This document shows positions 1 to 64,000 of a DNA stretch of 64,000 bases, one piece after another. Both the position numbers and the translations under genes were made by a program. Positions within the stretch are counted from its first letter, which is position 1. The number at the start of each line of letters is the position of its first letter. The notes below the pieces were generated by a model. The model searched no databases, was not told the DNA's origin, and saw only the letters and a list, made by a program, of their open reading frames with translations. The stretch is from contig JAIEOU010000003.1 in NCBI GenBank assembly GCA_019750255.1, positions 19,350 through 83,349 on the forward strand. The letters are read 5' to 3'. The stretch comes from Patescibacteria group bacterium. Lineage in GTDB: Bacteria; Patescibacteriota; Minisyncoccia; Phycocordibacterales; UBA918.

Positions 1-1999
1 CGCTTCCGCCCACCTTGACCGCAGTGACCGACCGCGACTCTCCGCAAAAATGATTGTCCATCCTGAAAACGAAATCTTTAGCCTCATCAGTCTTGGTAGC
101 CACGTGGTAAAACACGACCCTGGGTTTCGACAACTACTCGCTGACAGCGCGGTTCCCGAACACACATTTCATAGTGCCTTGCGCTGGGTGGTGATTGGCC
201 ACCACCGCAGCAAGCAGCGCTCCCGCTGGTGGGGAAGAGACATGCTTTCAAAGAACCCACCACTTGGTAGCGACCTCGCATACGGCACCACCTATCTGCT
301 CTCGCGCTTTACCCGCGACATCCGCAGTAGTACCGTTTTTTCCACCATCGCCAGCACCAACACCTTTAGCGATGAAATCGTTGGGGAAGTTGAAACTGCC
401 CTCTCCCGTCTCTCGGCCGCGAACGTACTCTTACTTGGCGATAGCGGGGTAGGGAAAATGGACCTGCTGGTATACGTACAAAAACGTCTCGACCAAGGAA
501 AATCTCTTGGTTCCATTACTGGATACAATCTCCACGTCCTTGATACCGCACGACTCTTTACCACGAGCCCGGACAAGCACACCTTTACCAACACCTTTTT
601 GTCTGTACTCACGGAAGCCGCCAATGCGGGTAACGTCGTAATTATCATCGAGGGTATCAGCGTCTTTATCAAAGAAGCTGAAGCGCTAGGAGTATTTATT
701 CCCGAACTCCTTGACCCATACCTCGCTTCACCGTCACTTCATATTATTGCAACCGACACCCCGGGAGCATTTCATGCCACACTCGAAACGCGCGGTGGCT
801 TTACCAGACGATTTGCCGAAATCACCCTCGAGGCCACCAGCCATGAAGGCACCCTCCGGGTACTCGAAAGTGTCGCTGTTGTAAACGAATCAGTCTACAA
901 CGTCCTCTTTACCTACCCGGCGCTTGAAGCCATCGCGCTGGGAGCTGACCGCTACATAGTGGAGGGTGTAATGCCAGGCAAAGCAGTAGAGCTCCTTATC
1001 GACATCGCCGGTAAAGCGGCGCACAGCAATCAACCGCTTATCACTGCCGACTTTGTGTACAGCACTCTTGGTGAGCGGACCGGTATTCCGGCCGGACCGA
1101 TTGACGCCAAAGAACGCGACCGCCTCCTCAATCTTGAAACCATTCTTCATGAGCGCGTGATTGGTCAAGACGCAGCTCTCCAGGCCGTTGCACGCACCAT
1201 GCGTCGTGCTCGCGCGGGAGTTCAAACTAGTGAACGTCCGATTGGTTCATTTTTATTTCTCGGCCCGACCGGTGTCGGAAAAACCGAAACCGCCAAAGCG
1301 CTCGCGCACGTATTCTTTGGCAATGAACAAAACATGCACCGGTTTGATATGACCGAATACAGCGAAGCTGGTTCACTTGCACGCCTCATCGGCAGCGCCG
1401 AATCATCAGGCGGACTTTGTGATGCCCTGCGAGAAAAGCCCTACGCCGTTGTACTCCTCGATGAATTTGAAAAAGCACACAAGACCGTACATGACCTGAT
1501 GCTCCAAATCCTCGACGAGGGCCGTTTCACCGACGCCCGCGGGGAAGTGGTGAACGCCCGTAACACCATTGTGGTAGCGACCAGTAATGCCGGGAGTGAC
1601 CTCATCATGCGCACCGTCGCGCAGCGCGGCGAGCTCGCTACCCTCGAGGCTGAAATTATTGACCACATCATAAACAGCGGCCTCTTCCGTCCCGAGCTCA
1701 TCAATCGTTTTGATAGTACCGTCATCTTTGAGCCACTTAATAAAGGAGCCCAGACTGAAGTGGCGCAGCTCTTCCTCCGCGAACTCGCAGATCGCATGAA
1801 AGAAAAAGGCTACACCCTCGCGATTACTTCTGACCTTATTGACGTAGTAGTTAAGGAAGGTTATCACCCTCAGTTTGGTGCTCGCCCCATGCGCCGTGCG
1901 GTACAGGACGTGGTCGAAGAAGCCATCGCCACCCGTATCATTGCAGGCACCACGAAACCTGGCGACACCATCACTCTCACCAAAGCCGACTTTGCCTAG
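1..1999 (+). CDS. ClpC/ClpB-family AAA+ ATPase, probably 5'-partial; D1 domain degenerate, D2 canonical
   Basis: The reading frame is open from the window start, and the ORF track gives Met at 50. D2 Walker A is FLFLGPTGVGKTE and Walker B is VVLLDEFEKAH. D1 has a Walker A-like LLLGDSGVGKM but its Walker B is replaced by IIIEGIS. The C-terminal Clp D2-small domain is present. Confidence 0.75.
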   Translation, partial: ASAHLDRSDRPRLSAKMIVHPENEIFSLISLGSHVVKHDPGFRQLLADSAVPEHTFHSALRWVVIGHHRSKQRSRWWGRDMLSKNPPLGSDLAYGTTYLLSRFTRDIRSSTVFSTIASTNTFSDEIVGEVETALSRLSAANVLLLGDSGVGKMDLLVYVQKRLDQGKSLGSITGYNLHVLDTARLFTTSPDKHTFTNTFLSVLTEAANAGNVVIIIEGISVFIKEAEALGVFIPELLDPYLASPSLHIIATDTPGAFHATLETRGGFTRRFAEITLEATSHEGTLRVLESVAVVNESVYNVLFTYPALEAIALGADRYIVEGVMPGKAVELLIDIAGKAAHSNQPLITADFVYSTLGERTGIPAGPIDAKERDRLLNLETILHERVIGQDAALQAVARTMRRARAGVQTSERPIGSFLFLGPTGVGKTETAKALAHVFFGNEQNMHRFDMTEYSEAGSLARLIGSAESSGGLCDALREKPYAVVLLDEFEKAHKTVHDLMLQILDEGRFTDARGEVVNARNTIVVATSNAGSDLIMRTVAQRGELATLEAEIIDHIINSGLFRPELINRFDSTVIFEPLNKGAQTEVAQLFLRELADRMKEKGYTLAITSDLIDVVVKEGYHPQFGARPMRRAVQDVVEEAIATRIIAGTTKPGDTITLTKADFA

Positions 2000-2068
2000 G
2001 AGACTTGTGGTCATCCAAACCCTGTGGCACTATGGCCGACAGTAAACCCAAGCAGCAGAGAGGTAGAC

Positions 2069-2254
2069 ATGGGTAGTCGTGGTGCCACACGCCATCATAT
2101 CTGTTATGGTTGCGGAAATATGGTGTCTCCCCGCAAAACACATAAGTGTCCAGGGAGGCCAGCACCCCCTATGGTGTACGCCGCCCGGAGCGAGACAGAC
2201 CCCAGTGTTCGTTCTTCTGAACAATCCGCAGCAACCAACAACAGCACTGAGTGA
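2069..2254 (+). CDS. Small (61 aa) putative zinc-ribbon protein, Cys-x2-Cys...His-x-Cys
   Basis: Internal ATG of ORF 2024..2254 preceded by the SD-like sequence agagaggtagac. Carries the motif CYGCGNMV-x6-HKC. Paralogous to the next ORF. Confidence 0.35.
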   Translation: MGSRGATRHHICYGCGNMVSPRKTHKCPGRPAPPMVYAARSETDPSVRSSEQSAATNNSTE

Positions 2255-2267
2255 CGGGAGACAGGTG

Positions 2268-2459
2268 ATGGGAAAAAACCAACGGGTGAAATGTTTGGGG
2301 TGCAAGCAGATGGTGCGAAATTTTTCTTCACACCACTGCACAGGTTACGTGGAAAAAAAACTGACTCCTCGTGCAGTGCGTAATGCACGACCCGTGCCGA
2401 ACACGGGTAAGGCCGCACATCCAAACAACCAAAAGCGGGGCACGGAAGGTTTACGCTAA
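2268..2459 (+). CDS. Small (63 aa) putative zinc-ribbon protein, tandem paralog of 2069..2254
   Basis: ATG at 2268 preceded by ggagacaggtg. Carries the motif CLGCKQMV-x6-HHC, with the same spacing as the upstream paralog. Confidence 0.35.
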   Translation: MGKNQRVKCLGCKQMVRNFSSHHCTGYVEKKLTPRAVRNARPVPNTGKAAHPNNQKRGTEGLR

Positions 2460-2478
2460 ACTTCAATCAGTCCCAATC

Positions 2479-2516
2479 GGCGGCACACTCTGCACAGAGG
2501 TGCCGCCCTTTTATTT
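2479..2516 (+). terminator. Rho-independent terminator
   Basis: Stem ggcggcac/gtgccgcc followed by cttttattt. Confidence 0.5.
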
Positions 2517-2577
2517 ACCCGCAACAACTACCACCGTCTGCCGGTAATTAAATTCATCACCATCCGTCATAACCAAC

Positions 2578-3699
2578 ATGACTACCATAACCCATAATCT
2601 TCGTGGCGCCCTCCTCGCATTCATACTGTTGCTTAGTGTTTTTATTACCAGCCCAGCAGCGGAAGCAAAAAGCCTGCCGCCCGTTATTACCGACAGCACC
2701 GACCTGGTAATCGGAGACAGCGTCTCGTGTCCCAACCTCACCCGCAGCCTCTCTCGTGGCATGCGTGACGAGAGGCAGGTACGCGCTCTTCAATCATTTC
2801 TCGCTACCCACTACTCGTACCCCGAGGCCGATCTCATCACTGGTTACTTTGGCCCCACTACCGAAGGTCTCGTGCGCCGTTTTCAAAGTGAAGCGGGAGT
2901 CCCGACTCTTGGCATGGTCGGCCCGCTTACTCGGGCCGCAATTGGCAAAGCCTGTGGTGCGAGCGGACCCGGACTCACCCTCACTAGTCCAAAAGCCGAC
3001 ACCGTATATGGTCTTGGTGATGACATCACGGTGACCTGGAACACCACTTCAACAGTAGCCTCGACCACGGGCATGTTTGTGCAGCTCGTAGCTGTCGATA
3101 CCAAGGAAATTATGAAATCAGAATTTGTAGAATACGCGAGCGGCACAGCTACTCTCAGTACCGATGAGTTTTGTAACGGAAATTTCTCTGACGCCATCTT
3201 CGGCGGTTGTGAAAATATTAAAGAGGCGCTAAAGGAAGGGAAGCTGCCGTTTAGAATCTACGCCGCTCTCTATACCCCCAAGGACACGTGCTTTGGTTTC
3301 TGTGCCTCTACCAGCTCTGCCACCATCCTCACCAAAACGATGGGTAACACGTTCCACATCGTCGATAGCGGAAGCAAGGACTTCAGTATCAGGAGCGCGT
3401 CTGGCAGTACACCCTTTGCCGCCGAGTTTCTGATTGGCAAAGAGGGAGAATTCAGCCTCGACTTTGGTGACGGAAAGAAGGCGAGCGTGACCGTACCCGG
3501 TATCCGCTGTATCACCACTCCCTGCAACACACCGGTAAAATCAGTTCCACACACCTACACCCGCCCCGGCACCTACGCTGCCACCCTTACACAAATCGTA
3601 AAGAACACCTGCGAAGGCAGCGGCGACACAGTCTGCGCCGCCTGGTACTCCAGGGAAGAGATGATTGGCACCATCACGGTTGAAGTGAAGAAACGCTAA
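2578..3699 (+). CDS. Secreted Cys-rich protein with a putative peptidoglycan-binding (PG_binding_1-like) domain
   Basis: N-terminal signal peptide MTTITHNLRGALLAFILLLSVFITSPAAEA. The segment RALQSFLATHYSYPEADLITGYFGPTTEGLVRRFQ resembles PG-binding domains. The mature part contains many Cys residues. Confidence 0.55.
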   Translation: MTTITHNLRGALLAFILLLSVFITSPAAEAKSLPPVITDSTDLVIGDSVSCPNLTRSLSRGMRDERQVRALQSFLATHYSYPEADLITGYFGPTTEGLVRRFQSEAGVPTLGMVGPLTRAAIGKACGASGPGLTLTSPKADTVYGLGDDITVTWNTTSTVASTTGMFVQLVAVDTKEIMKSEFVEYASGTATLSTDEFCNGNFSDAIFGGCENIKEALKEGKLPFRIYAALYTPKDTCFGFCASTSSATILTKTMGNTFHIVDSGSKDFSIRSASGSTPFAAEFLIGKEGEFSLDFGDGKKASVTVPGIRCITTPCNTPVKSVPHTYTRPGTYAATLTQIVKNTCEGSGDTVCAAWYSREEMIGTITVEVKKR

Positions 3700-3726
3700 C
3701 GATCCAGTCATAGTCCCCATAGCGGA

Positions 3727-3765
3727 AACAACCGGCACATCCCTACGGGATGTGCCGGTTGTTTC
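3727..3765 (+). terminator. Strong hairpin terminator
   Basis: Arms aaacaaccggcacatccc and gggatgtgccggttgttt with an 18-bp stem. Confidence 0.55.
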
Positions 3766-3832
3766 ATGCCCGCTTCACCTCCCGCCGGCCAATTGAACCT
3801 CAACCGGTTTCCTGCTAGGCTTCATCATATAT

Positions 3833-6562
3833 ATGATAAGCCGCAACGAAATCCGTGTCCGGGCCAGGGAATTTTCAAAAGAATGGGAACGTGAGGTAGA
3901 CGAGGATGCTGAAGCTAAAAGTTTTTGGGACGCTTTCTTTATGGTGTTTGGTGTTTCCCGTCGCCGCGTTGCTGCCTTTGAACACTTCGTCCACAAACAA
4001 GACGGCGGGCAAGGGTTCATAGATGTGCTGTGGCCGGGAGTAATGCTCGCCGAGCACAAGAGCCGCGGCAAGAGTTTGGACCGCGCCTTTAGCCAAGCCA
4101 AGGATTATTTTCCTGGCCTCAAAGACGCCGAGCTCCCACGGTATGTGGTCGTATCTGACTTTGCCCTTATTCGGGTCTACGATTTGGATAACGATACGGA
4201 AGTTGAGTTCTCACTTTCCGACCTCGACAAACACATCGAACTCTTTGGATTTATATCCGGCTACGAAGTGCGTAAGTACGAAGCGGAAGAAGAGGCGAGT
4301 ATAAAAGCAGCAGAGCTCATGGCGAAACTTCACGAAGCGATTGAAGTGACCGGCTATAGCGGGCACGACCTCGAAGTGTTTCTCGTGCGTATACTCTTTT
4401 GTCTCTTTGCCGATGACACCGAGATATTTGAAAAGGGGAGTTTCAGGAGGTACATCGAGCAGCGCACGAGCGAAGAAGGGAGCGACCTTGGATTTCGCCT
4501 CCTTGAACTTTTTGACGTCCTCAACACTCCCGACGCAAAGCGCCAAACCACGCTTGATGAACAGCTGTCCGAGTTCCCCTACATCAACGGCGCAATCTTT
4601 GCTGAACGAATCGGGTCAATCACCCTCGACCACAAAGCACGAGCAACTCTTCTCACGTGTTGTGCCTTTAACTGGTCGGGTATATCAGCAGCTATTTTCG
4701 GCTCACTCTTCCAGGGGGTAATGAATAAGCAAGAGCGTCGTGAACTAGGTGCTCACTATACAAGCGAGATCAATATCATGAAGGTGATTCAACCCCTTTT
4801 CCTCGATGAGCTCTACAACGAATTCGATGCCGCAAAGAAAAGCGCAAAGGCCCTCGATTCCTTCCACCAAAAACTGGCGAGCCTTACCTTCCTCGATCCA
4901 GCCTGCGGCTGTGGCAACTTCCTCGTTACCACCTATCGCGAGCTTCGTCGTCTCGAAATTCAGGTACTGTTGAAAAAGCGGAAGCACAATACGAACACTC
5001 TCCTCGCCTTCGGAGCCGGTGAACTTTCGCGCCTTCATGTAAACCAGTTTTACGGAATTGAGATTGAGGAGTTTCCTGCACTCGTTGCTCGTACTGCCAT
5101 GTACCTGGCCGACCACCAAATGACGCGTGAACTGCAAAAAGAGTTCGGGCAAGAGAAGGCCCGTATCCCACTACAGGAGCCGGCAACCATTGTGCACGGG
5201 AACGCTCTTACCATTGAGTGGGCAGAAGTAATTGCTCCGGAGAAACTTTCGTATATTATCGGCAACCCACCGTTTCTGGGCCAGACCTATCAAAGCAAAC
5301 AGCAGAAAGAAGAAGTCGCAAAGGTACTGTCGGGAATAAAGAAAACAGGCACGCTCGATTTCGTATCTGCGTGGTATGGGAAAGCTGCCGATCTAATGAA
5401 GCAAAATCCTAAGATACAGACTGCACTAGTATCAACTAATTCCATCACCCAAGGTGAGCAGGTGGGTATTCTTTGGAAGTATCTACTGGAGAATGGGGTA
5501 AAAATTAACTTCGCTCACCAGACTTTCCGCTGGACGAACGACGCAAAGGGCAAGGCGGCGGTACACTGCGTCATTGTCGGTTTTGCACTTTTCGATAAAC
5601 CTACCAAATGGCTTTATCTATACTCGAATATAGACGGTGAGGGAACGGAGGTAGGGGTTAAAAACATAAATCCATATCTTGTTGATGGACCAAATATTCT
5701 TCTTGAGAGCCGAAGCAAGCCGGTTTGTAAAGCACCAAAAATGATTCGAGGCAGCCAACCAACGGACGGGGGCAACCTTTTACTCACACAAGAAGAAAAG
5801 GACACACTTGTCATGAATGACCCATTGGTTGCAAAATTCATACGACCATTCTTGATGGGTAACGAATTTATTAATAATATTAAACGTTACTGTCTATGGC
5901 TCAAAGATTGTTCGCCAAATGAACTCAAGGAAATGCCTGAAGTAATGAGACGAATAGAATCCGTTCGTAAAGTTAGACTAGCAAGTAAGAAAGCAGCGAC
6001 CCAAAAGTTAGCGTCTTTACCATTTCTTTTTGGAGAAATTAGAACATCTGAATCATGTTACCTTGCAGTACCAACTGTCTCATCAGAGAACAGAAGTTAT
6101 ATTCCAATCGGATTTTTGCCCCCAGATGTTATTGCGGGAAATAAAATATATTTCATACCCAACGCAAATATTTTTAACTTTGGAATCCTGACTTCAAAGA
6201 TGCACATGGTCTGGACTCGATACACATGTGGCCGGCTGAAAAGTGATTACAACTACTCTAATAAAATTGTCTACAACAACTTCCCGTGGCCAGGGTGTGG
6301 TGCAAATGTCACTGACCTAAGTGTAGAAGCGAAAGAAAAAATCGAAGCCGCAGCGCAAGCAGTACTCGATGCTCGTGCCCAGTTCCCAAACTCATCCCTC
6401 GCCGATCTCTACGATCCACGCACCATGCCACCAGTACTCGTAAAAGCTCACGCCGCCCTCGACCGTGCCGTCGATGCCGCCTACAGCTACCGCGACACTG
6501 GCCTCGACGCCGACCGCATTGCTTTCTTGTTTGAGCGTTACCAAAAAATTATTAATTCTTAA
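3833..6562 (+). CDS. MmeI-family type IIL restriction-modification enzyme (fused endonuclease, N6-adenine methyltransferase and target-recognition domain)
   Basis: The N-terminus matches MmeI (MISRNEIRVRAREFSKEWE...AKSFWDAFFMVFGV...). A PD-ExK-like motif GFIDVLWPGVMLAEHK is present. MTase motif I is FLDPACGCGNFL and motif IV is GNPPFLG. Length is 909 aa versus MmeI at about 919 aa. Confidence 0.85.
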   Translation: MISRNEIRVRAREFSKEWEREVDEDAEAKSFWDAFFMVFGVSRRRVAAFEHFVHKQDGGQGFIDVLWPGVMLAEHKSRGKSLDRAFSQAKDYFPGLKDAELPRYVVVSDFALIRVYDLDNDTEVEFSLSDLDKHIELFGFISGYEVRKYEAEEEASIKAAELMAKLHEAIEVTGYSGHDLEVFLVRILFCLFADDTEIFEKGSFRRYIEQRTSEEGSDLGFRLLELFDVLNTPDAKRQTTLDEQLSEFPYINGAIFAERIGSITLDHKARATLLTCCAFNWSGISAAIFGSLFQGVMNKQERRELGAHYTSEINIMKVIQPLFLDELYNEFDAAKKSAKALDSFHQKLASLTFLDPACGCGNFLVTTYRELRRLEIQVLLKKRKHNTNTLLAFGAGELSRLHVNQFYGIEIEEFPALVARTAMYLADHQMTRELQKEFGQEKARIPLQEPATIVHGNALTIEWAEVIAPEKLSYIIGNPPFLGQTYQSKQQKEEVAKVLSGIKKTGTLDFVSAWYGKAADLMKQNPKIQTALVSTNSITQGEQVGILWKYLLENGVKINFAHQTFRWTNDAKGKAAVHCVIVGFALFDKPTKWLYLYSNIDGEGTEVGVKNINPYLVDGPNILLESRSKPVCKAPKMIRGSQPTDGGNLLLTQEEKDTLVMNDPLVAKFIRPFLMGNEFINNIKRYCLWLKDCSPNELKEMPEVMRRIESVRKVRLASKKAATQKLASLPFLFGEIRTSESCYLAVPTVSSENRSYIPIGFLPPDVIAGNKIYFIPNANIFNFGILTSKMHMVWTRYTCGRLKSDYNYSNKIVYNNFPWPGCGANVTDLSVEAKEKIEAAAQAVLDARAQFPNSSLADLYDPRTMPPVLVKAHAALDRAVDAAYSYRDTGLDADRIAFLFERYQKIINS

Positions 6563-6574
6563 ACGCAAAAAATA

Positions 6575-6605
6575 AACCAGCCACCGTTCGGTGGTTGGTT
6601 TTAAT
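6575..6605 (+). terminator. Rho-independent terminator after the RM gene
   Basis: Stem aaccagccacc/ggtggttggtt followed by ttaatttt. Confidence 0.5.
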
Positions 6606-6660
6606 TTTAAGCCGGTAACTTTTTTTGTGTTGCCACCTGCATCAGGGATAAGCCGACGAC

Positions 6661-7419
6661 CTACTTTCGTAGCGACGCAATCAGGGCATCGAGCTTCTCG
6701 TTTAAGTCACGCTCTTTGCGATCACTCTCTGGCTGATTGATGGCGCTCGAGGCCACGCCGATAATAATGCTGAGGAGCACAAACACCGTGGTGACAATAA
6801 AGCCGATGAAGAATAGGCCGGCCCAGGGATACACACTCATGAGTGGGCGCACTACATCGCTCCACGCATCCAGGGTCATGATTTGAAAAAGTGTAAAGAG
6901 GGCGTTGTCGAGATCGGCGAAGTGTTCCGGTGAAGCCGCGCGAAAGAATTTTACCGACAGCACGGCACAAACATACAAAATCACCGACAGCACACACATC
7001 ACGGCAAAGCTGCCCATGAGCGCCCGACCAATACCAGAGAGCACATCTCGGAACGAGGGTACAACACTAAGGAGCCGAAGAATACGAACTGCTCGCAAAG
7101 CCGATACGTTACCAAGTCCCGCAATGCCAAGGAGGGGAAGAAGCGTCACGAACACTACAGAGAAATCAAACCAGTTCCAACCGCTGCGGAAAAAACTGAG
7201 GCGAAAAACACTGATACGAAGTACGAGCTCGCTCACAAAGACAGCGAGGAACAGTTTATCAATCACAAGTAATGTTGGGCCGATACTGGTCATGACGGCA
7301 GGGTAGGTCTCGAGCGCGAGCGTAATCGCATTAAGCACGATTGCGGTGATGATGAATCGCTCAAACCACACATTTGAAACCAACGCTTGGAAAAAAGATG
7401 TCTTATTCATGCCCGACAT
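6661..7419 (-). CDS. Ion-transport protein, voltage-gated cation channel family (NaChBac/CavBac-like 6-TM)
   Basis: S4-like segment LRAVRILRLLSVVPSFRDV with regularly spaced Arg. Pore loop FTLFQIMTLDAWSDV followed by an S6 helix. Multiple TM helices. Confidence 0.7.
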   Translation of the reverse strand: MSGMNKTSFFQALVSNVWFERFIITAIVLNAITLALETYPAVMTSIGPTLLVIDKLFLAVFVSELVLRISVFRLSFFRSGWNWFDFSVVFVTLLPLLGIAGLGNVSALRAVRILRLLSVVPSFRDVLSGIGRALMGSFAVMCVLSVILYVCAVLSVKFFRAASPEHFADLDNALFTLFQIMTLDAWSDVVRPLMSVYPWAGLFFIGFIVTTVFVLLSIIIGVASSAINQPESDRKERDLNEKLDALIASLRK

Positions 7420-8030
7420 GGTACGACACCAGGTGGAATTCGACTAGTGCGACGATATGGGAAATGGTATTCAGAGAGACCTCACTGTTTTCGTGTGTAA
7501 TGAAACGCGAATTCCGACAGCTGGGGGAAGGTGCCACGGGACCACAGTACGCATGTACCGTATGCGGCCGTTAGTTCATTTTGGTCTGAGAGCGTACCAC
7601 TCGTCCGCCGCTATGTGTTCCATGGCTTGCCGAAGTCTCCAGCATTAGCCCATTACATATATACGTATAGGCGCAAAAGCCCTGGTATCTAAGCGAAGTA
7701 ACGTGAGGCGTGCTCCAAGCCCAAGAAACGTCCGTTCACACAAACCGTTACCTAACGTGGTTACACACCAAGCGCTGGCCGTGGCCGCGGAACAGTGTTT
7801 CATGCGAATACCGGAACAGCACTCTGACCTGCGTAACCATGATGACCGCGGGGTCAAAACGAGGGGGTCTGTTGACAGGGTCGTCAGTATTGCGTGTGGC
7901 TTGCTTTTTTAAATAAAGTATGCTATAGTTCTTGCAACCTTCGCGGTTATTATTGGCACGTAGACCTCTGCTCCACTTGTGTGGGCGTATCTAATAGGAA
8001 AGCGTGCCGCGATCTCATTTACACACATAT

Positions 8031-8297
8031 ATGTTAACGAAACGAGTAAAAGAAAACGTGCTTAAAAACACTCGCCGTCACGATAGTGATACGGGTTCAC
8101 CAGAGGCACAAGTAGCCCTCCTCACTCGTCAGATTGAAGAGCTCTCTACCCACCTCAAAAAGCACAAGAAGGATTTCCACTCACGTCGTGGTCTCCTCCA
8201 GATCGTGGCCGACCGCCGCAAGCAGCTCAATTACCTCGAGAAGAAAGATGAAAAAGCCTACAAGGCACTGATCAAGAAGCTCGGTATCAAGCGCTAA
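8031..8297 (+). CDS. rpsO: 30S ribosomal protein S15
   Basis: MLTKRVKENVLKNTRRHDSDTGSPEAQVALLTRQIEELSTHLKKHKKDFHSRRGLL... at 88 aa (internal Met of ORF 8004..8297). A TTGACA...TGcTATAGT promoter lies at about 7865-7930. Confidence 0.9.
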   Translation: MLTKRVKENVLKNTRRHDSDTGSPEAQVALLTRQIEELSTHLKKHKKDFHSRRGLLQIVADRRKQLNYLEKKDEKAYKALIKKLGIKR

Positions 8298-8305
8298 CCA
8301 GCGAC

Positions 8306-8413
8306 CCTAAAGCCCCATCTACTTTGTTGCCTACGTCGCTCGTGCCGCTCACCGTATCATCACAGGTACGGCTCGGACACTCGCTCGTCGGCGCCTCGTA
8401 GCTGGGGCTTTAT
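8306..8413 (+). promoter_or_regulatory. Structured RNA element immediately 3' of rpsO (long-range stem plus inner hairpins); candidate RNase III/terminator/leader structure
   Basis: taaagccccatctac (8306-8320) pairs with gtagctggggcttta (8399-8413) in 14 of 15 positions. There is an inner hairpin ccgtatcatcacaggtacgg. Confidence 0.3.
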
Positions 8414-8517
8414 CGTACGCTTGTTTCTGCGACCTGGAGCAACGGAAACATTTGGAGTATAGTAAGTACGCAGCGGAGATTTTAATAAACGAAGGACGTA
8501 ATTTACATAATAACTAT

Positions 8518-9150
8518 ATGGGAGTCATCAGACACCCCGATCAACGTGTAGCGATTTTAATTGATACACAGAACCTCTACCACAGTGCGAAGAACCTCTA
8601 CAAGTCCAAAGTAAATTTTGGAGCAGTGGTGAAGCAAGCGCTCGGAGGTCGCAAACTTATTCGCGCCGTGTCGTACGTGGTGAATACCGAAAGTGGGGAA
8701 GAGCAACCATTCTTTGAAGCCCTCGAGAAAGTCGGCATTGAAATTAAAACGAAGGACCTCCAAATCTTTTACGGGGGTGCGAAGAAAGCCGACTGGGATG
8801 TTGGTCTCGCGGTTGACGCCATCAAGCTTGCGCAAAAAGTTGACGCTATTATCTTAGCCTCTGGCGATGGTGACTTTGTCCCGATGGTGGAATACGTAAA
8901 GAGCCAGGGCTGCCAAGTTGAAGCAATTTCGTTTGGTCGTTCCTCATCATCAAAGTTGCGTGAAGTTGTTGACGACTTCATCGATATGGATGAACACCCT
9001 AGTGACTTCCTCATCAGCTACAAAGGTGGCCCGCGCCGAGCTTCATTGGCAGGTCGCACCGAAGGCAGAGGTGAGGGGTCGAGCCGCGCCAAGAATGAGC
9101 TCCGCAACGAAATCCAAAAAGTAGTTGGAACGGACACCGATAATCTTTAG
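8518..9150 (+). CDS. NYN-domain (LabA/YacP-like PIN-fold) putative ribonuclease
   Basis: MGVIRHPDQRVAILIDTQNLYHSAKNLY...AIILASGDGDFVPMVEYVKSQGCQVEAISF is typical of NYN/LabA. The start is taken at an internal ATG of ORF 8452..9150. Confidence 0.6.
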   Translation: MGVIRHPDQRVAILIDTQNLYHSAKNLYKSKVNFGAVVKQALGGRKLIRAVSYVVNTESGEEQPFFEALEKVGIEIKTKDLQIFYGGAKKADWDVGLAVDAIKLAQKVDAIILASGDGDFVPMVEYVKSQGCQVEAISFGRSSSSKLREVVDDFIDMDEHPSDFLISYKGGPRRASLAGRTEGRGEGSSRAKNELRNEIQKVVGTDTDNL

Positions 9151-9232
9151 GAGCAAAAATTTAAAACCGCCGCTATGGTAGGCTTGTCGCGGACTGTTAC
9201 ATCCCTAAAACGCACATGAGAAGGAAGGTGTG

Positions 9233-10096
9233 ATGCCGTTAATTCCTCGACCTGCCTACCGCCTCACAAAAGAGATAACCATTGTCGGCCATGATTTATT
9301 TGGTCGTCGAGCCAGTGTCGAATTAATTCCACATGAACTTTCCGGTATATATGTGGATGTTGGTAAAGACGAGCCGGTTCTCGTTACCCCCGAGAATCTC
9401 ACCAGCAGTCGGTGCTCACTACACTTCACCTGTGATGGGTTCAAGATTCGAAACATCGGACCACTGCTCGCACTGCGCTGGTGGGTTGACGGCTTCACCA
9501 TCAGGACCGCAACCGGGTGGCTGCCATTCGATGGTACCGCCCAGGTGTTTCTCGGGGCAGTACACCAGAGTGCCGCAGTAGCCGAAGAAGGCACTCTGCT
9601 GCCATTCGGTCTGCCACAGCCCTGGTGCCTCGGCGAAGCCACGGTGCACGCATGGATATTCATTTCAGAATCGGCTGAGTCTGATACCGACCTCAAGCTT
9701 ACTGTCGGTTACGACCGACTTAGGCACGCACACGGGGCAATGGCCATAAGCCATGAAAGGAAATTTTCCCGCGATGACTTTCCCGACATCGCGTGCGCAC
9801 GAGGCTTTGGCTACCCCCAGTCTCTGCGTCCACTGAGTGCCCTGGCTGCACGCAGTGGCCTCTGGCGACATCACCACCACTTCCTCTGGACAGACGCGCA
9901 AAGAGACGCCACCACCTGGGAGCTCGTAGTGGACGAGGCTCTTCGGCACCGTGAGCTTAACCTCCTCGCATGCCTGGCCAGCGCACTACCGCCGGGATAC
10001 TTTCCCATCGGAACGGTCACGTCCCTCAACGGCAGTCTCGCCAAGGAACTCAATATGGCAGCTCTACTGCACCGGATGGGACGAGCCCGAACTTGA
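9233..10096 (+). CDS. LpxC-like (UDP-3-O-acyl-GlcNAc deacetylase fold) protein, probably non-canonical
   Basis: WLPFDGTAQVFLGAV matches the LpxC E(V/I)PIMDGSAxPF motif. The N-terminal ITIVGHDLFGRRASVELIP aligns with LpxC GVGLHTGKKVTLTLRP. The region is about 62% GC versus a local value of about 50%. A strong SD aaggaagg precedes the ATG. Confidence 0.4.
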   Translation: MPLIPRPAYRLTKEITIVGHDLFGRRASVELIPHELSGIYVDVGKDEPVLVTPENLTSSRCSLHFTCDGFKIRNIGPLLALRWWVDGFTIRTATGWLPFDGTAQVFLGAVHQSAAVAEEGTLLPFGLPQPWCLGEATVHAWIFISESAESDTDLKLTVGYDRLRHAHGAMAISHERKFSRDDFPDIACARGFGYPQSLRPLSALAARSGLWRHHHHFLWTDAQRDATTWELVVDEALRHRELNLLACLASALPPGYFPIGTVTSLNGSLAKELNMAALLHRMGRART

Positions 10097-10205
10097 TGGA
10101 CTCCACTCTCGCGAAACAACAGTACACCGCCTGCGTTGCCCGAGTGGCACTGCAGGCGGTCGTTTGTTATGCTCGTAGTGTTATTCATATTTTATTGTCG
10201 GGTGG

Positions 10206-10263
10206 CAGGTGCGCGCGTACAGAGAGCGCACAATAGTCTGGCGCTTTTAAACGCGCGCACCTG
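10206..10263 (+). promoter_or_regulatory. pnp 5'-leader long hairpin (candidate RNase III autoregulatory site)
   Basis: A 13-bp stem caggtgcgcgcgt/acgcgcgcacctg encloses an inner hairpin, about 20 nt upstream of the pnp ATG. Confidence 0.35.
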
Positions 10264-10280
10264 CACCGAACAAACGTTTC

Positions 10281-12395
10281 ATGCAGAAAAAAACCTACGA
10301 GATTGAAGTGGGCGGGAAGCTACTGACAGCTGAATTCAACGACCTAGCTCCACAGGCGAGCGGCTCAGTGATGCTGCGCTACGGCGAGACCGTGGTTCTC
10401 GTGACGGCAGTGATGGGGCAGAAGAATGTACCGATGCCTTACTTTCCTCTCTCGGTAGAGTTTGAAGAAAAGTTTTATGCTGCCGGTGCAATCTTGGGTA
10501 GTCGCTTTGTTCGTCGTGAAGGGAAGCCGAGCGACGAGGCGGTCTTGTCGGCCCGAATTGTCGACCGGACCATTAGACCATTGTTTCCCGCTCACCTCCG
10601 CAAAGAGGTACAGGTGGTGGTGATGGTGCTGGCCATTGGTGAGGAAGACCCCGATCTGCTTGGCATCATCGGTGCCTCGCTGGCGCTCGGTGTTTCGGAT
10701 ATTCCGTGGATTGGTCCGGTTGCGGCGGCCCGAGTGACCCGCGCGGTTCATAGCGACGTGCTGGAGATTAATGCAAACTACAGCAGCCGCACTGAAGGGG
10801 CGACCGATTTTGAAGTGCTGGCGTGTGGCCGCTCCGGCAGTATTAATATGATTGAAACTTCCGCACGGGAGATGGATGAAGCGACGATCATCGCCGCGCT
10901 TGAGGCCGCTGCACCGGTACATGCTGCGCTTGAGGCTTGGCAGAAAAGTATTATTGCCGAGCGTGGTGTACCAAAGCGAGCTCACGCCGAGCCGCAATTT
11001 CCCGAGTTGCTTACGGAACACTTCGCTACGGCATTTCACGACCGTCTTTACAGCACCCTATTCTCGGGCACTACCGGCAAGAGTCACCTCTACACACTGA
11101 AAGACGAATTTGTTGCCAGTTGCGCTACCTCCCTCGCCGACCTCACCCCCGCACTGTGCGCAGACTTCTTCGAACACCAGCTTGACCAACTCATCCACAA
11201 GGGGGCGGTGGAGGAAGGAAAACGTGCTGACGGTCGACCGCTCGATGCCGTGCGTGAGATTTTTGCACAAGCCGGCGGCGTTTCTCCGGTACTGCATGGA
11301 AGTGGAATTTTCTACCGCGGCGAAACGCACCTCTTTTCTGCTCTGACCCTCGGGGGACCTGATGCAGCGCAACTCGTCGACACCATGGAAGAGCGTGACG
11401 CTAAAAAACGCTTCATGCACCACTACAACTTCCCGCCTTTTTCGGTGGGAGAGGTGGGTAAGGTGGGTGGTCAAAACCGCCGCATGATTGGGCACGGCGC
11501 ACTGGCGGAGAAGGCACTTGCCCCAGTGATTCCAAAGGCAGCCGACTTTCCGTATACGATTCGACTGGTCTCGGAAACCCTCTCGAGTAACGGATCAAGT
11601 TCCATGGCTTCGGTCTGTGCCTCCACTCTCGCATTAATGGACGGCGGAGTCCCTATTACACGACCCGTTGCGGGTATCGCTTCGGGTGTCATGTTCCACA
11701 ATGGAAAGTATGCGCTCCTTACTGACATTCAAGGACCAGAAGACGAATATGGCGACATGGACTTCAAGGTTGCTGGAACCAGCAACGGTATCACCGCCAT
11801 GCAAATGGACGTAAAAATAGAGGGTGTTCCAATTGCCATCCTTGGTGAAGCGTTAGAGAAGGCCCGCCTAGCCCGGCTAGCAATTCTCGCGGCCATGACC
11901 ACGGCAATCGCTGCCCCACGACGAACCATCTCGCCCCGTGCCCCAGAGATTGTGACACTACAGATACTCCCTGAACAAATAGGTCTCGTGATTGGCGGGG
12001 GTGGTAAGACTATTAACAGTATAAAGGCTGATGCTGGTGTAGAAGAAATTACTATCGAAGAAGATGGCCAGATATTTATAACTGGACGACGTGGTACGGC
12101 CGGTATTGCCGCGGACCGCATCCGCGCCCTGACTCGTCGGTACACTGTCGGAGAGCGAGTGAGCGCCACCATAACTAAACTCGCACCGTTTGGGGCGTTT
12201 GCTAAGATTGATGCGTATAATGACGGACTCATCCATATATCGGAAATTGCCGACGTGCACGTTGACACCGTCGAGGGACTTCTCATCGTTGGCGAAACCC
12301 TCCCGGTGATTATTTCCAAGGTTGAAAATGGAAAGATTGGTCTTTCTATTAAGCAGGCAGATGCGCAGTTTTACACCACGCGCACCCAACCTTAG
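10281..12395 (+). CDS. pnp: Polyribonucleotide nucleotidyltransferase (PNPase)
   Basis: 704 aa with two RNase PH domains, a KH domain (GGGGKTINSIK) and a C-terminal S1 domain. Confidence 0.95.
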   Translation: MQKKTYEIEVGGKLLTAEFNDLAPQASGSVMLRYGETVVLVTAVMGQKNVPMPYFPLSVEFEEKFYAAGAILGSRFVRREGKPSDEAVLSARIVDRTIRPLFPAHLRKEVQVVVMVLAIGEEDPDLLGIIGASLALGVSDIPWIGPVAAARVTRAVHSDVLEINANYSSRTEGATDFEVLACGRSGSINMIETSAREMDEATIIAALEAAAPVHAALEAWQKSIIAERGVPKRAHAEPQFPELLTEHFATAFHDRLYSTLFSGTTGKSHLYTLKDEFVASCATSLADLTPALCADFFEHQLDQLIHKGAVEEGKRADGRPLDAVREIFAQAGGVSPVLHGSGIFYRGETHLFSALTLGGPDAAQLVDTMEERDAKKRFMHHYNFPPFSVGEVGKVGGQNRRMIGHGALAEKALAPVIPKAADFPYTIRLVSETLSSNGSSSMASVCASTLALMDGGVPITRPVAGIASGVMFHNGKYALLTDIQGPEDEYGDMDFKVAGTSNGITAMQMDVKIEGVPIAILGEALEKARLARLAILAAMTTAIAAPRRTISPRAPEIVTLQILPEQIGLVIGGGGKTINSIKADAGVEEITIEEDGQIFITGRRGTAGIAADRIRALTRRYTVGERVSATITKLAPFGAFAKIDAYNDGLIHISEIADVHVDTVEGLLIVGETLPVIISKVENGKIGLSIKQADAQFYTTRTQP

Positions 12396-12454
12396 CTTCC
12401 GATTATTAACCTGCGTACGCCCCGACCGAGCCAAAGCGTGCGATACTAGAAGCA

Positions 12455-14164
12455 ATGGCCGAGTCGAAACCAACGATGCTCCCGCGAGTTCGTACCTTTG
12501 CGAGCGATCTAGAAAATGAACGCAAAAAGCGCGGCCTTGCCGCGCCCGTTGACGATGCGGCCTCGAAACCAAGCGCACCCGCTGATCCGACAAAAGTCCC
12601 CGTGCCGACCCCCCGCAAAGTCCCTACTCCTGTCGCCATCCCACCAGTTAGAACGGCAGAAGCTGGACCAAAGCCAATCAGTCATATCGTAGCGGCCGCA
12701 CCACGACCCACGAGCGTATCAGCTGCAGTACTGGCCACTCGCGCCGACGAAATGAAGAAAGAATCTGATGCGCGGCCTACTTCAGTCCCCTCGTTTCATG
12801 AGCTAATGAAACGAAGTGGGAAACCCCACGCTTCGCCCTCAGTAACTCCCGAACGCGGGGGTGTCATGGGCATTACCATAACCAATGATGAAAGTGGCGC
12901 CACCATCATCACCGACACCAAGGCTGATCGCTTTAAAGTTGCTCCCAGTATTTTTATATCAATAAAAAAATGGTGGGCAAAAAACCAGGCTGACCGCAAG
13001 GCCCGTCGGGCTCCTAAGTACGTTGTGCCCGAAACAGATCGTCGAAAGGGTATCATCCAACAAGCTACCTCACATAGCGGAAAGGCGATTACAGATGACC
13101 GCGCCCAGCTGCGTGACCAGGTTCTCCGACGCAATACACAGAAGGAACACGAGCCCGACACCACGAAGACGGGAAGCACCGAGGCCGGGTCTCGCCCGAG
13201 CGCACCACCTGATGATGGGGGAGTCGTAAACGTACAGGTAACACCAAAGCAACGTGGTGAGGAACGGCCACGACCAGTGCTGCCGCCGGTTGAGGTTCCT
13301 GCAGTTGTTCGTGCACCACTACCTCCACCCCCGCCACTGTCCATCCCTGTCGCCGTACCGCCGCCGGTTGTCGCTGCTGCCCCTTTGCGACCGACCCAAG
13401 AAGCGACGCCTATCACTGAAAAAAAAGTAACCGCAACCAGTGCCCCGGTGATTGCAATGAGGCAAGAGGCAGTAGGGCCAGAGACTCAGCTGCGGCCAAG
13501 CGCACCAACTGGTCGCCTTACCACTAACCTTCTCTCTGGCAGCGTGGTCGCTTTGATTGTATTTATTGCGGTCGGTGGCGTTGGCGTATACCGCTTCCTG
13601 AACACACCACCACCCCCGCCACCACCGGTATATGAGGGAGTGCTACTGAGCGCCCCGACGCTAAAAATTTCACTTCCGATACTCGACCGAGCCGCATTCA
13701 TGCAGTCTCTCGCAATTGCGAGCGATACCCGGTCCGTACCGGTCATTGAACTCTTCTTCATTAACGACACGGTTGTGGTACCATCTGCCGACCTCTTGTC
13801 ACTTTTCAGTCCCACCATTAATCAGAACTTGGCTCAAAATGTACGTTCAGTGGTCTTTGGTTGGTACAACAAAGACATCCCCTTTATGGTGCTTGATATC
13901 GCCGACCGCTCGAGCGTCTGGGGCGGACTCCTTAAAGAAGAAGCCAGGCTGCAAAGCACCCTAGCTCCGTTCTTCACTTTCCCAACCCCGCTTGATGGGG
14001 GGTTCATCGATCGTAAAATTAGCATCTACGACATCCGCCTCCTCGTCGACAAAACTGGCAACGAGCACCTCGCCTACAGTTTCATAAATGACAACACGGT
14101 GATTATCACTAAAAATCACGAGACGCTCTTGTTACTAGCTACCCTCGCAGGTGCCGGGAAGTAG
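12455..14164 (+). CDS. Hypothetical proline-rich single-pass membrane protein
   Basis: Long Pro/Ala-rich N-terminal region, a TM helix LLSGSVVALIVFIAVGGVGVYRFL, then a PPPPPPP run and a C-terminal globular domain. A leaderless-type promoter (gatact 7 nt upstream of the ATG) precedes it. Confidence 0.4.
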   Translation: MAESKPTMLPRVRTFASDLENERKKRGLAAPVDDAASKPSAPADPTKVPVPTPRKVPTPVAIPPVRTAEAGPKPISHIVAAAPRPTSVSAAVLATRADEMKKESDARPTSVPSFHELMKRSGKPHASPSVTPERGGVMGITITNDESGATIITDTKADRFKVAPSIFISIKKWWAKNQADRKARRAPKYVVPETDRRKGIIQQATSHSGKAITDDRAQLRDQVLRRNTQKEHEPDTTKTGSTEAGSRPSAPPDDGGVVNVQVTPKQRGEERPRPVLPPVEVPAVVRAPLPPPPPLSIPVAVPPPVVAAAPLRPTQEATPITEKKVTATSAPVIAMRQEAVGPETQLRPSAPTGRLTTNLLSGSVVALIVFIAVGGVGVYRFLNTPPPPPPPVYEGVLLSAPTLKISLPILDRAAFMQSLAIASDTRSVPVIELFFINDTVVVPSADLLSLFSPTINQNLAQNVRSVVFGWYNKDIPFMVLDIADRSSVWGGLLKEEARLQSTLAPFFTFPTPLDGGFIDRKISIYDIRLLVDKTGNEHLAYSFINDNTVIITKNHETLLLLATLAGAGK

Positions 14165-14181
14165 CGCTATACTGTTGGCAT

Positions 14182-14556
14182 ATGTTAGATACCACCACCT
14201 TTAAGCACGACCTCGAAACTAAACTTACATCGATCAGAAGCGCACTGTCTGGCATCGCCACGCACAACCCTGAAACCGATGACTGGGAAGCGCTTCCGGT
14301 TGGAGCAGAGTCCCCAGAACCTGATGAGAACGATGAAGCCGATGTGGTAGAAGAATGGAATGAACGCCGCGCTACCGTTTCGGTACTTGAAACTGATTAT
14401 CGTAATCTGACGCGAGCACTAGCGAAGATTGCTGATGGTTCGTACGGGCTCTGTGAGGTGTCAGGAGAACCAATCGAAGAAGCACGCTTGCATGCCAATC
14501 CTGCTGCCCGAACCTGCATCGCGCACCGTGAAGATGAAGGGAATCTGTCGCTATAA
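14182..14556 (+). CDS. DksA/TraR-family C4-type zinc-finger protein
   Basis: C-terminal GSYGLCEVSGEPIEEARLHANPAARTCIAH fits the DksA/TraR zinc-finger region (partly degenerate) after an acidic coiled-coil N-terminus. Confidence 0.55.
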   Translation: MLDTTTFKHDLETKLTSIRSALSGIATHNPETDDWEALPVGAESPEPDENDEADVVEEWNERRATVSVLETDYRNLTRALAKIADGSYGLCEVSGEPIEEARLHANPAARTCIAHREDEGNLSL

Positions 14557-14565
14557 AGAAACACT

Positions 14566-16080
14566 ATGTCGACCATCGCTCGCACACATACGATTCAACC
14601 AAGTGTGCTCGCTGGTACCGTCATAAGCGTGGAGGCGGATATTGCTCCGGGCCTCCACGCTTTTTCTGTAGTTGGTCTTGCCGGCAAGGCTACACTTGAA
14701 GCACGCGACCGAGTAAGTGCTGCCCTTAAACACAGTGGCTTTCCATCACCAAAAAGTCAGAATCAGAAAATCACCATATCCTTATCGCCAGCTGATGTTA
14801 AAAAGGATGGGCCTCTATTTGATTTACCAATAGCCATTGCCTATCTTGAAGCGGCCGGTGAACTTCCCTCACAAAGAGTACCGAGCATTCTGGTCGGCGA
14901 GCTCGGGCTCGATGGGACACTGCGCCCCGTTCGGGGTGTTCTATCGGTGGCCAAAGCGGCACTCGATGCGGGGTACCGTGATGTAATTGTTCCGATGGAA
15001 AACGCCACCGAAGCAGCACTTGTCTCTGGACTCTGTGTGCGGGGTGCGGCCACCCTTACCGACGTGGTGGCCTACCTTAAAGACAGCGTGGCGTACCCGC
15101 TCCCCTTAACTCCAGAAACTGAGATTGCTGCCAACTGGCACGAGGCGCCCGTTTCGTTTGCTGATGTCCGCGGTCAAGAAAGCGCCAAACGTGGTCTCAT
15201 CATCGCCGCCGCAGGTAGACACAACGCCATCCTCGTCGGCCCACCGGGGACAGGGAAGACTATGCTTGCGCGAGCCCTTCGCGGAATTCTCCCTCCACTC
15301 TCACGACAAGAAGCGCTTGAGGTATTAGCAATCCATTCCCTCGCCGCACCACTTTTTGAAGTCACAAGCCTCGCTCCCTTTAGAAGCCCCCACCATACCG
15401 CGTCGCATACGGCACTAGTGGGTGGGGGCACTGTTCCGCGACCCGGAGAAGTTACCCTCGCTCACAATGGCGTTCTCTTTATGGATGAGTTTCCAGAATT
15501 TGAACGGCGCGCACTTGATGCACTGCGTCAACCCCTGGAAGACCGCGTTGTGTCAATTGCGCGCGTGGGCGGGACGGCAGTATTTCCCGCTGACTTCATT
15601 TTAATCGCGGCCCTTAATCCATACCGGGGAAGTGAAGACGGCACCACCGATTTGGCGCGCGCCATGCACGATACCTATAACGGCAAAATATCCGGCCCGA
15701 TCCTCGACCGCATTGATTTATGGTTACCTGTGCTCCACGTAGATCATGCGAGTCTGACTGAAGCCAATCACGATCAGACTCAAACTACCGAGTCGCTCCG
15801 AATGGAAGTGAAAAGGGCGCGCGCCCGGCAGAGCGCACGGCTCGGAGAGCGAGGTATAACAACCAATAGCGCGATGACCGTCCGCGATATCGAAGAGACA
15901 GTCCCTTTGACCCTCGAGGTAAAAAACCTGCTCATCAACTCCGCCCAGAAGCTAAACCTCTCACCACGCAGCTTCCATCGCGTAATCAAAGTTGCCCGCA
16001 CTATCGCCGACCTTGATGATAAAGACGAAGTAGAGGTACCCCACCTCCTTGAAGCGCTGCAGTACCGCGTACGCGTGTAA
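14566..16080 (+). CDS. comM: YifB/ComM-family Mg-chelatase-like AAA+ ATPase
   Basis: N-terminal Lon-protease-like domain, then Walker A LVGPPGTGKTMLA, then a C-terminal Mg-chelatase ChlI domain. 504 aa. Confidence 0.85.
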   Translation: MSTIARTHTIQPSVLAGTVISVEADIAPGLHAFSVVGLAGKATLEARDRVSAALKHSGFPSPKSQNQKITISLSPADVKKDGPLFDLPIAIAYLEAAGELPSQRVPSILVGELGLDGTLRPVRGVLSVAKAALDAGYRDVIVPMENATEAALVSGLCVRGAATLTDVVAYLKDSVAYPLPLTPETEIAANWHEAPVSFADVRGQESAKRGLIIAAAGRHNAILVGPPGTGKTMLARALRGILPPLSRQEALEVLAIHSLAAPLFEVTSLAPFRSPHHTASHTALVGGGTVPRPGEVTLAHNGVLFMDEFPEFERRALDALRQPLEDRVVSIARVGGTAVFPADFILIAALNPYRGSEDGTTDLARAMHDTYNGKISGPILDRIDLWLPVLHVDHASLTEANHDQTQTTESLRMEVKRARARQSARLGERGITTNSAMTVRDIEETVPLTLEVKNLLINSAQKLNLSPRSFHRVIKVARTIADLDDKDEVEVPHLLEALQYRVRV

Positions 16081-16105
16081 TCTTTACTAGAAAAAATTGG
16101 AACAA

Positions 16106-16140
16106 AAAAGCCGGGAGTCCTGAGCGGACGCCCGGCTTTT
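16106..16140. terminator. Bidirectional terminator between convergent comM and the M23 peptidase gene
   Basis: aaaagccggg...cccggctttt. Confidence 0.55.
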
Positions 16141-16151
16141 ATACCCAGTTA

Positions 16152-17180
16152 CTAGAAGGGGTTCTTCGCGCCGCGAACTTCAAAGTGCAGGTGACTACCG
16201 GTTGAACGGCCGGTGTTACCAACGTAGCCAATCACTTCACCAGCTGCTACGGCAGCACCAACTCCCACCGCATTACTGCTGTTATGAGCATACAATGTCT
16301 GGGTACCGTTACTATGGCGCACCACTATGTAATTACCATAACCACCATTCCAGCCTCCGGTCTTGGCAACAATGACTTCTCCGGCGGCGGCGGCGCGGAT
16401 TGGCGCTCCGACGGCGGCAGCGAGGTCGACCGCATTAAAGCCGTGTATACCCTGCGTACGAAGTGACCCCGGAAGAGGATGAATAAAGCCCGTAGCACCG
16501 CCGCCCGCGGCTGCGGTTTTGGTACCACTTGTGGTCGTACGCTTAGGAGCGGGGACTGTGCCGCCAGGAATAATGATGGTTATTCCGGATTGTAAATCAC
16601 TTTCTGAAAGTTGGTTATACGCAAGGATTTCTTCAGCCTCACCACCGTAGGTCTTGGCAATCGACGCAATAGTATCGCCCCTCTTAATCTTATATTGAAC
16701 ACCAGGAATCGGTAGGATAACCAGAGAGTCTCCAGGACGTATAGACTTGGCGCTCGTAAGATCGTTTGCCCACAAAATGGTATTGCTGGTAACGCCAAAC
16801 ATTTCGGCAATCATAGAAAGGGAATCGCCCTCGCGCACCGTATAAACACTAATCTCTCCGCTGGTAAGACTGAGACTTGATACATCGTCAGCGCCAATCG
16901 GACCAGATGATACGAGCGCACCTTCTCTCACGATAATTTCAGCTCCTCCGCGTGCCCCTTGCGGATTCGGGTTTCTTTGCGCGGAAAGAAGCGGGACGTC
17001 GATGGCGCTCGTAGTAGCGGCTTCTTGCGGGCGAGCCGGTAGCGTAGAGGCGCCCTCGCCGAACAGGGCAGTGAGCACACCGGCCTGTACCGTAAGCGGG
17101 AGAACGATACAGAACGCAAGTAGGGCAAACAGCACCCGACGAGGGTAATGAGCGAGTGCGTATATCATCTGACGTGCCAT
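16152..17180 (-). CDS. LysM-domain-containing M23 family metallopeptidase
   Basis: N-terminal TM helix, two LysM repeats (GDSLSMIAEMFGV..., GDTIASIAKTYGG...), and a C-terminal M23 domain with HxxxD and GSHLHFEV motifs. Confidence 0.85.
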   Translation of the reverse strand: MARQMIYALAHYPRRVLFALLAFCIVLPLTVQAGVLTALFGEGASTLPARPQEAATTSAIDVPLLSAQRNPNPQGARGGAEIIVREGALVSSGPIGADDVSSLSLTSGEISVYTVREGDSLSMIAEMFGVTSNTILWANDLTSAKSIRPGDSLVILPIPGVQYKIKRGDTIASIAKTYGGEAEEILAYNQLSESDLQSGITIIIPGGTVPAPKRTTTSGTKTAAAGGGATGFIHPLPGSLRTQGIHGFNAVDLAAAVGAPIRAAAAGEVIVAKTGGWNGGYGNYIVVRHSNGTQTLYAHNSSNAVGVGAAVAAGEVIGYVGNTGRSTGSHLHFEVRGAKNPF

Positions 17181-17517
17181 GGCATTTCGTAAGCCAGCGT
17201 CGGAATCTTGTGGGCTAAGTTGAATACGAGAAGAATTATGGACTCACCGCAATACAATCACTACAGGAAATTTCGGAAAGAAAACAGAGCATGGAAGCTC
17301 TCTTTGGATACCTTCTATCGGTACGGGGGTAATTTTACCGCATGCACCCGAGGTGGCAATTGACGAGGCCCGACTTTTCCACTGTGTCAAAATGCACCTC
17401 ATTTAACCCTTAGCCTTAAGGCTGCATTATCTCTTGACTTGTACGTAATTACATTGCACTTTGATTATTCGTTACAGTTCTCTTGCGATTGCATCAATAT
17501 GCTATAGTGACGCGACC

Positions 17518-19476
17518 ATGAATGACGCCCCCTACTTAGCTGGCCTCAACAGCGCCCAAAGAGACGCGGTTTTAGCAACGGCCGGGCCGGTTTTGGTTCT
17601 GGCAGGGGCCGGATCGGGAAAAACCCGGGTGATTACTCACCGAATTGTCCATCTCGTACACCAAGGAACGGCGCCTCATAATATTCTTGCGGTAACTTTT
17701 ACTAATAAGGCCGCCGGGGAAATGCGCGAGCGTGTTGGTGCACTCCTCCAGAAGTTTCCACCAAGCGAGCGTGCGGTCATTGACTCACTGCCCGTCGTTA
17801 CCACCTTCCACGCGTTTGGTGTGAGGATGTTGCGCGAGTTTCATGAGGTGATGGGTTTGCGTAAGCACTTCACCATTCTCGACCGCAGCGACAGCCTGCG
17901 CGCCATAAAGCAGGGCCTCACGGAAGCCCAATACGACCCAAAAGAATTCGAACCACGAAAGGTGCTCGGAATGATTTCAAGGGCAAAAGGCGACGGCATG
18001 ACCCCGCTGTCATACCGCGATGCCGCAAGCTCCTACCCAGAGGAAGTGGCAGCGACGGTGTGGGGGAAGTACGAAGCGATTCTCGCCAAAGAACAATCAC
18101 TCGACTTCGATGATTTACTCCAGAAAACCTACCGCCTCCTTTCTGAACATCCGACCGTCCGCACGGTGCTGCAACAGCGCTTTGCCTACATCCATGTGGA
18201 CGAATACCAAGACACTAACCGGTTACAGTTTGATATCGTAAAGTTACTTGCTGGGGACGATCATAATATATGTGTCGTGGGAGATATCGACCAAAATATT
18301 TACTCTTGGCGTGGCGCGGATATAAAAAATGTCCTTCAATTTGAACGGAGTTTTCCTGGTGCGCGCACGATTGTGCTCGCTGAGAACTACCGCTCGACAG
18401 GCACCATCATCAGTGCCAGCAATGAAATCATAGCCAAAAACAAGAACCGAATTGAAAAGGAAGTGTTCACGAGTAACGGGGTGGGTGACAAAATCAGCTT
18501 ATTTGCTGCCATGAGTGGCGGTGACGAGGCAGATTACATTGCCCGGACAGCAGCTGAGTTAATCAAGACAGGCACAGCACCTTCCGAGGTCGCGGTATTG
18601 TATCGAACTAACTTTCAGTCTCGCTCACTGGAAGAAGCATTTCTGCGAAACAACATTCCTTATCAGTTACTAGGGACAAAATTCTTTGAACGCAGGGAAG
18701 TAAAAGATATTCTGTCTTATCTGCGGCTAGCACTTAACCCGGACAGCCAGAGCGACCTTGCCCGAGTGGTAAATGAGCCTGCTCGGGGGATTGGGAAAGT
18801 AACTCTACTTAAGCTCATCGAAGGCAAACGTAGTGAACTTTCTGGGAAGGTACGAGAAAAAGTTGATGAGTTTTATGCCATCATGACCAGCATCACTGAG
18901 GCCGCAAGCATCTCGACTCCGTCAGATCTCATCAAATTCATCATGAAGCGCTCGGGCTACGAAGCCATGCTGAAAGAGCAGGGGACCGAAGAAGATCTGG
19001 AGCGCCTTGAAAACCTGCGCGAGCTCGTGTCGGTCGCCACCCGGTATGACGACCTGGCGCCCGAGGACGCCGTTACAGCCCTTCTTGAACGAGCGGCACT
19101 CGAGAGCGATCAAGATGAATTAAAAAACCGAGACGAACAAGACGCGGTGCGGCTCATGACCATTCATGCCGCGAAGGGACTGGAGTTTTCACAGGTATTC
19201 ATTAGCGGACTAGAGGAAGGTCTTTTTCCCCACGAACGTCTCGATGATGCCCGTATTGACCACGAAGAAGAGCGCCGCTTGTTTTATGTAGCACTAACAA
19301 GAGCAAAGCATAAACTGCACCTTACGTACGCTCATTTGCGCACCATTTACGGTACTCAGCGGGTAAATGTACCCTCGTCGTTTCTAAACGACATCAGCTC
19401 TACCCATATTGAAATTGACCAAGGTGGCCGGTGGACCAATGGGTCGGGCTACGAGACCACTATCTATTTGGACTAG
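17518..19476 (+). CDS. UvrD/PcrA/Rep-family ATP-dependent DNA helicase
   Basis: Walker A AGAGSGKTRV and helicase motifs (DEYQDTN, TIHAAKGLEF). The start is taken at the internal ATG at 17518, which follows a tgctatagt extended -10. Confidence 0.85.
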   Translation: MNDAPYLAGLNSAQRDAVLATAGPVLVLAGAGSGKTRVITHRIVHLVHQGTAPHNILAVTFTNKAAGEMRERVGALLQKFPPSERAVIDSLPVVTTFHAFGVRMLREFHEVMGLRKHFTILDRSDSLRAIKQGLTEAQYDPKEFEPRKVLGMISRAKGDGMTPLSYRDAASSYPEEVAATVWGKYEAILAKEQSLDFDDLLQKTYRLLSEHPTVRTVLQQRFAYIHVDEYQDTNRLQFDIVKLLAGDDHNICVVGDIDQNIYSWRGADIKNVLQFERSFPGARTIVLAENYRSTGTIISASNEIIAKNKNRIEKEVFTSNGVGDKISLFAAMSGGDEADYIARTAAELIKTGTAPSEVAVLYRTNFQSRSLEEAFLRNNIPYQLLGTKFFERREVKDILSYLRLALNPDSQSDLARVVNEPARGIGKVTLLKLIEGKRSELSGKVREKVDEFYAIMTSITEAASISTPSDLIKFIMKRSGYEAMLKEQGTEEDLERLENLRELVSVATRYDDLAPEDAVTALLERAALESDQDELKNRDEQDAVRLMTIHAAKGLEFSQVFISGLEEGLFPHERLDDARIDHEEERRLFYVALTRAKHKLHLTYAHLRTIYGTQRVNVPSSFLNDISSTHIEIDQGGRWTNGSGYETTIYLD

Positions 19477-19483
19477 TATTAAT

Positions 19484-20284
19484 ATGAATGACCGCTTTGT
19501 TCATAAAAAATCGCTAGGACAACACTTTCTTAATAGTCCGGTAATTCCTAGAAAGCTGTGCGACGCAGCCGACCTCATTCCGGGGGAAACGGTTGTAGAA
19601 ATTGGCCCTGGTACCGGTGCGCTCACCGCAGTATTGCTTGAGCGCGGGGTAAAGGTCATCGCTATCGAAACCGACGAAAGGGCTATTCTGCACCTCGAGG
19701 AACGCTTCGCGACAGAAATAATGGCTAAAATGCTAGTCATATCGGCACAAGACGCTCGCGAACTTGATCTCACTCAGTTAGGTCTTCACAATCAGGAGTA
19801 TAAAGTGGTAGCGAATATCCCTTACTACCTCTCGGGGTTTCTCTTTCGGACGTTCTTAGAAAACACGCTTCAGCCCTCAACTCTGGTTTTTTTGGTACAG
19901 AAAGAGGTGGCGGAGCGCATTGCTCGCGCTAAAAAAGCCTCGCTCCTATCTCTGTCGGTAGCCGTGTTTGGTAACCCTACATATATATGTACTGTAAAGC
20001 GGGGCAACTTCACCCCGGCTCCCAAAGTGGACTCGGCTATTATCGCCGTCCGTGACATTTCACGGGAACGCCTTATGGATATCGACCCTCGCCACTTTTT
20101 TTACTTACTTCACTTAGGCTTCGGGCAAAAACGTAAACAATTGCTTGGCAACCTAACCGCGGCCTATGAACGAACCACCCTCGAGCGTATTTTCAACGAG
20201 CAGAAATTGAATCTCAACATAAGGGCAGAGGACTTGTCTGTACCGCAGTGGGTTACTCTAGTCCACGCCTTACCACCACAATAA
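19484..20284 (+). CDS. rsmA: 16S rRNA (adenine1518/1519-N6)-dimethyltransferase
   Basis: MNDRFVHKKSLGQHFL... with the SAM-binding motif VVEIGPGTGALT, typical of KsgA. Confidence 0.85.
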   Translation: MNDRFVHKKSLGQHFLNSPVIPRKLCDAADLIPGETVVEIGPGTGALTAVLLERGVKVIAIETDERAILHLEERFATEIMAKMLVISAQDARELDLTQLGLHNQEYKVVANIPYYLSGFLFRTFLENTLQPSTLVFLVQKEVAERIARAKKASLLSLSVAVFGNPTYICTVKRGNFTPAPKVDSAIIAVRDISRERLMDIDPRHFFYLLHLGFGQKRKQLLGNLTAAYERTTLERIFNEQKLNLNIRAEDLSVPQWVTLVHALPPQ

Positions 20285-20397
20285 GCACCTCTTTATCCTC
20301 AGTTATTGCCCTATGTACACTAAGTTCTCCCCAGCTTAATCACATCTTGTTCGGTGTTCGTACACGGGAAGGGCTTCGACACTGCTATACTTTACGT

Positions 20398-21294
20398 ATG
20401 TTAGGTGGCATTAATCCCCGAGTGCTCGGATCGAGCTTTATTGGCTTAGCGCTCGTGTGTGGTGCTTGGGTTCTCAATTCCTTGCGGACGGCTCCCACCA
20501 CACCCCCCGAAGCCGCGGTGTACCTCGTTCAGGAAAATGCTCCAGTTCGGAACGCTCTTTCAACAGAAGACCAGAACACTGACGGCATCGAGGACTGGAA
20601 GGAGCCGTTCCTGACTGCTGCGCCAGTTATCTTAAACACCAGTTCCAGCTCAAATGAGCGAACAGGCACCCTCACCGAACAGGTAGGGATTAACCTCATG
20701 GAAAGCATGCTGATGGCGGAGAGCTTTGGTGCGGCCGGTGCGTCAAATGAGCAGCTCATCAAAAATTCGACCGAGCAGGCTTTTCTTGCAAATCGGGACC
20801 GCATCTATACCAGTAGCGACATCACGGTACTAACAAACCCTGAATTAGCGTCCATCCGCGACTACGCGAATGCGGTTGCTTTGATTCTCTCTACGAATGA
20901 TGTAAAGGGCTCAAAAAACGAGCTGCTTCTTTTTGACGAAGCGGTGCGCACTGGTAACCAGCAACTATTTGCTCAGATTACCCGCAAGGCAGACATGTAT
21001 AAGATCTATCGTGACGAGCTCCTCAAACTGCCCGTTCCACTAACCTTAACCCAGGAACACTTACGTCTTATTAATGTTTTTAATGTCATGGAGGCCAATA
21101 TCAGATCTATGACTGAACTTGACACCGACCCGCTAAAGACGCTCGTCCGACTGGAAAACTACCAAGATGACACCACCGAACTCGGTTTGGCATTGAATTA
21201 TTTTTATACTGGAATTTCTAAATTCCCTGACCTCTTCTCACCAAACGATCCAGCTCTTGCCTTTACCACCTTTGGTCAGTTGCAACAACAATAA
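20398..21294 (+). CDS. Hypothetical N-terminally membrane-anchored protein, first gene of the T4SS-like operon
   Basis: Internal Met followed by TM helix SSFIGLALVCGAWVL. An extended -10 tgctatact lies 6 nt upstream (leaderless). Confidence 0.4.
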   Translation: MLGGINPRVLGSSFIGLALVCGAWVLNSLRTAPTTPPEAAVYLVQENAPVRNALSTEDQNTDGIEDWKEPFLTAAPVILNTSSSSNERTGTLTEQVGINLMESMLMAESFGAAGASNEQLIKNSTEQAFLANRDRIYTSSDITVLTNPELASIRDYANAVALILSTNDVKGSKNELLLFDEAVRTGNQQLFAQITRKADMYKIYRDELLKLPVPLTLTQEHLRLINVFNVMEANIRSMTELDTDPLKTLVRLENYQDDTTELGLALNYFYTGISKFPDLFSPNDPALAFTTFGQLQQQ

Positions 21295-21304
21295 GTAATG
21301 TTCT

Positions 21305-23035
21305 ATGAAAACTCTTAACTTTCACTATTTCAATAAGCTCGTCTTTGGTTTTGTCTTCGTCCTGTTTGCGTTTACTACGGTATATATTCCACAGGACCAC
21401 ACACCGAGAGCGGAGGCACAAAACGTTGACCCCGCAGCGGTAGTCCAGCGAGAACGAGGGTGGTTCCAGTCACTCCTCGACTCTGTAAGCTTGACCGGAA
21501 CCTTTAAATCGGGCCTTGCTTCACTTGGTATTAACACCGCACAGTGGAGCGTGACGAGCATATTAAACGGTCTGGCCTGGGCCGCAGCCAAAAACATCCT
21601 TTCGATGATTCAGCGCGATATTGTGCGCTGGATTAATTCTGGTTTCCAAGGGAGTCCCGCGTTTATCCAAGATCTGGGAGGGTTTATCACCAACATAGCC
21701 GACGAAACGGCGGGGCAGTTGATTCAAGAAATCGGCGGGCCCTTATCGTTCGTATGTTCGCCGTTTCAGTTAGACGTACGAATTGCTGTTGCCTCCGCCT
21801 ATAACCGTACCCGCGATAAGAATGCTCGGCGATGTACCCTCACCGGCGCTCTGCAGAATATTCAAAACTTTATCGGCGGCGATATGAATCAAGGTGGCTG
21901 GGATTCATGGATTAGAATTGTGCACCAACCACAGTCTTACACTCCGCTCGGCTCTGCCCTCGATGCGAGCGCAGAGCTTGGTATCCGAATTCGTACCGCT
22001 CAAGGTCGCGAGGTAAACCTGCTTAACTGGGGCGGGGGATTCATGTCGAGCAAGGTTTGCGAAACAGTACCAGGCCCAAGTGGTGACGAGGAAAAATGCC
22101 GTGTTTCAACACCAGGTAATGTTATTGCCAACCAACTCAACCGGAGTTTAGGTCTTGGCGACGAATCGCTCATAGCCGCCGATCAGATTAACGAAATCAT
22201 TGGCGCTCTGATGCAACAGATGGTGAAGCAAGTACTAACCGGGGCAGGGGGGCTCCTCGGTGCGGGCGGTGGACAAGGCAGTAACTCCAAGTACACTGAT
22301 CCTAATTTCAACGTTGACCTCTTTACCGCAAAGACAGAGATTCAGGCAAATAGTAACGAGGGTCGGAAACTAATGATTGAAGCCTTTGCTGCTGAAAGTG
22401 AATTCTTAGATTTAGCGCAGAGCTTTATCGTTCGATACCAAAATGAGTACTCTGCTGATGGTGCGGTACAGGCAAGAGCAGCCGCCGCTTACAATGAGGC
22501 TCGTGAAGTCTTACCAAAGATACAAGACAATCTCACAAAGCTGCAAGCTATCCTTGCCAACTTTGACAGCGCGCCGAATTCTCAGGTGCAACAACAAGTT
22601 CTCCAGGACTTCACCGCCCAGTTTGCTTCGTTTAGCAACCAAATTCAGGTTGACGCAGCGCGCGAGCGGTGGATATCCGCCTTTATTGGCATGGGACCTC
22701 GACCAACGCCAGTAGCAGACAGCGTACTCGATAGTGCGGGTGAGGCGCTTTCAATCGAGGAGCTGTATCTGGATCTCGTTAATTCGGCTATTGACCAATA
22801 CGAAACACTGACAAACCCCAGTCCCGCAGAAAAGGTGGCGTACAATGAGGCTTTCGCTATCCTACCTGACATTCAACGTAACGTAATTGATCTACGAGAC
22901 ATCATTGACGCTCTTAAGGCCGGCGACAATGATGCCGAGGCGGACTTTACAGCCATTAAGCCTGACCTCCACACTGAAGTGGAGGTGACAAAAGCCCGCG
23001 TTGACTGGGAAGCGGCGCTCGGTACTTTACCGTAA
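21305..23035 (+). CDS. Hypothetical secreted protein (signal peptide; Gln/Ala-rich C-terminal half)
   Basis: Signal peptide MKTLNFHYFNKLVFGFVFVLFAFTTVYIP. 576 aa. Confidence 0.45.
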   Translation: MKTLNFHYFNKLVFGFVFVLFAFTTVYIPQDHTPRAEAQNVDPAAVVQRERGWFQSLLDSVSLTGTFKSGLASLGINTAQWSVTSILNGLAWAAAKNILSMIQRDIVRWINSGFQGSPAFIQDLGGFITNIADETAGQLIQEIGGPLSFVCSPFQLDVRIAVASAYNRTRDKNARRCTLTGALQNIQNFIGGDMNQGGWDSWIRIVHQPQSYTPLGSALDASAELGIRIRTAQGREVNLLNWGGGFMSSKVCETVPGPSGDEEKCRVSTPGNVIANQLNRSLGLGDESLIAADQINEIIGALMQQMVKQVLTGAGGLLGAGGGQGSNSKYTDPNFNVDLFTAKTEIQANSNEGRKLMIEAFAAESEFLDLAQSFIVRYQNEYSADGAVQARAAAAYNEAREVLPKIQDNLTKLQAILANFDSAPNSQVQQQVLQDFTAQFASFSNQIQVDAARERWISAFIGMGPRPTPVADSVLDSAGEALSIEELYLDLVNSAIDQYETLTNPSPAEKVAYNEAFAILPDIQRNVIDLRDIIDALKAGDNDAEADFTAIKPDLHTEVEVTKARVDWEAALGTLP

Positions 23036-23053
23036 CAGCCGCACATCTCTTAC

Positions 23054-25273
23054 ATGACACGCCTGCGCCAGCTCAATTTTCTCTACTGCCTATCACTCTG
23101 TCTTGTAGTGCTGGTTTTGGTACTGCCAACCCTCGTGTCGGCTCAGCAGGGTGGTGCTCCTGTTACCGCCTCAGAACAAAACACGCTTATGATGCGGGTG
23201 CTCTGGTGGATAGTCGCATCCGTCTTTGGCGGCCTTACCTGGGCTACTGGTTTACTCCTCGACTATAGTATTAGGGAGCTGGTAATTAATTTCGGTAGCC
23301 TCTACCAAACCTCAGGTTTAGGAGTAGCAGTAAACAACCTCTGGGGAGTGGTGCGCGATCTATTCAACCTCACGTTTATCTTCGGGCTCATTTATATTGG
23401 GTTCCGCATGATTATCAATAGCGATGACAGCGGGGCCAAGAAGGCGATCGTTAACCTGATTATCGCGGCACTGCTCGTTAACTTCAGTCTGTTTATCACG
23501 AAAACCGTCATCGATTTTTCCAATATTGCAGCGGTCCAGATCACCCAAGTAATATACCGGGGCGGAACCGCCACCAACCAATCCATCAGTGTAGCGTTTG
23601 GTGTCCAGATGGGACTCTCGAGTCTCTGGGGACAGACCCAAGAGCAAGCAAATACAGCACGTCTACAAACAGGGGGAGATCTGCCAGGACAAGGGGGGCT
23701 GCTCTATATATTTGGGGCGATGATCCTCTTTTTGATTGCAGCATTTTGTTTTGCGGCGGGAGCAATACTCCTCTTTGTCCGCTTTATTGCCCTGAATATC
23801 ATGATGATTCTTTCTCCCATCATGTTCCTTGGCCGAGTGTTTGAACCACTGCAGACCTATTCCTCTGCCTATTGGAAGAAGTTCCTGAGCTACTGCTTTT
23901 TTGCCCCAGCGTTTCTTTTAATGCTGTATTTCTCTCTCTATATCCTCGGTCAATTCACTGGCTCTATCCGCAATTCAAGTGGCCTCGCGGCCGAGCTTGG
24001 TCCAGGCGCCACTGGAGTTAACGCAATTGCAGCACTGCTGATGTCAGGCGGGTTCCTGATCGCCTCAGTGCTGGTCGCGCAAAAGATGAGTGGGGCAGCC
24101 GGAAGCATGACGGTTAAGGTGGGAAACAACCTGCGCGAGCGGGGACAGCGTATGATTGGTGCCTCAACGTTTGGAGCTGGCGCCTACGTCGGCCAAAGGA
24201 CTCTCGGTCGCGCCAGTGCCCGACTGTCTGACTCAGATACCATGAAGAACTGGGCATCGAGAAACCCAACAATGGGTAGAGCTGCGCTCAAGGTTACAAG
24301 TGCAGTAGGGGATGCATCATTTGATGGACGCGCCGCTCTCGCGGCAGCAGGTGTTAAAGGTCTTGGTAGTGCAACCAAGGGAGGCTATGAAACGCGCATG
24401 AAGGAAGCCGCTAAATCTGATAGGGAGTTTGCTGATACTCTCGGTGAGCAAAAGCTTGCTGACGCGGCGACACAAGCCGGAAGAACAGAACGAGCTTCAC
24501 AAATTGCTCCGGCAATAGCCACGATTAAGGCCGACTCAACAACCGAAGGTACCGCTGGCTACGAACTTAAGCAGACAGAGACTAAGCAGGCGAATGCACG
24601 AACAGTCACCTTAGCGGCTAATAATGAATTGTCTTCGATACAGCAAAACAGTAGAGCAGCCCAAGAGCCAGAACTCCAGAAGATTGCACTCTACCAAGAA
24701 CAGTTAGCCGCTGCGACAGACCCGACAGTGATAGCGAGCCTTAAGGATAAAATTAAAGCCAGCACCGACAAAGCTAAGGAGATTGAAGGAAATTTTGATA
24801 CTGCCACTAAAGCAGCGCAACAGAAAGTTACTGCTGCCCAGGCAGCCGAAAAAGGTATCGAGGCTCAGATTAAGTCAATCAATGACAAAATTGCCAAACA
24901 AGCGGAAGCGCGGTTTACCTATGCTCGCCAACTTACACTCATTGAGAGCCGAAAAAAGAGTCGCGATCGCTACACCGTAAAACTTCCTCGTGCCGTTAGT
25001 GGTGGAGCGGGCGCGGCCGGAGCGGCAGCCGCAGGGGCAGGTTTGTACGCAGCTGGGACTGCCGGGGCAGGGGCACTGGCTCTTGGTAGTGTCGTAAATT
25101 CGTATGGTGAAAGCTATGGCGCTCAAGTGGAAGCGTTAGAAAAAACCTACGGCAAAGACGGGACTAAGAAAATAAAAGCTTCGGAGCAAAAGAATAAAAT
25201 GAAAGAGCTCGGTGAAGTTTTGAAAGAAGAAGGGGTGATACCTAAAGAAAAGAAAGCTGATAAGGATGATTAA
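23054..25273 (+). CDS. VirB6/TrbL-like polytopic membrane protein with long C-terminal coiled-coil/Ala-rich tail
   Basis: Signal peptide followed by at least 6 TM helices, then a hydrophilic region of about 350 aa (KAKEIEGNFDTATKAAQQKV...). This architecture is typical of monoderm T4SS VirB6 homologs. Confidence 0.5.
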   Translation: MTRLRQLNFLYCLSLCLVVLVLVLPTLVSAQQGGAPVTASEQNTLMMRVLWWIVASVFGGLTWATGLLLDYSIRELVINFGSLYQTSGLGVAVNNLWGVVRDLFNLTFIFGLIYIGFRMIINSDDSGAKKAIVNLIIAALLVNFSLFITKTVIDFSNIAAVQITQVIYRGGTATNQSISVAFGVQMGLSSLWGQTQEQANTARLQTGGDLPGQGGLLYIFGAMILFLIAAFCFAAGAILLFVRFIALNIMMILSPIMFLGRVFEPLQTYSSAYWKKFLSYCFFAPAFLLMLYFSLYILGQFTGSIRNSSGLAAELGPGATGVNAIAALLMSGGFLIASVLVAQKMSGAAGSMTVKVGNNLRERGQRMIGASTFGAGAYVGQRTLGRASARLSDSDTMKNWASRNPTMGRAALKVTSAVGDASFDGRAALAAAGVKGLGSATKGGYETRMKEAAKSDREFADTLGEQKLADAATQAGRTERASQIAPAIATIKADSTTEGTAGYELKQTETKQANARTVTLAANNELSSIQQNSRAAQEPELQKIALYQEQLAAATDPTVIASLKDKIKASTDKAKEIEGNFDTATKAAQQKVTAAQAAEKGIEAQIKSINDKIAKQAEARFTYARQLTLIESRKKSRDRYTVKLPRAVSGGAGAAGAAAAGAGLYAAGTAGAGALALGSVVNSYGESYGAQVEALEKTYGKDGTKKIKASEQKNKMKELGEVLKEEGVIPKEKKADKDD

Positions 25274-25282
25274 TATTCACCT

Positions 25283-25816
25283 ATGAACCCAACTATTGCT
25301 GACGAACGCCTCTATCAAATCACCGACCCTGCCTATCGCGACTACATTTTAAGTGGCGACACGACTGACCTGGCTATTATTCTTGGCTCGACCCATAACT
25401 TAGACGAGCAGGCAGTGGGAGTACTTGAGAATGCGATTGATCTTTATCTTTTATGGCTCCTCGACGCCACCGGCCTGGCGACATTTATTAGTCGTCAATG
25501 CGACCTCTCATTAGATGATGCCGCGGTACTGGTTGCCGCTATAGACCTTGCCCTACCTGAAGACGTTCTCCAAGCACACGCACACCCAGAGGCGATGTTA
25601 CAGGCAGCTCCGTCACCAACTATTGCCACCGAAATTGCCGCCACCGAAGCCGCACTTGCGCACATCTCAACCGTGCGCACGATGGCGCGCGACATGGAGG
25701 ACCTAAAGAGCCAAGCACCGCAGGATAATGCTATCTATAAATCATCTCAAGATACCATTCGGCCCGACAGCACACAGGCCGACACCTCTCGGTGGGGTAG
25801 TGGTGCTCAAAAGTAA
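25283..25816 (+). CDS. Hypothetical acidic protein
   Basis: ORF in the operon with no recognisable motif. Confidence 0.35.
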   Translation: MNPTIADERLYQITDPAYRDYILSGDTTDLAIILGSTHNLDEQAVGVLENAIDLYLLWLLDATGLATFISRQCDLSLDDAAVLVAAIDLALPEDVLQAHAHPEAMLQAAPSPTIATEIAATEAALAHISTVRTMARDMEDLKSQAPQDNAIYKSSQDTIRPDSTQADTSRWGSGAQK

Positions 25817-25886
25817 CGAACACATGGGGATACCGGGAGCCGCTTCGTCATATAACGGAGCGGCTCCATGTATAATGAACTAATCT

Positions 25887-26309
25887 ATGCGTTTTGAGGT
25901 TCCTCAGTTTATCGAGATCGAAGACCGCATCATAGGTCCTTTTAGTTGGCGTCAGTTTTTGTATTTAGGCGGCGGTCTGGGCATGGGAGTAGTGCTCTTT
26001 TTAACGACGCCCTTTATCGTTTTTCTTCTCATCGGCCTTCCTCTCGCCGTTCTGGCGCTGGCACTGGCTTTTTATCCAATAAATAATCGACCTTTTTCTT
26101 TCTTCTTGGAGGCGATGTTTAACTACTTCTACAACCATCGTCTCTATCTGTGGCGCCGCAAAGAGCAGGTAATCTATAAAAAGGAACCGGCCCCAAGCAC
26201 CGTGGTCGATGATCTTACCACCACAAGTACACAGAAGCCCCGACATCAGTCCATTTCCTCCCTGTCTCGCCAACTCGAACTGCAAGCACTCCAAAAAAAA
26301 GATTTATAA
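25887..26309 (+). CDS. PrgI/VirB3-like small 2-TM membrane protein
   Basis: RQFLYLGGGLGMGVVLFLTTPFIVFLLIGLPLAVLALALAF gives two adjacent TM helices. It lies immediately upstream of VirB4, the conserved VirB3/PrgI position. Confidence 0.45.
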   Translation: MRFEVPQFIEIEDRIIGPFSWRQFLYLGGGLGMGVVLFLTTPFIVFLLIGLPLAVLALALAFYPINNRPFSFFLEAMFNYFYNHRLYLWRRKEQVIYKKEPAPSTVVDDLTTTSTQKPRHQSISSLSRQLELQALQKKDL

Positions 26310-26312
26310 CCT

Positions 26313-26948
26313 ATGCCCAAAGCCACTCCAGCCAGCCAAGAATTCGTTAGTATTCGCGACATCCGCGAGGGTGTTGTGATGTTAAAAGGGGGACAGACGT
26401 GCAGCGTTCTACTGGCTTCTTCCATAAATTTTGCCTTAAAGTCACAAGACGAACAGCGTGCAATCTTGCTCCAGTTCCAAAACTTTCTCAACACGTTAGA
26501 TTTTTCAATTCAAATCTATGTACAATCTCGCCGCATGAACATCGAGCCCTACCTAGAGCTCTTACGAACACGAGAGGGGGATCAGGACAATGACCTGATG
26601 CGCGTACAGCTACGGGAATACATGGAGTTCGTCCGTACTTTTACCACCGAAGTCGACGTCATGACCAAAAGCTTCTTTGTTATAGTGCCTTACACACCAG
26701 CGCCACTTAATCTTTCAAAAAACCTGGGGTCATTCTTGGCGCAAGGCAAGTCAGCCCCCGCAACGACAGAGACGCGCTTCGAAGAACAGCGTGTTGCGCT
26801 TGAGCAGCGCATTGCGATTGTGAAGCAAGGACTCGATCGTATCGGCGTTCGCACGATTGCCCTTGGCAATGACGAGCTCGTTGAATTTTATTACCACATA
26901 TACAACCCCGGTGATCCTACCTCAAGCGCGCCCTCAGCCGACGTCTAA
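26313..26948 (+). CDS. VirB4/TrbE/CagE-family ATPase, N-terminal domain (separated from the ATPase domain by an in-frame TAA)
   Basis: IRDIREGVVMLKGGQTCSVLLASSINFALKSQDEQRAILLQFQNFLNTLDFSIQIYVQS matches the CagE_TrbE_VirB N-terminal pattern. It is in the same frame as 26958..28754. Confidence 0.55.
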   Translation: MPKATPASQEFVSIRDIREGVVMLKGGQTCSVLLASSINFALKSQDEQRAILLQFQNFLNTLDFSIQIYVQSRRMNIEPYLELLRTREGDQDNDLMRVQLREYMEFVRTFTTEVDVMTKSFFVIVPYTPAPLNLSKNLGSFLAQGKSAPATTETRFEEQRVALEQRIAIVKQGLDRIGVRTIALGNDELVEFYYHIYNPGDPTSSAPSADV

Positions 26949-26957
26949 TTAATAATT

Positions 26958-28754
26958 ATGGGTATTTTTGATATTTTAAAACCGTCACAGAAGAACGATA
27001 CCGTCACCGATTTGGCAGACCACCTCCTCACCATCACTGATGTGATTGCACCATCGGCGGTACAAATTGGACCTCGTAGCATCAGTATTGGTGGGGTAAA
27101 CGCGCGGGTTTTTTACGCCGTTGCCTACCCACGCTATCTGACCGACGGCTGGCTCCAGCCGGTGACAAACCTCGAGCGAGAACTCGATATATCTATTTTC
27201 ATTCACCCGGTCAACACGGCTGATATGTTGAAGAAGTTCCAGAAGAAAGTAGCCGAGGTACAGAGCCAGATTCACATGAAAGCCGACAAGGGTGAGGTGC
27301 GCGATCCTCAACTCGAAGCCGCCTACCAAAACCTTGAAGATTTGCGCGACAAGCTCCAGCAATCAGAAGAGCGCCTCTTTGATGTAGGCTTCTATATCAG
27401 TGTCTACGGCCAAGATGAAGCCGCGCTCAACAAGGCTGAAAATGAAATTAAAGGCCTTCTTGATTCTCGCCTTATATACATAAAGCCGGGTTACTTCCAG
27501 CAAGAGCCGGGAATGAAGAGTATTGTGCCGGTAGCACAAGACGAACTACTCGTTCATAGTAAATTTAACTCTTCACCGCTCTCTAGTTTTTTCCCGTTCA
27601 CGTCTTTCGATTTAACATCCGATAACGGCATCCTCTATGGCATCAATCGCCACAATTCCTCCTTGGTACTGTTTGACCGCTTTAGCCTTACAAACTACAA
27701 CTCGGTCACCTTTGCCACCTCTGGAGCAGGGAAGTCCTATGCACTGAAGCTGGAAATCTTACGATCGCTGATGTTCGGAACCGAAGTAATTGTGCTCGAC
27801 CCAGAACGCGAGTACGAATACCTGGCCGAAGCCACTGGTGGGCGCTTTTTCAACATCTCCCTTTCGTCTGACCACCACATCAATCCCTTTGACCTACCCG
27901 CCCCGCAAGAAGACGAAAACCCCCAAGACATCTTACGCAGTCACGTGGTTGAACTCATTGGTCTCTTTCGGTTGATGTTGGGCGGTCTCGCTCCTGAAGA
28001 AGAAACCATTATTGACCTCGCCATCCATGAAACCTACGCGCTTAAAGATATCTCTGGTGACACTGATTTTTCAAACCAAGAACCCCCACTTCTCTCTGAC
28101 TTTGAAATGGTACTTGCTGGCATGGACGGCAGCGCTTCCTTGATTACCCGCCTACAGAAGTACACATCGGGTACTTGGTCAGGCTTCATGAACAAAGCTA
28201 CCAATGTTGATATCAACCAGAAGTTTGTGGTGTTTTCACTACGTGATATGGAGGATGAACTCAAAACCATCGCGATGTACATTGTGACCAACTTCATTTG
28301 GAGTGCCGTTCGTCGCCGCCTGACCAAGCGCCTCCTTGTTATCGACGAGGCTTGGTGGATGATGAAGTCAGAAGATACGGCTTCATTCCTCTTTAGTCTA
28401 GCCAAACGAGGTCGTAAGTACTATTTGGGAATCGCGACAATTACCCAGGATGTCGATGACTTTCTTCGCTCTCCGTACGGAGTACCGATGATTACGAACT
28501 CTTCTATTCAGCTGCTCATGAAGCAATCACCAACAGCCATTGACAACATTCAGCGCACCTTCAATCTTACTGATGAAGAAAAGTTCTTACTTTTGGAGTC
28601 GGGGGTAGGGGAGGGAATATTCTTTGCCGGACTCAAGCACGTAGCCATAAAAATTATCGCCTCCTACACAGAAGATCAAATCATCACGTCTGACCCATCA
28701 CAATTACTACAAATTAAGCGTGCCCGTGCCGAGCTTCGTGCTGCTCGACCGTAG
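26958..28754 (+). CDS. VirB4/TrbE/CagE-family T4SS ATPase, C-terminal ATPase domain
   Basis: Walker A TFATSGAGKSYALK and Walker B LLVIDEAWWMM. C-terminal ITQDVDDF and other VirB4 motifs. 598 aa. Confidence 0.8.
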   Translation: MGIFDILKPSQKNDTVTDLADHLLTITDVIAPSAVQIGPRSISIGGVNARVFYAVAYPRYLTDGWLQPVTNLERELDISIFIHPVNTADMLKKFQKKVAEVQSQIHMKADKGEVRDPQLEAAYQNLEDLRDKLQQSEERLFDVGFYISVYGQDEAALNKAENEIKGLLDSRLIYIKPGYFQQEPGMKSIVPVAQDELLVHSKFNSSPLSSFFPFTSFDLTSDNGILYGINRHNSSLVLFDRFSLTNYNSVTFATSGAGKSYALKLEILRSLMFGTEVIVLDPEREYEYLAEATGGRFFNISLSSDHHINPFDLPAPQEDENPQDILRSHVVELIGLFRLMLGGLAPEEETIIDLAIHETYALKDISGDTDFSNQEPPLLSDFEMVLAGMDGSASLITRLQKYTSGTWSGFMNKATNVDINQKFVVFSLRDMEDELKTIAMYIVTNFIWSAVRRRLTKRLLVIDEAWWMMKSEDTASFLFSLAKRGRKYYLGIATITQDVDDFLRSPYGVPMITNSSIQLLMKQSPTAIDNIQRTFNLTDEEKFLLLESGVGEGIFFAGLKHVAIKIIASYTEDQIITSDPSQLLQIKRARAELRAARP

Positions 28755-28768
28755 TACAATAAGCGAAC

Positions 28769-29518
28769 ATGGCTGATCGCCGCCTGCAAGCCTCCCTAGA
28801 CCGCGCCCGCACTGGTCGACAGACCACAGACGAGCTTTTTAATGATGAATATGCTCGATCTGGTCTACAACCAACCAATGTGGTCGTCGATCGTAGATCG
28901 CCCCGCGCTCCTAATCGAACAGAGTCAGAAAAGTTAGACGAGGAGAAGGCTCTACAGGAGATGGCGGCGTTCGAACGAGCAGAGAAGACTCAACAATTGC
29001 GCCAACGATTTACTCAGCAGCCAACACAAACCAACGTCGGCCAGGCAGAGGAGGCAATCGACACCGCCGTAGCGTTACGTAGCCGAAGTGTTTTTGTATG
29101 GATGATGGGTTGGCACTGGTGGCAGTGGACCACCCTTCAATTATCAATCGGACTACTTTCGATTATGTTTCTCGGATTAGCGTACGGTCTTGAGAGTAGC
29201 TGGCTCGGAAGGGTCGTGGGTCGAGTGGCTGGTGCAGTTAATGCTGTCACTTCGTTTGTCGGGTTTGATTTTTCCCTGTTTAGCCCCGAAAATATGTTCT
29301 GGGTGCTCTATATATTCCTTCTGGGCATGATGTGGCTCAGTCTGTTCGCTACAGTAGTTACTTATATGTGTGTCCAGCATCGAGCCTTATCGGGGAAGAG
29401 AACTGGTCTAAAGTATGGCACGGTAGCCCTCGCGCTTATCGGGTACGCAGTACCAATTGCTAACTTATTTCCCTGGGTTGTGTTCTATATTTTGGTCATG
29501 ACTCGCTACCCACGGTAG
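28769..29518 (+). CDS. Hypothetical membrane protein (basic cytoplasmic N-terminus, about 4 TM)
   Basis: Hydrophobic helices from about aa 110 onward. Lies in the operon. Confidence 0.4.
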   Translation: MADRRLQASLDRARTGRQTTDELFNDEYARSGLQPTNVVVDRRSPRAPNRTESEKLDEEKALQEMAAFERAEKTQQLRQRFTQQPTQTNVGQAEEAIDTAVALRSRSVFVWMMGWHWWQWTTLQLSIGLLSIMFLGLAYGLESSWLGRVVGRVAGAVNAVTSFVGFDFSLFSPENMFWVLYIFLLGMMWLSLFATVVTYMCVQHRALSGKRTGLKYGTVALALIGYAVPIANLFPWVVFYILVMTRYPR

Positions 29519-29583
29519 CTGCCTCTGGTATTCGCAGCCCTCTGCCGTGTTCAAAAATAACATTTCTGAGCGGTCGTACTGGT

Positions 29584-30552
29584 ATGATTGATGGTATGAA
29601 GATTGTTGCTTTGGTTTTATTTTTCTTAAGTTTTTTCACCGCCCCGGTGGCATATGCTCAAGTTTCTGCAACCCCTTTCCTTAACCAGCTACAAATTGTT
29701 ACCGACCCACTATATCCCTCTCCACAGAGTGAGATAGGGGTAAATCTCAATGACTACGGATTAGCTGGCGCCGGCGGGACTATTGAATGGGTGGTCGACG
29801 GGGTTCGTCGTAGTGATTTGCACAATAAAAGATCTTTTACGATAACAACTGGCGCTACAGGCGTGCCGATGGTACTTGAAGCCATGATTACCCCCGCAAA
29901 CGGACCGCGCATGACCGCTCGCAACACTATTTCTCCGACCTATCTTGATCTAATTATCGAAGCCCAGACTCGTGTGCCGGGTTTTTATCTCGGTCGGGCT
30001 CTCCCTAGTATCGGTAGCGCCGTTAATGTGACCGCCCTCATAAATGGTACAGCTGTTTCACCGCGCGATTTACTATTTAGATGGCAAATGAACGAAACCG
30101 CCCTCCTCGGTGGACCTGTACAAGGACAGAACCAAGTTACCTTTACCATGCCACAAGGGGGAGCTACTCTAGGAGTCGTAGTAGAGAGGGTAGGTGGTGG
30201 TGTGATTGCGAGCAAAAATATATTTCTCCAGAATGCAGAACAGACGGTTCGTTTTTATGAGGTAAATAGTCTCTACGGGATGGCTAAGCGGTCGGCAGAG
30301 CGCCTATCTCTCATTGGTAACAGCACTACCGTAAGGGCGGAGCCGTTTCATCTCGATATCCGTACCTACAACAACCCCGACATCGCCACCTGGTCAAGCT
30401 CCGCAATTACTCTTTCTCAAGGCACAAACCCATATGAAGCGACCATCGTCCGGCAAGCTGGTTTAACTGGAGTTGGGGCGGTCGGTTTCCATGTACGCAA
30501 CGAAAATCAAATCCTACAAGGTAGCCAAGCAAGCCTCCAGGTGAGCTACTAA
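29584..30552 (+). CDS. Hypothetical secreted protein
   Basis: Signal peptide MIDGMKIVALVLFFLSFFTAPVAYAQ. Confidence 0.4.
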   Translation: MIDGMKIVALVLFFLSFFTAPVAYAQVSATPFLNQLQIVTDPLYPSPQSEIGVNLNDYGLAGAGGTIEWVVDGVRRSDLHNKRSFTITTGATGVPMVLEAMITPANGPRMTARNTISPTYLDLIIEAQTRVPGFYLGRALPSIGSAVNVTALINGTAVSPRDLLFRWQMNETALLGGPVQGQNQVTFTMPQGGATLGVVVERVGGGVIASKNIFLQNAEQTVRFYEVNSLYGMAKRSAERLSLIGNSTTVRAEPFHLDIRTYNNPDIATWSSSAITLSQGTNPYEATIVRQAGLTGVGAVGFHVRNENQILQGSQASLQVSY

Positions 30553-30556
30553 ACTT

Positions 30557-31753
30557 ATGAAAAAAACTTTTATTATCGCTGGCGCTGTCATTCTCGTACT
30601 CATGCTCGCGGGACTATGGATCTACATGATGTTTTTTGGTACACCACGGACGGTTGAGGAAGTTCTTCCCGACTTCGCGCTCTGGGGGGAGGATGGGATG
30701 CCGGTACAAATACCGGTGATAGCCCCCACCACTACCGCTCCTCTACCGATGGTAAATGTCAATGAAAAAGCTTTACGCCAACTGACGACACGGCCAGTGG
30801 CCGGCTACCGCGAAGTACTGAAGAGCGCTTCGTCCACTCCCGAGCTCTACTACGCTGAGGTGGGTACCGGTCACATCTACAGCATCAACCTCGAGACCGG
30901 TGCCGAGGTGCGCGTATCTGGCACCACCATTCCTGAGGCGGTACGCGCGGATTTTAGCAGTGACGGACGACATGTTGTGATTGCTTCTGGGTTTAGCCAG
31001 GGACACACCGCCACTATCGGGGAATTAGACGCAAGCACGGGAGCGCTTACTGAAGTACCGTTTACCGACACCTTAGGGGACTTCAGGATTACTGAGGGCG
31101 GGGACTTACTGTACACTCACCCCTCTAACACCCTGACAGGTAAAACATTCTCTCTTTCTAACCGAACCACCCGTACACTATTTACTCTACCGTTCCGTGA
31201 CGCCACCATATCTTGGGGCGAACGCGTTACCGACACCCATTTTGTTTACCCTCGTCCCACGATGGAACTAGAAGGGTTTGGCTATGCCATAAACAATGGC
31301 GGACTGACACGCCTGCCATTGTCTGGTTTTGGTTTTTCACTGTTCGGCAATGAGAGCTTGGTTGGTGCGAACTTTCTTGATAAGAACGATTTCGTATCTG
31401 TGTTCTATAACCGCTCGACCCGGAACCTTATTTCATCACCGGTCCGTCTCCTGCCAGAAAAGTGCACATTTGGAACTAAAAATAAAACCATAGTATGGTG
31501 TGGTGCTAGTTTACAAGCCACCGGCTTCGGCTTCCCTGACACCTGGTATACCGGGGAAGTGGGCTTCAGTGATGACATTTATGAAATTTCGCTTACATCG
31601 ACATCTAGTTCGCTGACACTAATTACAGATACTTTAATTGAAACCGGACGTGAAGTAGATATTGTTGACCTTCGCGTAAATCCGACTGAAACGCAACTGT
31701 ACTTTATTAACAAAAACGATTCATCACTCTGGGCCTATGATCTCTCGCGCTAG
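30557..31753 (+). CDS. Hypothetical bitopic membrane protein with beta-rich extracytoplasmic domain
   Basis: N-terminal TM helix IIAGAVILVLMLAGLWIYMMFF, followed by repeated beta-strand-like segments. Confidence 0.4.
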   Translation: MKKTFIIAGAVILVLMLAGLWIYMMFFGTPRTVEEVLPDFALWGEDGMPVQIPVIAPTTTAPLPMVNVNEKALRQLTTRPVAGYREVLKSASSTPELYYAEVGTGHIYSINLETGAEVRVSGTTIPEAVRADFSSDGRHVVIASGFSQGHTATIGELDASTGALTEVPFTDTLGDFRITEGGDLLYTHPSNTLTGKTFSLSNRTTRTLFTLPFRDATISWGERVTDTHFVYPRPTMELEGFGYAINNGGLTRLPLSGFGFSLFGNESLVGANFLDKNDFVSVFYNRSTRNLISSPVRLLPEKCTFGTKNKTIVWCGASLQATGFGFPDTWYTGEVGFSDDIYEISLTSTSSSLTLITDTLIETGREVDIVDLRVNPTETQLYFINKNDSSLWAYDLSR

Positions 31754-32486
31754 TTTCTTCTTAATTCCTTCTGCGCTTTTTATTGTCTTGTTGGTGACTC
31801 CTTTTTTGGGACTTGCTCAGTCCTTGACGTATCAGCCACTAGTGGGGATTCCCGGCATTAACAACACGGCCACTGACTTTAATCTTTATATAAATCAACT
31901 CTACTTCCTATCTATCAGCCTAGCCGCGCTTTTAGCGGTAATTAAAATTATTATTGGCGGAGTAAAGTGGATGCTATCCGACGGCCCTTCGGGTAAGTCT
32001 GGCGCAAAGGATGATATTCGTAGCGCTCTCCTTGGATTACTCCTCATTGTGTCGGCTGTTCTTATCCTTGGAACGATTAACCCCCAACTGCGTGACCTCA
32101 ACGTACTTGGTGGGGCACCAGCACTAAATCCGCTACCAAGCGCTGGGTCGCGATCAGTAGCCAATCCTACAAATCAGGCAGTTACTACTGAGCAGCAGAA
32201 TCTTTCTCAGAGTCCTGATAATCAGCAAGCGGTGGAGCAGGCCCTTGGTGTTAATCGCAATCAAGTTCAAACCGGAACCGATCGGGCTGGCTCTAACACT
32301 TTTTCTTACATAGTCGCAGATGCACCTCGAGAGGTAAAGAATGGTTTCATAAATGCCTGCATGAATGTGACGCAGGGCGGTGTAGGTACGACCAACACCA
32401 TCCGCACCGAATCGTTTAACGGGTTACAAATAATGTCTTGCTATCGCCAGGGCCCAAACAATACCCAATATCGAATCCAACTATAG
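31737..32486 (+). CDS. Pilin-like (VirB2/TrbC-like) protein with Gln-rich C-terminal extension
   Basis: Signal peptide, then two hydrophobic helices separated by a short loop (LYFLSISLAALLAVIKIIIGGVKW...ALLGLLLIVSAVLILGTI). Overlaps the upstream gene by 17 nt. Confidence 0.35.
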   Translation: MISRASFFLIPSALFIVLLVTPFLGLAQSLTYQPLVGIPGINNTATDFNLYINQLYFLSISLAALLAVIKIIIGGVKWMLSDGPSGKSGAKDDIRSALLGLLLIVSAVLILGTINPQLRDLNVLGGAPALNPLPSAGSRSVANPTNQAVTTEQQNLSQSPDNQQAVEQALGVNRNQVQTGTDRAGSNTFSYIVADAPREVKNGFINACMNVTQGGVGTTNTIRTESFNGLQIMSCYRQGPNNTQYRIQL

Positions 32487-32541
32487 CGTCTGCCAGCAGG
32501 TCTCTTCTACTCCTCTTTTTTCCTTTCTCAAACTTAAAGTG

Positions 32542-33270
32542 CTACCGGTGTTTCTTTACAACCAGCTCTTGGAGGACTGCCACCACGTTACTGACTACAA
32601 AGTAGAGAGCAATGGCGGCTGAGGTGGTGTAGCCCACGAAGAATATGAGCGGGGGGAGAATATACTTCATCTGCACCTGCATCATGCGCGCAATATCGTC
32701 CTTCATATCGGGGGTTTGACCAGGTTCTAGCGGGGGGAGGGGAGGCATAGCAAGTTTGACTTGAAAATACTGCGTTATGCCGGCCATAAGCGCGAGGATG
32801 AAACTGGCTTTTGTAATGTCTAAAATTCCGAGGAAATTCATGTTTACGATGTCTGGCACCGGAATAAATCCGTAAAGAAGAGCCGTATTGATCGTAGGCA
32901 GAGCCACACCGCCGCCACTATAAACTGAAAAGTAGAGTGCAATGAGAATTGGAATCTGGAGTAACATCACTGCGATGCCAGCAAACGGGTTCAGGCCAGC
33001 GTCTTTGTAGATAGCCATCATTGCCCGGGCCTGCTCTTCACGTTTATCTTTATACTCTTCTTTAAGCGCGTTGAGCTTTGGGGTAATCTCCCGCATGATG
33101 CGTTGAGTTTTAACCGCCTTTATAGAAAGTGGTAAAAGAATCGTCTTTACCACAATCACAAGCGCAATAATAGCCAAACCCACGTCACCACGGGGAAGAA
33201 TGTCAATAAATAAAACCAGTCCGTTATAGACCGGGTCAAAGAAAATCGTGTGCCAAATATAACTAAACAT
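32542..33270 (-). CDS. yidC: Membrane protein insertase YidC (short monoderm form)
   Basis: 242 aa with about 5 TM helices and a conserved YidC/Oxa1 core. Lies in the rpmH-rnpA-yidC arrangement. Confidence 0.85.
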   Translation of the reverse strand: MFSYIWHTIFFDPVYNGLVLFIDILPRGDVGLAIIALVIVVKTILLPLSIKAVKTQRIMREITPKLNALKEEYKDKREEQARAMMAIYKDAGLNPFAGIAVMLLQIPILIALYFSVYSGGGVALPTINTALLYGFIPVPDIVNMNFLGILDITKASFILALMAGITQYFQVKLAMPPLPPLEPGQTPDMKDDIARMMQVQMKYILPPLIFFVGYTTSAAIALYFVVSNVVAVLQELVVKKHR

Positions 33271-33284
33271 AAATATCGCCTATT

Positions 33285-33617
33285 CTACCGCTCTTTCAGG
33301 TAGCGTGAAAGGACCACATCGACGCTCGCATGCTGTTCAAGACGGGGAATACGCGCGAGTGGGGGCTTGGCTACCAAAATAACGACCCCTACGAGCCCCC
33401 GCTCCTTACCGAGACGCTCAAGGGCGGCGTAGAGTCGGCGCCGAATAGTGTTGCGTTCATGGGCTTTTTTGGCCACCTTTTTACTTACCACCACCGCACC
33501 CCGCAACCGGGCATGGGGAGTATACACAGCAGTCAACACGTCCGAGTGTTGTCGAGAGCCGCTTTTGAAATACTCGGAAAATTCAGGCCGGGAAAGGCGG
33601 TCTTGTTTAGACAACAT
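33285..33617 (-). CDS. rnpA: Ribonuclease P protein component
   Basis: 110 aa basic protein (SKKVAKKAHERNTIRRRL). Located between rpmH and yidC. Confidence 0.8.
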   Translation of the reverse strand: MLSKQDRLSRPEFSEYFKSGSRQHSDVLTAVYTPHARLRGAVVVSKKVAKKAHERNTIRRRLYAALERLGKERGLVGVVILVAKPPLARIPRLEQHASVDVVLSRYLKER

Positions 33618-33737
33618 AGGTCGAGGTCAGTATACAAGGATATATAATGAATACATAGTGCGAATGTATTTTCTTTGTATATCTGGTCGTAGCCGCAGGC
33701 TACAAAAAAGGCCCCTAAGGGCCCTTTTTGTTCTTCA

Positions 33738-33899
33738 TTATAACTTCGACTTCACCTTAGACTTCACGGTAAGCTGAGCGCGACCCTTGCGGCGACGGGC
33801 CTTAATGACCTTACTGCCGGCAGTGGTAGCACTACGCACGAGAAAACCGTGGGTGGTGGCGCGCTTTTGCTTCTTTGGTTGATAGGTTCGCTTTGACAT
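33738..33899 (-). CDS. rpmH: 50S ribosomal protein L34
   Basis: Manual translation of the minus strand gives [53 protein letters not shown]. This gene is absent from the ORF track, which reports a wrong-frame ORF 33764..33958. Confidence 0.8.
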
Positions 33900-34139
33900 A
33901 CTAGGCTGTGATTAGGTCGCACCACTATACATGAATATAAGAATAATTCAAATACCACCTATGTGGCCGCCCCGAAAGCGCGGTGGTGGGGGAGGTGACG
34001 TTTTCTGTTATACACAACTTATACACAGTTGCGAATTAATACAAAAAAACAGAGTCGCCGCATTTTATAAAATAACAATAAGTTTACAGTTACCCTCGGG
34101 AGCGTATAATGCTCTGTACTTGCCTTTACTTGTGCGTCT
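33900..34139. promoter_or_regulatory. Candidate oriC segment and dnaA promoter region
   Basis: Two tandem TTATACACA sequences at about 33996-34018 (1 mismatch to the DnaA box TTATCCACA) and a TATAAT box at about 34108. Bounded by rpmH and dnaA. Confidence 0.4.
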
Positions 34140-35525
34140 ATGAATCCACTTTCACATCCTTCACCAACCAACAGTATTGTTCGCACTGAACATATTGATG
34201 TGAAGAAATTGTGGGATGACGCCCTCGTCAAAATTGAACTGTCGATTACACCCGCAAATTTTAAAACCTGGTTTCGGGATACCCACATTGTCACGATCGA
34301 AGACAGCACCGTTACCCTCGGTGTTCCGAGCGTGTTTGTACGCGACTGGTTGTCGGATAAATTCCAGTCAATGATCCTCAAAACACTCCGAGACCTTTCA
34401 CCTTTTGTGCGGAGTGTAGAGTATGCCGTCGTTCAGCGTAGCGAACGCAAAAACGAAGGTTCAAAAACCCAAACCGTTAATGCCGCCCTCCCACTTGAGG
34501 ATTACTACATAAACAAAAGCGACAATTTAAACCCCCGGTACTCATTTGATACCTTTGTCGTTGGGCCATACAACGCTCTGGCACATGCTGCGGCAAAAAC
34601 CGTGGCCGACCGGCCTGGTATCGCCTATAATCCACTCTTCATATATGGTAAGACTGGTCACGGTAAGACTCATCTCATCCAAGCGGTGGGGAACCATATC
34701 AAAAAGACCGGAAAGAAAGTATTTTATGTGACAAGTGAACGCTTTGCGGTTGATTACTTTAACTCTCTTCAAAGCGGTTCCGCCAATAGCTTTAAGGATA
34801 AATACCGTCAATATGACGTTCTTATCATGGACGATGTGCAGTTCTTAGCAACTAAGGAAAAGACTCAGGAGGAGCTCTTCCATCTTTTTAACACCCTCCA
34901 CGACACCAATAAGCAAATTGTCTTCTCGAGCGATCAGCACCCAGCCCTACTCTCCGGTCTAGAAGAGCGGCTTAAGTCACGCTTTGTGCAGGGAATGATT
35001 GTTGATATTCCCACACCCGACCCGGAGTCACGCGTGGCTATTTTGCGCGCCAAGGCTGCTCAGAACAGCATTACTCTGTCTGATGACGTAGTTGAACACC
35101 TTGCTCACACTATTGAAGGCAATATTCGCGAACTTGAAGGGGCCTTAAATACGATTATGTGTCAGTCACAGCTCCTGGGGCGCATGGTATCGCTCGACGA
35201 GGTGAAGGCCATCATCAAGAACAATTCACGCCCACGCAAAACCCTAGCTATCACTGATGTGGTTGATAAAGTAGCTCGTTACTTTGATATTGATCAGGCC
35301 AGCATCTACGAAAAAACGCGTCGAAAGGAGGTGGTTCGGCCGCGCCAAATTATTATGTACATTTTGCGTGAAGATTTTCAGGTGTCATATCCCGCAATTG
35401 GGAAGAAACTAGGCGGTCGCGACCACACGACGGTAATCCACTCTTGCGAGAAGATAAAGGGGGAACTAAAAGAGAACCCTGACCTCGAAGAGGAAATATC
35501 CCAGATTCGATTACTTTTAAAATAA
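34140..35525 (+). CDS. dnaA: Chromosomal replication initiator protein DnaA
   Basis: AAA+ Walker A GKTGHGKTHL, DnaA box-binding C-terminal domain. 461 aa. Confidence 0.95.
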   Translation: MNPLSHPSPTNSIVRTEHIDVKKLWDDALVKIELSITPANFKTWFRDTHIVTIEDSTVTLGVPSVFVRDWLSDKFQSMILKTLRDLSPFVRSVEYAVVQRSERKNEGSKTQTVNAALPLEDYYINKSDNLNPRYSFDTFVVGPYNALAHAAAKTVADRPGIAYNPLFIYGKTGHGKTHLIQAVGNHIKKTGKKVFYVTSERFAVDYFNSLQSGSANSFKDKYRQYDVLIMDDVQFLATKEKTQEELFHLFNTLHDTNKQIVFSSDQHPALLSGLEERLKSRFVQGMIVDIPTPDPESRVAILRAKAAQNSITLSDDVVEHLAHTIEGNIRELEGALNTIMCQSQLLGRMVSLDEVKAIIKNNSRPRKTLAITDVVDKVARYFDIDQASIYEKTRRKEVVRPRQIIMYILREDFQVSYPAIGKKLGGRDHTTVIHSCEKIKGELKENPDLEEEISQIRLLLK

Positions 35526-35819
35526 CGCTTCCTTCTGGTAGCGTTATTTTATACCCAAACCCTGGGGATAAACGCCACATAAATCCTTTAATAGCTCTGT
35601 AGAAGTCTCCTAATTACTCAAAAAAATGCCTCTCTTCTGCCTTAGTTTTCCCCAGACGATAGCCAACAAAATATTTCTCCCCAGACACAAAAACACAATC
35701 ACCAGCTCCACCAACACTATACACAAGAATGCTCACTCATTTGCGCCTTAAAGTACAACATATAATCGAGATATGCACACTTCCACAGCCCTAATAATAG
35801 AGAGTAAAATACTTTTAAA
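35526..35819. promoter_or_regulatory. AT-rich dnaA-dnaN intergenic region with DnaA-box-like motifs (candidate DUE/oriC part)
   Basis: ctggggataaac and ctatacacaag approximate DnaA boxes. The region is low-GC. Confidence 0.3.
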
Positions 35820-36914
35820 ATGAAAATAACTACTCCTTATCCCACTCTTGTTCAAGCGCTCGATATCATTAGTCGGATTAGCACCAAACATGTTACGTTG
35901 CCGGTACTTCAGTGTGTCCTTATAAGTGTAGTTGATAAAAAGATTACCCTCAGAGCTACTAATCTTGAGATTAGTGTTGAGCTTACCCTTGATGGCGTGG
36001 TCGAAGACGATGGGATAATTGCCGTGCCGGCCCAGACACTACAGCAGAGTGTCCAGTTTTTAAATGAAAAGGATGTCACCTTGCGAGTGGAGGAAGGTGT
36101 GCTTGTTATTGAAGGGGCGCACACGCAGACCTCAATTAAATCAATTCCCCATGATGAGTTTCCAAATATCCATAAAATCGACACTGCGGGGGTAGTAGTG
36201 AATGCTGAAATGTTTGCGTATGGAATTAAAACCGTAGCGTTTGCGGCTTCACAGACCTCAATTAAACCAGAGCTCGGAAGTGTGTTTGTTCAACAGAAGC
36301 GCGAACATTCTCTTACGTTCGTTGCGACTGATTCATTTCGATTGATGGAAAAATCAGTTCCTCAAAAAGGGGTGGTACTGGCTCAGTCGTTCTTGTTGCC
36401 GCAGAAGAACGCTCTTGAGTTAGCACGTGTATGCGAAATTGTTGGTGGTACACCAACGTTAATCATTAACGAAAACCAGTGTAGTCTCGTTTTTGCTTCT
36501 GGGGTGTATATAAGCTCGCGTTTGGTTACTGGATCGTTTCCTGATTATGAACAAATCATACCGAAAGAATATGTGACCACCGTGACTATTCTTAAAGAAG
36601 ATCTGCAACGCGCGTTTAAGAAAACTAATATATTTCTTAATAAGTTTTTGCAGGTAGCTATTACACTTACTGAGAGACACCTCACGGTTTCAGCTACTAA
36701 CAGCGAGGTGGGTCACACTACCGATACGCTAAAGGCTCAGGTGGAGGGGCAAGAACTTAATCTTAGTTTCAATCAGCAGTACGTCATTGACCCGCTCTCC
36801 CATATTCAAGATGAGAGTCTGATTCTAAAGTTTGCTGGTATCGGTCGGCCACTCGTACTCCATGGCGTTACTGATCCAAGTTTGCGTTATCTAGTAATGC
36901 CGATGAATAAATAA
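35820..36914 (+). CDS. dnaN: DNA polymerase III beta sliding clamp
   Basis: 364 aa with three-domain beta-clamp pattern, immediately downstream of dnaA. Confidence 0.9.
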   Translation: MKITTPYPTLVQALDIISRISTKHVTLPVLQCVLISVVDKKITLRATNLEISVELTLDGVVEDDGIIAVPAQTLQQSVQFLNEKDVTLRVEEGVLVIEGAHTQTSIKSIPHDEFPNIHKIDTAGVVVNAEMFAYGIKTVAFAASQTSIKPELGSVFVQQKREHSLTFVATDSFRLMEKSVPQKGVVLAQSFLLPQKNALELARVCEIVGGTPTLIINENQCSLVFASGVYISSRLVTGSFPDYEQIIPKEYVTTVTILKEDLQRAFKKTNIFLNKFLQVAITLTERHLTVSATNSEVGHTTDTLKAQVEGQELNLSFNQQYVIDPLSHIQDESLILKFAGIGRPLVLHGVTDPSLRYLVMPMNK

Positions 36915-36917
36915 AGT

Positions 36918-37205
36918 ATGAAGCCGCGGCGAGGAGAGTTGGTAAAGGTGGGGAGTTTATTTGAGAAATATGCAAAGACGCTAAGGCCGCCCCAGCGTTC
37001 AGTAGAGAAGATGGCTTGTGAGGCCATACATGCGATTGTAGGCTGCGAACTAGCCGATGAGCAGGTTTCGTACACTGTAGCCACGAGAACGCTGTATATC
37101 AAAGCCCCGGCCCTTTTGCGGAGTGAGATTAAGCTACACAGTACTGAGATTTTGTCGGTACTGCGAGATCGCTTACCAAAGGAGCCACCACAAGTGTTGT
37201 TATAA
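36918..37205 (+). CDS. DUF721/DciA-like small protein downstream of dnaN
   Basis: 95 aa (VATRTLYIKAPALLRSEIKLHSTEIL). DUF721 is conserved next to dnaN. Confidence 0.4.
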   Translation: MKPRRGELVKVGSLFEKYAKTLRPPQRSVEKMACEAIHAIVGCELADEQVSYTVATRTLYIKAPALLRSEIKLHSTEILSVLRDRLPKEPPQVLL

Positions 37206-37231
37206 AAATCACCCCCTAAAGGGGTGATTTT
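37205..37231. terminator. Bidirectional terminator (convergent with PBP1A gene)
   Basis: aaaatcacccc ctaaa ggggtgatttt. Confidence 0.55.
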
Positions 37232-37232
37232 A

Positions 37233-39524
37233 TTAATCGTTATTATTTCGGCGATTGCGGCGAGGTGGATCTTCCTCCTCTTCCTCAGCGGCTGGTTCTT
37301 CCTCAGGGGTTACCTCGGGTGGCTTCATCTCACCGAAGGTGGCCACCTTCCAAGCTTGTACTGCCCACTCCCAATTTTCATAATGTGAGTCGTTACCAGG
37401 ATTGGTGGGGTAGGGGCCGTGGGGATCATTCTTGTTGACGTAGTGAAGGATAGAGTGAATGTTGTCATAGATGAGAGAGAGGTCAAGGTTATCGTTGCCA
37501 GAAGCAGCCAGAGATTCTTGGAGGGTGCTCAGGTTGACGTACTGTCCTGCAATGATTGGTTTTACTCCGGTTAGGTTTATTTCTGGTTGGGCAAACGTAT
37601 CTTTGTTTTCAGGATCAAGCTTTTTAAGTGCAATATCCATAAACTCTCGCCACATCGGAGTCACGATAAGACCAGAAAGACCTCCTCCCATGGGCTTATT
37701 GTCGTTATTTCCTACCCATATGCCGACAGCAATTGAAGGAGAATAGCCCATGAGCCAGGCGTCGCGGAGATTGTTGGTACTACCGGTTTTAGACGCTACG
37801 GCCTTGCCCGGGAAGTTTACGAGCGAGTTGGCACCCCAGAGTGGCGTACGAGCGACATTGTCAGAGAGTACGTCACTAATCATGAGGGTAACGTTTCTAT
37901 CCATTACTCGACTACTTTCAATCTGTGTTTCTTCAATCACAAGGCCACGATTATCTTCGATGCGGAGAATGCTGCGTGGTTTTGCTTTAACCCCTTCATT
38001 TCCAAAGACGCCGTAGGCGTAGGTCATATCAACAAGCTTTACTTCACCACCACCAAGCACCAGGGTTAGGCCATACCGCTCTGGATCGTTTAGGGTAGTA
38101 AGACCCATGTCGGCCGCGAGCTTAAGTGTGTCGCGAACCCCGGCGAGGTAAAGCACCTTTACCGCCGGAATGTTAAGAGACTGAGCGAGAGCATTTCGCA
38201 AACTAATCGGACCCAAGAATTTATTGTTGTAGTTATTGGGTGAGTAACAGGGAGATTCTGAACTTGTACTATCCGGAGGACAGTTTGGGGAGAATTGTGT
38301 GCGCACGTCGTACACGATGGTGTTTGGCAGATATCCTTTACTGAAGGCTGCGGCGTACGCAAATGGTTTAATGGCTGAACCTGGCTGCCGTTCGGCTGTC
38401 GCGATATTGAAGTTACCATCAATATCTTCGGCAAAGTAATCACGGGAACCGACCATGACGAGCAGGTCGCCTGTTTTAGGGTCGGTCGCCACTAGGCCGG
38501 CGTTGTTTGCCTTAAACCGATCAATATTAATTTCCCCTTTCTCGGCAACAATCCGCTCTGCTTCCTTCTGCAACTCCCAGTCCAGGGTAGTAATAACCCG
38601 CAGACCGCGTCCAGTGAGTGCCTCTTCGCCAAATTTTTCAACCAGCTGCTCGCGAATAAACATCACAAAGTGAGGGGCGCGAATGCCGGTTACTGCTTGG
38701 GGCTGAAATTCAGTTGTGGTAGAAACTGCCTCGTTATACTCCTCGTCGGTAATAAAACCGTTTATTTTCATCCTTTCAAGCACTAGCTTCTGTCGAGAAT
38801 CAAGCGCTTCGCGATGGCTGCCGTAGGGAGAAAGGTAGGTGGGGGCTTGGGGAAGGGCAGCCAGGTAGGCGGCTTCACCAAGGGTAACTTCGCTGGCTTT
38901 TTTAGCAAAGAATGCTTGAGCAGCTTCTTCTACTCCATAAATAGTGCCTCCGTAAGGTGACTCGTTTAGGTAGATGGATAGGATTTCATCTTTGGTGAGT
39001 ACGCGCTCAATTTTAACAGCGAGAATCGCTTCTTTAATTTTTCGCGTCAGGGTCTTTTCACTCTGTAGTACGGAGTTTTTAATGACCTGCTGAGTGATTG
39101 TTGATCCACCCTGGCCACCAAGCAGGTCGCCCTGACTAAAGTTAGCCAAACCGGCGCGCAAAATCGCGCGCGGCCGTATACCATGGTGATTATAGAACTG
39201 ATCGTCTTCAATTGCGATGGAGGCGTTCTTTAGATAGTGAGAAATTTCATTGAACGGAACAATGGTTCGACGCACATCCTGGCCGAGGTCATAGAGAACA
39301 ATTTCACCGGTACGGTCATAGATTTTGGTTGACTGGAGCACTCTGCGCTCCTCAAAGGCGGACAGGTCGGGGATGTCGAGGGTTGAAATCCAAACAAATA
39401 CTCCGGCTACCGTGAGGATGCTGAGCGCAAATACGAGAATTGCCCCGTCTATGATGATTTCTTTCCAATGAAGCCGACGGATTCGGCTGATGATACGGTG
39501 CGATAGCTTCATAAATATGGCCAC
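37233..39524 (-). CDS. Class A penicillin-binding protein (PBP1A-type glycosyltransferase/transpeptidase)
   Basis: N-terminal TM, a GT51 domain (EDDQFYNHHGI...), a transpeptidase SxxK motif (SAIKPF) and KTGS/T (KTGSTNN). 763 aa. Confidence 0.9.
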   Translation of the reverse strand: MAIFMKLSHRIISRIRRLHWKEIIIDGAILVFALSILTVAGVFVWISTLDIPDLSAFEERRVLQSTKIYDRTGEIVLYDLGQDVRRTIVPFNEISHYLKNASIAIEDDQFYNHHGIRPRAILRAGLANFSQGDLLGGQGGSTITQQVIKNSVLQSEKTLTRKIKEAILAVKIERVLTKDEILSIYLNESPYGGTIYGVEEAAQAFFAKKASEVTLGEAAYLAALPQAPTYLSPYGSHREALDSRQKLVLERMKINGFITDEEYNEAVSTTTEFQPQAVTGIRAPHFVMFIREQLVEKFGEEALTGRGLRVITTLDWELQKEAERIVAEKGEINIDRFKANNAGLVATDPKTGDLLVMVGSRDYFAEDIDGNFNIATAERQPGSAIKPFAYAAAFSKGYLPNTIVYDVRTQFSPNCPPDSTSSESPCYSPNNYNNKFLGPISLRNALAQSLNIPAVKVLYLAGVRDTLKLAADMGLTTLNDPERYGLTLVLGGGEVKLVDMTYAYGVFGNEGVKAKPRSILRIEDNRGLVIEETQIESSRVMDRNVTLMISDVLSDNVARTPLWGANSLVNFPGKAVASKTGSTNNLRDAWLMGYSPSIAVGIWVGNNDNKPMGGGLSGLIVTPMWREFMDIALKKLDPENKDTFAQPEINLTGVKPIIAGQYVNLSTLQESLAASGNDNLDLSLIYDNIHSILHYVNKNDPHGPYPTNPGNDSHYENWEWAVQAWKVATFGEMKPPEVTPEEEPAAEEEEEDPPRRNRRNNND

Positions 39525-39598
39525 ATATTAGCTCTATGGGCCAATGGTAGCATGAATTGTCTAGTCTCTTAACTACGCAGGTGTGCTAGAGTTATTTC

Positions 39599-40837
39599 AT
39601 GAAATTGTCAGAAGAACTCGCGCTCCGGGGCTTTATTCATCAGTTCTCGACGGAAACCTTAGCCGAGGTGTTCGATGGAGAGAAGCGGACAATTTATCAC
39701 GGGATTGACCCGAGCGCTGACTCGGCGCACGCCGGTAATTTTGTAAACTGGATGTTGCTTAAGCATCTCGCAGCAGCCGGACATAAGGTTGTCTTTTTGG
39801 TTGGGGGTGGTACGGGTATGATTGGGGACCCTAAGCCCGATGTTGAACGGCCGCTCTCTGCTCCCGAGGAAGTGGCCGCGCGCGTGATAAAAATTAAAGC
39901 CCAAGCCCAGCGACTACTTGGTAGTGAGATTGCGTTTGTAAATAATGACGACTGGCTATGCGAGCTCGGTTTGATTAGTTTTTTGCGCGACATCGGAAAA
40001 TACTTCACCGTTAACGAACTTATAAAAAAAGACGCGATTGCGACCCGACTGAGTTCTGAAACCGGTCTTTCGTACACTGAATTCGCGTACCCGCTATTGC
40101 AGGCGTACGACTTCCTGATGCTCTACCGCAGTCACGGAGCAACTGTTCAGGTTGGAGGGTCTGATCAGTGGGGCAATATTATTGCGGGGGTAGATTTGAT
40201 ACGGCGACTGGAGCGTGTAACTGCCTATGCTGTAACCGTCCCGCTTATTGTCGATAAGACGACTGGAAAGAAGTTTGGTAAAAGTGAAGGAAACGCCGTC
40301 TGGCTTGATGCTGAAAAAACCCCACCGTATGCCTTTTACCAATTTTGGTACAATGTAGCAGACGAGAACGTAATTGATTACCTTAAATTATTTACCTTCT
40401 TACCGCTTGAACAGATAGATGAAATTACACAAACACTCCTCAATAATCCTGGTGCACGAGCAGCTCAGCAAATTCTTGCGCATGAAATAACACGCTTTGT
40501 TCATGGCGAGGATGTGTCAATCGCAGTGGCGCGAGCGTCGGCATCTCTTTTTGGTGAGGTGGCAATTGCTGATTTGTCAGCCGATGAGCAAGTAGTTTTA
40601 CTTGCGAATGCTCCGGTCACTGCGCAGATTAGTGGAGTACTTCTCGTTGAGGCGCTCGTAGCTGCTGGGTTAGCTACCAGTAAGCGTGAGGCGCGTACAT
40701 TTATTGAAAGTGGCGCCATCGTTGTTAACGGACAAAAGGCCACCCAGGTAGAGGAGGTGCTTACGAAAGAAGCCTGTGGTGAGCTCGTCCATATTCGTCG
40801 TGGTAAGAAACAAGTGTCCCTCATTAAGCTCTCTTAA
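39599..40837 (+). CDS. tyrS: Tyrosine--tRNA ligase
   Basis: HIGH-type motif (GIDPSADSAHAGN), KMSKS-like KFGKSEG, and a C-terminal S4-like domain. 412 aa. Confidence 0.9.
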   Translation: MKLSEELALRGFIHQFSTETLAEVFDGEKRTIYHGIDPSADSAHAGNFVNWMLLKHLAAAGHKVVFLVGGGTGMIGDPKPDVERPLSAPEEVAARVIKIKAQAQRLLGSEIAFVNNDDWLCELGLISFLRDIGKYFTVNELIKKDAIATRLSSETGLSYTEFAYPLLQAYDFLMLYRSHGATVQVGGSDQWGNIIAGVDLIRRLERVTAYAVTVPLIVDKTTGKKFGKSEGNAVWLDAEKTPPYAFYQFWYNVADENVIDYLKLFTFLPLEQIDEITQTLLNNPGARAAQQILAHEITRFVHGEDVSIAVARASASLFGEVAIADLSADEQVVLLANAPVTAQISGVLLVEALVAAGLATSKREARTFIESGAIVVNGQKATQVEEVLTKEACGELVHIRRGKKQVSLIKLS

Positions 40838-40885
40838 ACATGACGAGCTACTCTCGTAAAGATTAGTCGTACTGAAGCACGAGAC

Positions 40886-40926
40886 AAAAAGCAGCGCGGC
40901 ACCGTTAGGTGCCGCGCTGCTTTTTA
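40886..40926. terminator. Bidirectional terminator between tyrS and the acidic-protein gene
   Basis: aaaaagcagcgcggcacc gttag ggtgccgcgctgcttttt, an 18-bp stem. Confidence 0.6.
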
Positions 40927-40929
40927 TTT

Positions 40930-41235
40930 TTAGAGCTCGTCTACGTCGTCAAAGGTGTCAAAATCGACATCCTCTGCATCCTCCTCGAGCGGCACGCCTT
41001 CTTCCGCCTTCTCCTCGTCGGTCTCTTCTTCCTCTTCCGCTACGGCCTCTTCGGTAATGTGTCCAAAGCCTTCAATATCTTCTGGTACTTCTTCTTCATC
41101 AACACCCACTTCGTCTAGAAGATCATCAGCTAATGTGGCTTCTTCATCGTCCATTTCTTCATCCGGAGCTAACTCATCATCGAATTGAAATAACATAGGT
41201 GTCTCTGTTTGGTTGTTATGGGTGAGTTTTAACAA
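40930..41235 (-). CDS. Highly acidic small protein (Asp/Glu-rich; possible DNA-mimic-like)
   Basis: 101 aa, about 45% D+E. Coding-like composition and its own terminator. Confidence 0.45.
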   Translation of the reverse strand: MLKLTHNNQTETPMLFQFDDELAPDEEMDDEEATLADDLLDEVGVDEEEVPEDIEGFGHITEEAVAEEEEETDEEKAEEGVPLEEDAEDVDFDTFDDVDEL

Positions 41236-41325
41236 AAAATACGCGACTCATCAAGTGACTTTCGTGTGGTTGGGTGTTTTGGTGCATTCGTTTACGAAGT
41301 GTGTATCCGTTTGCTGCCGGGTAGT

Positions 41326-41805
41326 TTACCTACCGGAAGCCAGGTGTGCAAGGCAGGTAATCCCAACGGCAATTGCGTCGTATTCGTCATCGTGGGCTTT
41401 TTCCGGAGCGTTCGCAATCAAGCGCTTCACCATACTAAATACGGCAGTTTTATCACTCGCGCCATAGCCTGTGACGGCCACTTTTACCTGCTGTGGGCTG
41501 TACTCGTGAACCAAGCAGCCATTACTCTGGCCGAGATAGAGCACCATACCGCGAGCCTGGGCAACATCAATAGCCGTCTTTACATTTTTATTAAAAAAGA
41601 GAGTTTCAATTGCAAGGTCCGTCGGTTCGTGCGCTTTTATAATGGTACTCAGTTCGTTTCCGAGCATCCCTAGACGCTCGGGGAGTGGGGTGCCTCGGGT
41701 ACTCGTGAGGCAGGTTGAGAAGACTAGGGTTTCTTTGCCAGCCACCCGATCAATAATAGCGACACCTAATCGATCAAAACCAGGATCAATAGCGAGGACA
41801 CGCAT
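41326..41805 (-). CDS. ruvC: Crossover junction endodeoxyribonuclease RuvC
   Basis: MRVLAIDPGFDRLGVAI... with a C-terminal catalytic Asp cluster. 159 aa. Confidence 0.85.
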   Translation of the reverse strand: MRVLAIDPGFDRLGVAIIDRVAGKETLVFSTCLTSTRGTPLPERLGMLGNELSTIIKAHEPTDLAIETLFFNKNVKTAIDVAQARGMVLYLGQSNGCLVHEYSPQQVKVAVTGYGASDKTAVFSMVKRLIANAPEKAHDDEYDAIAVGITCLAHLASGR

Positions 41806-41807
41806 AT

Positions 41808-42344
41808 TTACTCTCCGTCAGCAGTAGTATAGATATCTTGCACATCATCGAGCTCTTCCAGGGTTTCAACAAGATTGCCCAATGCCTCACCGTCACTGTC
41901 AGATAGGGTAAGGGGCGTCGTAGGGTAGTAACCCGAGGCACTTTTAGCGAATGCCCACACTGCTGAGCCGGGAGCGCCCAGTTGGTATCCCGCCTTCGTA
42001 AGTGCGTGGCGCACTTCCTGACTAGTGCGGTTGTTGTTGTCCGTCACTGCTGTAATAAGAAGAGCCGTACCACCTGGCCCAAAGGCTTCAAACAATACTT
42101 CGGTAAGGTTCGCGCCATCAGCTCCTTTGCCTTTAGCAACGGCACGGTCAATGTTTTCTTTGGGCATCGAATCTGCCTTAGCGCGCACAATCACGGCCGC
42201 GAGCCCGGGGGAGTTTACGTCACCCCCAGCCTTACGTGACTCCATGGTAATAAGCGCAGAGTGCTTGGAAAAGATTTTACTCTTCTGCGAATCACTCGCG
42301 GCTTTTTTGTGCTTAATCTTTGACCACTTGTTGTGTCCAGACAT
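41808..42344 (-). CDS. YebC/PmpR-family transcriptional regulator (short form)
   Basis: MSGHNKWSKIKHKKAASDSQKSKIF is the hallmark YebC N-terminus. Confidence 0.75.
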   Translation of the reverse strand: MSGHNKWSKIKHKKAASDSQKSKIFSKHSALITMESRKAGGDVNSPGLAAVIVRAKADSMPKENIDRAVAKGKGADGANLTEVLFEAFGPGGTALLITAVTDNNNRTSQEVRHALTKAGYQLGAPGSAVWAFAKSASGYYPTTPLTLSDSDGEALGNLVETLEELDDVQDIYTTADGE

Positions 42345-42346
42345 AG

Positions 42347-43348
42347 TTACATGCTGCCAAGGTGACTATACGCGGTGGCGCTGGCAATGCGACCGCGCGG
42401 GGTACGTTCAAGCAGGCCCTGGCGAATGAGATAGGGTTCAATCACGTCTTCAATCGTAGATTGTTCTTCACCGGTCGCTGCGGCGATGGTATTGAGACCA
42501 ACCGGTCCGCCCCCAAACTTATTAATGATAGCGTCAAGAACGGCGCGGTCGGGTGCGCCAAGACCAAGGGTATCAACTTCCAGTAGGGCAAAGGTACGGG
42601 CGACGATGTCAGAAGAGAGGTCTCCGCCTTCCAACTGGGCCATGTCACGGCAGCGCTTAAGTAAGTAGTTCGCGGTACGTGGCGTGGCGCGGCAGCGGGT
42701 GGCGATGTTGCGTACAACGTCGGGTGAAGCAGTAATACCCAACAGGCCGGCTGAGCGGGATAGGATCTGACCAATTTCATTCTCTGCATAAAACTCGAGG
42801 CGGAAGGTGCCTCCGGAAAAGCGTGATCGAAGTGGCGCCGAAAGAAGGGATATGCGGGTAGTGGCTGCTACTAAAGTAAACGGCGGCAGGTCGAGCTGCA
42901 CGGTGCGGGCTGACGGGCCTTTGCCGATAATAATGTCGAGGACGCCTGACTCCATGGCCGGGTAGAGGACTTCCTCGATGCTTTTAGATAGGCGGTGAAT
43001 TTCGTCGATAAATAACACATCACCAGGAGATAGGTTGGTTAAAATAGCCGCGAGGTCACCGACGCGCTCGATAGCTGGGCCGGAAGTGGTGCGCATGTTG
43101 GTGCCGAGGGTTTTTGCAATCAGGTGGGCGAGGGTGGTTTTACCAAGTCCTGGAGGGCCGTAGAGCAGGACGTGTTCAGCGGCATGGCCACGTTCGCGTG
43201 CGGCTGTAAGCAGGATACGAAGGTTTTCTTTTATTTTTGTCTGACCAACGTACTCTTCCCAGGTTTCAGGCCGAAGGGTGCGGTCGAGGCTGCCGCTGTC
43301 ATCACGGGTAATTGATTTGGCGGGGGAAGTGGTTGGTTTTGAGTCCAT
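42347..43348 (-). CDS. ruvB: Holliday junction branch migration ATPase RuvB
   Basis: Walker [15 protein letters not shown], sensor motifs and a winged-helix C-terminus. The start is taken at internal MDSKPTT; the ORF track extends to 43462 with a GTG. Confidence 0.85.
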
Positions 43349-43518
43349 AGTGAGTTTAGTATAACAAAAAACCACCCCAGAAGAGCAGCGAGAGTGTCGT
43401 ACTTGACATAGTGAATAGAGTATGCTAGTATAGCAATTAATTAGTTCTCGCGGTGTAGCCACACTCTAGTGGAAATACCGCTTTTTTATTGAGTGAGGAA
43501 TCCCTCACTTGATGATGT

Positions 43519-43662
43519 GTTCCAGACGATAACTCTCTAAGCAACGCGAGTGCGTTGCGAGGGGTCGGTGGCGCTCACTACGAGTGAGAGTGCGACCTAC
43601 TTTCTTAGCGCGGCATTCACTTTCAATGCGGAAGTTTTGCTTAGAGAGTTATATTCTGGAAC
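43519..43662. repeat. About 144-bp element bounded by 26-bp near-perfect inverted repeats (MITE-like, or a structured ncRNA)
   Basis: gttccagacgataactctctaagcaa ... ttgcttagagagttatattctggaac (24 of 26 complementary), enclosing about 90 nt of GC-rich hairpin-forming sequence. Confidence 0.35.
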
Positions 43663-43743
43663 GAACAATTGGTTACTAGCCGACTATAGCATATGGGTCA
43701 TCACTGTCGCCTTGACCGTAAAGTAATTATGTCACCAAAGTAA

Positions 43744-43784
43744 GAAAATCGCCGCAGTCACTATTGTGACTGCGGCGATTTTCT
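43744..43784 (-). terminator. pilB terminator
   Basis: gaaaatcgccgcagtcac tattg gtgactgcggcgattttc, an 18-bp stem just 3' of pilB. Confidence 0.6.
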
Positions 43785-43789
43785 TACGT

Positions 43790-45481
43790 TTATGTTTTTT
43801 GTACGTCGGTGGTCGCTCGCGGAAATTCGACCACGCGTTCGAGTTCATCAAACGACGTATCGCCACGCAGGACTTTTGCCATCCCGTCTTGCGTCATCGA
43901 TGGGATTTTCTGTTCCCGGGCGGCTTCAAGAATAACGTGCTCACGCGGATCACGCAGCAGGGCGGCCTCGACTGCGTCAGTCATTTGTATTGCTTCAAAA
44001 ATGCCGACCCGCCCCTTGTAACCCGTAAGTCCACAGTGGGCACAGCCAGGACCGGCCTCGTAAATACTAATCGGACGCACCATAGCTGGTGGTTCGGGAT
44101 GGTCGATCATTACACGCTCAATAATAGTGATTTCGTTAGCGGTCGCGGGGCGTTGTCTTTTACATTCGCTGCAAAGCAAGCGGACGAGGCGCTGCCCGAG
44201 CATTATGTTAATAGCACTTTTAAACGAACGGGGGTCCGCTCCGAGGTTGATAAGGCGAGGGAAGCCACCAACAGCATTGTTGGTATGGAGGGTGGTAAAT
44301 ACGAGGTGTCCTGTCTGTGCTGCCTGAAGCGCCGTCTCGGCCACCTCGCGGTCGCGGATTTCTCCAACCATAATGACATCGGGGTCTTGCCGCAAAATGG
44401 CACGCAGGCCAGAAGCGAAGGTGTAATCGTCACCTGTTTGTGTCTGTACAATTCCTTCCAGTCTGTATTCTACTGGGTTTTCAATGGTTATAATTTTACT
44501 AGCGCTCTCGTGCACCTCGCGCAAGAATGCATAGAGAGCGGTGGTCTTTCCTGAACCGGTAGGACCAGTGGTCACTATCATGCCGGTTTTTTTCCTGAGC
44601 TCAATTGCCATGATGCGGCTAATCGTGTCGTTGAGTTGAAGTTTATCTATATTGAAGCTCGCCACTGACGGATCAAGTAGACGCATCACAATAGACTCCC
44701 CAAGGGCGGCCGGAATCACTGAAACACGCACTTCAATCTCTCGCTCGCGGATGCTGAAGGTGAAACGCCCGTCCTGAGCACCAAGCTTTTTATTGAGTGT
44801 CATACCAGCTAGGAGCTTGAGGCGTGACATCAAGCGACCGTAGATGTAATTATCAATATCAAGGATATCGTGCAGTACACCGTCAAGTCGGTAGCGCATC
44901 CTGATGCCGGCTTCTTCTGGTTCAATGTGGATATCGGAGGCATCAAGGGCTAGCGCGCCGGCAAAAGCAAGCTCCAGCGTTTCGGTAATGCGCCGGGCAT
45001 TGCTGACCGCTCCTACTGTCCTCATTGTGCTCTGCACATCTTCTATTTGTCGGATATTGGCAGAAAGTTGGGCGATATCCTCCTCATCGAAATCAAAGGT
45101 TCCCTTCTTTTTTGCGGTCGTGGCATTAACATCTTTGTATCGTTCCCAGGCATGGTTGAGACTGTGCGAAGAACACATATATACCTGCGGGGTGAGTTTG
45201 CGTGCGGTAAGTGAATCAAGCACCATGGTAACCTCCGGCTGGTTCGGTGTACGGACGGCTATTTTTATCGTATTGCCATGGCGGTCGAAGACGACTAGAT
45301 TGGCTTTGCGGGCTACCGCTTCTGGTAGTTCGCCGAGTGCATTTGGGTTAAGAGTGTAGCCACGCAGGTTGATGTACTCGTACCCATATTGAGCGGCGAG
45401 CGTTTCGATGAGGCGCTCCTCCTCGGTGATGCGCAGGTCGGCAATGCGTGCATTTGTAAATGTGTCATTAAATTGTGGCAT
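43790..45481 (-). CDS. pilB: Type IV pilus assembly ATPase PilB (GspE family)
   Basis: Walker A TGPTGSGKTT and a tetracysteine motif CxxC...CxxC. 563 aa with an N-terminal GspII-like domain. Confidence 0.9.
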   Translation of the reverse strand: MPQFNDTFTNARIADLRITEEERLIETLAAQYGYEYINLRGYTLNPNALGELPEAVARKANLVVFDRHGNTIKIAVRTPNQPEVTMVLDSLTARKLTPQVYMCSSHSLNHAWERYKDVNATTAKKKGTFDFDEEDIAQLSANIRQIEDVQSTMRTVGAVSNARRITETLELAFAGALALDASDIHIEPEEAGIRMRYRLDGVLHDILDIDNYIYGRLMSRLKLLAGMTLNKKLGAQDGRFTFSIREREIEVRVSVIPAALGESIVMRLLDPSVASFNIDKLQLNDTISRIMAIELRKKTGMIVTTGPTGSGKTTALYAFLREVHESASKIITIENPVEYRLEGIVQTQTGDDYTFASGLRAILRQDPDVIMVGEIRDREVAETALQAAQTGHLVFTTLHTNNAVGGFPRLINLGADPRSFKSAINIMLGQRLVRLLCSECKRQRPATANEITIIERVMIDHPEPPAMVRPISIYEAGPGCAHCGLTGYKGRVGIFEAIQMTDAVEAALLRDPREHVILEAAREQKIPSMTQDGMAKVLRGDTSFDELERVVEFPRATTDVQKT

Positions 45482-45600
45482 GGGCGATATACAAAAATTG
45501 TAGCACGCGCCCCCTCTAGTTCGGCTTTGTTTACAAAATATAAATAAGGTTGTATAGTAAATTTTAGACCAGGTTCCCCTTGGTCAAATGACAGAAGGAG

Positions 45601-46041
45601 ATGACTCTAATGAAAGGTAGTACAGCGTTAAAGGCCCTCGGCCTGATTGGCCTCGGGCTTCAGCTGAGCGGTTGCGCAGCTTTGCCACTCGCTGTGGCGA
45701 TTGGCAGCAATGCGTTCTTGGCAGCCGGTGCAATTTCGGGAATGAACGCCCAAGAGCGTGCCTGCGCCAGCATGACTCCGGCCGAACGCCAACAGGCTTC
45801 GGTTCAGGACCGAATCGGTTGCGAGCGGGTATGGGCTCAGACCTCGGGATCAACAGCTCCTGATTGCGAGCGGGCTGATCGCCGGATCGCCGACTGGCGC
45901 CGCCAGTGGCGAGCGGACCCGAGTGCGCGGTTCGGGTACAATGCGAATGATGTCGGTTGCCCGTCGGTACAGCAGGCCTTTCGAGATCGGGGCATGACCC
46001 CACCGGGTGGGTTCACGTACGTCTCTACACCCCGACGCTAG
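45601..46041 (+). CDS. Hypothetical lipoprotein (GC-rich, probably foreign)
   Basis: Lipobox LQLSGC. A strong SD gaaggag lies 5 nt upstream. About 62% GC. Confidence 0.5.
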   Translation: MTLMKGSTALKALGLIGLGLQLSGCAALPLAVAIGSNAFLAAGAISGMNAQERACASMTPAERQQASVQDRIGCERVWAQTSGSTAPDCERADRRIADWRRQWRADPSARFGYNANDVGCPSVQQAFRDRGMTPPGGFTYVSTPRR

Positions 46042-46064
46042 CTGGTTTATGACGTATTCTAAAA

Positions 46065-46133
46065 CAGCAACTGAGCCGCCGCGATACAGAGCTCTGCCCA
46101 ATGGGTAACTCAATAATCGCGGCGGCTCGCCCT
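46065..46133 (+). terminator. Long hairpin downstream of the lipoprotein gene
   Basis: tgagccgccgcgata...atcgcggcggctcg with a 14-bp stem and large loop, followed by ccctattttta. Confidence 0.35.
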
Positions 46134-46158
46134 ATTTTTAATACATTCAAAATTTATT

Positions 46159-46590
46159 ATGACCACCATTTCTTCACTATCAGACCTCGAAAATGTTGCT
46201 ACTGATTTTCTCTCGAAGCTGACGGCTACAGAGAATGCAGCCACAGTAGTCGGTCTTGTGGGTGATCTTGGAGCAGGGAAGACTACGTTTGTGCAGATGC
46301 TGGCGCGGGAGCTCGGTGTGGTGGGTGCGGTAACGAGTCCGACCTATCTCATCATGCGTGAATACGAAACGGCACATCCGGTGTTCAAATACCTCGTGCA
46401 TATGGACGCTTATCGAATTGAGGACTTGAGTGAACTTGGGCCGCTACGGTTTGCTGAGGTGCTCGCTCGATCGGGGACACTCATCTGTATTGAGTGGGTG
46501 GACCGTATTAAAGACGCCCTTCCTGCAGATCTTTCCACTCTTACGTTTACCCTCAACTCCGATACTACCCGGACCATTGCGAGCTCGTAG
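46159..46590 (+). CDS. tsaE: tRNA threonylcarbamoyladenosine biosynthesis protein TsaE
   Basis: Walker A GDLGAGKTTFVQ, TSPTYLI and VHMDAYR motifs. 143 aa. Confidence 0.8.
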   Translation: MTTISSLSDLENVATDFLSKLTATENAATVVGLVGDLGAGKTTFVQMLARELGVVGAVTSPTYLIMREYETAHPVFKYLVHMDAYRIEDLSELGPLRFAEVLARSGTLICIEWVDRIKDALPADLSTLTFTLNSDTTRTIASS

Positions 46591-46719
46591 TGACAAGCCG
46601 ACAAAATACGAGCGATGCCGTATATTCGGCTAGACAGAAGTAGGTATGCACCACCTACCCACAACATTGATGTAATTGGTCAAGAATAGTAGGTGTGTCT
46701 AACGGGGTATACTGATGCT

Positions 46720-49107
46720 ATGAAGAAAGCTTCCGACACCCCGACTCTGGTCCTCCTCGACGCGCACGCGATCTTGCACCGAGCCTTTCACGCTCTTCCG
46801 GATTTCACCTCTCCGACCGGCGACCCGACCGGCGCCCTTTATGGTGTCGTTACCATGCTCTTGCGCATTATCGAAGAGTTCAAGCCCGAGTACATTGCTG
46901 CCTGTTACGACCTGCCCGAACCGACCTATCGCCATACCGCCTTTGCTGGCTACAAAGCCAAGCGGGAAAAGACTGACGATACCCTCGTGGCTCAAATTAA
47001 CCGTTCGCGCGATATTTTTGCAGCGTTTGGCATTCCTATCTATGAGGTGCCGGGCTTTGAAGCCGACGACATGCTAGGCACTATCGCGTATCAAACGAAG
47101 GGCGATAAAAACCTCAAGGTAATAATCGCTTCCGGGGACATGGACACCCTACAGTGTGTCGAAAAAAAACGCGTCCAGGTCTATACCCTAAAGAAGGGTA
47201 TTAAAGACACTATTTTATATGATGAAGCGACCGTAAAGGATCGCTTTGGTTTTCCGCCTACTCAGGTGCCGGACTACAAGGGTCTCCGTGGCGACACAAG
47301 CGACAATATTCCGGGCATCGTCGGTATTGGCGAGAAGACAGCGACCGAGCTTTTGGTTCAGTTTGGTGATCTCGACAGTATTTATAAAAAGCTTAAAAAA
47401 GACGAAGCCCAATTTCTAAAAGCCGGAGTAAAGGCACGCATGGTGGAGCTCTTAAAAAACGGGGAGGAAGAGGCCCGTTTTTCAAAAATGCTTGCCAGCA
47501 TCAGGACTGACGCACCAATCACGTTCGTGCTCGACGGTACCAACTGGCGCGTGCATGCTGTCCCCGAATCGATCCTCAAACTCTTTAGTGAGCTCGGCTT
47601 CCGCTCACTCACGGGTCGGGTTAAGACATTGTTCGACGTAACCGAGGAAGTTGCGGCGCGACCACTGCGTGGGGACGGTGATCCCGAGCTCGTAAGGAGG
47701 GCCGACATACTTTTATGGCTCCTTGAAAGCGAGCGAACGAATTCTTCCTTTGAAGACATTGCCGAGTACGGCCGAGCATTTTTTGAAACAACCGACCTTG
47801 CCGTTATTATGCAAAAACTCGAGGAACGGGTAGAGAAGGCGGGGTTGATGCCGATTTTTTCCACAATTGAACTGCCGCTGATGACAGTCCTTCGGCATAT
47901 GGAAGCAAATGGTATTTTGCTTGATGTTGATTACCTGAAAACGCTGTCGGTCACAATGCATACCGAACTGACGGAACTGGAGACTGCCATCTACGGCTTC
48001 GCTGGGGTGGTCTTCAATTTAAATTCACCAAAACAACTCGGTGACATCCTTTTTGATACTCTGGGTCTTAAGCCAAAAAATCAAAAGAAGACGGCCGGTG
48101 GTCAGCGCTCCACTAAGGAGTCAGAGCTTGAAAAGTTAGCGGGAGAGCACCCAATTATTGAAAAGATTTTGCGCTATCGAGAACTGCAGAAATTAGTTTC
48201 GACCTACGTCGATAGTTTACCTGGTTACGTCGCTAGCGATGGTCGACTCCATACGACCTTTATCCAGACTGGTGCAGCCACTGGTCGTATGGCCACCCAA
48301 AACCCGGGCCTCCAAAACATCCCGATTCGTACCATTGAGAGCAAGGCGATTCGTAAAGCGTTTGTGGCCGCGCCCGGATACAAAATAGTTTCCATCGACT
48401 ATTCCCAAATTGAACTGCGCATCGCTTCAATTCTCGCGCACGACCCTAGTCTCATTGATATTTTTCGACGCGGTGAGGATGTTCATACCGGGGTAGCTGT
48501 TCGTGTTTTTAAGGTCGACGCAACCGAGGTTACTAGTGAAATGCGGCGCAAGGCCAAGGTCATTAACTTCGGTATACTTTACGGCATGGGGGTAAACGCC
48601 CTGCGGGGAAATCTCGGTGAGGGTACAAGCCGGGAGGAAGCCCAAGAGTTCCTTAATGCCTACTTCCACACCTTCACGCGCCTGGCTGAGTATCTTGAAG
48701 AGACTAAAGAGTTCGCCCGCAAGCACGGCTATACCGAGACTCTCTTTGGCCGCCGCCGGCAGTTCCCGGGCATTACCTCGAGCGCACCCTTCCTGCGCGC
48801 GGCTGCCGAACGTATGGCCATCAACGCCCCGGTACAGGGTACGGCAGCGGACGTGATGCGCGTAGCGATGAATGAGGTCTATGACTATCTTGAAAAAGGG
48901 CAGAAGACTGGTGTGGTGCGGATGCTCCTCCAGGTCCACGACGAACTCCTTTTTGAGGTTAAAGAAGAGCTGCTCGATGCCGAACTGCCAAAACTTGCGG
49001 CGGTTATGGAGAACATCATGCGCGATAAGGAGACCTATGGGGTGCCACTCAAAGTCGATGTAGCGGTGGGACCGAATTGGTCGGAGTTAGAGGATTGGCA
49101 TAAATAG
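46720..49107 (+). CDS. polA: DNA polymerase I (5'-3' exonuclease plus polymerase; reduced 3'-5' exo region)
   Basis: N-terminal FEN-like domain, Pol A motifs (DYSQIELR, KxxxFGxxYG, VHDE). About 795 aa from the internal ATG of ORF 46693. Confidence 0.9.
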   Translation: MKKASDTPTLVLLDAHAILHRAFHALPDFTSPTGDPTGALYGVVTMLLRIIEEFKPEYIAACYDLPEPTYRHTAFAGYKAKREKTDDTLVAQINRSRDIFAAFGIPIYEVPGFEADDMLGTIAYQTKGDKNLKVIIASGDMDTLQCVEKKRVQVYTLKKGIKDTILYDEATVKDRFGFPPTQVPDYKGLRGDTSDNIPGIVGIGEKTATELLVQFGDLDSIYKKLKKDEAQFLKAGVKARMVELLKNGEEEARFSKMLASIRTDAPITFVLDGTNWRVHAVPESILKLFSELGFRSLTGRVKTLFDVTEEVAARPLRGDGDPELVRRADILLWLLESERTNSSFEDIAEYGRAFFETTDLAVIMQKLEERVEKAGLMPIFSTIELPLMTVLRHMEANGILLDVDYLKTLSVTMHTELTELETAIYGFAGVVFNLNSPKQLGDILFDTLGLKPKNQKKTAGGQRSTKESELEKLAGEHPIIEKILRYRELQKLVSTYVDSLPGYVASDGRLHTTFIQTGAATGRMATQNPGLQNIPIRTIESKAIRKAFVAAPGYKIVSIDYSQIELRIASILAHDPSLIDIFRRGEDVHTGVAVRVFKVDATEVTSEMRRKAKVINFGILYGMGVNALRGNLGEGTSREEAQEFLNAYFHTFTRLAEYLEETKEFARKHGYTETLFGRRRQFPGITSSAPFLRAAAERMAINAPVQGTAADVMRVAMNEVYDYLEKGQKTGVVRMLLQVHDELLFEVKEELLDAELPKLAAVMENIMRDKETYGVPLKVDVAVGPNWSELEDWHK

Positions 49108-49330
49108 TAAAAAGGCCCGACTCATTAGAGAAGGACCTTTCGTCGCCGATTGTCGAACCCCACAGGCGGCGGTTTCCTGTGGGGCGGAGGGCTTCCGTAG
49201 ATGCTCCGAGCCTCCCTAGGTCTCGTAGTCTGCACCCAGCGCTCCCACAACTGTGAAAACGGGACCACACGACTACATTAATACATTTTTTTATTCTGTC
49301 AATAGACAGGTTTTCTGCTAAAATAAACCC

Positions 49331-50041
49331 ATGCTTCACGTATTTTGCGGTAGTGACACAGTGGCCGTGCGCGTTAAGGCACTAGCTAAGCTCGCTCCTT
49401 TCGAAGAGGAAGGGATTGTGCCCGTGCGACTCGAGAGTGAGCAGTTTGAACCTGGAGTGCTTGAGCACCTGCTTGGGGGTGTTTCTCTTTTTGGTGAGGC
49501 GACGGTGTGTGTGCTTGATACTCCGTCGGAGGACGAACTGTTTCTGGAAACCGTTACCAAGAATTTGGCCGAACTCGCTACTTCCGCACACACCTTTGTG
49601 CTTATTGACACAGCTCCTCTGGCCGACTACCGCCGCGCTCTCCAAAAATCAGCTACCTCCTACACCGAAATTAAGGCCGAGGCGAAAGAGAAGAAAGACA
49701 CATTTGCCCTTGGAAACGCCTTTTCCCTTCGAGATAAAAAGGCATTATGGATTGTGCTTACGAAAGAGTTACGGAGCGGCACCCCGGTCGAAATGTTGGT
49801 CGGTTCACTGTGGTGGCAGCTTAAGTCTATGCGTTTGGCTGCATGCACGAACAATTTTGAAGAGGCGGGAATGAGTAAGTTCCCCTACGAAAAAGCTAAG
49901 GCGGCGCTCCGAAAATATTCACTACCTGAAGTAGAGCGGATGTCGCTTGCGTTGTTGAAGCTGTACCAGGCCGGACATGCTGAGAATAAAGAAAAAAAGG
50001 ATATGGCGGTAGGGTTGGAGAAGTGGGTGCTCAGGGTGTAA
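49331..50041 (+). CDS. holA: DNA polymerase III delta subunit-like protein (short)
   Basis: SLFGE and LWWQLK/LLKLYQAG helical pattern resembles HolA. It follows polA. The assignment is tentative. Confidence 0.4.
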   Translation: MLHVFCGSDTVAVRVKALAKLAPFEEEGIVPVRLESEQFEPGVLEHLLGGVSLFGEATVCVLDTPSEDELFLETVTKNLAELATSAHTFVLIDTAPLADYRRALQKSATSYTEIKAEAKEKKDTFALGNAFSLRDKKALWIVLTKELRSGTPVEMLVGSLWWQLKSMRLAACTNNFEEAGMSKFPYEKAKAALRKYSLPEVERMSLALLKLYQAGHAENKEKKDMAVGLEKWVLRV

Positions 50042-50089
50042 AAATGTTCCTGTGGAAAAATGAAAACCACCCCGTAAGGGTGCTTGTCT

Positions 50090-50500
50090 GTCGTCACGAG
50101 TCACTAAATATAATTGTTCGCTACGCTCCAAGTCTATTAAGTGCTCGCAGTTTGGCAGGAATCGACACGAGTTTCAAAGTTCGCTACGCTCTCTAAGAAC
50201 TCGTCGTCACGGCTCACCTGTTTCCTGCTCTGGGAAAGGAGCAGAAAACATGGCTCCGCTGTTCGATTAGAGCACGCACCTGCCGCAGGGCAGGTGCTCG
50301 AGCGGACTGTCCACACGAATCACTAAGTATATTTTACGCTTCGCTTAAATCTACTAAGTGTTCGCGACCCCGCCTCGCGGTTGCTGGCCCTGAGAAGGGG
50401 CCAGCAACATCGCTGCGGCTCGGACAAGCGCCGCACCTGCCATTGGGCAGGTGCTAAGAAAACAACCACACCAAATTTGGTGTGGTTGTTTTCTTGCGCT
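50090..50500. repeat. Repeat-rich tRNA-flanking region (family A 65-bp repeats, partial tRNA-Lys 3'-end copies, paired hairpins)
   Basis: cgaatcactaagtatattttacgcttcgcttaaatctactaagtgttcgcgacc (50306-50368) recurs at 54915-54975. A diverged copy lies at 50101-50155. gcacctgcc..ggcaggtgc hairpins occur twice. Confidence 0.5.
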
Positions 50501-50502
50501 TG

Positions 50503-50575
50503 TCCGCTCGGTTGGAATCGAACCAACGACCGTCTCCTTAAAAGGGAGCTGCTCTACCGACTGAGCTACGAGCGG
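50503..50575 (-). tRNA. tRNA-Lys (anticodon UUU)
   Basis: Manual fold: acceptor CCGCTCG/CGAGCGG, D-arm GCTCAGTCGGTAGAGC, anticodon loop CTTTTAA, T-arm GTTGGTTCGATTCCAAC. No encoded CCA. Confidence 0.7.
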
Positions 50576-50607
50576 ATACTCAAGTGAGTGCGATGACTAT
50601 ACCGCTT

Positions 50608-51006
50608 TTAAATCGGTAAATCAATCGCTAGGACCCCAGCGCCCGTGATGAAGAGCGAGAGTCCACACCCGAGAAGGAGAAGGTACATAAGCCGTGAGGG
50701 AATGCTCGGATGGGCAAAACGATCCCGCCATAGGAGCATCTTTACAGCGAGGGAGATTAAAATGAGAGCACCCAGTTGCGTGTAGGCACCAAGAGTGATC
50801 AGCGCGCCCGCAACCAGTTCGGCTAAAATCAGTAAGGCCACCGCAATCTTTGGAAAAGGGAATAGGGGAGCGTTAGTCACTAAGGCAATTTCTTGCCGCA
50901 GCCGTAGGTGGCGAATCCCAAGGATAATAAGGACGGCCCCAACAGTGACGCGTAAAATTGCGTAAGCAAAGAGGGCGAGCCATTGAATAGCAAAAAGGTT
51001 CAGCAT
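50608..51006 (-). CDS. DoxX-family membrane protein
   Basis: 132 aa with 4 TM helices in a DoxX-like pattern. Confidence 0.55.
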   Translation of the reverse strand: MLNLFAIQWLALFAYAILRVTVGAVLIILGIRHLRLRQEIALVTNAPLFPFPKIAVALLILAELVAGALITLGAYTQLGALILISLAVKMLLWRDRFAHPSIPSRLMYLLLLGCGLSLFITGAGVLAIDLPI

Positions 51007-51043
51007 GGATATGGAAGCAATTCTCTGCTAGTCTACCATCACA

Positions 51044-51529
51044 ATGATGCCGAATCGCTTTGTCATCCTCCACAATGTTCGCAGCGCGCACAATGTCGGG
51101 GCGATTTTTCGGACTGCCGATGCTGCGGGGGTTAGTGCCGTGTATCTGTGCGGCTACACCCCGACGCCGATTGATCGCTTTGGAAGACCAAATGAGAAGC
51201 TCGCTAAAACGGCCCTGGGTGCTGCTACCACCATGACATGGGAACACCACACCGAAACCACGGCTTTGGTCACTAAACTAAGAAGTGAGGGGGTGTACGT
51301 GGTCGCTGTAGAGCAAACCGAACAATCTGTCTCGCTGTTTAAAGCGACTATTCCAAACGACCGACCGGTAGCGTTTGTGCTCGGAAATGAAGTGCTGGGT
51401 GTACCCACGGAGGTCTGTGCGGCGGTAGATAGGGTTGTTGAGCTCCCTATGCTGGGTGAGAAGGAGTCGCTCAACGTGGCCGTCACTACCGGTATTGTTT
51501 TGTACCACGACCTGGAGCATCGCGTCTAA
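51044..51529 (+). CDS. SpoU/TrmH-family RNA 2'-O-methyltransferase (TrmL-like minimal SPOUT)
   Basis: HNVGAIFRTADAAG and LGNEVLGV...ESLNVAVTTGIVLY motifs. 161 aa. Confidence 0.75.
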   Translation: MMPNRFVILHNVRSAHNVGAIFRTADAAGVSAVYLCGYTPTPIDRFGRPNEKLAKTALGAATTMTWEHHTETTALVTKLRSEGVYVVAVEQTEQSVSLFKATIPNDRPVAFVLGNEVLGVPTEVCAAVDRVVELPMLGEKESLNVAVTTGIVLYHDLEHRV

Positions 51530-52797
51530 AGTCGGGCCAGTTCCTGCTGTACCACCTCAGCGTCACTCCATGGTTCCTTGGTATTATCGGGCCCCATGAT
51601 ATAGGGGTCGGTACCTTTGCCGCTAATGAGGACATGACCACCGTCGGCGCAGGCTTCAAGCGCGCTGCGGATAGCGGCGCGGCGGTCCATAATAATTTCG
51701 AGCTTCTGTTTATTCAGAATCCCTTTTTCCATGTCGTTAACAATCTTGCGCGGGTCCTCGTCGTAGGGATCTTCGTTCGTAAGGATAATACGCTCACAGT
51801 AGCGGTCGGCAATGCCGCCCATTTCCGGGCGCTTCCAGGTGTCGCGCCCACCACCAGTGTTGCCAAGGACACACACTTTCGGGGAATCTTTAAATGCTTG
51901 GTAGAGTTTCTCCAGAGAGTCGGGAGTGTGGGCGTAATCAACAACGGCAGTGACCCGTTTGCCCTCGCGGGTGGTGGTAGAAAACTGTTCAACCCGTCCG
52001 GCAATCGGCGGGGTGTCGTGGAGGGCGCGCTCAATGATTGAGAGCGAGACCCCAAGAGCACGAGTAAGGGTGATAGCAGCGAGCACATTGTAGACATTGA
52101 AGAGACCAATGAGCGGTACGCGCAGAGTAGTGTTGCCAATCACGAGGCTTGAGCCGTCCTTATGGAGGGTGTAGAGCGAGAGGTCGCGAAGAGAATAGGA
52201 AAGCGGGTGCTCAATTGGGAACTTAAGAAAGTCAGCCCCGTGCTCGTCGTCGACGTTCGCGACAATGTAGCGCGGTCGCTTGCTGCCGGTGGCCACGCGC
52301 GCTGCGATTGAGAGTTTGGCATTTTTGTAGTTTTCAAACGAACCGTGGGATTCGATGTGTTCGGGGGAGAGGTTGGTAAATACGAGGGCGTCGATATCCA
52401 GAAACCGGTGACGGTACTGCTTGGCTCCTTCAGAGGTCATCTCGACCACGGCGTGAGTACAGCCAGCGGCGACCGCGCGCGCGAGAAAGTGCTGGACGAA
52501 GAAGCGACCAGGCATGGTCATCTTAAACAGGTTGCGCTCAATCGTGTCACCAATCTTAAACTGGATGGTGGAGAGGGACGCCACCTTCTTTCCGTCTGCT
52601 TCAAGGATGCGGGCGATGATTTCGGTGGTCGATGATTTACCTTTGGTTCCGGTAACACCGATGAGTATGAGTCTGCGGCTCGGGTGACGAAAGCGTACGG
52701 CGGCCACATAAGCCATCACGTAATGGTAGTAGGGTTGAATAGCGGTAAAAATACGGCGCGGTAAAAATTTTCTCACAGCGTACAAAAGGTGTTCCAT
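51526..52797 (-). CDS. Mur ligase family protein (MurE-like, lacking the N-terminal domain)
   Basis: Walker-like GVTGTKGKSSTT, NVYNVLAA, and DYAHTPDSL in the C-terminal domain. 423 aa. Confidence 0.6.
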   Translation of the reverse strand: MEHLLYAVRKFLPRRIFTAIQPYYHYVMAYVAAVRFRHPSRRLILIGVTGTKGKSSTTEIIARILEADGKKVASLSTIQFKIGDTIERNLFKMTMPGRFFVQHFLARAVAAGCTHAVVEMTSEGAKQYRHRFLDIDALVFTNLSPEHIESHGSFENYKNAKLSIAARVATGSKRPRYIVANVDDEHGADFLKFPIEHPLSYSLRDLSLYTLHKDGSSLVIGNTTLRVPLIGLFNVYNVLAAITLTRALGVSLSIIERALHDTPPIAGRVEQFSTTTREGKRVTAVVDYAHTPDSLEKLYQAFKDSPKVCVLGNTGGGRDTWKRPEMGGIADRYCERIILTNEDPYDEDPRKIVNDMEKGILNKQKLEIIMDRRAAIRSALEACADGGHVLISGKGTDPYIMGPDNTKEPWSDAEVVQQELARL

Positions 52798-52870
52798 TCG
52801 ACTATTATAAGGGGAGGCGACACCCCCTGACCACTTACTGTGCGTACACCAGTGTTATGTGATGTTCAGT

Positions 52871-53434
52871 CTAGTTGGCGAGCTGGCGCAGGGCCTGCTT
52901 CACTAGATCGGTCGTATCGGTGTGGGTTGCGACGGCACGCACTGCACTCCGCGCGTCGGTGGGGCTGTAGCCAAGGGAAATGAGCACATCGATAGCATCA
53001 CTTTGCATACGATCTTGTGGGTCTAGCGGGGTCGCTACATGCTCGAGTTTGTCGTGGAGGAACTGCACAATATTTTCGGCGGTCTTCTTGCCAATTCCCG
53101 AGAGTTTGTGAAGCATCGTTGCGTCCTTCATTCTGATGGCCTCTGTCAAAATACTAATCTCAGCCTGGCTAAGGATTTGGAGTGCAGATTTCGGCCCAAT
53201 CTTGGGGATGGTGAGGAGGAGCTGGAAGAATTCAAGTTCGTGCGCGGTAGGGAAGCCGTAGAGATCGAGGGCAGTTTCGCGGACTGCCAGATAGGTGTGG
53301 AGATGGAGCGTGTCGCCCACATCGTACCCTGCCTTAAACGCATTCATATATATAAGATAGCCTACACCGTTAACATTAAGGACCAGATGAGTAATGCTAG
53401 TGCTTTCAACGGTGCCATGGAGCGAGCGAATCAT
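52871..53434 (-). CDS. ruvA: Holliday junction DNA helicase RuvA
   Basis: MIRSLHGTVE... with an OB domain, two HhH motifs (IPKIGPKSA, GIGKKTAENI) and a C-terminal domain. Confidence 0.85.
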   Translation of the reverse strand: MIRSLHGTVESTSITHLVLNVNGVGYLIYMNAFKAGYDVGDTLHLHTYLAVRETALDLYGFPTAHELEFFQLLLTIPKIGPKSALQILSQAEISILTEAIRMKDATMLHKLSGIGKKTAENIVQFLHDKLEHVATPLDPQDRMQSDAIDVLISLGYSPTDARSAVRAVATHTDTTDLVKQALRQLAN

Positions 53435-53528
53435 GCCCACTATTGTACCTCAAGAGCCAAGCGAGCGCTCTTCTGTCTTGCTTTTTTATGGATGGTGCGG
53501 TACAGTTCCATCACTTAAATCAATCAAT

Positions 53529-53792
53529 ATGCCAATTACCCGTGGAGCAAAGAAGGCCGTTCGTCAGCAAGCGCGCAAGCGTATCTTCAACATTCGTCGC
53601 AAGAATGTCTTGACTGACAGTGTGAAGGATGTACAGAAAGCTATCACTGCCGGTGATGGCGCAAAGGCAAAAGACCTATTGAGTAAGGCCTACCAGGCTA
53701 TCGATAAGGCCGAAAAGCGTGGTGTTATAAAGAAGAACACCGCAGCCCGCAAGAAGTCTCGTCTTACCGCCCGCGTCAAGGCAGCGAAGTAA
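53529..53792 (+). CDS. rpsT: 30S ribosomal protein S20
   Basis: MPITRGAKKAVRQQARKRIFNIRRKN... at 87 aa (internal ATG of ORF 53394..53792). Confidence 0.9.
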   Translation: MPITRGAKKAVRQQARKRIFNIRRKNVLTDSVKDVQKAITAGDGAKAKDLLSKAYQAIDKAEKRGVIKKNTAARKKSRLTARVKAAK

Positions 53793-53893
53793 AGACTAAG
53801 AACAAACATACAAAAGCAGCGGCACCTACGGTGCCGCTGCTTTTGTTAGGCACAATAAAACGAACGCCGCCGGGGTGAGCCGGCGGCGAATTT

Positions 53894-54304
53894 TTAAGGG
53901 CGAGTTTCAGAGCGGGAGGAGCAGCCGAGATGGAAGAGACCGATCAATTTCCCGGTTTCATCTTCAATGCGGACTCTGCCACCAATTTTGTACATGCTCT
54001 CTGGTACTTGTATTGTCGTCTCTGGCGCCAGCATACGAAACCAGTGTTGTTCATCCCCGCCCCGGCGACCAGGAAGTAGTCCCACAAACCGTGCTGTGAG
54101 AGTGACGGACGTGTTACGAATAGTAACGACGTTTGGGGTGCCGCTAGCGATGCACCCCCGCACCGTTATGTGCTCAGCGGGTGTCTCAAGCTGGAATGTT
54201 GTGTTGGCGAGGACCTGATGTCGTTCTTCCTGTCCTGCGTCACTGATGCAGCTGTAGATGTTACCCACGAATGCGAGGATAACAAGTAATACGACGATGC
54301 GCAT
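53894..54304 (-). CDS. Hypothetical secreted/lipoprotein
   Basis: Signal peptide MRIVVLLVILAFVGNIYSC. Confidence 0.35.
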   Translation of the reverse strand: MRIVVLLVILAFVGNIYSCISDAGQEERHQVLANTTFQLETPAEHITVRGCIASGTPNVVTIRNTSVTLTARFVGLLPGRRGGDEQHWFRMLAPETTIQVPESMYKIGGRVRIEDETGKLIGLFHLGCSSRSETRP

Positions 54305-54478
54305 GGGGACCTCCCGAGGTTGTTGTCCGTCTACGGCCTATCCTATGTCCATAAGGAATCGTTGTAAATAGGGCATTTTATGGAGACTTAATTGACCCGT
54401 GGTATAGATTGCTTCAATAGGATAAACGGCAGATGTCACAAGGGTGGATGTAAACCCAATGCCGAGCGGTAAAAATAG

Positions 54479-54814
54479 TTATTTTTTCCTATACGAAGTC
54501 CATAAGCAATCGAGCGCATCAGTTGCCATATGAAAAAGCAAACCCACTGCAATCATCTGAATGTAAACATTGGGAACAAATAGAAGTCCACCGTAAATAC
54601 AGATTGCAACATAGGAATGAAGCGGGTGAAACCCAATGCTGCAGCGATTGGGGTCAAAAATTGGTCTGGCAAGTAAATGGTCAAGATCAACCAACATAGT
54701 GGCAATCATTATGGTCCAGGCAATATGCCATTGTTCGTTAAAAAGAACCCAGGCTAGAAGACCGGGCGCGACAAAATGTAAGCTGTAGTGGATGACGGCT
54801 TGGAGCTTTGGCAT
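54479..54814 (-). CDS. Membrane-bound metal-dependent hydrolase-like protein (YdjM/DUF457-like)
   Basis: His/Asp-containing TM helices (LDHLL, HPLHS, HMATD). The start is taken at internal MPKLQ. Confidence 0.35.
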   Translation of the reverse strand: MPKLQAVIHYSLHFVAPGLLAWVLFNEQWHIAWTIMIATMLVDLDHLLARPIFDPNRCSIGFHPLHSYVAICIYGGLLFVPNVYIQMIAVGLLFHMATDALDCLWTSYRKK

Positions 54815-54889
54815 AAATTCACTATAGCAGGGGAGAGGCCTAGTAATCTTATTTTCGTTACTTAGGGATGCGGTCACGCATACAGAAAT

Positions 54890-55440
54890 TTAAAATGGAT
54901 GTGGATTCGGTCACGAATCACTAACTATATTTCATCGCTCCGCTTGAAATCTAGTAAGTGTTCTCGACCCCAGATCACTCGCCTCCGGCATCGCTGCGCT
55001 TTTCGAATCACAACATAAGACGCATTAAATCTGTGGATTCGGTCACTCTCATGGATACTTTGTTTCGCTTAGGCTCACAAATTATCTCATTCGCTCGACC
55101 CCCACTCGAGTCGCCCAACTTTCGCTTCGCTTCAGTCGGGTCCCCGCCGCTTCGGTTCGAATCCCACATCCCCGCGCTCGCACAAACAAAAAGAACCCTG
55201 CCGGGTTCTTTTTGGTGCTCGCGGAGGATGTGGGATTCGAAACTTACAGTTTCAGTACACCTTGTCACTATTTTGTTTCCTCTCCTCACAAAATAGTTGG
55301 CAAGGTCTTCGAATCCTTGCAACGCTTTTCTTTCAGAAAAGCTGCAACACATCCTTCTTGCCTCACTTCGTTCGTCTGCGGAGGATGTGGGATGACGTTC
55401 GGCTAGTGATAATAGGTCAGGGAGACTACTAAATTACGAA
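54890..55440. repeat. Repeat-rich region holding family A and family B repeat copies, two inverted tRNA-Ser 3'-end copies forming a palindrome (55148-55245), and a third partial copy at 55375
   Basis: ggattcggtcac...attcgctcgacccc (55031-55100) is similar to 57354-57425. gcggaggatgtgggattcgaa (55220-55240) is identical to the 3' end of tRNA-Ser at 57083-57105. Confidence 0.55.
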
Positions 55441-55444
55441 ATGA

Positions 55445-56308
55445 TTACGGATTACACCACTGACACTCTCCAGGTTCAGCCGAGTTTTTATTTTCTATGG
55501 GTTGGGTTTCTTGATAACTACATTTTTTACAACAACGTACTGTTTCTTTTACCAAATCGGTGGCTAACCCACAGCCATTACAAGGCAATCCCTTAACTAC
55601 ATCAGTAATAACAAAACCAGGAGTAGTGCATTTTGGGCATATACTTTTGCAGTTTTTTATGAGGTCAAGGGTAGCTTGCTTGATACCGTCCATTCGCTTT
55701 GGGCAACGGTGGGCTCGCATATCTGTTTCGATAAAAACAGACTTGGTGCTCCATTTTAATAAAAGCTTTTCAGACATTGTCCGCAAGTCGTCCTCTGTAG
55801 TAATTTCCTTGTAGATGTGTCTACTGCTCGTTTCTGACTGCCTCAAAATAACTCCTTGTTTTGGAAAACCCCACGAGCAAGCGACATCCACAGCTTCTTC
55901 GGGAGTATGTACAATTTGACTTCGAACTTGTGAGTTACTGTTACGGAAATGCCCGACAATTTCCAAATCATTTTTGATATCAATTAACACTACAATTTCA
56001 AGGTTACTTTGGACAAAAGGAATTGTAGGATGATTGCCGAAGCTGCCTTCGCTAGAAAACCCTAAATCCATCCCTGTTAGCATCATTGCTGCTTGAGCTT
56101 TTTTTCGAGCAGCTTCAAGTTGATTACCCGCCCGCTTTATATCTCTTGTAAACGTACCAAAGCGGTCAGTATTAAAATCGTGAGGAACTGTAATGGTAAT
56201 ACCGAGTCCCTCTTTTAATATAGGGGAAATAACACTTTCCTTATTATGCATTGTAGCCAGAACACCCGTTCTTTTTTCCCAATCCCCAATAATGTCCGTT
56301 GATGGCAT
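55445..56308 (-). CDS. Hypothetical protein with C-terminal Cys-rich (multi-CxxC) region, carried on the islet
   Basis: 287 aa. The C-terminal 80 aa contain CPKRM, CKSICPKC, CNGC, CCKKC and CQWC. AT-rich codon usage. Confidence 0.45.
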   Translation of the reverse strand: MPSTDIIGDWEKRTGVLATMHNKESVISPILKEGLGITITVPHDFNTDRFGTFTRDIKRAGNQLEAARKKAQAAMMLTGMDLGFSSEGSFGNHPTIPFVQSNLEIVVLIDIKNDLEIVGHFRNSNSQVRSQIVHTPEEAVDVACSWGFPKQGVILRQSETSSRHIYKEITTEDDLRTMSEKLLLKWSTKSVFIETDMRAHRCPKRMDGIKQATLDLIKNCKSICPKCTTPGFVITDVVKGLPCNGCGLATDLVKETVRCCKKCSYQETQPIENKNSAEPGECQWCNP

Positions 56309-56398
56309 TTATTGATTATAATGCTTGATTGCTTTCTGGACACCCTCTATTGTGTCTTATAAAAATATGATGAGCATAGCTACTTATTTGCGATAAAT

Positions 56399-56683
56399 TT
56401 AAAAATCAAACAATTCTCCTAGCATTGACTTATGTTTCTGTGTACCACCTCGGTTGTAATTATTATCATCGTCATCATCACGGTCATATTGCCGGCCATT
56501 CGTAGTATTGCTTTGAGGGTTACGGACTTGTTCTTGAGCTGGTTGTTGGGCACTGGTTTTCTCAATCAACTTATCTAGCTCCCCACGGTCTAACCAAACC
56601 CCACGACACTGCGGACAGTAATCGATTTCAACACCCTGTCGTTCAGATAGTAATAGCTGAGTATTATCATTTGGGCAGTTCAT
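56399..56683 (-). CDS. TFIIB-type zinc-ribbon domain protein with acidic/Gly-Arg tail
   Basis: MNCPNDNTQL...YCPQCRGVWLDRGELDKLIE is the zf-TFIIB-like pattern. The C-terminus is DDDDDNNYNRGG. Confidence 0.55.
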   Translation of the reverse strand: MNCPNDNTQLLLSERQGVEIDYCPQCRGVWLDRGELDKLIEKTSAQQPAQEQVRNPQSNTTNGRQYDRDDDDDNNYNRGGTQKHKSMLGELFDF

Positions 56684-57082
56684 ATTTTTTAAATTAATTT
56701 ACAAGACTAAACCAATAACAGAATTTAAAATTGATTGTATCAAGTCTAAAATCATAATTATAATTGCTTCTATTTGGTCAAAAATTGATGCGATTTGTTC
56801 CATACTTTATGCATTGATAATAACATGACAGATTTAAAAATAATAATTCTGTAAATTTACCCTTGAAATTACTCTAACTGCAATTTTAATACGCTTCATA
56901 ACAGTATCTATTCCAGCTAGCTTGCTATTGTAGTATTCGTATTTACATTCTGAGTTCCCACTCTAGGATTCGGACACGTCTCGCGTGCACTAGACCCTTT
57001 ACAAAGTTTCCGTGTCGCAGACGGGTACGGAAATCTTAAAAATTTTATGGCTTTAAATAAAGCTCTTCGTGCTAGCACGACT

Positions 57083-57172
57083 TGGCGGAGGATGTGGGAT
57101 TCGAACCCACGAGACCTTTTACAGTCTGGCGGTTTAGTAAACCGCTGCTTTCAACCACTCAGCCAATCCTCC
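57083..57172 (-). tRNA. tRNA-Ser-type (long variable arm, encoded CCA) with apparent anticodon ACU
   Basis: Manual fold: acceptor GGAGGAT/ATCCTCC, anticodon stem GCGGT/ACCGC, loop TTACTAA, 18-nt variable arm, T-arm GTGGGTTCGAATCCCAC, and 3' GCCA. Confidence 0.6.
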
Positions 57173-57289
57173 GAAGTTCGCCCGTTCAAAAGAACGGGGC
57201 GACCACTAGTATAGGGGTAAAAGGCGAAACTGTTAACAGGGGAGGGGAAAATGATAGAGGCAGAGTGTTTCGGTTACTCTGACGGATTT

Positions 57290-57480
57290 ATTCTACTTCG
57301 CTAGCGCTTCTTAGGGATTCGGTCCTTACTGGAGCAGTACTCCAATTTATAAAATAAGGATTCGGTCACGCTTATGGATATTTAGTTTCGCTTCGCTCAC
57401 AAAATAGCATTCGCTCGAACCCGCAGAGGGACTCTCTCCTTACAGGAGCAGTACCCCAATTGGCTCGTTTATTTCGCTAG
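57290..57480. repeat. Family B dispersed repeat copies between the two tRNA-Ser genes
   Basis: ggattcggtcacgcttatggatatttagtttcgcttcgctcacaaaatagcattcgctcgaaccc matches 55031-55100. A partial copy lies at 57310. Confidence 0.5.
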
Positions 57481-57594
57481 CTCATAAACGAGCTCAATCG
57501 GGCTTCGGATCCCTCCCGTGAGTGACTTTGAGTCACTCACTTCTCTCCGCGAACAAAAATGGCACCCAAGGGAGGGTGCTAATTTTTGTATTCG

Positions 57595-57681
57595 CGGAGA
57601 GAGAGGGATTCGAACCCTCGAAGAGCTTACACCCTTAACAGTTTTCAAGACTGCCGCCTTCAACCACTCAGCCATCTCTCC
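57595..57681 (-). tRNA. tRNA-Ser (anticodon UGA)
   Basis: Manual fold: acceptor GGAGAGA/TCTCTCC, anticodon stem GCAGT/ACTGT, loop CTTGAAA, long variable arm, T-arm GAGGGTTCGAATCCCTC. Confidence 0.7.
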
Positions 57682-57790
57682 AGATATGTTGTTGTCCGTA
57701 CTCTACTGCAGAGCTGCGCTCTACATTAGCAACAGATACTAGCAAAAACCACCTAAAAAGTACACCTGCCATATGCTACAATCTTTTTAA

Positions 57791-58258
57791 ATGGATACCC
57801 CGCGTGCTGTAAGTTGGGAAGCTCCCGAGTTTCACTACACCGAGAAAAAAGGTGACTGGTATTTTGCGGTCGCACTTATCGCTGCTGGTTGTGTGGTTGC
57901 GGCCCTTCTGTTGGGGAATACACTCTTTGCTTTACTGTCTGTCATCTCTGGCATTGCCCTCGCCATTGCAGCCGGCAAGCGGCCGCAGATTGTACCGTTT
58001 GCGGTAACTGTGCGAGGGGTGCGTATAGGTAGTGAGCTATACCCCTTTGGGCATCTCGCGGCGTACCATATTGATGAGGAAGATCCACGCGGCCCTCAAA
58101 TGATACTGCTCGCGAAGCGCAAGTTTATGCCCCTCCTTACCATGCCGCTCCCGGCTCAATATCTTGATGATATCGAGGACATCATGAAGGGTAAAATAGA
58201 AGAAAGATACCTCGAAGAGCCCTTCCTGCTAAAGGTACTGGAATATTTCGGATTTTAA
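57791..58258 (+). CDS. Hypothetical membrane protein
   Basis: Two TM helices near the N-terminus. 155 aa. Confidence 0.4.
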   Translation: MDTPRAVSWEAPEFHYTEKKGDWYFAVALIAAGCVVAALLLGNTLFALLSVISGIALAIAAGKRPQIVPFAVTVRGVRIGSELYPFGHLAAYHIDEEDPRGPQMILLAKRKFMPLLTMPLPAQYLDDIEDIMKGKIEERYLEEPFLLKVLEYFGF

Positions 58259-58299
58259 GGTATTATCGTGCTCACGTTGCATCTGTAGCGTGAAGAATC

Positions 58300-58372
58300 G
58301 CTCCCATAGTTTAATGGATAGAATGCAGGTTTGCGGTATCTGCGATCCAGGTTCGATTCCTGGTGGGAGCAC
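58300..58372 (+). tRNA. tRNA-Arg-like with apparent anticodon GCG
   Basis: Manual fold: acceptor GCTCCCA/TGGGAGC, anticodon stem CAGGT/ATCTG, loop TTGCGGT, T-arm CCAGGTTCGATTCCTGG. Highly similar to the tRNA-Arg(UCU) at 62374. Confidence 0.6.
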
Positions 58373-58615
58373 AAATCAGCCGACCCAAATGCGAATGCAT
58401 TTGGGTCGTTGCTGTTTGTAGCTCCCACCAGGAATCGAAAGACGCAAGCCGGGGACCCTTTGGGCCGGCGCGTCGGGGTCGAGAGTGCTTAGATTTTTAT
58501 GAGCAAAGCGAAATAAAAAGCTTAGTAACTCGTGACCGAATTTCCTCGTGGGTGTTACGTTATGTTGCTTGCATGTTCTAGCTCCATAACCTACCTATGT
58601 GCTATTCTTCCCGTC

Positions 58616-58996
58616 ATGAGAAGTATGGGTATAGATTACGGTACCAAGCGCGTCGGCGTTGCTTTAACCGACGAGTCGGGGCTTATGGGCTTTCCTCATG
58701 GGGTCCTGCCAAACGATGGGAAGCTTCTCGCGAGCCTCGTGGCACTTATAGAAACAAAAAAAGTTGGGCAGGTGGTGCTTGGGCATTCGGTAGGGAAGGA
58801 CGGTCAGCCCAATAAAGTGCAGGCAGCCATTGATGAATTGATAACCGACCTTACCCTAGCTGTCGGCATACCCATTCACCTTGAGCCCGAGCATTACTCG
58901 ACTCAGGCCGCGCTCAGACTGCAGGGAAGAAACGATGCAACGGATGCCGCCGCCGCGACCTTGCTGCTTAATAGCTTTTTGGAGCGAACCAACTAA
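58616..58996 (+). CDS. yqgF: Putative pre-16S rRNA nuclease / Holliday junction resolvase-like YqgF (RuvX)
   Basis: MGIDYGTKRVGVALTDE... and RuvC-like fold motifs. Confidence 0.8.
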   Translation: MRSMGIDYGTKRVGVALTDESGLMGFPHGVLPNDGKLLASLVALIETKKVGQVVLGHSVGKDGQPNKVQAAIDELITDLTLAVGIPIHLEPEHYSTQAALRLQGRNDATDAAAATLLLNSFLERTN

Positions 58997-59006
58997 CTTC
59001 CTCATT

Positions 59007-59339
59007 ATGGATACAATTTCATACGAACAATTTTCCGCCCTGGATATAAAAATCGGTCGTATCATAGCGGTCGAGGTGGTGCCCGAGGCCGACAAGCTTT
59101 TAAAACTCACTGTGGATGTGGGGGAAGAAACTGCTCGTCAGGTTGTCTCCGGTATCCGAAATTTTTTTGAAGACCCGCAGGTACTTGTGGGGAGGCAGTG
59201 TCCGTTTTTGGTAAACTTAGCCCCTCGGGTGATTAGAGGTCTTGAAAGTCAGGGAATGATCTTGGCAGCCGGCGATGGGGAATGCTTTGCACTGCTCCAT
59301 CCTCATCAAGATGTGCCTGTCGGCACCACGGTGCGGTAA
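59007..59339 (+). CDS. tRNA-binding domain protein (CsaA/Trbp111/EMAP-like OB fold)
   Basis: FSALDIKIGRIIAVEVVPEADKLLKLTVDVGEE..RQVVSGI matches the tRNA-binding OB domain. Internal ATG of ORF 58881. Confidence 0.7.
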   Translation: MDTISYEQFSALDIKIGRIIAVEVVPEADKLLKLTVDVGEETARQVVSGIRNFFEDPQVLVGRQCPFLVNLAPRVIRGLESQGMILAAGDGECFALLHPHQDVPVGTTVR

Positions 59340-59423
59340 GGGTGGGCACATTAAACGAAACGAGATGTGGGTTCAAGCCCTCGGTTGCGGTTAGAAGGAC
59401 GTATACTAAAGGCACATTCTCGT

Positions 59424-60518
59424 ATGAGCGTTCTTTCTTTTTTGTCGACATGTATTCCGCCTCCGCGCAGCCTTGCTTTGCCAAGTGTGGGTGTTGATAT
59501 TTCTGATACATCGATGAAGTACGTTGCTTTTGACGGTAGGCTCCGACCAGGGGCGAAGCAACAGCTACGATTTTGGGGTGACATCGATATCCCTGCCGAT
59601 GTACTGAGTCGTGGAGAAGTTAACGATGTGGCTAAACTGACGGCGGTACTCGCTGAATTTAAGGCTAAAACTGGGGCCGAATTTGTGCGCGTATCACTGC
59701 CGGAAGAGCGGGCGTATCTGTTTGAGACTGAAATTAAGCGCGACATACCGCTCGCTGAAATTCGAAATACCTTAGAGTTTCGACTAGAAGAAAACGTACC
59801 GATTCCATCACGCGAAGTATTTTTTGATTATGAAGTACTGCCTCACCATAGTAATGAACGGTCAGTGCAGGTTGTGGTAGCCGCCTATGCGCGAGACACT
59901 ATTTTGAAGTACCACGAGGCTTGTTTGGTTGCTGGATTAACGCCACTCTCGTTTGAAGTTGAGGCGCAAGCGATGGCTCATGCTGTAGTAGATAATAATG
60001 ACAAGGGGACAGTCATGATTGTCGACTTTGGAAAGACCCGAACTGGGGTGGGGATTGTGACAAACGGGACATTGATGTACACATCGACCATTGATATTGG
60101 TGGCGGAAATCTTTCGCAAGCGATGCGTAAAGTGCTTGGTGACCGTCCCGAAGAAGAACTTACCCAGATAAAAAATACGGAAGGACTGATCAGGGGCACC
60201 GATGATTCGCGCACACACGATGCCGTAATCACTACCGTGTCGGTGATTAAAGATGAGATTGCTGCTCGTATGCAGTACTGGCACGTAAAAGAAACACCGC
60301 ACCCTGCAAGGCGGATCAATACCATTATCTTATGCGGGGGAAGCGTTAACCTAAAAGGTCTGCCTGAGTACCTTAGTGAAACCCTCGGGGTTCCGTGCGA
60401 AAGAGCTAATGTGTGGCGCAACGTTTTTTCATTTGACGAAGAAGTGCCTCCAATAGAACGACGGTTTTCGTATGGCTTTGCCACCGCCATCGGGTTAGCA
60501 CTCCAGCGTGTCACCTAA
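59424..60518 (+). CDS. pilM: Type IV pilus assembly protein PilM (actin-like ATPase fold)
   Basis: GVDISDTSMKYVAF... and MIVDFGKTRTGVGIV pattern. Followed by pilN and pilO. The exact start is uncertain. Confidence 0.65.
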   Translation: MSVLSFLSTCIPPPRSLALPSVGVDISDTSMKYVAFDGRLRPGAKQQLRFWGDIDIPADVLSRGEVNDVAKLTAVLAEFKAKTGAEFVRVSLPEERAYLFETEIKRDIPLAEIRNTLEFRLEENVPIPSREVFFDYEVLPHHSNERSVQVVVAAYARDTILKYHEACLVAGLTPLSFEVEAQAMAHAVVDNNDKGTVMIVDFGKTRTGVGIVTNGTLMYTSTIDIGGGNLSQAMRKVLGDRPEEELTQIKNTEGLIRGTDDSRTHDAVITTVSVIKDEIAARMQYWHVKETPHPARRINTIILCGGSVNLKGLPEYLSETLGVPCERANVWRNVFSFDEEVPPIERRFSYGFATAIGLALQRVT

Positions 60519-60523
60519 TTACT

Positions 60524-61072
60524 ATGATAAATCTCATTCCTCCAGAAGCGCGGTCACGCATCCTTGTCGAATATTGGGTTCGAGTGGTGACGGCATGGCT
60601 CTCTCTCCTCGCGATTGCTGCAACGGTAGTAGGGGCGCTTTTGTTTCCAGCGTATGTACTTGTAACCTCGCAGGTAAAGAGCTCTGCCGCTGAAGCTGAT
60701 AAAGTTCGCGCACGAGTGGCTGAACTTGATACTACTACCAAGGTGCTCGATTCGGCTACTGAAGAGGCGCGAATGATTGTCGCCGCCGCACAAGAGCCCG
60801 TCCTTACGGAGGTCGTAGCGATTGTGGAAGGCTTGCTTCCGACCGGAGTTGAGGTTTCTGCGTATTCGCTCGCGCGACTGGGAGCTGGGGTTGCTCCTGT
60901 GGTTGTGCGCGGCACAGCGACTACTCGATCCGCCCTGGCAAGTTTTCGCGAAGGGTTGGTGAACCACCCGAAGATCGTAAAGGTTGATTTGCCAATCTCA
61001 AACTTTGCCAAAGACCGCGACCTTATTTTTACTGTTACTCTAACTATGAGTAGCACCACACCAGCACTATGA
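60524..61072 (+). CDS. pilN: Type IV pilus assembly protein PilN
   Basis: MINLIPPEAR N-terminus, then a single TM helix. 182 aa. Confidence 0.7.
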   Translation: MINLIPPEARSRILVEYWVRVVTAWLSLLAIAATVVGALLFPAYVLVTSQVKSSAAEADKVRARVAELDTTTKVLDSATEEARMIVAAAQEPVLTEVVAIVEGLLPTGVEVSAYSLARLGAGVAPVVVRGTATTRSALASFREGLVNHPKIVKVDLPISNFAKDRDLIFTVTLTMSSTTPAL

Positions 61073-61599
61073 CCCTCACACCCCGCACAAAACAATATTT
61101 CGTCTTAGCGCTACTGGTAGCAGCGACCGCTGTGCTCGCTGCACTTTATTTGCTTGTCCAGATTCGGGGGCAGGGAGCACGGCTCGAGGCGAATAGTATT
61201 GTGATTAATGAAAGTTCGGCACAGCTTGAAGCTACGACACGCTCGAAGCGCTTGATTGATGAAACCGAAGAAGAGCGGGCTATGCTCCGGCGGTCATTTT
61301 TCAAAGAGTCCTCAGACAGTCTTGATTTCTTGACGCAGCTCGAAACCCTGGCTCCGCAATTTGACCTTGAGCTCACCGAAATTATCCTTGAGGAGATAAG
61401 TAATCCGGCCACTCCAGGGAAAAGCGAAATGCTTTTTAGGTTTGGATATCGTGGGAGTAAATCAGCCGTGTTCGATTTCACTAAACTACTTGAGGTGTTG
61501 CCATATCACAGTCGTCTTCAATCCGTCACGCTCGAGTCAAAAAGTGACGAGGAGTGGGAGGGCCGGCTTGAGGTGCGTGTAACGGTCAAAACCTTATGA
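61069..61599 (+). CDS. pilO: Type IV pilus assembly protein PilO-like
   Basis: N-terminal TM helix plus coiled coil. Overlaps pilN by 4 nt. Confidence 0.55.
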   Translation: MTLTPRTKQYFVLALLVAATAVLAALYLLVQIRGQGARLEANSIVINESSAQLEATTRSKRLIDETEEERAMLRRSFFKESSDSLDFLTQLETLAPQFDLELTEIILEEISNPATPGKSEMLFRFGYRGSKSAVFDFTKLLEVLPYHSRLQSVTLESKSDEEWEGRLEVRVTVKTL

Positions 61600-62120
61600 A
61601 AATAACCCAAAAGAAAATCCTTCAAATGACGCGCAGCGTACTCCGGGGTGAGAAGTACTACGGTGAACATCTATTGCTGCACCCAACCCGGGAGTGGTCG
61701 CTTGGTATGCTGTGCTTCGTAGTGCTGTGTTTGGGCGGTTCCTGGTGGGCAGCTACTGTATATGTGCGCTATGTCGATGTGTCGACCCTTTTTGGTGAGG
61801 GAACCATAACGGAGGGGACAAAGTACCGCAGTGCCCAGGTAACACAAGCGCTCGAGGTCCTTGATTCTCGTGCTGTTCAGTATCAACAAATTTTGGGGCG
61901 CTACACCACCATGCCTGCACCGAGTGAGTCCGATGACCTAGGAGACAAGAGCGCGGCGACCGCTACGACAACCGAAAATGTTTCCGCTCCATCCGTGACC
62001 ACCACGGCTGATGTTCCAGCCTTAGATGACGAAATGGAAATTGTAGAGCCTGTAGTAGAAGAGGTGATACCTGTACCTGAAGAGGGTGTCGAACCAGGAG
62101 TTTCTACTTTGGTGTTTTAG
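61596..62120 (+). CDS. Hypothetical membrane protein, pilus-operon associated (PilP-like position)
   Basis: TM helix LGMLCFVVLCLGGSWWAATVYV and an acidic C-terminus. Overlaps pilO by 4 nt. Confidence 0.35.
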   Translation: MKITQKKILQMTRSVLRGEKYYGEHLLLHPTREWSLGMLCFVVLCLGGSWWAATVYVRYVDVSTLFGEGTITEGTKYRSAQVTQALEVLDSRAVQYQQILGRYTTMPAPSESDDLGDKSAATATTTENVSAPSVTTTADVPALDDEMEIVEPVVEEVIPVPEEGVEPGVSTLVF

Positions 62121-62373
62121 TTATCTCCACGAGGAGTGTCGACCCTTACAAGGTCGGCTGTGCGAGCAAGTGTGGCGCAGGTTACTAAGTGTCCTCACTA
62201 GCGTTGCTAGCTGCGAGCACTAAGTACCTGCTGCCCCAGCTCGACTATTTTTCTCGCTAGTAAGGGCGAGAAAAATAAGTCTGCGCTTCACTCCCGAGCA
62301 CGGAAGCAAAGCAGTTTGCTTCCTAAACAAAAGACACCCTTCTCCCGAAGGGTGTCTTTTGTTTACTCGTGTG

Positions 62374-62445
62374 TGCCTCCACCAGGAATCGAACCTAGAA
62401 TAACGGCTTAGAAGTCCGCAGTTATATCCATTTAACTATGGAGGC
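62374..62445 (-). tRNA. tRNA-Arg (anticodon UCU)
   Basis: Manual fold: acceptor GCCTCCA/TGGAGGC, anticodon loop CTTCTAA, T-arm CTAGGTTCGATTCCTGG. Hairpin terminators lie downstream. Confidence 0.65.
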
Positions 62446-62755
62446 GTAAGTGAAGCATAGCAAAAAGTAGTGATAAAGAGAAAGGGTGATGAGGGCCTTG
62501 TCTCGGGGTCACAAATTCGCATGCGCTCATAAGTGCCCGTGGACGCAGCTCGCGGCTAAGCACGCTTTGAAGGCGTGCTTAGCAACGCTCCGCTGTTGAC
62601 CAATGTTCAAGGAGCAAAGCGACTATGAAAATGTAAGGTGAATTGCGAAGCAAGAGAAGATGTCCTGGGGTAGAAATACTCTTGTGGTGCATGTCCCTCA
62701 TCGCTCCAGAAAACGCAACGACGCCGACACTCGCGTGTCGGCGTCGACGTTTCTG

Positions 62756-62828
62756 TGGGCGATGAGGGACTTGAACCCCCGACCTTTTCAGTGTAAATGA
62801 ATTGCTCTACCAGCTGAGCTAATCGCCC
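62756..62828 (-). tRNA. tRNA-Val (anticodon UAC)
   Basis: Manual fold: acceptor GGGCGAT/ATCGCCC, D-arm GCTCAGCTGGTAGAGC, anticodon loop TTTACAC, T-arm GGGGGTTCAAGTCCCTC. Confidence 0.7.
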
Positions 62829-62913
62829 GGAATCGGTGCTTCTGGTAGGGAGTATAGTACCTGTTTTTCAAATAATTTCAAATCGTCTCAGTTGCGCGTA
62901 TACTGTCACCCAT

Positions 62914-63186
62914 ATGATGGAGCTGTATTGTATTGTTTCCGGTCAGGTACAGGGTGTGCGTTACCGCACGTACCTTGAAAATGCGGCGACCGAGCTTAAG
63001 CTGTCAGGGTTCGTTCGTAATCTCGGAGACGGGACTGTAGAGGTGTGTGCACAAGGAGAAATGGACGTGCTTAAATCATTTATTGAGTACATCAATGAAG
63101 GATCCCTACAGGCGCGAGTCGATGGAGTGGACGCTACTTGGCGAACCCCGCGCACAACCTATTATGAATTCTCGGTGTTACACTAA
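62914..63186 (+). CDS. acyP: Acylphosphatase
   Basis: VSGQVQGVRYR...GFVRNLGDGTVEV...G is the classic acylphosphatase signature. 90 aa. Confidence 0.8.
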   Translation: MMELYCIVSGQVQGVRYRTYLENAATELKLSGFVRNLGDGTVEVCAQGEMDVLKSFIEYINEGSLQARVDGVDATWRTPRTTYYEFSVLH

Positions 63187-63204
63187 TCAACTACTTTCAT
63201 ACCT

Positions 63205-63885
63205 ATGACGCTCCCGACTTGTATTGGTTTTATTATGGATGGCAACCGTCGCTGGGCAGAGGCTCAGGGTAAAGAGCGTCTCGAGGGACACGCTGCTGGG
63301 GTGACGACGTTTGAAGAAGTGGTGCGCATGGTGGTTGAGAAAAAAATACCACACGCGGTCTTTTATGCGTTTTCCACGGAGAACTGGAAGCGCAGTCAGG
63401 TGGAAGTAGAGCATTTGCTCGGACTCTTTGAGCGTGGAATACAGCAGCTTAAAGCTAAGGTTCAAAATGACCTTGATCAGGTACGTGTCCGGTTCCTCGG
63501 ACGGCGAAGTGATTTTGGTGCGACACTGCAACGGCTTATGACGGAACTCGAAACCGAAAGTGCCCACCTGGCGGGAACAACCATATGGGTGGCCCTTTCT
63601 TATGGGGGGCAGGCCGAATTGCTCGCCGCCGTGAACGCAGCTATTGTAGAAGGGAAGCCTGTCGACGAAGAAGCCTTTAAACGTCATTTGTGGGGAGCGG
63701 AATTACCCGATGTAGATCTCCTTATTAGAACGAGTGGTGAGCACCGCCTGTCCAATTTCTTGCCGTGGCAGACAGCGTACAGCGAGCTGTTTTTCACCCC
63801 TACCCATTGGCCGGCGTTTACTAAAGACGAATTTGAGCGTATCCTCACACAGTACGCCGAGCGGCAGCGTCGCCTCGGTGCCTAA
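63205..63885 (+). CDS. uppS: Isoprenyl transferase (undecaprenyl diphosphate synthase)
   Basis: IMDGNRRWA, YAFSTENWKR and the C-terminal LIRTSGEHRLSNFLPWQTAYSELFF motifs. Confidence 0.9.
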   Translation: MTLPTCIGFIMDGNRRWAEAQGKERLEGHAAGVTTFEEVVRMVVEKKIPHAVFYAFSTENWKRSQVEVEHLLGLFERGIQQLKAKVQNDLDQVRVRFLGRRSDFGATLQRLMTELETESAHLAGTTIWVALSYGGQAELLAAVNAAIVEGKPVDEEAFKRHLWGAELPDVDLLIRTSGEHRLSNFLPWQTAYSELFFTPTHWPAFTKDEFERILTQYAERQRRLGA

Positions 63886-63892
63886 TGACTCT

Positions 63893-64000
63893 ATGGAACC
63901 CATCATAATTTTTGAAAATAACGACATCGTCGTGGTAAATAAATCAGCTGGTCTCTTGGTGCACGAGGATGGTTTTGACGATACACAGCCCACGCTCGTT
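63893..64000 (+). CDS. RluA-family pseudouridine synthase (3'-partial)
   Basis: MEPIIIFENNDIVVVNKSAGLLVHE. The gene runs off the window end. Confidence 0.55.
   Translation, partial: MEPIIIFENNDIVVVNKSAGLLVHEDGFDDTQPTLV

Follow-up and report, generated by a model that had tools for sequence, protein, structure and literature searches.

The gene and its neighbourhood

We analysed a 64-kb stretch of a Patescibacteria metagenome-assembled genome (hereafter, the window) around an open reading frame whose 909-residue product, MBY0309692.1, is publicly annotated only as an "N-6 DNA methylase". The frame is full length and without a frameshift, lies exactly where a sequence-only reading of this DNA had placed a single 909-aa polypeptide, and its homologues start at the same MIS-NEIR N terminus. 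All five Pfam domains of the MmeI family were matched above the cut-off (all E <= 7e-25; Table 1). MmeI from Methylophilus methylotrophus (PDB 5HR4; TCCRAC 20/18), the Type IIL prototype, has the same five-domain order and a similar length (909 versus 919 aa), and the two proteins align end to end (query 2-907 to MmeI 3-903, E 9e-297), with 50% of the residues identical over the whole length and 45% within the target recognition domain (TRD). In addition, the PADLOC Type IIG model matched the full length of the protein.

Table 1. Features of the MmeI-family gene and its flanks, in window positions.
Feature	Position	Strand	Details
Perfect 19-bp hairpin	3725-3765	+	GAAACAACCGGCACATCCC / GGGATGTGCCGGTTGTTTC; fold z -6.3; no clean T-run after stem
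MmeI-family Type IIL restriction-modification gene	3833-6562	+	909 aa, ATG start; NCBI protein MBY0309692.1
MmeI_N, PD-(D/E)xK endonuclease domain	3860-4345	+	aa 10-171; Pfam match
Catalytic residues D64 / E74 / K76	4022-4024 / 4052-4054 / 4058-4060	+	
MmeI_hel, helical spacer domain	4364-4600	+	aa 178-256; Pfam match
MmeI_Mtase, gamma-class N6-adenine methyltransferase domain	4826-5617	+	aa 332-595; Pfam E 2e-91
Motif I, FLDPACGCGNF	4889-4921	+	aa 353-363
Motif IV, NPPF	5264-5275	+	aa 478-481
Tract of depressed GC3	5573-6172	+	codons ~581-780; GC3 0.22-0.42 versus about 0.55 upstream
MmeI_TRD, target recognition domain	5684-6292	+	aa 618-820; Pfam E 6e-78
Residues at published base-contact positions	TRD, aa 618-820		R639, Q642, K720, G734, E735, T748, V749, N770, K771, L802, K803, D805, N807
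TRD core without a DNA-level alignment to L082, the closest relative	5719-6178	+	flanking backbone ~70-71% on both sides
MmeI_C, C-terminal domain	6329-6550	+	aa 833-906; Pfam match; GC back up to 0.57
12-bp GC-rich hairpin	6574-6601		T-rich tail on + strand, A-rich run upstream
Ion-channel gene	6661-7419	-	Ion_trans, E 4e-37

The nuclease motif reads D64-x9-E74-H75-K76, and its D, E and K align to D70, E80 and K82 of MmeI; the D/E/H/K residues of the sequence-only reading are thus present, with a first spacer of nine residues rather than the ten it had counted. The nuclease residues in D-x9-E-x-K spacing, motif I and NPPF are identical in the two proteins; motif I and NPPF, also claimed beforehand, are intact and the catalytic residues unmutated on alignment. 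The nuclease D/E/K and NPPF were invariant in 120/120 homologues, and motif I was found as FLDPACGCGNF in 114 of the 120, with the core DPACGCGNF in at least 119. Morgan et al. 2009 (PMC2731913) describe the family by its nuclease residues, full-length similarity, methylase motifs I and IV, a TRD scaffold and the lack of a co-localised methyltransferase, and on the biochemical side by AdoMet-dependent cleavage 20(+/-1)/18 nt from an asymmetric site and by host protection through m6A on the penultimate adenine of a single strand. The protein carries all the sequence features among these. Elsewhere in the 64-kb window we found neither a companion DNA methylase nor a BREX gene, and no paralogue or piece of a second TRD; the other methylases are rRNA enzymes only (RrnaAD, SpoU). 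The view that no separate methyltransferase gene is needed, with motif I and NPPF in the same polypeptide, therefore holds. Nothing matching the gene turned up in a collection of E. coli genomes. By architecture and motifs, the assignment to an intact, complete, single-protein MmeI-family Type IIL enzyme, as had been proposed, is fully supported.

By homology to MmeI, one polypeptide would use its TRD to bind an asymmetric 6-bp site, flip the penultimate adenine and methylate it at N6 on one strand only, using AdoMet and protecting the host. On unmodified DNA, the N-terminal PD-ExK nuclease would instead cut about 20/18 nt downstream. The enzymatic activity, the cut distance and the one-strand methylation are all carried over by analogy with the prototype.

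Upstream of the gene lies a PG-binding/PKD protein with a signal-like N terminus and downstream a convergent ion-channel gene, both in line with the secreted protein and ion channel described earlier, whereas two small tandem CxxC...HxC ORFs nearby, then called zinc ribbons, gave no Pfam match. The two hairpins flanking the gene, called strong terminators beforehand, are real; the upstream one has no clean T-run. The upstream hairpin is probably the terminator of the PG-binding protein gene, setting the restriction-modification (RM) gene apart as a separate transcription unit, and the downstream one could be a bidirectional terminator shared with the ion-channel gene. A generic promoter and terminator scan gave counts no higher than shuffles, and the two long hairpins stood out only when folded singly. 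The term "accessory block" finds no support in the surroundings, which are mostly housekeeping (ClpB, rpsO-pnp, with dnaA-dnaN about 28 kb away), and no tRNA or Rfam element was found near the gene as the mark of an integration site.

The database name, together with weak secondary hits of PADLOC and NCBIfam models for mad2 and DrmMI in the methylase and TRD regions, might suggest an inactive relic or a methyltransferase only, acting as an orphan epigenetic regulator or as the PglX-, DrmMI- or MAD2-like part of another defence system. We regard this as very unlikely. An undisrupted frame and a nuclease triad invariant across the clade speak against it, the best model is that of a full-length Type IIG enzyme (1221 bits, compared with 147 for mad2 in PADLOC), and the NCBIfam MAD2 model scores 15 bits, its cut-off being 720. 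PglX/BrxX of BREX and DrmMI of DISARM, which are described in the literature as targeting asymmetric 6-bp motifs with one-strand m6A, are homologous to the query in the methylase and TRD parts, with weak and partial matches. The query differs in having kept the nuclease domain at its N terminus, catalytic triad included. No brx, drm or mad partner gene was found within 10 kb of the RM gene and, given the intact triad as well, membership of BREX, DISARM or MADS is not indicated.

The predicted target sequence

To predict the target, we mapped the published determinant positions on the MmeI alignment, verified the numbering and applied the published residue-base rules, a check that the sequence-only reading had itself proposed. 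Over aa 615-820 the TRD aligns to MmeI 618-823 without a gap, and L805 and N773 of MmeI are conserved in the query; the geometry of the 6-bp site should therefore be the same. At 9 of the 13 base-contact positions the residues differ from those of MmeI (RQKGETVNKLKDN versus YKAFYETNALERR), and the target should accordingly be another one. Lysine at the A723 position with glutamate at the Y738 position points to C at position 1, Arg/Gln at the Y642/K645 positions to G at position 2, Thr/Asn at the E751/N773 positions to C or Y at position 3, lysine at the A774 position without an arginine at the R810 position to C at position 4, and K-x-D at the E806/R808 positions to G at position 6. The predicted target is 5'-CGYCAG-3'. 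Positions 1, 2, 4 and 6 appear fairly well determined, with the rules for positions 1 and 2 being noisy by their authors' own account and rational position-1 changes having failed in MmeI; position 3 would be C or C/T. Thr at the E751 position is absent from the residues tabulated for any base.

PspPRI from Psychrobacter sp. PRwf-1 (CCYCAG 21/19), which we compared by its published description, offers a close parallel. Like the query, it pairs asparagine at the N773 position with a residue at the E751 position that is beta-branched and uncharged, and it reads Y at position 3; the E751-position residue is Val in PspPRI and Thr in the query. Its site has C4 and G6, and the query residues obey the published rules for both. 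Position 2 is the sole difference between CCYCAG and the predicted CGYCAG: the literature ties the Arg/Gln pair of the query to G, whereas the PspPRI site has C. We did not see CGYCAG among the characterised MmeI-family members of PMC2731913. In the window the predicted site occurs 61 times against 66 +/- 8 expected; it is not depleted, which supports neither side.

Base composition of the target recognition domain

The AT-rich tract noted in the sequence-only reading does coincide with the TRD, where both GC and GC3 are depressed. GC is 0.396 over the TRD (5684-6292) and reaches its minimum, 0.36, at 5851-6150; the other domains lie at 0.48-0.57. GC3 is 0.36 in the TRD compared with 0.54, falling to 0.22-0.30 around codons 660-760, and the 100-codon minimum of 0.24 is lower than in any of 440 windows taken from the remaining genes of the 64 kb (z = -3.9).

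Such a dip could be a passive by-product of protein properties, arising from residues with AT-rich codons (Asn, Lys, Ile, Phe, Tyr) or from low conservation with fewer GC-ending preferred codons. Composition does add to the raw dip, GC1 being 0.44 in the TRD and about 0.60 elsewhere, and TRD sites are on average less conserved (0.61 versus 0.71). However, GC3 itself is lower, and a deficit of -0.183 is left after the per-amino-acid expectation is taken into account, so amino-acid composition is rejected as the only cause. The TRD likewise fell under its per-amino-acid GC3 expectation in 73 of 78 homologues, which come from many phyla (mean -0.168, Wilcoxon p 4e-14). In a regression with conservation the TRD term was -0.150 (t -18), the effect of conservation was about zero and the deficit was present in every conservation stratum, so that lower site conservation is ruled out as the cause. 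A logistic model with amino acid, backbone GC3 and the adjacent base as covariates gave an odds ratio of 0.44 for the TRD, and its next-base term and gene bootstrap (confidence interval on the log-odds -0.89 to -0.71) ruled out a codon-context artefact. The by-product reading is thus largely refuted, and we consider it extremely improbable.

Among the 78 homologues, the TRD GC3 deficit of the query ranks at the 41st percentile, and its closest relatives also carry the dip. The AT shift is therefore a family trait rather than the trace of a particular acquisition: the AT-rich TRD is real but common to nearly all MmeI-family members, and it marks no special event in this gene. The dip becomes larger as backbone GC3 rises, and not even hosts of low GC have a TRD with more GC than its backbone. 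Tentatively, and at somewhat less than even odds, we propose that the specificity module (the TRD and, more weakly, the post-NPPF methylase part) carries a cross-phyla synonymous AT shift that grows with host GC and that, if not an artefact, would place the module under an evolutionary regime of its own. One possibility is a steady turnover of cassettes from an AT-biased pool; another is that a hypervariable segment is excluded from homologous recombination and hence from GC-biased gene conversion. We found no earlier report of TRD-specific GC depletion in a limited literature search, which is not proof that none exists.

Probable exchange of the target recognition domain

Modular TRD exchange in the MmeI family was already proposed in PMC2731914, and the clade studied here fits that idea: TRD identity is uncoupled from that of the backbone. 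Pairs 90-95% identical outside the TRD had a median TRD identity of 0.52, and the 120 homologues carried 64 determinant signatures. The query and the homologue P0002 share an identity of 0.79 outside the TRD and 0.54 inside. P0241 has 42% identity to the query in the backbone and 55% in the TRD, where 12 of the 13 determinant residues are identical. Judging from these patterns, TRDs of the family behave as an exchangeable module. The pair IPF4888/IPF5080 from Microcystis aeruginosa PCC7806, described in the same paper (PMC2731914), has a conserved backbone and a TRD identity of about 55%, a pattern seen many times in the clade of the query. With backbones 98.5% identical, that exchange is recent and demonstrable; by contrast, the nearest backbone to the query is 79% identical and synonymous sites are saturated.

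In a strong form of what had been drawn from the dip, the AT-rich tract would record a specific and fairly recent replacement of this TRD by recombination with a donor rich in AT, still short of amelioration to the roughly 50% GC of the host. It would account for a TRD GC3 that is the lowest in the window, for an identity to the nearest relative that drops from 79% to 54% in the TRD and returns to 80% in the C domain, and for a core that cannot be aligned at the DNA level between flanks that can (Table 1), the left edge of which shifts to 5276 or 5596 with other relatives; many homologues, moreover, come from low-GC Patescibacteria. We nevertheless consider it unlikely. A dip shared by 73/78 homologues, closest relatives included, and of ordinary size in the query does not single out this gene, and neither its scaling with backbone GC3 nor a TRD that is never GC-richer than the backbone is predicted by a simple donor-pool model. 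The best TRD relative is 61-62% identical, and a TRD-only search of 5.8 billion proteins for a donor gave a best match of 61%. Third-position identity to the three closest relatives is 0.2-0.6 throughout, including a patch at aa 361-430 with 97-100% amino-acid identity, where saturated third positions indicate purifying selection and not recent transfer. Recent recombination with these three relatives was therefore rejected. Whichever relative is compared, the synonymous sites have reached saturation, so that nothing recent is visible at the DNA level. Synteny with the closest relatives, sought to define an insertion, was not shared.

With no donor closer than 61% and saturated synonymous sites, an exchange event is neither shown nor dated, and the GC dip alone is no evidence for exchange in this gene. 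The earlier claim that the dip marks TRD swapping thus keeps a generic, weak support through the family-wide uncoupling, while as a mark in this gene it loses its force. Fast divergence of the TRD in place is a less likely alternative for this one gene. Nor does the gene resemble a phase-variable or shufflon-type specificity locus: tblastn found no second TRD as a silent cassette in the 64-kb window, the terminator hairpin was the only inverted repeat of note, and there were no tandem or simple-sequence repeats. From the behaviour of the family, the TRD of the query very probably derives from module exchange, though not a recent one. We put at roughly 85% the probability that an intact, stand-alone MmeI-family (Type IIL/IIG) enzyme with a family-wide AT-rich, exchangeable TRD is the right explanation.

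The locus adds one more probably active MmeI-type enzyme, from a Patescibacteria genome and with a predicted target. If confirmed, CGYCAG would be another usable specificity in a family valued for programmable recognition. Nearly all members of the family show a GC dip in the TRD, which for that reason must not be read as the sign of a recent swap. The family-wide synonymous AT shift raises a modest question on the evolution of exchangeable specificity modules; if the proposal of a separate regime is true, a within-gene GC3 trough may be a sequence-only marker of such modules, of which the gene described here would be one ordinary instance.

Gene, domains and surroundings

The sequence-only reading had placed the RM gene exactly (see the table of features) and had called its product a complete MmeI-family enzyme, an assignment that proved correct. 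All five MmeI-specific Pfam domains are found in the protein in canonical order, the full-length Type IIG RE-MTase model of PADLOC scores 1221 bits, and residues 2-907 align end to end with residues 3-903 of crystallised MmeI (PDB 5HR4; E 9e-297), with 50% identity overall and 45% in the target-recognition domain (TRD). In this alignment, the nuclease residues D70, E80 and K82 of MmeI correspond to D64, E74 and K76; the D-x10-EHK signature reported earlier therefore held for its residues and not for its spacer, which is nine residues rather than ten. The N6-adenine methyltransferase motifs I (FLDPACGCGNF, aa 353-363) and IV (NPPF, aa 478-481) are present as described. A mutated D, E, K or NPPF had been named as the mark of an inactive relic; all are intact and unchanged in 120 of the 120 closest homologues, among which FLDPACGCGNF is found in 114 and its DPACGCGNF core in at least 119. 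Every feature of the family that can be tested from sequence was found. An identical protein, encoded on a contig of 124 kb, is deposited at NCBI (MBY0309692.1, 'N-6 DNA methylase [Patescibacteria group bacterium]'). This is an ordinary, probably functional MmeI-type enzyme with a predicted target that can be tested.

Features of the RM gene and its neighbourhood (window coordinates)
Feature	Position (nt)	Strand	Residues (aa)	Remarks
ClpB-like ATPase	50-1999			upstream of RM gene
Two small tandem ORFs	~2069-2254, 2268-2459	+		CxxC...HxC; upstream of RM gene
PG-binding/PKD protein	2578-3699			signal-like N-terminus; upstream of RM gene
Upstream hairpin	3725-3765			19-bp perfect stem, z -6.3
RM gene	3833-6562	+	1-909	ATG start, 909 codons
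MmeI_N			10-171	Pfam E 1.4e-42
MmeI_hel			178-256	Pfam E 7e-25
MmeI_Mtase			332-595	Pfam E 2e-91
MmeI_TRD	5684-6292		618-820	Pfam E 6e-78
MmeI_C			833-906	Pfam E 4e-28
Downstream hairpin	6574-6601			12-bp stem, T-rich tail
Ion_trans channel	6661-7419			convergent; downstream of RM gene
rpsO, NYN-domain protein, pnp				downstream, beyond Ion_trans channel
dnaA-dnaN	34140-36914 (34-37 kb)	+		

By homology, the TRD would bind an asymmetric 6-bp site, the penultimate adenine would be flipped into the methylase pocket and methylated on one strand only, and unmodified DNA would be cut ~20/18 nt downstream of the site in an AdoMet-requiring reaction; no second methylase would be required (family properties from PMC2731913). 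No other DNA methylase, BREX, DISARM or MADS partner, paralogue or spare TRD was found in the window, which is consistent with a stand-alone enzyme and bears out the earlier remark that no separate methyltransferase gene is needed. The flanking strong terminators of the sequence-only reading were recovered as two hairpins, and the RM gene is therefore probably a monocistronic unit.

The nearby ion channel and secreted protein were also recovered, the latter as the PG-binding/PKD protein. The supposed accessory block did not hold up: the surroundings are chromosomal core, with a ClpB-like ATPase, rpsO and pnp as neighbours, and not an obvious island, and dnaA-dnaN places the window near the chromosomal origin. 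The RM gene is compositionally at home in its host, because the third-position GC (GC3) of its backbone, the protein outside the TRD, matches that of the host (0.54 and 0.52). In each of the three closest relatives the gene is surrounded by different genes, as expected of a mobile RM gene.

The two putative small ORFs upstream (61 aa and 63 aa, each in its own frame and starting MG..) are probably the 'zinc-ribbon ORFs' mentioned earlier; both carry a C-x-G-C-x2-M-V-x6-H-x-C motif, their mutual similarity is weak (E 2e-4), and neither has a Pfam match. Between the ion-channel gene and rpsO, ~580 bp (7420-8003) hold only implausible small ORFs and gave no tRNA or Rfam match. A co-oriented gene run (20248-32486, plus strand) with weak type IV secretion signatures (TrbL/VirB6-like, TraG/VirB4-like P-loop ATPase, T4SS pilin) may encode a conjugation- or competence-like apparatus; several of its ORFs have no family match. 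Type IV pilus/T2SS-type genes (PilB-like ATPase, PilM and following ORFs) lie at 43790-45481 (minus) and 59367-62120 (plus). Whole-gene GC reaches its lowest value in the window (0.409; GC3 0.34) in a gene for a DUF6671 protein (55445-56308, minus), which is foreign-looking in composition, more so than the whole RM gene. At 8727-9434 of L081, the locus of the homologue P0004, an HNH_5 nuclease gene directly follows the MmeI-family gene with a one-base overlap and is joined by a DUF3800 gene; the two may be an added defence partner, and the pair is absent from the window.

Predicted target

As the sequence-only reading had proposed, the published specificity positions were applied to the enzyme. 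The TRD alignment to MmeI is gap-free, which fixes the offset between the two numberings at +3, and the numbering was checked at all 13 known MmeI base-contact residues (the determinants). The predicted target is CGYCAG. The authors of the rules themselves call those for positions 1 and 2 noisy, and we therefore put the exact hexamer 5'-CGYCAG-3' at roughly 35-40%.

Predicted readout of each site position (MmeI equivalents in brackets)
Site position	Residues	Basis	Predicted base
1	K720 (A723), E735 (Y738)	both typical of C:G readers	C
2	R639 (Y642), Q642 (K645)	Lys/Arg, often with Gln, reads G:C	G
3	T748 (E751), N770 (N773)	Asn with top-strand pyrimidine; published: Ser or Glu for C, Val for Y as in PspPRI, Thr not tabulated	C or Y
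4	K771 (A774), N807 (R810)	Lys in C readers only; Arg absent	C
5	L802 conserved; V749 for T752	methylated adenine	A
6	K803-x-D805 (E806, R808)	K-D pair 'exclusively specifies G:C'	G

The characterised PspPRI site, CCYCAG, is one base off this prediction. CGYCAG occurs 61 times in the window against 66 +/- 8 expected, and is thus neither depleted nor enriched, a count that is neutral towards the prediction. The determinant signatures of two close relatives, P0002 and P0003, differ solely at the position-6 pair (K-x-D vs E-x-R). MmeI was engineered from C to G at position 6 by just this exchange of two residues, and the difference has the look of a natural specificity switch through point mutation.

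TRD exchange in the family and in the query

TRD and backbone identities vary almost independently across the 120 closest full-length homologues: in pairs whose backbones are 90-95% identical, the median for the TRD is 0.52 (range 0.40-0.97), and 64 different residue signatures occur at the 13 base-contact positions. Judged from these identities, the decoupling cannot be ordinary divergence and provides evidence of TRD exchange at the family level. It agrees with the Microcystis pair already in print (98.5% vs 55% identity) and with its authors' suggestion that recombination exchanges TRDs (PMC2731914), and allelic TRD substitution is on record for Type IIG genes (PMC2853133); TRD exchange in the MmeI family is already published.

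A modular history also fits the query. Against P0002, which is closest to it in the backbone, identity is 79% outside the TRD, 54% inside and 80% in the C domain; at the DNA level, a core (5719-6178) is unalignable with ~70-71% identity in the backbone on either side. The proteins with the best TRDs (58-62% identity) have backbones of just 56-60%, and P0241, with identities of 42% in the backbone and 55% in the TRD, shares 12 of 13 determinant residues. The left breakpoint of the unalignable core varies between relatives. The TRD, like others in the family, is likely to have a history separate from its backbone. Its identities of 0.79 outside and 0.54 inside the TRD, however, fall exactly on the median of the clade, a TRD-only search gave nothing above 61%, and saturation of third positions extends to every relative, including a stretch where amino acids are 97-100% identical; these comparisons establish no donor, breakpoint age or direction.

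A second mosaic patch (aa ~461-520, nt ~5213-5392) is seen against P0004 and P0005, whose identity to the query is 93-100% over aa ~346-435 and drops to 31-47% over aa ~466-500; P0002 and P0003 keep 72-88% identity there. It sits just past NPPF, where K487/S488/K489 of MmeI contact the minor groove, and the pattern is old, since third positions are saturated.

A synonymous AT shift in the TRD

The AT-rich tract that had been noted does coincide with the TRD, whose GC of 0.396 compares with 0.48-0.57 for the remaining domains. Amino-acid composition accounts for part of this drop (first-position GC 0.44 in the TRD, ~0.60 elsewhere). GC3 is 0.36 in the TRD and 0.54 outside it, falling to 0.22-0.25 near codons 680-740; the TRD minimum of 0.24 lies below each of 440 windows, 100 codons long, drawn from 32 other genes in the window (0.523 +/- 0.073; z = -3.9). 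The dip is thus confirmed as real and more than chance.

It is not special to the query. For comparison, reference genomes of many phyla supplied 80 homologous loci (L001-L083 with the three closest-relative loci), of which 78 genes were usable. GC3 was lower in the TRD than outside it in 71 of 78 (mean difference -0.146). Relative to the GC3 expected from the per-amino-acid codon usage of each gene itself, the mean TRD deficit was -0.168, negative in 73 of 78 (Wilcoxon p 4e-14); the query, at -0.183, stands at the 41st percentile, and its three closest relatives also show the trough. A GC dip is thus common across the MmeI family. Averaged over the family, the trough has a shallow onset just past NPPF (~aa 481), deepens over aa 630-780 and stops sharply at the border of the TRD and C domain. 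In query numbering, this family-wide shift covers aa ~481-810 and is weaker in the methylase part after NPPF. We found no earlier report of such a family-wide synonymous shift in a limited literature search. For the query, a generic modular history stands from the earlier TRD-swap proposal; the stronger claim, that the dip records recent replacement by a TRD from an AT-rich source, is not supported, given a family-wide dip, clade-median identities, saturation and no close TRD or donor.

Several causes of the family shift were weighed. The per-amino-acid control excludes amino-acid composition. Site conservation fails, as TRD-column residuals were -0.09 to -0.14 in each conservation stratum (outside, ~+0.03) and in a regression the TRD term was -0.150 (t = -18) and the conservation term ~0. 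Neighbouring-base context fails as well: a logistic model that took in the next base along with amino acid, backbone GC3 and the interaction of the latter two gave an odds ratio of 0.44 (log-odds 95% interval -0.89 to -0.71, gene bootstrap). TRD GC3 follows backbone GC3 (slope 0.69, r 0.88), and the deficit ranges from ~-0.04 in very AT-rich genes to ~-0.23 in GC-rich ones; simple regression to the mean of a donor pool is hard to reconcile with TRDs that are never GC-richer than their own backbones. Speculative causes are a constraint at the nucleotide level, an AT-biased donor pool, or a hypervariable segment that escapes homologous recombination and with it GC-biased gene conversion. The composition of the TRD is the sole part of these results that might repay more work.

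Follow-up and report, generated by a model that had tools for sequence, protein, structure and literature searches.

The region between rpsO and pnp in the window (the whole 64-kb stretch of DNA that was analysed) is probably an rpsO-NYN-pnp RNA-metabolism cluster typical of Patescibacteria (Paceibacteria/Kaiserbacteria-like), to which one accessory gene was added late. The distance between rpsO and pnp is 1983 nt, as was approximately given (2 kb) in an earlier note on this DNA, and two genes are located within it, one encoding a NYN/LabA-family putative ribonuclease and one, ORF288, encoding a 287-aa protein of LpxC fold. The earlier note regarded both genes as interrupting the operon. Results of our analysis bear this out for the LpxC-like gene, which is a late arrival, but not for the NYN gene, which is ancestral. 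The features of the region are as follows.

7925-8033, forward strand: rpsO promoter-proximal 5' leader, candidate S15 autoregulatory leader (82-87% DNA identity with the related loci L083, L093, and L094)
8034-8297, forward strand: rpsO, ribosomal protein S15, 87 aa (PF00312, 1.9e-31; TIGR00952, 1e-31)
8308-8413, forward strand: long, imperfect hairpin behind rpsO with UUUAUCGU after it; predicted terminator/processing hairpin of this gene (-54.4 kcal/mol, z = -5.8)
8458-8511, forward strand: predicted NYN promoter region (promoter scan; TATAGT at 8458-8463 conserved)
8518-9150, forward strand: NYN/LabA-family putative Mg-dependent ribonuclease, 210 aa (PF01936, 2.2e-33; COG1432-type)
9151-9232, forward strand: NYN-ORF288 spacer with no stable structure or terminator (fold z = +1.84)
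9233-10096, forward strand: ORF288, divergent LpxC-fold protein, 287 aa (family profile and predicted structure)
10126-10175, forward strand: hairpin A with TTTGTTATGCTCG at 10163-10175, predicted NYN(-ORF288) intrinsic terminator (z = -4.7; inverted repeat I2)
10205-10264, forward strand: hairpin B of the pnp 5' leader, with a 15-bp outer and an 8-bp inner stem (inverted repeat I1)
10281-12395, forward strand: pnp, polynucleotide phosphorylase, 704 aa (NF008805, 3.4e-214; two RNase_PH domains, KH and S1 domains)

The NYN gene as an ancestral resident of the cluster

The assignment of the first intervening gene to the NYN family, proposed in the earlier note, is confirmed by a PF01936 match of 116.2 bits (cut-off 24.2) that covers domain positions 1-145 of 145. 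In the alignment with VPA0982 (PDB 2qip; 1.9e-23), the acidic metal-binding motifs D-x-x-N (IDTQN), DWDVG, and SGDGDF correspond to each other. The protein comprises a core of about 160 aa followed by a tail rich in R, G, E, and K. Its homologues number more than 8000 at E <= 1e-5, and the best 120 of these are 71-100% identical to it.

In a sample of 80 PNPase-anchored related Patescibacteria loci, the NYN gene is present between rpsO and pnp in 69, with the same order and strand in all 69. It is better conserved than PNPase in each of these loci and better than S15 in 57 of them (mean identities of 63.7% for NYN, 59.0% for rpsO, and 51.7% for pnp). The gap between rpsO and NYN has a median of 123 nt; that between NYN and pnp is shorter than 350 nt in 47 of the 69 loci, and in some of them is reduced to 5-18 nt or replaced by a 4-nt overlap. 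The order persists across lineages whose PNPase identity falls to 44-67%. Among the exceptions, rpsO adjoins pnp and NYN is absent in locus L079, while four loci with sufficient upstream sequence lack both genes. The GC content of the NYN gene (48% for the longer ORF at 8452-9150) is unremarkable. Since the rpsO-NYN-pnp order is clade-wide, the NYN gene is not an insert; its place between rpsO and pnp is ancestral, and its sequence is very strongly conserved.

The NYN-pnp spacer, in turn, is a permissive slot. In 21 of 69 loci (about 30%), it is 650-4200 nt long and filled by unrelated genes on both strands, encoding in various relatives an alpha/beta hydrolase, a NUDIX protein and a PRPP synthetase, a KAS III, a HAD protein and an S49 peptidase, a TrpR-like protein, a DUF805 protein, and many ORFans. 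It provides a small example of a permissive intergenic site within a conserved cluster that gathers accessory genes.

Transcription signals and RNA hairpins

Two structured RNA elements described in the earlier note, the hairpin following rpsO and that of the pnp leader, are real, as indicated by the folding z-score of the former and by the perfect arms and compensatory pairs of the latter. A search of Rfam with positions 7000-13000 gave nothing at E <= 1, and with the whole window it gave tRNAs only; thus, these hairpins belong to no curated family.

The consensus fold of the rpsO leader consists of 27 pairs, with one compensatory change. The tip of the post-rpsO hairpin (8393-8408) coincides with a terminator-scan match, and its counterparts are a homologous long hairpin in L093 (z = -9.0) and, in the corresponding location of L083, a short GC hairpin. 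In the NYN promoter region, the candidate TTAATA-18-CATAAT at 8482-8511 ends 6 nt before the NYN ATG, which is a leaderless-type arrangement, and GTATAGTA is conserved together with 50 nt downstream of it in L083 and L093. The NYN-ORF288 spacer contains the conserved CTATGGTAGGCTT, with a -10-like TATGGT (9174-9179), and the Shine-Dalgarno (SD) sequence GAAGGAAGG at 9220-9228; an intrinsic terminator is present in this spacer in L083 and absent from it in the window.

The arms of hairpin A are located at 10126-10140 and 10146-10160, and its region overlaps a -10-like TATGCT for pnp. At this position L083, L089, and L093 have a different, perfect GC stem (z from -5.4 to -8.1), which in L089 and L093 stands directly after the NYN stop codon, while the 13-mer TTTGTTATGCTCG is exactly the same in all four lineages. 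This second strong hairpin was missed in the earlier note. Hairpin B has 14-nt arms (10205-10218 and 10251-10264) that are 100% complementary, and the fold of 10090-10290 has a z-score of -6.4. Comparison of three sequences (window, L083, and L089) indicates 23 pairs in hairpin B, with 4 compensatory changes and 2 broken cells; L093 is devoid of this hairpin.

The predicted succession of signals would comprise the conserved leader of rpsO and the long terminator hairpin behind this gene, one or more -10 boxes specific for NYN, the GC-rich terminator hairpin A overlapping the conserved TATGCT box, and the covarying leader hairpin B ahead of pnp. Each gene seems to be under the control of its own promoter, all promoters and terminators being predictions.

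Origin and lost active site of the LpxC-like gene

The LpxC-like gene is missing from all 80 loci and from the close relatives L089, L093, and L099, in which NYN directly adjoins pnp; the only closer relative that has it is L083, where its product is 44% identical to that of ORF288. Apart from the loci fetched by querying members of its family, it is restricted to the window, L001, and L083-L088. Five other family members (L082 and L095-L098) are encoded in five unrelated contexts, with no NYN neighbour. Contigs of equal length (12334 and 4857 nt) raised the possibility that the family members P0135 and P0142 are encoded together with NYN homologues; however, L099 (4857 nt) has no LpxC-like gene, and the genes listed for the 12334-nt contig end at NYN. 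The metagenome scan with P0126 revealed one locus, and that with A5 no relative. While the related genomes show an ancestral arrangement in the case of NYN, they do not in the case of the LpxC-like gene.

The NYN-ORF288 spacers of the window and L083 are homologous (local score of 39 vs. a shuffle maximum of 29), which points to a single insertion. The gene would have been inserted once, in the subclade of the window and L083, between the NYN stop codon and the NYN terminator, with its own SD. It may have been gained and then lost or gained later; either history is compatible with the data because the topology of the window, L083, and L089 is unsettled (PNPase identities of 83.8, 85.4, and 86.0%). 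Duplication of a terminator-promoter unit was considered as a mechanism of this insertion and rejected, as its scores of 25-34 are not significant in relation to shuffle maxima of 34-42. Searches revealed no direct repeats flanking ORF288, no integrase remnant upstream of rpsO, and no repeats or mobile-element genes at the flanks of the NYN and ORF288 pair.

The earlier note postulated horizontal acquisition of this gene on the basis of its composition and translation signal. The former argument was overstated: the GC content of ORF288 is 57.1% (GC3 of 58.1%) rather than about 62%. The 56 ORFs of the window average 51.0 +/- 3.6%, so that ORF288 exceeds them by only about 1.7 sd, and its value is near those of pnp (54.8%) and of the two genes that follow. 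The latter holds, as anti-SD pairing of -6 kcal/mol or stronger occurs at 7 of 54 crude gene starts, among which ORF288 ranks second (-9.7 kcal/mol). A late arrival is indicated by the strong SD and by the absence of the gene from the 80 loci and the three close relatives.

The family of ORF288 could be found only by an exhaustive HMMER search (1.84 billion representatives), which gave 63 matches, the best being P0122 (44%). A word-indexed homology search returned ORF288 alone, and a profile search with A1 in a word-indexed 5.8-billion database returned seven proteins. ORF288 itself has no match in Pfam or NCBIfam at E <= 0.1 and none at E <= 1, while 39 of 40 family members match PF03331 (best 7.3e-16). 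The family profile matches the LpxC of Aquifex aeolicus (PDB 1p42) at E = 1.6e-18. The AlphaFold2 (AF2) model of ORF288 obtained with the family alignment has a pLDDT of 89.3 and a pTM of 0.90 (pLDDT of 34 for a single sequence), and the top 50 Foldseek matches of this model in PDB are all LpxC structures (TM 0.68-0.75, E of about 1e-14). The assignment made in the earlier note passed both of these checks. The LpxC two-domain beta-alpha-alpha-beta sandwich fold of ORF288 is thereby supported, although the AF2 confidence stems from the family alignment and is no proof that this degenerate copy folds.

Mapping by profile alignment on A. aeolicus residues E73/H74, H226/D230, and H253 indicates that five of six positions of ORF288 that are catalytic or, in the active site, invariant within the family are replaced in comparison with its family (E76G, H77P, D243N, H269L, and D272E) and only H239 is kept. 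The Zn triad (H74, H226, and D230 in A. aeolicus) corresponds to P77, H239, and N243, which leaves one of three ligands, while the general base E73 and the catalytic H253 correspond to G76 and L269; other members keep this E and H in 97%. In total, 15 of 35 family-conserved positions are lost in ORF288 and at most 7 in any other of the 40 members. Retained are H239, R240, and many structural residues. Two further family members, P0129 and P0147, are independently devoid of catalytic residues. With these active-site residues replaced, ORF288 cannot act as a Zn-dependent deacetylase. The remaining members of the family, in which the Zn triad and acid/base residues are normally kept, probably function as amidohydrolases, with an N-acetylated sugar or glycolipid as substrate. 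Genomes of the CPR have been reported to be devoid of lipid A synthesis, lacking lpxC and kdsA (PMC5220378), and no lpxA, lpxD, lpxB, or kds genes are present among the scanned genes of the 64-kb window. The occurrence of a sparse LpxC-like family in bacteria that are believed to have no lipid A, with a catalytically dead copy here, calls for caution in automated annotation.

We lean towards the view that ORF288 is a maintained non-catalytic protein, i.e., a pseudoenzyme, since its 287-codon frame is open and its fold-defining residues are largely kept. That it is a young relic heading to decay is a serious possibility, to which we give somewhat less weight than to an even chance. The choice between these two readings is drawn from a single genome and one further contig of 1033 nt, identical to it, that came from a different run. 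Random substitutions would bring an in-frame stop with a probability of 0.77 (50 substitutions) or 0.94 (100 substitutions). The pN of 0.36 is well under the pS of 0.75, which is saturated, so dN/dS cannot be used. Of the six catalytic positions, five are lost, compared with 10 of the 29 remaining conserved ones (Fisher p = 0.064), and the acceleration of the gene on the window branch (29 vs. 17 sites, p = 0.10) is not significant.

A broader form of the decay explanation, in which ORF288 is a functionless, intact-looking pseudogene and the rpsO-NYN-pnp order is ordinary synteny devoid of functional coupling, appears unlikely, albeit worth consideration. It is consistent with the position of ORF288 as the most degenerate of the 40 family members, the loss of its full set of key catalytic residues and of the Pfam match, the dispensability of the gene in the sister lineages L089, L093, and L099, and the tolerance of the NYN-pnp spacer to arbitrary genes in either orientation, which implies that adjacency need not mean co-function. 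However, the frame has stayed open where 50-100 neutral substitutions would almost surely have closed it, the SD and start codon are still present, pN is low, non-catalytic conserved positions have been kept more often than catalytic ones, and the survival of the gene order, with overlaps or short gaps, through the divergence of PNPase exceeds typical synteny inertia.

It is rather improbable that ORF288 is an enzyme or ligand-binding protein of altered chemistry, with another metal site or a function of UDP-sugar/acyl sensor or regulator that may act on NYN or PNPase. Its confidently predicted fold, the retention of H239, R240, and many structural residues, and the independent losses in P0129 and P0147, suggestive of a recurrent non-catalytic niche, are in favour of this possibility, as is the absence from the window of the NYN terminator of L083, which makes co-transcription of ORF288 with NYN probable. 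Nevertheless, there is no positive sign of a new active site, no second set of conserved residues is visible with the one close homologue available, and in L083 a terminator lies between NYN and the intact orthologue, which indicates that the coupling is not ancestral.

The proposal of the earlier note that a contiguous rpsO-pnp operon was broken when NYN and the LpxC-like gene were acquired horizontally, as a toxin- or defence-like module, can practically be dismissed: despite a partial match of NYN to PADLOC PDLC01154 (1.4e-14), which is at the level of the NYN domain only, weak PHROG matches, the strong SD and somewhat raised GC of ORF288, and the adjacency of the two genes, which no terminator separates in the window, NYN lies between rpsO and pnp in 69 of 80 relatives, exceeds both of these genes in conservation, and is near-universal in the clade without its neighbour, the pair co-occurs in the window and L083 only, five other family members have no NYN neighbour, ORF288 and its relatives (P0122 included) have no PADLOC or PHROG match, the pair is unflanked by repeats or mobile-element genes, and the catalytic residues of ORF288 are lost. 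The same separation of the two genes, each of which mostly occurs without the other, contradicts the other suggestion of that note, that they constitute one RNA-processing module.

Putative roles and comparison with known systems

The deep linkage of NYN and PNPase suggests a housekeeping role of this nuclease family in RNA decay or processing. According to a survey of the PIN superfamily from 2017, the nuclease activity of bacterial PF01936 NYN proteins has never been demonstrated and their function is uncharacterised (PMC5499597). The deep, near-universal linkage of rpsO and pnp to a member of this very large family, seen in one of the major uncultivated radiations of bacteria, leads to a testable prediction. 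In these organisms, whose set of RNases is reduced, NYN would be a partner of PNPase in the decay or processing of RNA.

In E. coli, an endonucleolytic cut in the pnp leader passes the RNA to PNPase. By analogy with this logic, the putative housekeeping, metal-dependent endoribonuclease NYN could pass its products to PNPase or process the rpsO and pnp transcripts. We propose, tentatively and with confidence well short of even, that in Paceibacteria-type Patescibacteria the main endoribonuclease with a housekeeping function is NYN, which would join PNPase in a minimal 'degradosome' and/or cut the structured rpsO and pnp transcripts. Such a role would explain why NYN has stayed between rpsO and pnp and evolved more slowly than either neighbour. 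In the predicted partnership, the R/G-rich tail of NYN is possibly the site of contact. More speculatively, the dead LpxC-fold protein may have been recruited in this lineage to modulate the NYN-PNPase pair without catalysis. Co-transcription of NYN and pnp is not required, since their spacer tolerates opposite-strand genes, and their linkage could be partly historical.

The family of ORF288 shares with LpxC (PF03331; 1p42 and 4mqy) the two-domain fold (TM 0.70-0.75) and the length, its profile aligns from end to end, and its members retain the E-H, H-x-x-x-D, and G-H motifs. It differs from LpxC in having its own GWPH and W-P motifs, a replacement of the second Asp of DLIGDL, and non-lpx genomic contexts in organisms reported to be devoid of lipid A synthesis (PMC5220378). 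ORF288 itself has G-P, H-x-x-x-N, and S-L in place of these three motifs and does not match any LpxC HMM. As in known pseudoenzymes, the fold and the open frame are kept in spite of replacements in the active site, although the dead state is known here from one genome and an early pseudogene is equally possible.

The NYN protein resembles other NYN/LabA-like proteins (PF01936, COG1432, and 2qip) in its full-length domain match and acidic motifs. What distinguishes it is that its gene is a core gene, present in a single copy, conserved to an extreme degree, and fixed beside rpsO and pnp, and that the protein carries a short R/G-rich tail, with no OST-HTH or other partner domain.

The E. coli rpsO-pnp operon is characterised by the terminator t1, a leader hairpin cut by RNase III, and autoregulation by PNPase. 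The location of rpsO upstream of pnp on the same strand, the terminator-like hairpin following rpsO, and a long, covarying pnp-leader hairpin just upstream of the start codon are common to that operon and the cluster described here. The leader hairpin of the window has neither sequence nor an Rfam family in common with the enterobacterial one and is absent in L093, and the promoters seem separate. Unlike the E. coli operon, most of this clade has a conserved NYN gene between rpsO and pnp.

Gene order and neighbourhood of the rpsO, NYN and pnp genes

The region, from a Patescibacteria MAG, carries the rpsO-NYN-pnp cluster typical of its clade, joined late by one degenerate passenger of LpxC fold, ORF288. 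What the earlier note observed largely stands, and half of its interpretation is wrong. The genes are as follows:

8034-8297, rpsO, encoding S15 (1.9e-31)
8518-9150, NYN-domain gene (PF01936, 2.2e-33)
9233-10096, ORF288, 287 aa, without Pfam or NCBIfam match
10281-12395, pnp (3.4e-214)

The distance from the rpsO stop to the pnp start is 1983 nt, in agreement with the 2 kb estimated previously. The ORF288 protein is identical to the NCBI hypothetical protein K2Q16_00935 [Patescibacteria group bacterium], and the nearest PNPase loci are those of Kaiserbacteria and other Paceibacteria.

Among 80 loci fetched with PNPase as an anchor from GTDB genomes, one per species, the order rpsO, NYN, pnp on one strand was found by tblastn in 69. 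In these, rpsO and NYN are separated by a median of 123 nt, and the NYN-pnp gap is below 350 nt in 47, some being as short as 6-18 nt or replaced by a 4-nt overlap. Of the three proteins, NYN shows the strongest conservation, with a mean identity to the window protein of 63.7% (S15, 59.0%; PNPase, 51.7%), exceeding that of PNPase in 69/69 loci and that of S15 in 57/69. The exceptions include locus L079, where pnp directly abuts rpsO, and four loci with sufficient upstream sequence in which neither rpsO nor NYN is present. The earlier note, which regarded NYN as an insert splitting rpsO from pnp, had itself named the presence of both intervening genes there, at native GC content, in all related genomes as the sign of an ancestral arrangement; with NYN in place in 69 of 80 relatives, the NYN half of that reading is refuted, and the gene is ancestral and not inserted.

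More than 8000 homologues of NYN were retrieved in a database search (E <= 1e-5), with identities of 71-100% among the 120 best listed. The only relative with a solved structure, 2qip, aligns over the whole core (1.9e-23), and the acidic motifs D-x-x-N, DWDVG and SGDGDF are intact. The NYN protein is probably a housekeeping endoribonuclease linked to PNPase. A survey of the PIN superfamily (PMC5499597) describes bacterial PF01936 proteins as unstudied in function, with gene neighbourhoods that hint at a role in RNA processing. No paper treating rpsO, pnp and NYN jointly was found in the literature searched, and the deep NYN-PNPase linkage is the useful lead here.

Upstream of rpsO, positions 3833-6562 encode a 909 aa MmeI-family type IIG restriction-modification enzyme with all five MmeI Pfam domains, whose GC content falls to 36-42% in the 3' part (5600-6400). 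In the related locus L093 an integrase gene lies instead between the PG-binding gene and rpsO, so this region is also variable. The divergent gene at 6661-7419 (-) encodes an ion channel of the single-domain, voltage-gated type (PF00520, 4.2e-37); a homologous Ion_trans gene occupies the equivalent place in L099 (552-1322, -), and is thus a neighbour common to at least one more distant relative. In the approximately 450 nt between the channel gene and the rpsO promoter (7420-7900), neither a convincing ORF nor an Rfam or tRNA match was found, and none of the fetched relatives has similar DNA. The gene following pnp (12455-14164) encodes a 569-aa Pro/Ala/Val-rich protein matching neither Pfam nor PHROG; it is syntenic in close relatives (L083, 4570-6303; L093, 12912-14597) and fast-evolving (57% and 48% identity where PNPase shows 84% and 77%), and DksA/TraR zinc-finger and ComM/Mg-chelatase-like genes lie 3' of it.

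RNA elements and initiation signals

The following elements were assigned, promoters, terminators and processing sites being predictions throughout:

7925-8033, rpsO 5' leader of ~110 nt, 82-87% identical in relatives, folding into two stems
8308-8413, hairpin after rpsO (-54.4 kcal/mol, z = -5.8), followed by UUUAU
8458-8463, TATAGT, conserved, and 8482-8511, TTAATA-18-CATAAT, predicted NYN promoter upstream of the ATG
10126-10160, hairpin A, terminator-like, 3' of ORF288 (z = -4.7)
10205-10264, hairpin B, pnp leader, 23 pairs

The rpsO leader, whose DNA is more conserved among relatives than many coding regions, has no match in Rfam, S15-leader families included, and could represent an S15 autoregulatory leader not described before. 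Both structured elements of the earlier note are real: the hairpin after rpsO has a long homolog in L093 (z = -9.0) and a short counterpart in L083, and hairpin B shows four compensatory double-change pairs and two broken cells across the window, L083 and L089, being absent in L093.

Hairpin A had been overlooked previously. At its position, L083, L089 and L093 carry differing perfect GC stems (z = -5.4 to -8.1), located directly 3' of the NYN stop in L089 and L093. In the window and all three relatives, the stem precedes the invariant TTTGTTATGCTCG, within which lies a -10-like TATGCT. Hairpin A probably terminates the NYN(-ORF288) transcript, and pnp transcription would start at the TATGCT box and carry a regulatory leader hairpin. 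No stable structure was found in the NYN-ORF288 spacer of the window (fold z = +1.84), and a textbook terminator is predicted in that of L083.

Across the window, a -10-like TANNNT hexamer begins 10-17 nt upstream of the start codon at 18 of 54 crude gene starts (~10% expected), e.g., 14182, 25887, 28769, 51526-52797(-), 55445-56308(-) and 57791, and an SD-like match precedes just 7 of the 54, which suggests that leaderless or SD-independent initiation is widespread in this genome. At 57083-57172 (-), beside tRNA-Ser(TGA), ARAGORN predicts a tRNA-Ser whose ACT anticodon is unusual for bacteria; a tRNA at this site is confirmed by Rfam.

LpxC fold and lost catalytic residues of ORF288

While a word-indexed search returned nothing beyond ORF288 itself, an exhaustive HMMER search of 1.84 billion representatives recovered 63 proteins (260-300 aa), the closest being P0122, the ortholog encoded in L083 (44% identity; others 22-39%). 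Pfam LpxC is matched by 39 of 40 aligned family members (best 7.3e-16), ORF288 being the sole exception. The LpxC-like assignment nevertheless holds: the family profile aligns end to end with A. aeolicus LpxC (1.6e-18), and with the AF2 model of ORF288 built from the family alignment (pLDDT 89.3, pTM 0.90) the top 50 Foldseek matches in PDB are all LpxC (TM 0.68-0.75).

In the profile alignment, the family motifs EHLLxLR, HRxLDxLGAL and GGHxxD fall on LpxC E73/H74, H226/D230 and H253, respectively, known from LpxC structural studies as the general base, Zn triad and catalytic His. ORF288 has G76-P77, H239...N243 and S268-L269...E272 at these positions and lacks the general base, the catalytic His and two of three Zn ligands; it is LpxC-like but dead. 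It deviates at 15 of 35 positions common to at least 80% of other members (next worst member, 7). Catalytic residues are also lost in P0129 and P0147.

Arrival and fate of ORF288

The family HMM matched no six-frame ORF in the 80 PNPase-anchored loci. Among the closest relatives, collected via NYN, L083 (NYN 95%, PNPase 84%) has the order rpsO-NYN-LpxC-like-pnp, with intact motifs in P0122, and pnp directly follows NYN in L089 (94%, 85%), L093/L094 (90%, 77%) and L099 (80%, 68%). The spacer separating NYN from the LpxC-like gene is homologous in the window and L083 (local score 39 vs. shuffle maximum 29), which argues for one insertion, not two. The state of L089 may reflect loss or earlier branching; mutual PNPase identities of 83.8, 85.4 and 86.0% for the window, L083 and L089 fit either. 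Neither direct repeats nor mobile-element genes were found flanking ORF288.

The distribution of this gene supports a late acquisition. Composition supports a foreign origin weakly: the GC content is 57.1% (GC3 58.1%) against 51.0 +/- 3.6% (GC3 51.9 +/- 5.4%) for 56 window ORFs and 54.8% for pnp, and the ~62% reported previously is reached only in local 400-nt windows. The translation signal is the better argument, as the strong SD noted in this SD-poor genome ranks second of 54 gene starts (-9.7 kcal/mol), only seven of which reach -6 kcal/mol or better in anti-SD pairing. The L083 ortholog is preceded by SD-like GGGAG.

The NYN-pnp spacer measures 650-4200 nt in 21 of 69 loci and holds unrelated genes on either strand: alpha/beta hydrolase, NUDIX with PRPP synthetase, KAS III-like enzyme, HAD hydrolase with S49 peptidase, TrpR-like protein, DUF805, NAGPA-like protein and many ORFans. 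ORF288 is one further occupant of this permissive slot.

We lean towards ORF288 being a maintained non-catalytic protein. Its reading frame, start codon and SD are all intact, and simulated neutral substitutions introduce an in-frame stop with P = 0.77 (50 hits) or 0.94 (100). Losses affect 5 of 6 catalytic vs. 10 of 29 other conserved positions (Fisher p = 0.064). The LpxC-like pair of the window and L083 gives pS 0.75 and a pN of only 0.36, with dS saturated (1.1-2.7 for neighbouring genes). The window branch is modestly, not significantly, the faster (29 vs. 17 sites, p = 0.10). ORF288 may instead be a young relic. A 1033-nt contig from the independent run DRR851322 shows 100% DNA identity to the window.

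The toxin or defence-like module earlier envisaged for the NYN-LpxC-like pair was rejected, as five other family members lie in five differing neighbourhoods, none with NYN, and PADLOC gave a partial match to the NYN domain only, with zero matches for ORF288 or its relatives, and PHROGs zero for ORF288. These neighbourhoods comprise glycosyltransferases, UDP-glucose dehydrogenase, epimerase and RelB/ParE (L082); a solute symporter; HSP20 and VanW; a methyltransferase; and FtsH, SmpB, RecG and malic enzyme. In L082, the LpxC-like P0187 (7789-8349) adjoins the RelB/ParE toxin-antitoxin pair and is divergent from the glycosyltransferase, UDP-glucose dehydrogenase and epimerase block, the only context to hint that the intact family may act on a sugar nucleotide. 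CPR genomes have been described as lacking lpxC and kdsA (PMC5220378). The intact LpxC-like family probably deacetylates some N-acetylated envelope precursor in bacteria devoid of lipid A.

Follow-up and report, generated by a model that had tools for sequence, protein, structure and literature searches.

A gene in the analysed window, a 64,000-nucleotide stretch of DNA, probably encodes a structurally intact, catalytically dead pseudoenzyme of a divergent family of LpxC-like zinc deacetylases. LpxC, a major target for antibiotics, has been viewed as an enzyme with a single task, the committed step in making lipid A, and the Patescibacteria are LPS-free, lipid-scavenging episymbionts. The protein has the LpxC fold, most of its relatives have an intact catalytic set, and its own hydrophobic core, open frame and ribosome-binding site have been kept despite the replacements E78G, H79P, D242N and H265L (LpxC numbering). 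It would consequently be incapable of canonical coordination of the catalytic zinc and of deacetylation by the LpxC mechanism.

The gene and its product

The features discussed here are collected in Table 1. Initiation at the in-frame GTG of position 9230 would lengthen the product to 288 residues, and the residues of the window protein are numbered from this codon throughout. However, the GAAGGAAGG that lies 4 nt before ATG 9233 favours the ATG as the start. The presence of this ribosome-binding site also suggests that the gene remains equipped for translation. The protein is identical to an NCBI record annotated as "hypothetical protein, Patescibacteria group bacterium" (P0001), and a family HMM finds no second LpxC-like copy in the 64 kb window.

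Table 1. Features of the LpxC-like gene and its surroundings (window positions)
Feature	Positions	Strand	Basis or remark
rpsO (ribosomal protein S15), which opens the arrangement	8004..8297	+	ortholog in L001 is PF00312, 86% identical
NYN-domain gene, directly upstream	8452..9150	+	Pfam NYN, 2.9e-33
Shine-Dalgarno-like GAAGGAAGG	9220..9228	+	4 nt 5' of ATG 9233; read off the sequence
CDS of the LpxC-fold protein	9233..10096	+	open reading frame list; 287 aa from ATG 9233
G77-P78 codons, replacing general base Glu78 and Zn ligand His79 of LpxC	9458..9463	+	family alignments, hhalign
LPFDG, the conserved (I/L)P(I/Y)xDG loop of LpxC	9521..9535	+	alignment, hhalign
WRHHHHFLW, the family-specific WPHx5W motif	9863..9889	+	alignments, hhalign
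H240-R-E-L-N244, equivalent to LpxC H238-K-x-x-D242	9947..9961	+	alignments, hhalign
S269-L270-A-K-E273, replacing family G-H-x-x-D	10034..10048	+	alignments, hhalign
Leader of strong secondary structure that separates the LpxC-like gene from pnp	10097..10280	+	MFE -88.4 kcal/mol, z -6.75
pnp (polynucleotide phosphorylase), downstream	10281..12395	+	L001 ortholog has RNase_PH, KH and S1, 84% identical

The LpxC fold

LpxC is UDP-3-O-acyl-N-acetylglucosamine deacetylase (PF03331, TIGR00325; for example, PDB 4MDT and 1P42). When the window protein itself is the query, Pfam and NCBIfam return nothing even at E values of 1-10 (the thresholds of PF03331 and TIGR00325 are not reached), a sequence search of the PDB returns nothing, and neither does BLASTP against E. 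coli LpxC, for which an approximate sequence was used. Its relatives, however, do match. Pfam LpxC (PF03331) is matched by 56 of the 58 aligned family members, the only PDB chains matched by the family profile are those of LpxC (best E 9e-21), and hhalign pairs the profile with E. coli LpxC at 98.6% probability. Thus, the homology of the window protein is visible only via its relatives.

The AF2 model of the protein has a pLDDT of 90.8 and a pTM of 0.90, a confidence that mostly reflects the family alignment rather than the lone sequence. In a Foldseek search of the PDB with this model, the best 50 matches listed are LpxC only (E 1.3e-14 to 3e-12; TM 0.67-0.75), and the two-domain beta-alpha-alpha-beta arrangement of LpxC is found by AF2 and Foldseek together. 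Given the model, the Foldseek matches and the hhalign result, the LpxC fold claimed in the preliminary description is confirmed; the different fold that a structure search might have revealed, a check it had named, was not seen. Its comparison of WLPFDGTAQVF with an LpxC motif also holds, as "GWLPF-DGTAQVF" aligns with E. coli "PEIPIMDGSAAPF". P99 of this loop is invariant in the family, and G102 is found in 53 of 58 members. Besides the full-length two-domain fold, the profile-level homology and this P-x-D-G loop, the window protein has in common with LpxC an equivalent of H238 and an aromatic residue at the position of F161.

Loss of the catalytic residues

In the hhalign alignment, "NIGPLLALR" pairs with E. 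coli "TVEHLNAALAG", placing G at E78 and P at H79. The true H238/D242 region is "RHRELN", in which H238 is kept (H240), K239 has become R and D242 has become N (N244), and the catalytic His265 is replaced by L270. The zinc ligands His79, His238 and Asp242 are therefore P78, H240 and N244, with one of the three kept, while Glu78, His265, Asp246 (the partner of His265) and Thr191 correspond to G77, L270, C248 and G192. With H238 alone retained, the protein has lost its other two zinc ligands together with both residues of acid/base catalysis; the G, P, N and L that stand, unlike in LpxC, at four of these five positions are incapable of LpxC chemistry.

It had been proposed earlier that all three zinc ligands fail to align. 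This is correct for His79, where the stretch IGPLLALRW was properly read, and for Asp242, but not for His238. The error arose at WRHHHHFLWTD, which was taken to be the H238/D242 stretch. This segment instead carries the WPHx5W motif and aligns to E. coli ~CLGGSFDCAIV, where LpxC, unlike the window protein, has a Gly/Ser-rich Insert II segment. The window version, W212-R-H214-HHHFL-W220, keeps both tryptophans and the histidine and has R in place of P. H214 is present in 54 of the 58 family members and is not found in canonical LpxC.

A divergent LpxC-like family

An exhaustive search of the representatives of 1.8 billion clusters yielded 63 relatives, and the family alignment has 58 members. 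With the window protein as the phmmer query, 63 proteins are found at E ≤1e-3 and 13 at E ≤1e-10 (including the query's own record), the best relative being P0003 (9.4e-64). A word-indexed search with the single protein recovered only the window protein itself and P0002, the same kind of search from the family alignment only 7 proteins, and a hand-made degenerate DNA pattern 23 loci. The window protein belongs to the family by full-length similarity (phmmer and family HMM), its ORF scoring 224.8 bits against the family HMM. The hosts are mainly Patescibacteria, with some Alphaproteobacteria.

Conservation of the active site in this family is high: E, H, H, D and H are found at the five catalytic positions in 55, 55, 56, 56 and 55 of the 58 members, respectively, and the D of the GHxxD motif in 55. 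Since the complete E-H / H-R-x-x-D / G-H-x-x-D set is present in 52-53 of 58 (~90%), these members are presumably active deacetylases, as judged from sequence. In the window protein, the corresponding set reads G-P / H-R-E-L-N / S-L-A-K-E, the most degenerate of all. Thus, like P0003, P0012 and P0002, it has the length, the fold and the WPH-type loop of the family, but unlike the majority, it lacks the complete catalytic set. The positional ortholog P0003, which is about 43-44% identical and has derived residues in common with it (W85, I40, F66 and C248, among others), keeps all five catalytic residues. Partial degeneration is found in P0010, P0039 and P0028, each without at least one of the three His/Asp residues, and in P0060, whose sole catalytic change is E78->D; consequently, loss appears to recur.

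The preliminary description had offered two readings, a non-catalytic LpxC-like domain and a deacetylase repurposed for another substrate. The first is supported for the window protein by the LpxC fold, the replacement of four of the five catalytic residues and the intact state of most relatives; the second suits the catalytically intact relatives, but not the window protein.

No match to an anti-phage defence system was found by PADLOC in any of the 58 members, and a role in such defence was dropped. Elsewhere in the family, the neighbours include NUDIX/argJ, RecG/malic enzyme/NAD_binding and a ZIP transporter, which are too inconsistent for a substrate to be assigned from them.

Gene neighbourhood and descent

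The rpsO–NYN–LpxC-like–pnp arrangement is present in four other loci, so far as their contigs extend. The longer order rpsO-NYN-X-pnp-hyp-dksA-comM is complete in L001, and L035, L017 and L009 match it where their contigs extend; the NYN gene adjoins the LpxC-like gene in L001, L035 and L017, while L009 has the LpxC-like gene and then pnp onwards, with no NYN match. The window gene lies between NYN and pnp, as do the genes of one family clade; its positional counterparts are P0003, P0012 and the genes of L017 and L009. The arrangement extends to loci in which PNPase is just 53-57% identical. No Rfam family matches the leader that precedes pnp.

An origin from a high-GC donor had also been postulated. 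The window gene has a GC content of 0.571 (GC3 0.58), compared to 0.549 (0.557) for the adjoining pnp, and a small GC excess of this kind is seen in four of the five syntenic loci. The conserved gene order argues for vertical descent and against a recent high-GC import, and together with the near-constant GC excess it leaves such a transfer unsupported. The window gene is probably co-expressed with the RNA-metabolism genes that flank it.

Constraint and alternative explanations

Judged by sequence identity, the LpxC-like gene evolves very fast, with the product about 43-44% identical to its positional ortholog and four conserved flanking genes at 84-95%. Relative to the L001 ortholog, dN is 0.49 and dS is saturated; as dS against L001 is saturated in every gene, dN alone can be compared. 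Ten family-conserved residues that the sister P0003 keeps are gone from the window copy, and nine of these lie in or beside the EH, PYDG, WPH, HRxLDxLG and GHxxD motifs. The glycine/proline framework, in turn, is kept.

These observations bear on the most serious alternative, in which an LpxC-like deacetylase was inactivated fairly recently and the gene is now drifting to loss, its frame open only for lack of time. This carries an appreciable minority share of the probability. Four catalytic and six further conserved motif residues have been lost, the branch to the window protein is about twice as long as that to P0003 (0.64 vs 0.33), and the family score is below that of the other members (225 bits vs 266-305). 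Furthermore, the protein is a singleton both in 5.8 billion clusters and in the JGI contigs, and no closer relative with the same dead motifs was found in the protein searches or the JGI metagenome contigs. In a neutral simulation of substitutions only, the ORF stays open in 26% of runs at ~10% amino-acid divergence after inactivation. However, it does so in just 1.5% at 31% divergence, with indels ignored, and in 0% at 47%, and of the 32 conserved positions kept in the sister, 10 are lost here, which implies that substantial time has elapsed. In addition, hydrophobic residues occupy the core columns of the family as faithfully as in intact relatives (61/67, compared to 62/67 in P0003, against a protein background of 45%), the protein is collinear with its relatives over its full length with no frameshift, and the Shine-Dalgarno sequence is intact. 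Small Patescibacteria genomes are expected to delete dead genes fast, which also counts against decay.

It is improbable that metallohydrolase activity persists through a rebuilt site, in which H240 and H214-H217 bind the metal and another residue serves as the base. H240 is indeed kept, the WPH histidine is widespread in the family and foreign to canonical LpxC, and histidines abound in the loop throughout the family, with four in a row in the window copy. By alignment, the loop falls on residues 207-214 of E. coli LpxC, a segment that lies at the entrance to the acyl passage, close to the zinc. However, in the intact relatives the WPH histidine occurs alongside the canonical triad; consequently, it is no substitute for the triad. 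Moreover, no acidic base stands in place of E78, G77-P78 are unfit for this function, the proton donor is replaced by L270, and losing four to five residues of linked function together is what classically marks a pseudoenzyme.

Finally, a genuine LpxC of lipid A synthesis, with the loss of ligands due to misalignment or sequence error, is close to refuted, the very slight chance left to it resting on the LpxC-like fold and PxDG loop, since the alignment is unambiguous around all three motifs and anchored by 57 relatives, four to five independent codon changes do not amount to a single assembly error, even the intact relatives match TIGR00325 weakly (31 of 58; best E 1.9e-10), and neither the gene content nor the host fits.

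The genomic context, in which the window gene differs from a typical lpxC by having no lpxA, lpxD or fabZ neighbours, bears this out. Among the 47 ORFs scanned in the 64 kb, there is no lpxA, lpxD, fabZ, lpxB or kdsA, nor any other lpx, kds, lpt or bam gene; the lack of nearby lipid A genes noticed earlier thus holds within the window. The host is labelled Patescibacteria by NCBI, and CPR/Patescibacteria have been reported to be without lipid A genes, including lpxC (PMC5220378). Label, gene content and literature are all consistent with an LPS-free monoderm, and the window protein and its family would play no part in lipid A synthesis in this organism.

A possible function and its significance

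Taken together, these results favour the pseudoenzyme. In this model, a non-catalytic role would keep the protein in the genome, and the most plausible such role may be the binding, without turnover, of the acetylated or nucleotide-sugar-type ligand of the family, or of a protein partner. As in pseudoenzymes generally, a conserved fold and an open frame go with a specific loss of catalytic residues and with faster evolution after that loss; unlike in the established cases, retention under selection is here inferred.

A more specific proposal, which is tentative and clearly less probable than the pseudoenzyme assignment itself, is that the family is an uncharacterised, fast-evolving branch of zinc deacetylases within the LpxC superfamily that acts on a substrate other than lipid A precursors, with the window protein as a retained dead derivative. 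The substrate could be, for example, an acetylated amino sugar from the cell wall or from a host. The branch would be present in Patescibacteria and some Alphaproteobacteria, one Patescibacteria clade having placed it in the rpsO-NYN-pnp operon, and the window copy, its catalysis lost, would serve in ligand binding or regulation. A partial precedent comes from monoderm Bacillota, in which orphan lpxC genes or "lpxC2" paralogs have been described and a role outside lipid A proposed (PMC11448272). Like these, the window gene is a singleton LpxC homolog with the rest of the LPS pathway absent. However, it belongs to a different phylum, and lpxC2 has not been reported to be catalytically dead.

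If the window copy is only a decaying gene, little of interest remains apart from the existence of its family. That existence is itself at odds with the description of CPR/Patescibacteria as lacking lpxC (PMC5220378), and the literature searches brought up no account of LpxC homologs in the CPR. A family with an intact zinc site and the LpxC fold in LPS-free hosts implies a second chemistry for this fold. Furthermore, the dead window copy and the intact P0003, which occupy the same operon position among four neighbours that are 84-95% identical, constitute a natural experiment, and their comparison could reveal the ligand of the family and any role of the non-catalytic form. If the more specific proposal is true, no LpxC-fold pseudoenzyme would have been described before this one, which would also provide a handle on the cell-envelope or host-interaction chemistry of the CPR.

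A divergent family with the LpxC fold

The reading frame in question encodes 288 amino acids from GTG 9230 or 287 from ATG 9233; the shorter form is identical to the NCBI entry 'hypothetical protein K2Q16_00935 [Patescibacteria group bacterium]' (124 kb contig). A Shine-Dalgarno-like GAAGGAAGG ends 4 nt 5' of ATG 9233, and no support was found for ORFs overlapping the gene in other frames. Searched alone, the protein has no match in Pfam and NCBIfam, even at E 1-10, or among PDB sequences, and BLASTP against E. coli LpxC gave only noise. When 1.84 billion cluster representatives were searched exhaustively with phmmer, 63 relatives emerged at E ≤1e-3. P0003 is the sole close one (44% identity, E 9e-64); the others are 22-34% identical and mostly full-length (260-300 aa).

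These relatives reveal the fold. Pfam LpxC is matched by 56 of the 58 aligned members (best E 7e-16) and TIGR00325 lpxC, weakly, by 31; run against the PDB, the family profile recovers LpxC chains alone (best, Aquifex aeolicus LpxC, E 9e-21), and it aligns with E. coli LpxC over 258 columns at 98.6% probability. Furthermore, the structure that AlphaFold2 predicts for the window protein from the 58-sequence alignment has a mean pLDDT of 90.8 and a pTM of 0.90, and LpxC accounts for all of its best 50 Foldseek matches in the PDB (E 1.3e-14 to 3e-12, TM 0.67-0.75). Taken together, these results confirm the LpxC fold that had been proposed from the sequence.

Scanning GTDB species genomes with a degenerate pattern gave 23 loci, about 18 of them labelled Saccharibacteria, Parcubacteria, Paceibacterota or Taylorbacteria, all Patescibacteria lineages. 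Four are labelled Proteobacteria: L015 (a 5.7 Mb alphaproteobacterial chromosome) and L012 (a Stellaceae contig) encode full-length members, L026 is a fragment, and L014 is an out-of-frame match. The alphaproteobacterial members (L015 3656-4501; L012 2670-3470; L008) have intact catalytic residues, and with them the family extends beyond Patescibacteria. Immediately 5' of these genes lie argJ and a NUDIX gene of MutT type; another context, NAD_binding_1/RecG/malic enzyme, is unrelated to the window arrangement. On a metagenomic contig (L007 380-2012), the gene for the member P0005 runs 11 nt into the 5' end of a gene for a ZIP-family zinc transporter, an anecdotal and lone link of the family to zinc. 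No substrate clue emerged from the NAD_binding_1/RecG/malic enzyme, argJ/mutT or ZIP neighbourhoods.

The active site

Residue equivalents were taken from alignments to the family and to E. coli LpxC. The complete catalytic set (E-H, H, D, H) is present in 52 or 53 of the 58 members. It is most degenerate in the window protein, with four of the five zinc-ligand and acid/base residues replaced.

Equivalents of LpxC active-site residues (E. coli numbering; window protein numbered from GTG 9230)
LpxC residue	Role	Window protein	Family (of 58)
Glu78	general base	G77	E 55
His79	Zn ligand	P78	H 55
Thr191	catalytic	G192	T/S 36
His238	Zn ligand	H240 (kept)	H 56
Lys239		R241	R 58
Asp242	Zn ligand	N244	D 56
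Asp246	partner of His265	C248	A 41
His265	catalytic	L270	H 55

The preliminary description was thus largely right, and its suggestion of a non-catalytic LpxC-like domain is supported by these replacements. It had correctly located the PxDG loop and the region of His79, and two of the three zinc ligands that it reported missing are indeed gone; the third, His238, is kept. Its one mis-alignment was to seek His238 and Asp242 in the stretch WRHHHHFLWTD. This is a family-specific W-P-H-x5-W motif (H214 in 54/58, W220 in 56/58), which aligns to about CLGGSFDCAIV in the Insert II segment of E. coli LpxC.

Judged from these residues, the window protein is very probably incapable of zinc-dependent deacetylation by the LpxC mechanism. 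Inactivation appears to recur within the family: the catalytic set is also partly gone in P0010 (H79N, H238N, D242V), P0039 and P0028, and P0060 carries the single change E78→D. In the alignment, the bulky WPHx5W loop stands in place of small acyl-passage residues, which suggests that a 3-O-acylated substrate would not be accepted by the family in the manner of LpxC. The window protein keeps an aromatic residue, Y161 (Y or F in 56/58 members), at the position of the uracil-stacking F161 of LpxC, and this hints weakly that a nucleotide-sugar-type ligand may still be recognised.

Gene order, descent and rate of evolution

The order rpsO-NYN-LpxC-like-pnp-hyp-dksA-comM is shared with L001, the locus of P0003, and with L035 (which encodes P0012), L017 and L009 over the stretches that their contigs cover.

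Features of the window, with amino acid identity to L001
Feature	Position	Strand	Comment	Identity
MmeI-family type IIL restriction-modification enzyme	3833-6562	+	complete, all five MmeI domains
rpsO	8004..8297		upstream of NYN gene	86%
NYN-domain gene	8452..9150	+	putative RNase; Pfam 2.9e-33	95%
LpxC-like ORF	9230..10096	+		43%
Leader	10097-10280	+	184 nt
pnp	10281..12395		directly downstream of LpxC-like gene	84%
569-aa Pro/Ala-rich hypothetical	12455-14164	+	no Pfam match	57%
dksA			DksA/TraR zinc-finger protein; after 569-aa gene	80%
comM			after dksA	89%
T4SS cluster, Gram-positive type	~21300-32500	+	interspersed with several ORFs without Pfam match
TrbL/VirB6-like	23054-25273	+	T4SS cluster
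PrgI	25887-26309	+	T4SS cluster
VirB4/TraG P-loop ATPase (VirB4-like)	26958-28754	+	T4SS cluster
T4SS pilin	31737-32486	+	T4SS cluster
dnaA + dnaN	34140-36914	+
Low-GC patch	55000-57700		GC 0.37-0.44 vs about 0.50
DUF6671 gene	55445-56308	-	in low-GC patch

Because this order persists although the PNPases of L035, L017 and L009 are only 53-57% identical to that of the window, the LpxC-like gene is taken as a vertically inherited positional ortholog within a Patescibacteria clade. The NYN gene likewise keeps its place between rpsO and the LpxC-like gene (window, L001, L035, L017). The high-GC donor suggested earlier is unsupported as a recent origin: GC and GC3 are 0.571 and 0.58, barely above those of pnp (0.549 and 0.557), and four of the five syntenic loci show an excess of much the same size. 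The leader before pnp folds into a pair of long hairpins rich in GC (MFE -88.4 kcal/mol, z -6.75 vs shuffles) and matches no Rfam family; it is reminiscent of the autoregulatory, RNase III-processed pnp leader of E. coli.

Between window and L001, the NYN gene is far more conserved than the LpxC-like gene adjoining it, for which dN is 0.49 vs 0.035-0.12 for housekeeping neighbours (dS is saturated in all). The 569-aa gene is the second fast-evolving gene of the block (57% vs 80-89% in flanking genes). Between L035 and L017, PNPase is 72% identical and the LpxC-like protein only 30%; the gene evolves fast throughout the clade. Both loci keep the His and Asp residues, with D-H instead of E-H in L017. 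The window lineage has a branch length of 0.64 vs 0.33 for P0003, about twice the sister rate, and 52 of 56 outgroups are nearer to P0003. Conservation within the family reaches 70% or more in 41 columns, of which P0003 retains 32 and the window protein 23. Ten losses are window-specific (E77G, H78P, Y100F, L153T, P213R, D244N, G247A, G269S, H270L, D273E), nine of them in or beside the EH, PYDG, WPH, HRxLDxLG and GHxxD motifs.

Retained or decaying?

A serious rival is that the gene was inactivated recently and is now decaying. It stays serious because neither 5.8 billion clusters nor JGI contigs yielded a second 'dead' ortholog. In neutral simulations (substitutions only, starting from the P0003 gene), moreover, 26% of runs kept an open frame at 10% amino acid divergence. 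However, this fraction fell to 6.5% at 20%, 1.5% at 31% and 0% at 47%. The window protein also keeps a hydrophobic residue in 61 of 67 core columns (P0003, 62; family mean 95%, minimum 88%; overall hydrophobic fraction 45%), is collinear with its relatives along its entire length, and has an intact Shine-Dalgarno sequence. These findings favour continued selection for a folded protein, and we consider it moderately probable that the protein is retained as a pseudoenzyme.

Host gene content

As the preliminary description had noted, lipid A genes are absent nearby: none of 47 ORFs scanned across the 64-kb window belongs to a lipid A, Kdo, Lpt or Bam family. CPR genomes are reported to lack lpxC and kdsA (PMC5220378). 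The window encodes ClpB, a peptidoglycan-binding protein, the MmeI-type enzyme, an M23/LysM peptidase, UvrD, KsgA, the Gram-positive-type T4SS set, YidC, DnaA/DnaN, a class A PBP, TyrRS, RuvABC, PilB/PilM, Pol I, a Mur ligase and UppS, a content that fits a Patescibacteria genome. The cumulative GC skew has its minimum at dnaA/dnaN (~35-36 kb), probably the chromosomal replication origin. The low-GC patch, which holds two 87-nt tRNAs, could represent an island or a hotspot of integration.

Possible role and significance

As a pseudoenzyme, the window protein would bind the family ligand without turnover or act as a protein partner, and its gene would be expressed together with the rpsO-NYN-pnp genes. 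LpxC is the closest known family, but its defining catalytic features are missing, and so the protein should not carry an LpxC annotation. Orphan lpxC, or 'lpxC2', genes of monoderm Bacillota provide a precedent for LpxC homologs outside the LPS pathway (PMC11448272). The open-access literature searched yielded no description of LpxC homologs in CPR/Patescibacteria or of an LpxC-fold pseudoenzyme. The interest of the protein lies mainly in the family that it exposes and in the natural pair of intact and apparently dead orthologs that it forms with P0003.
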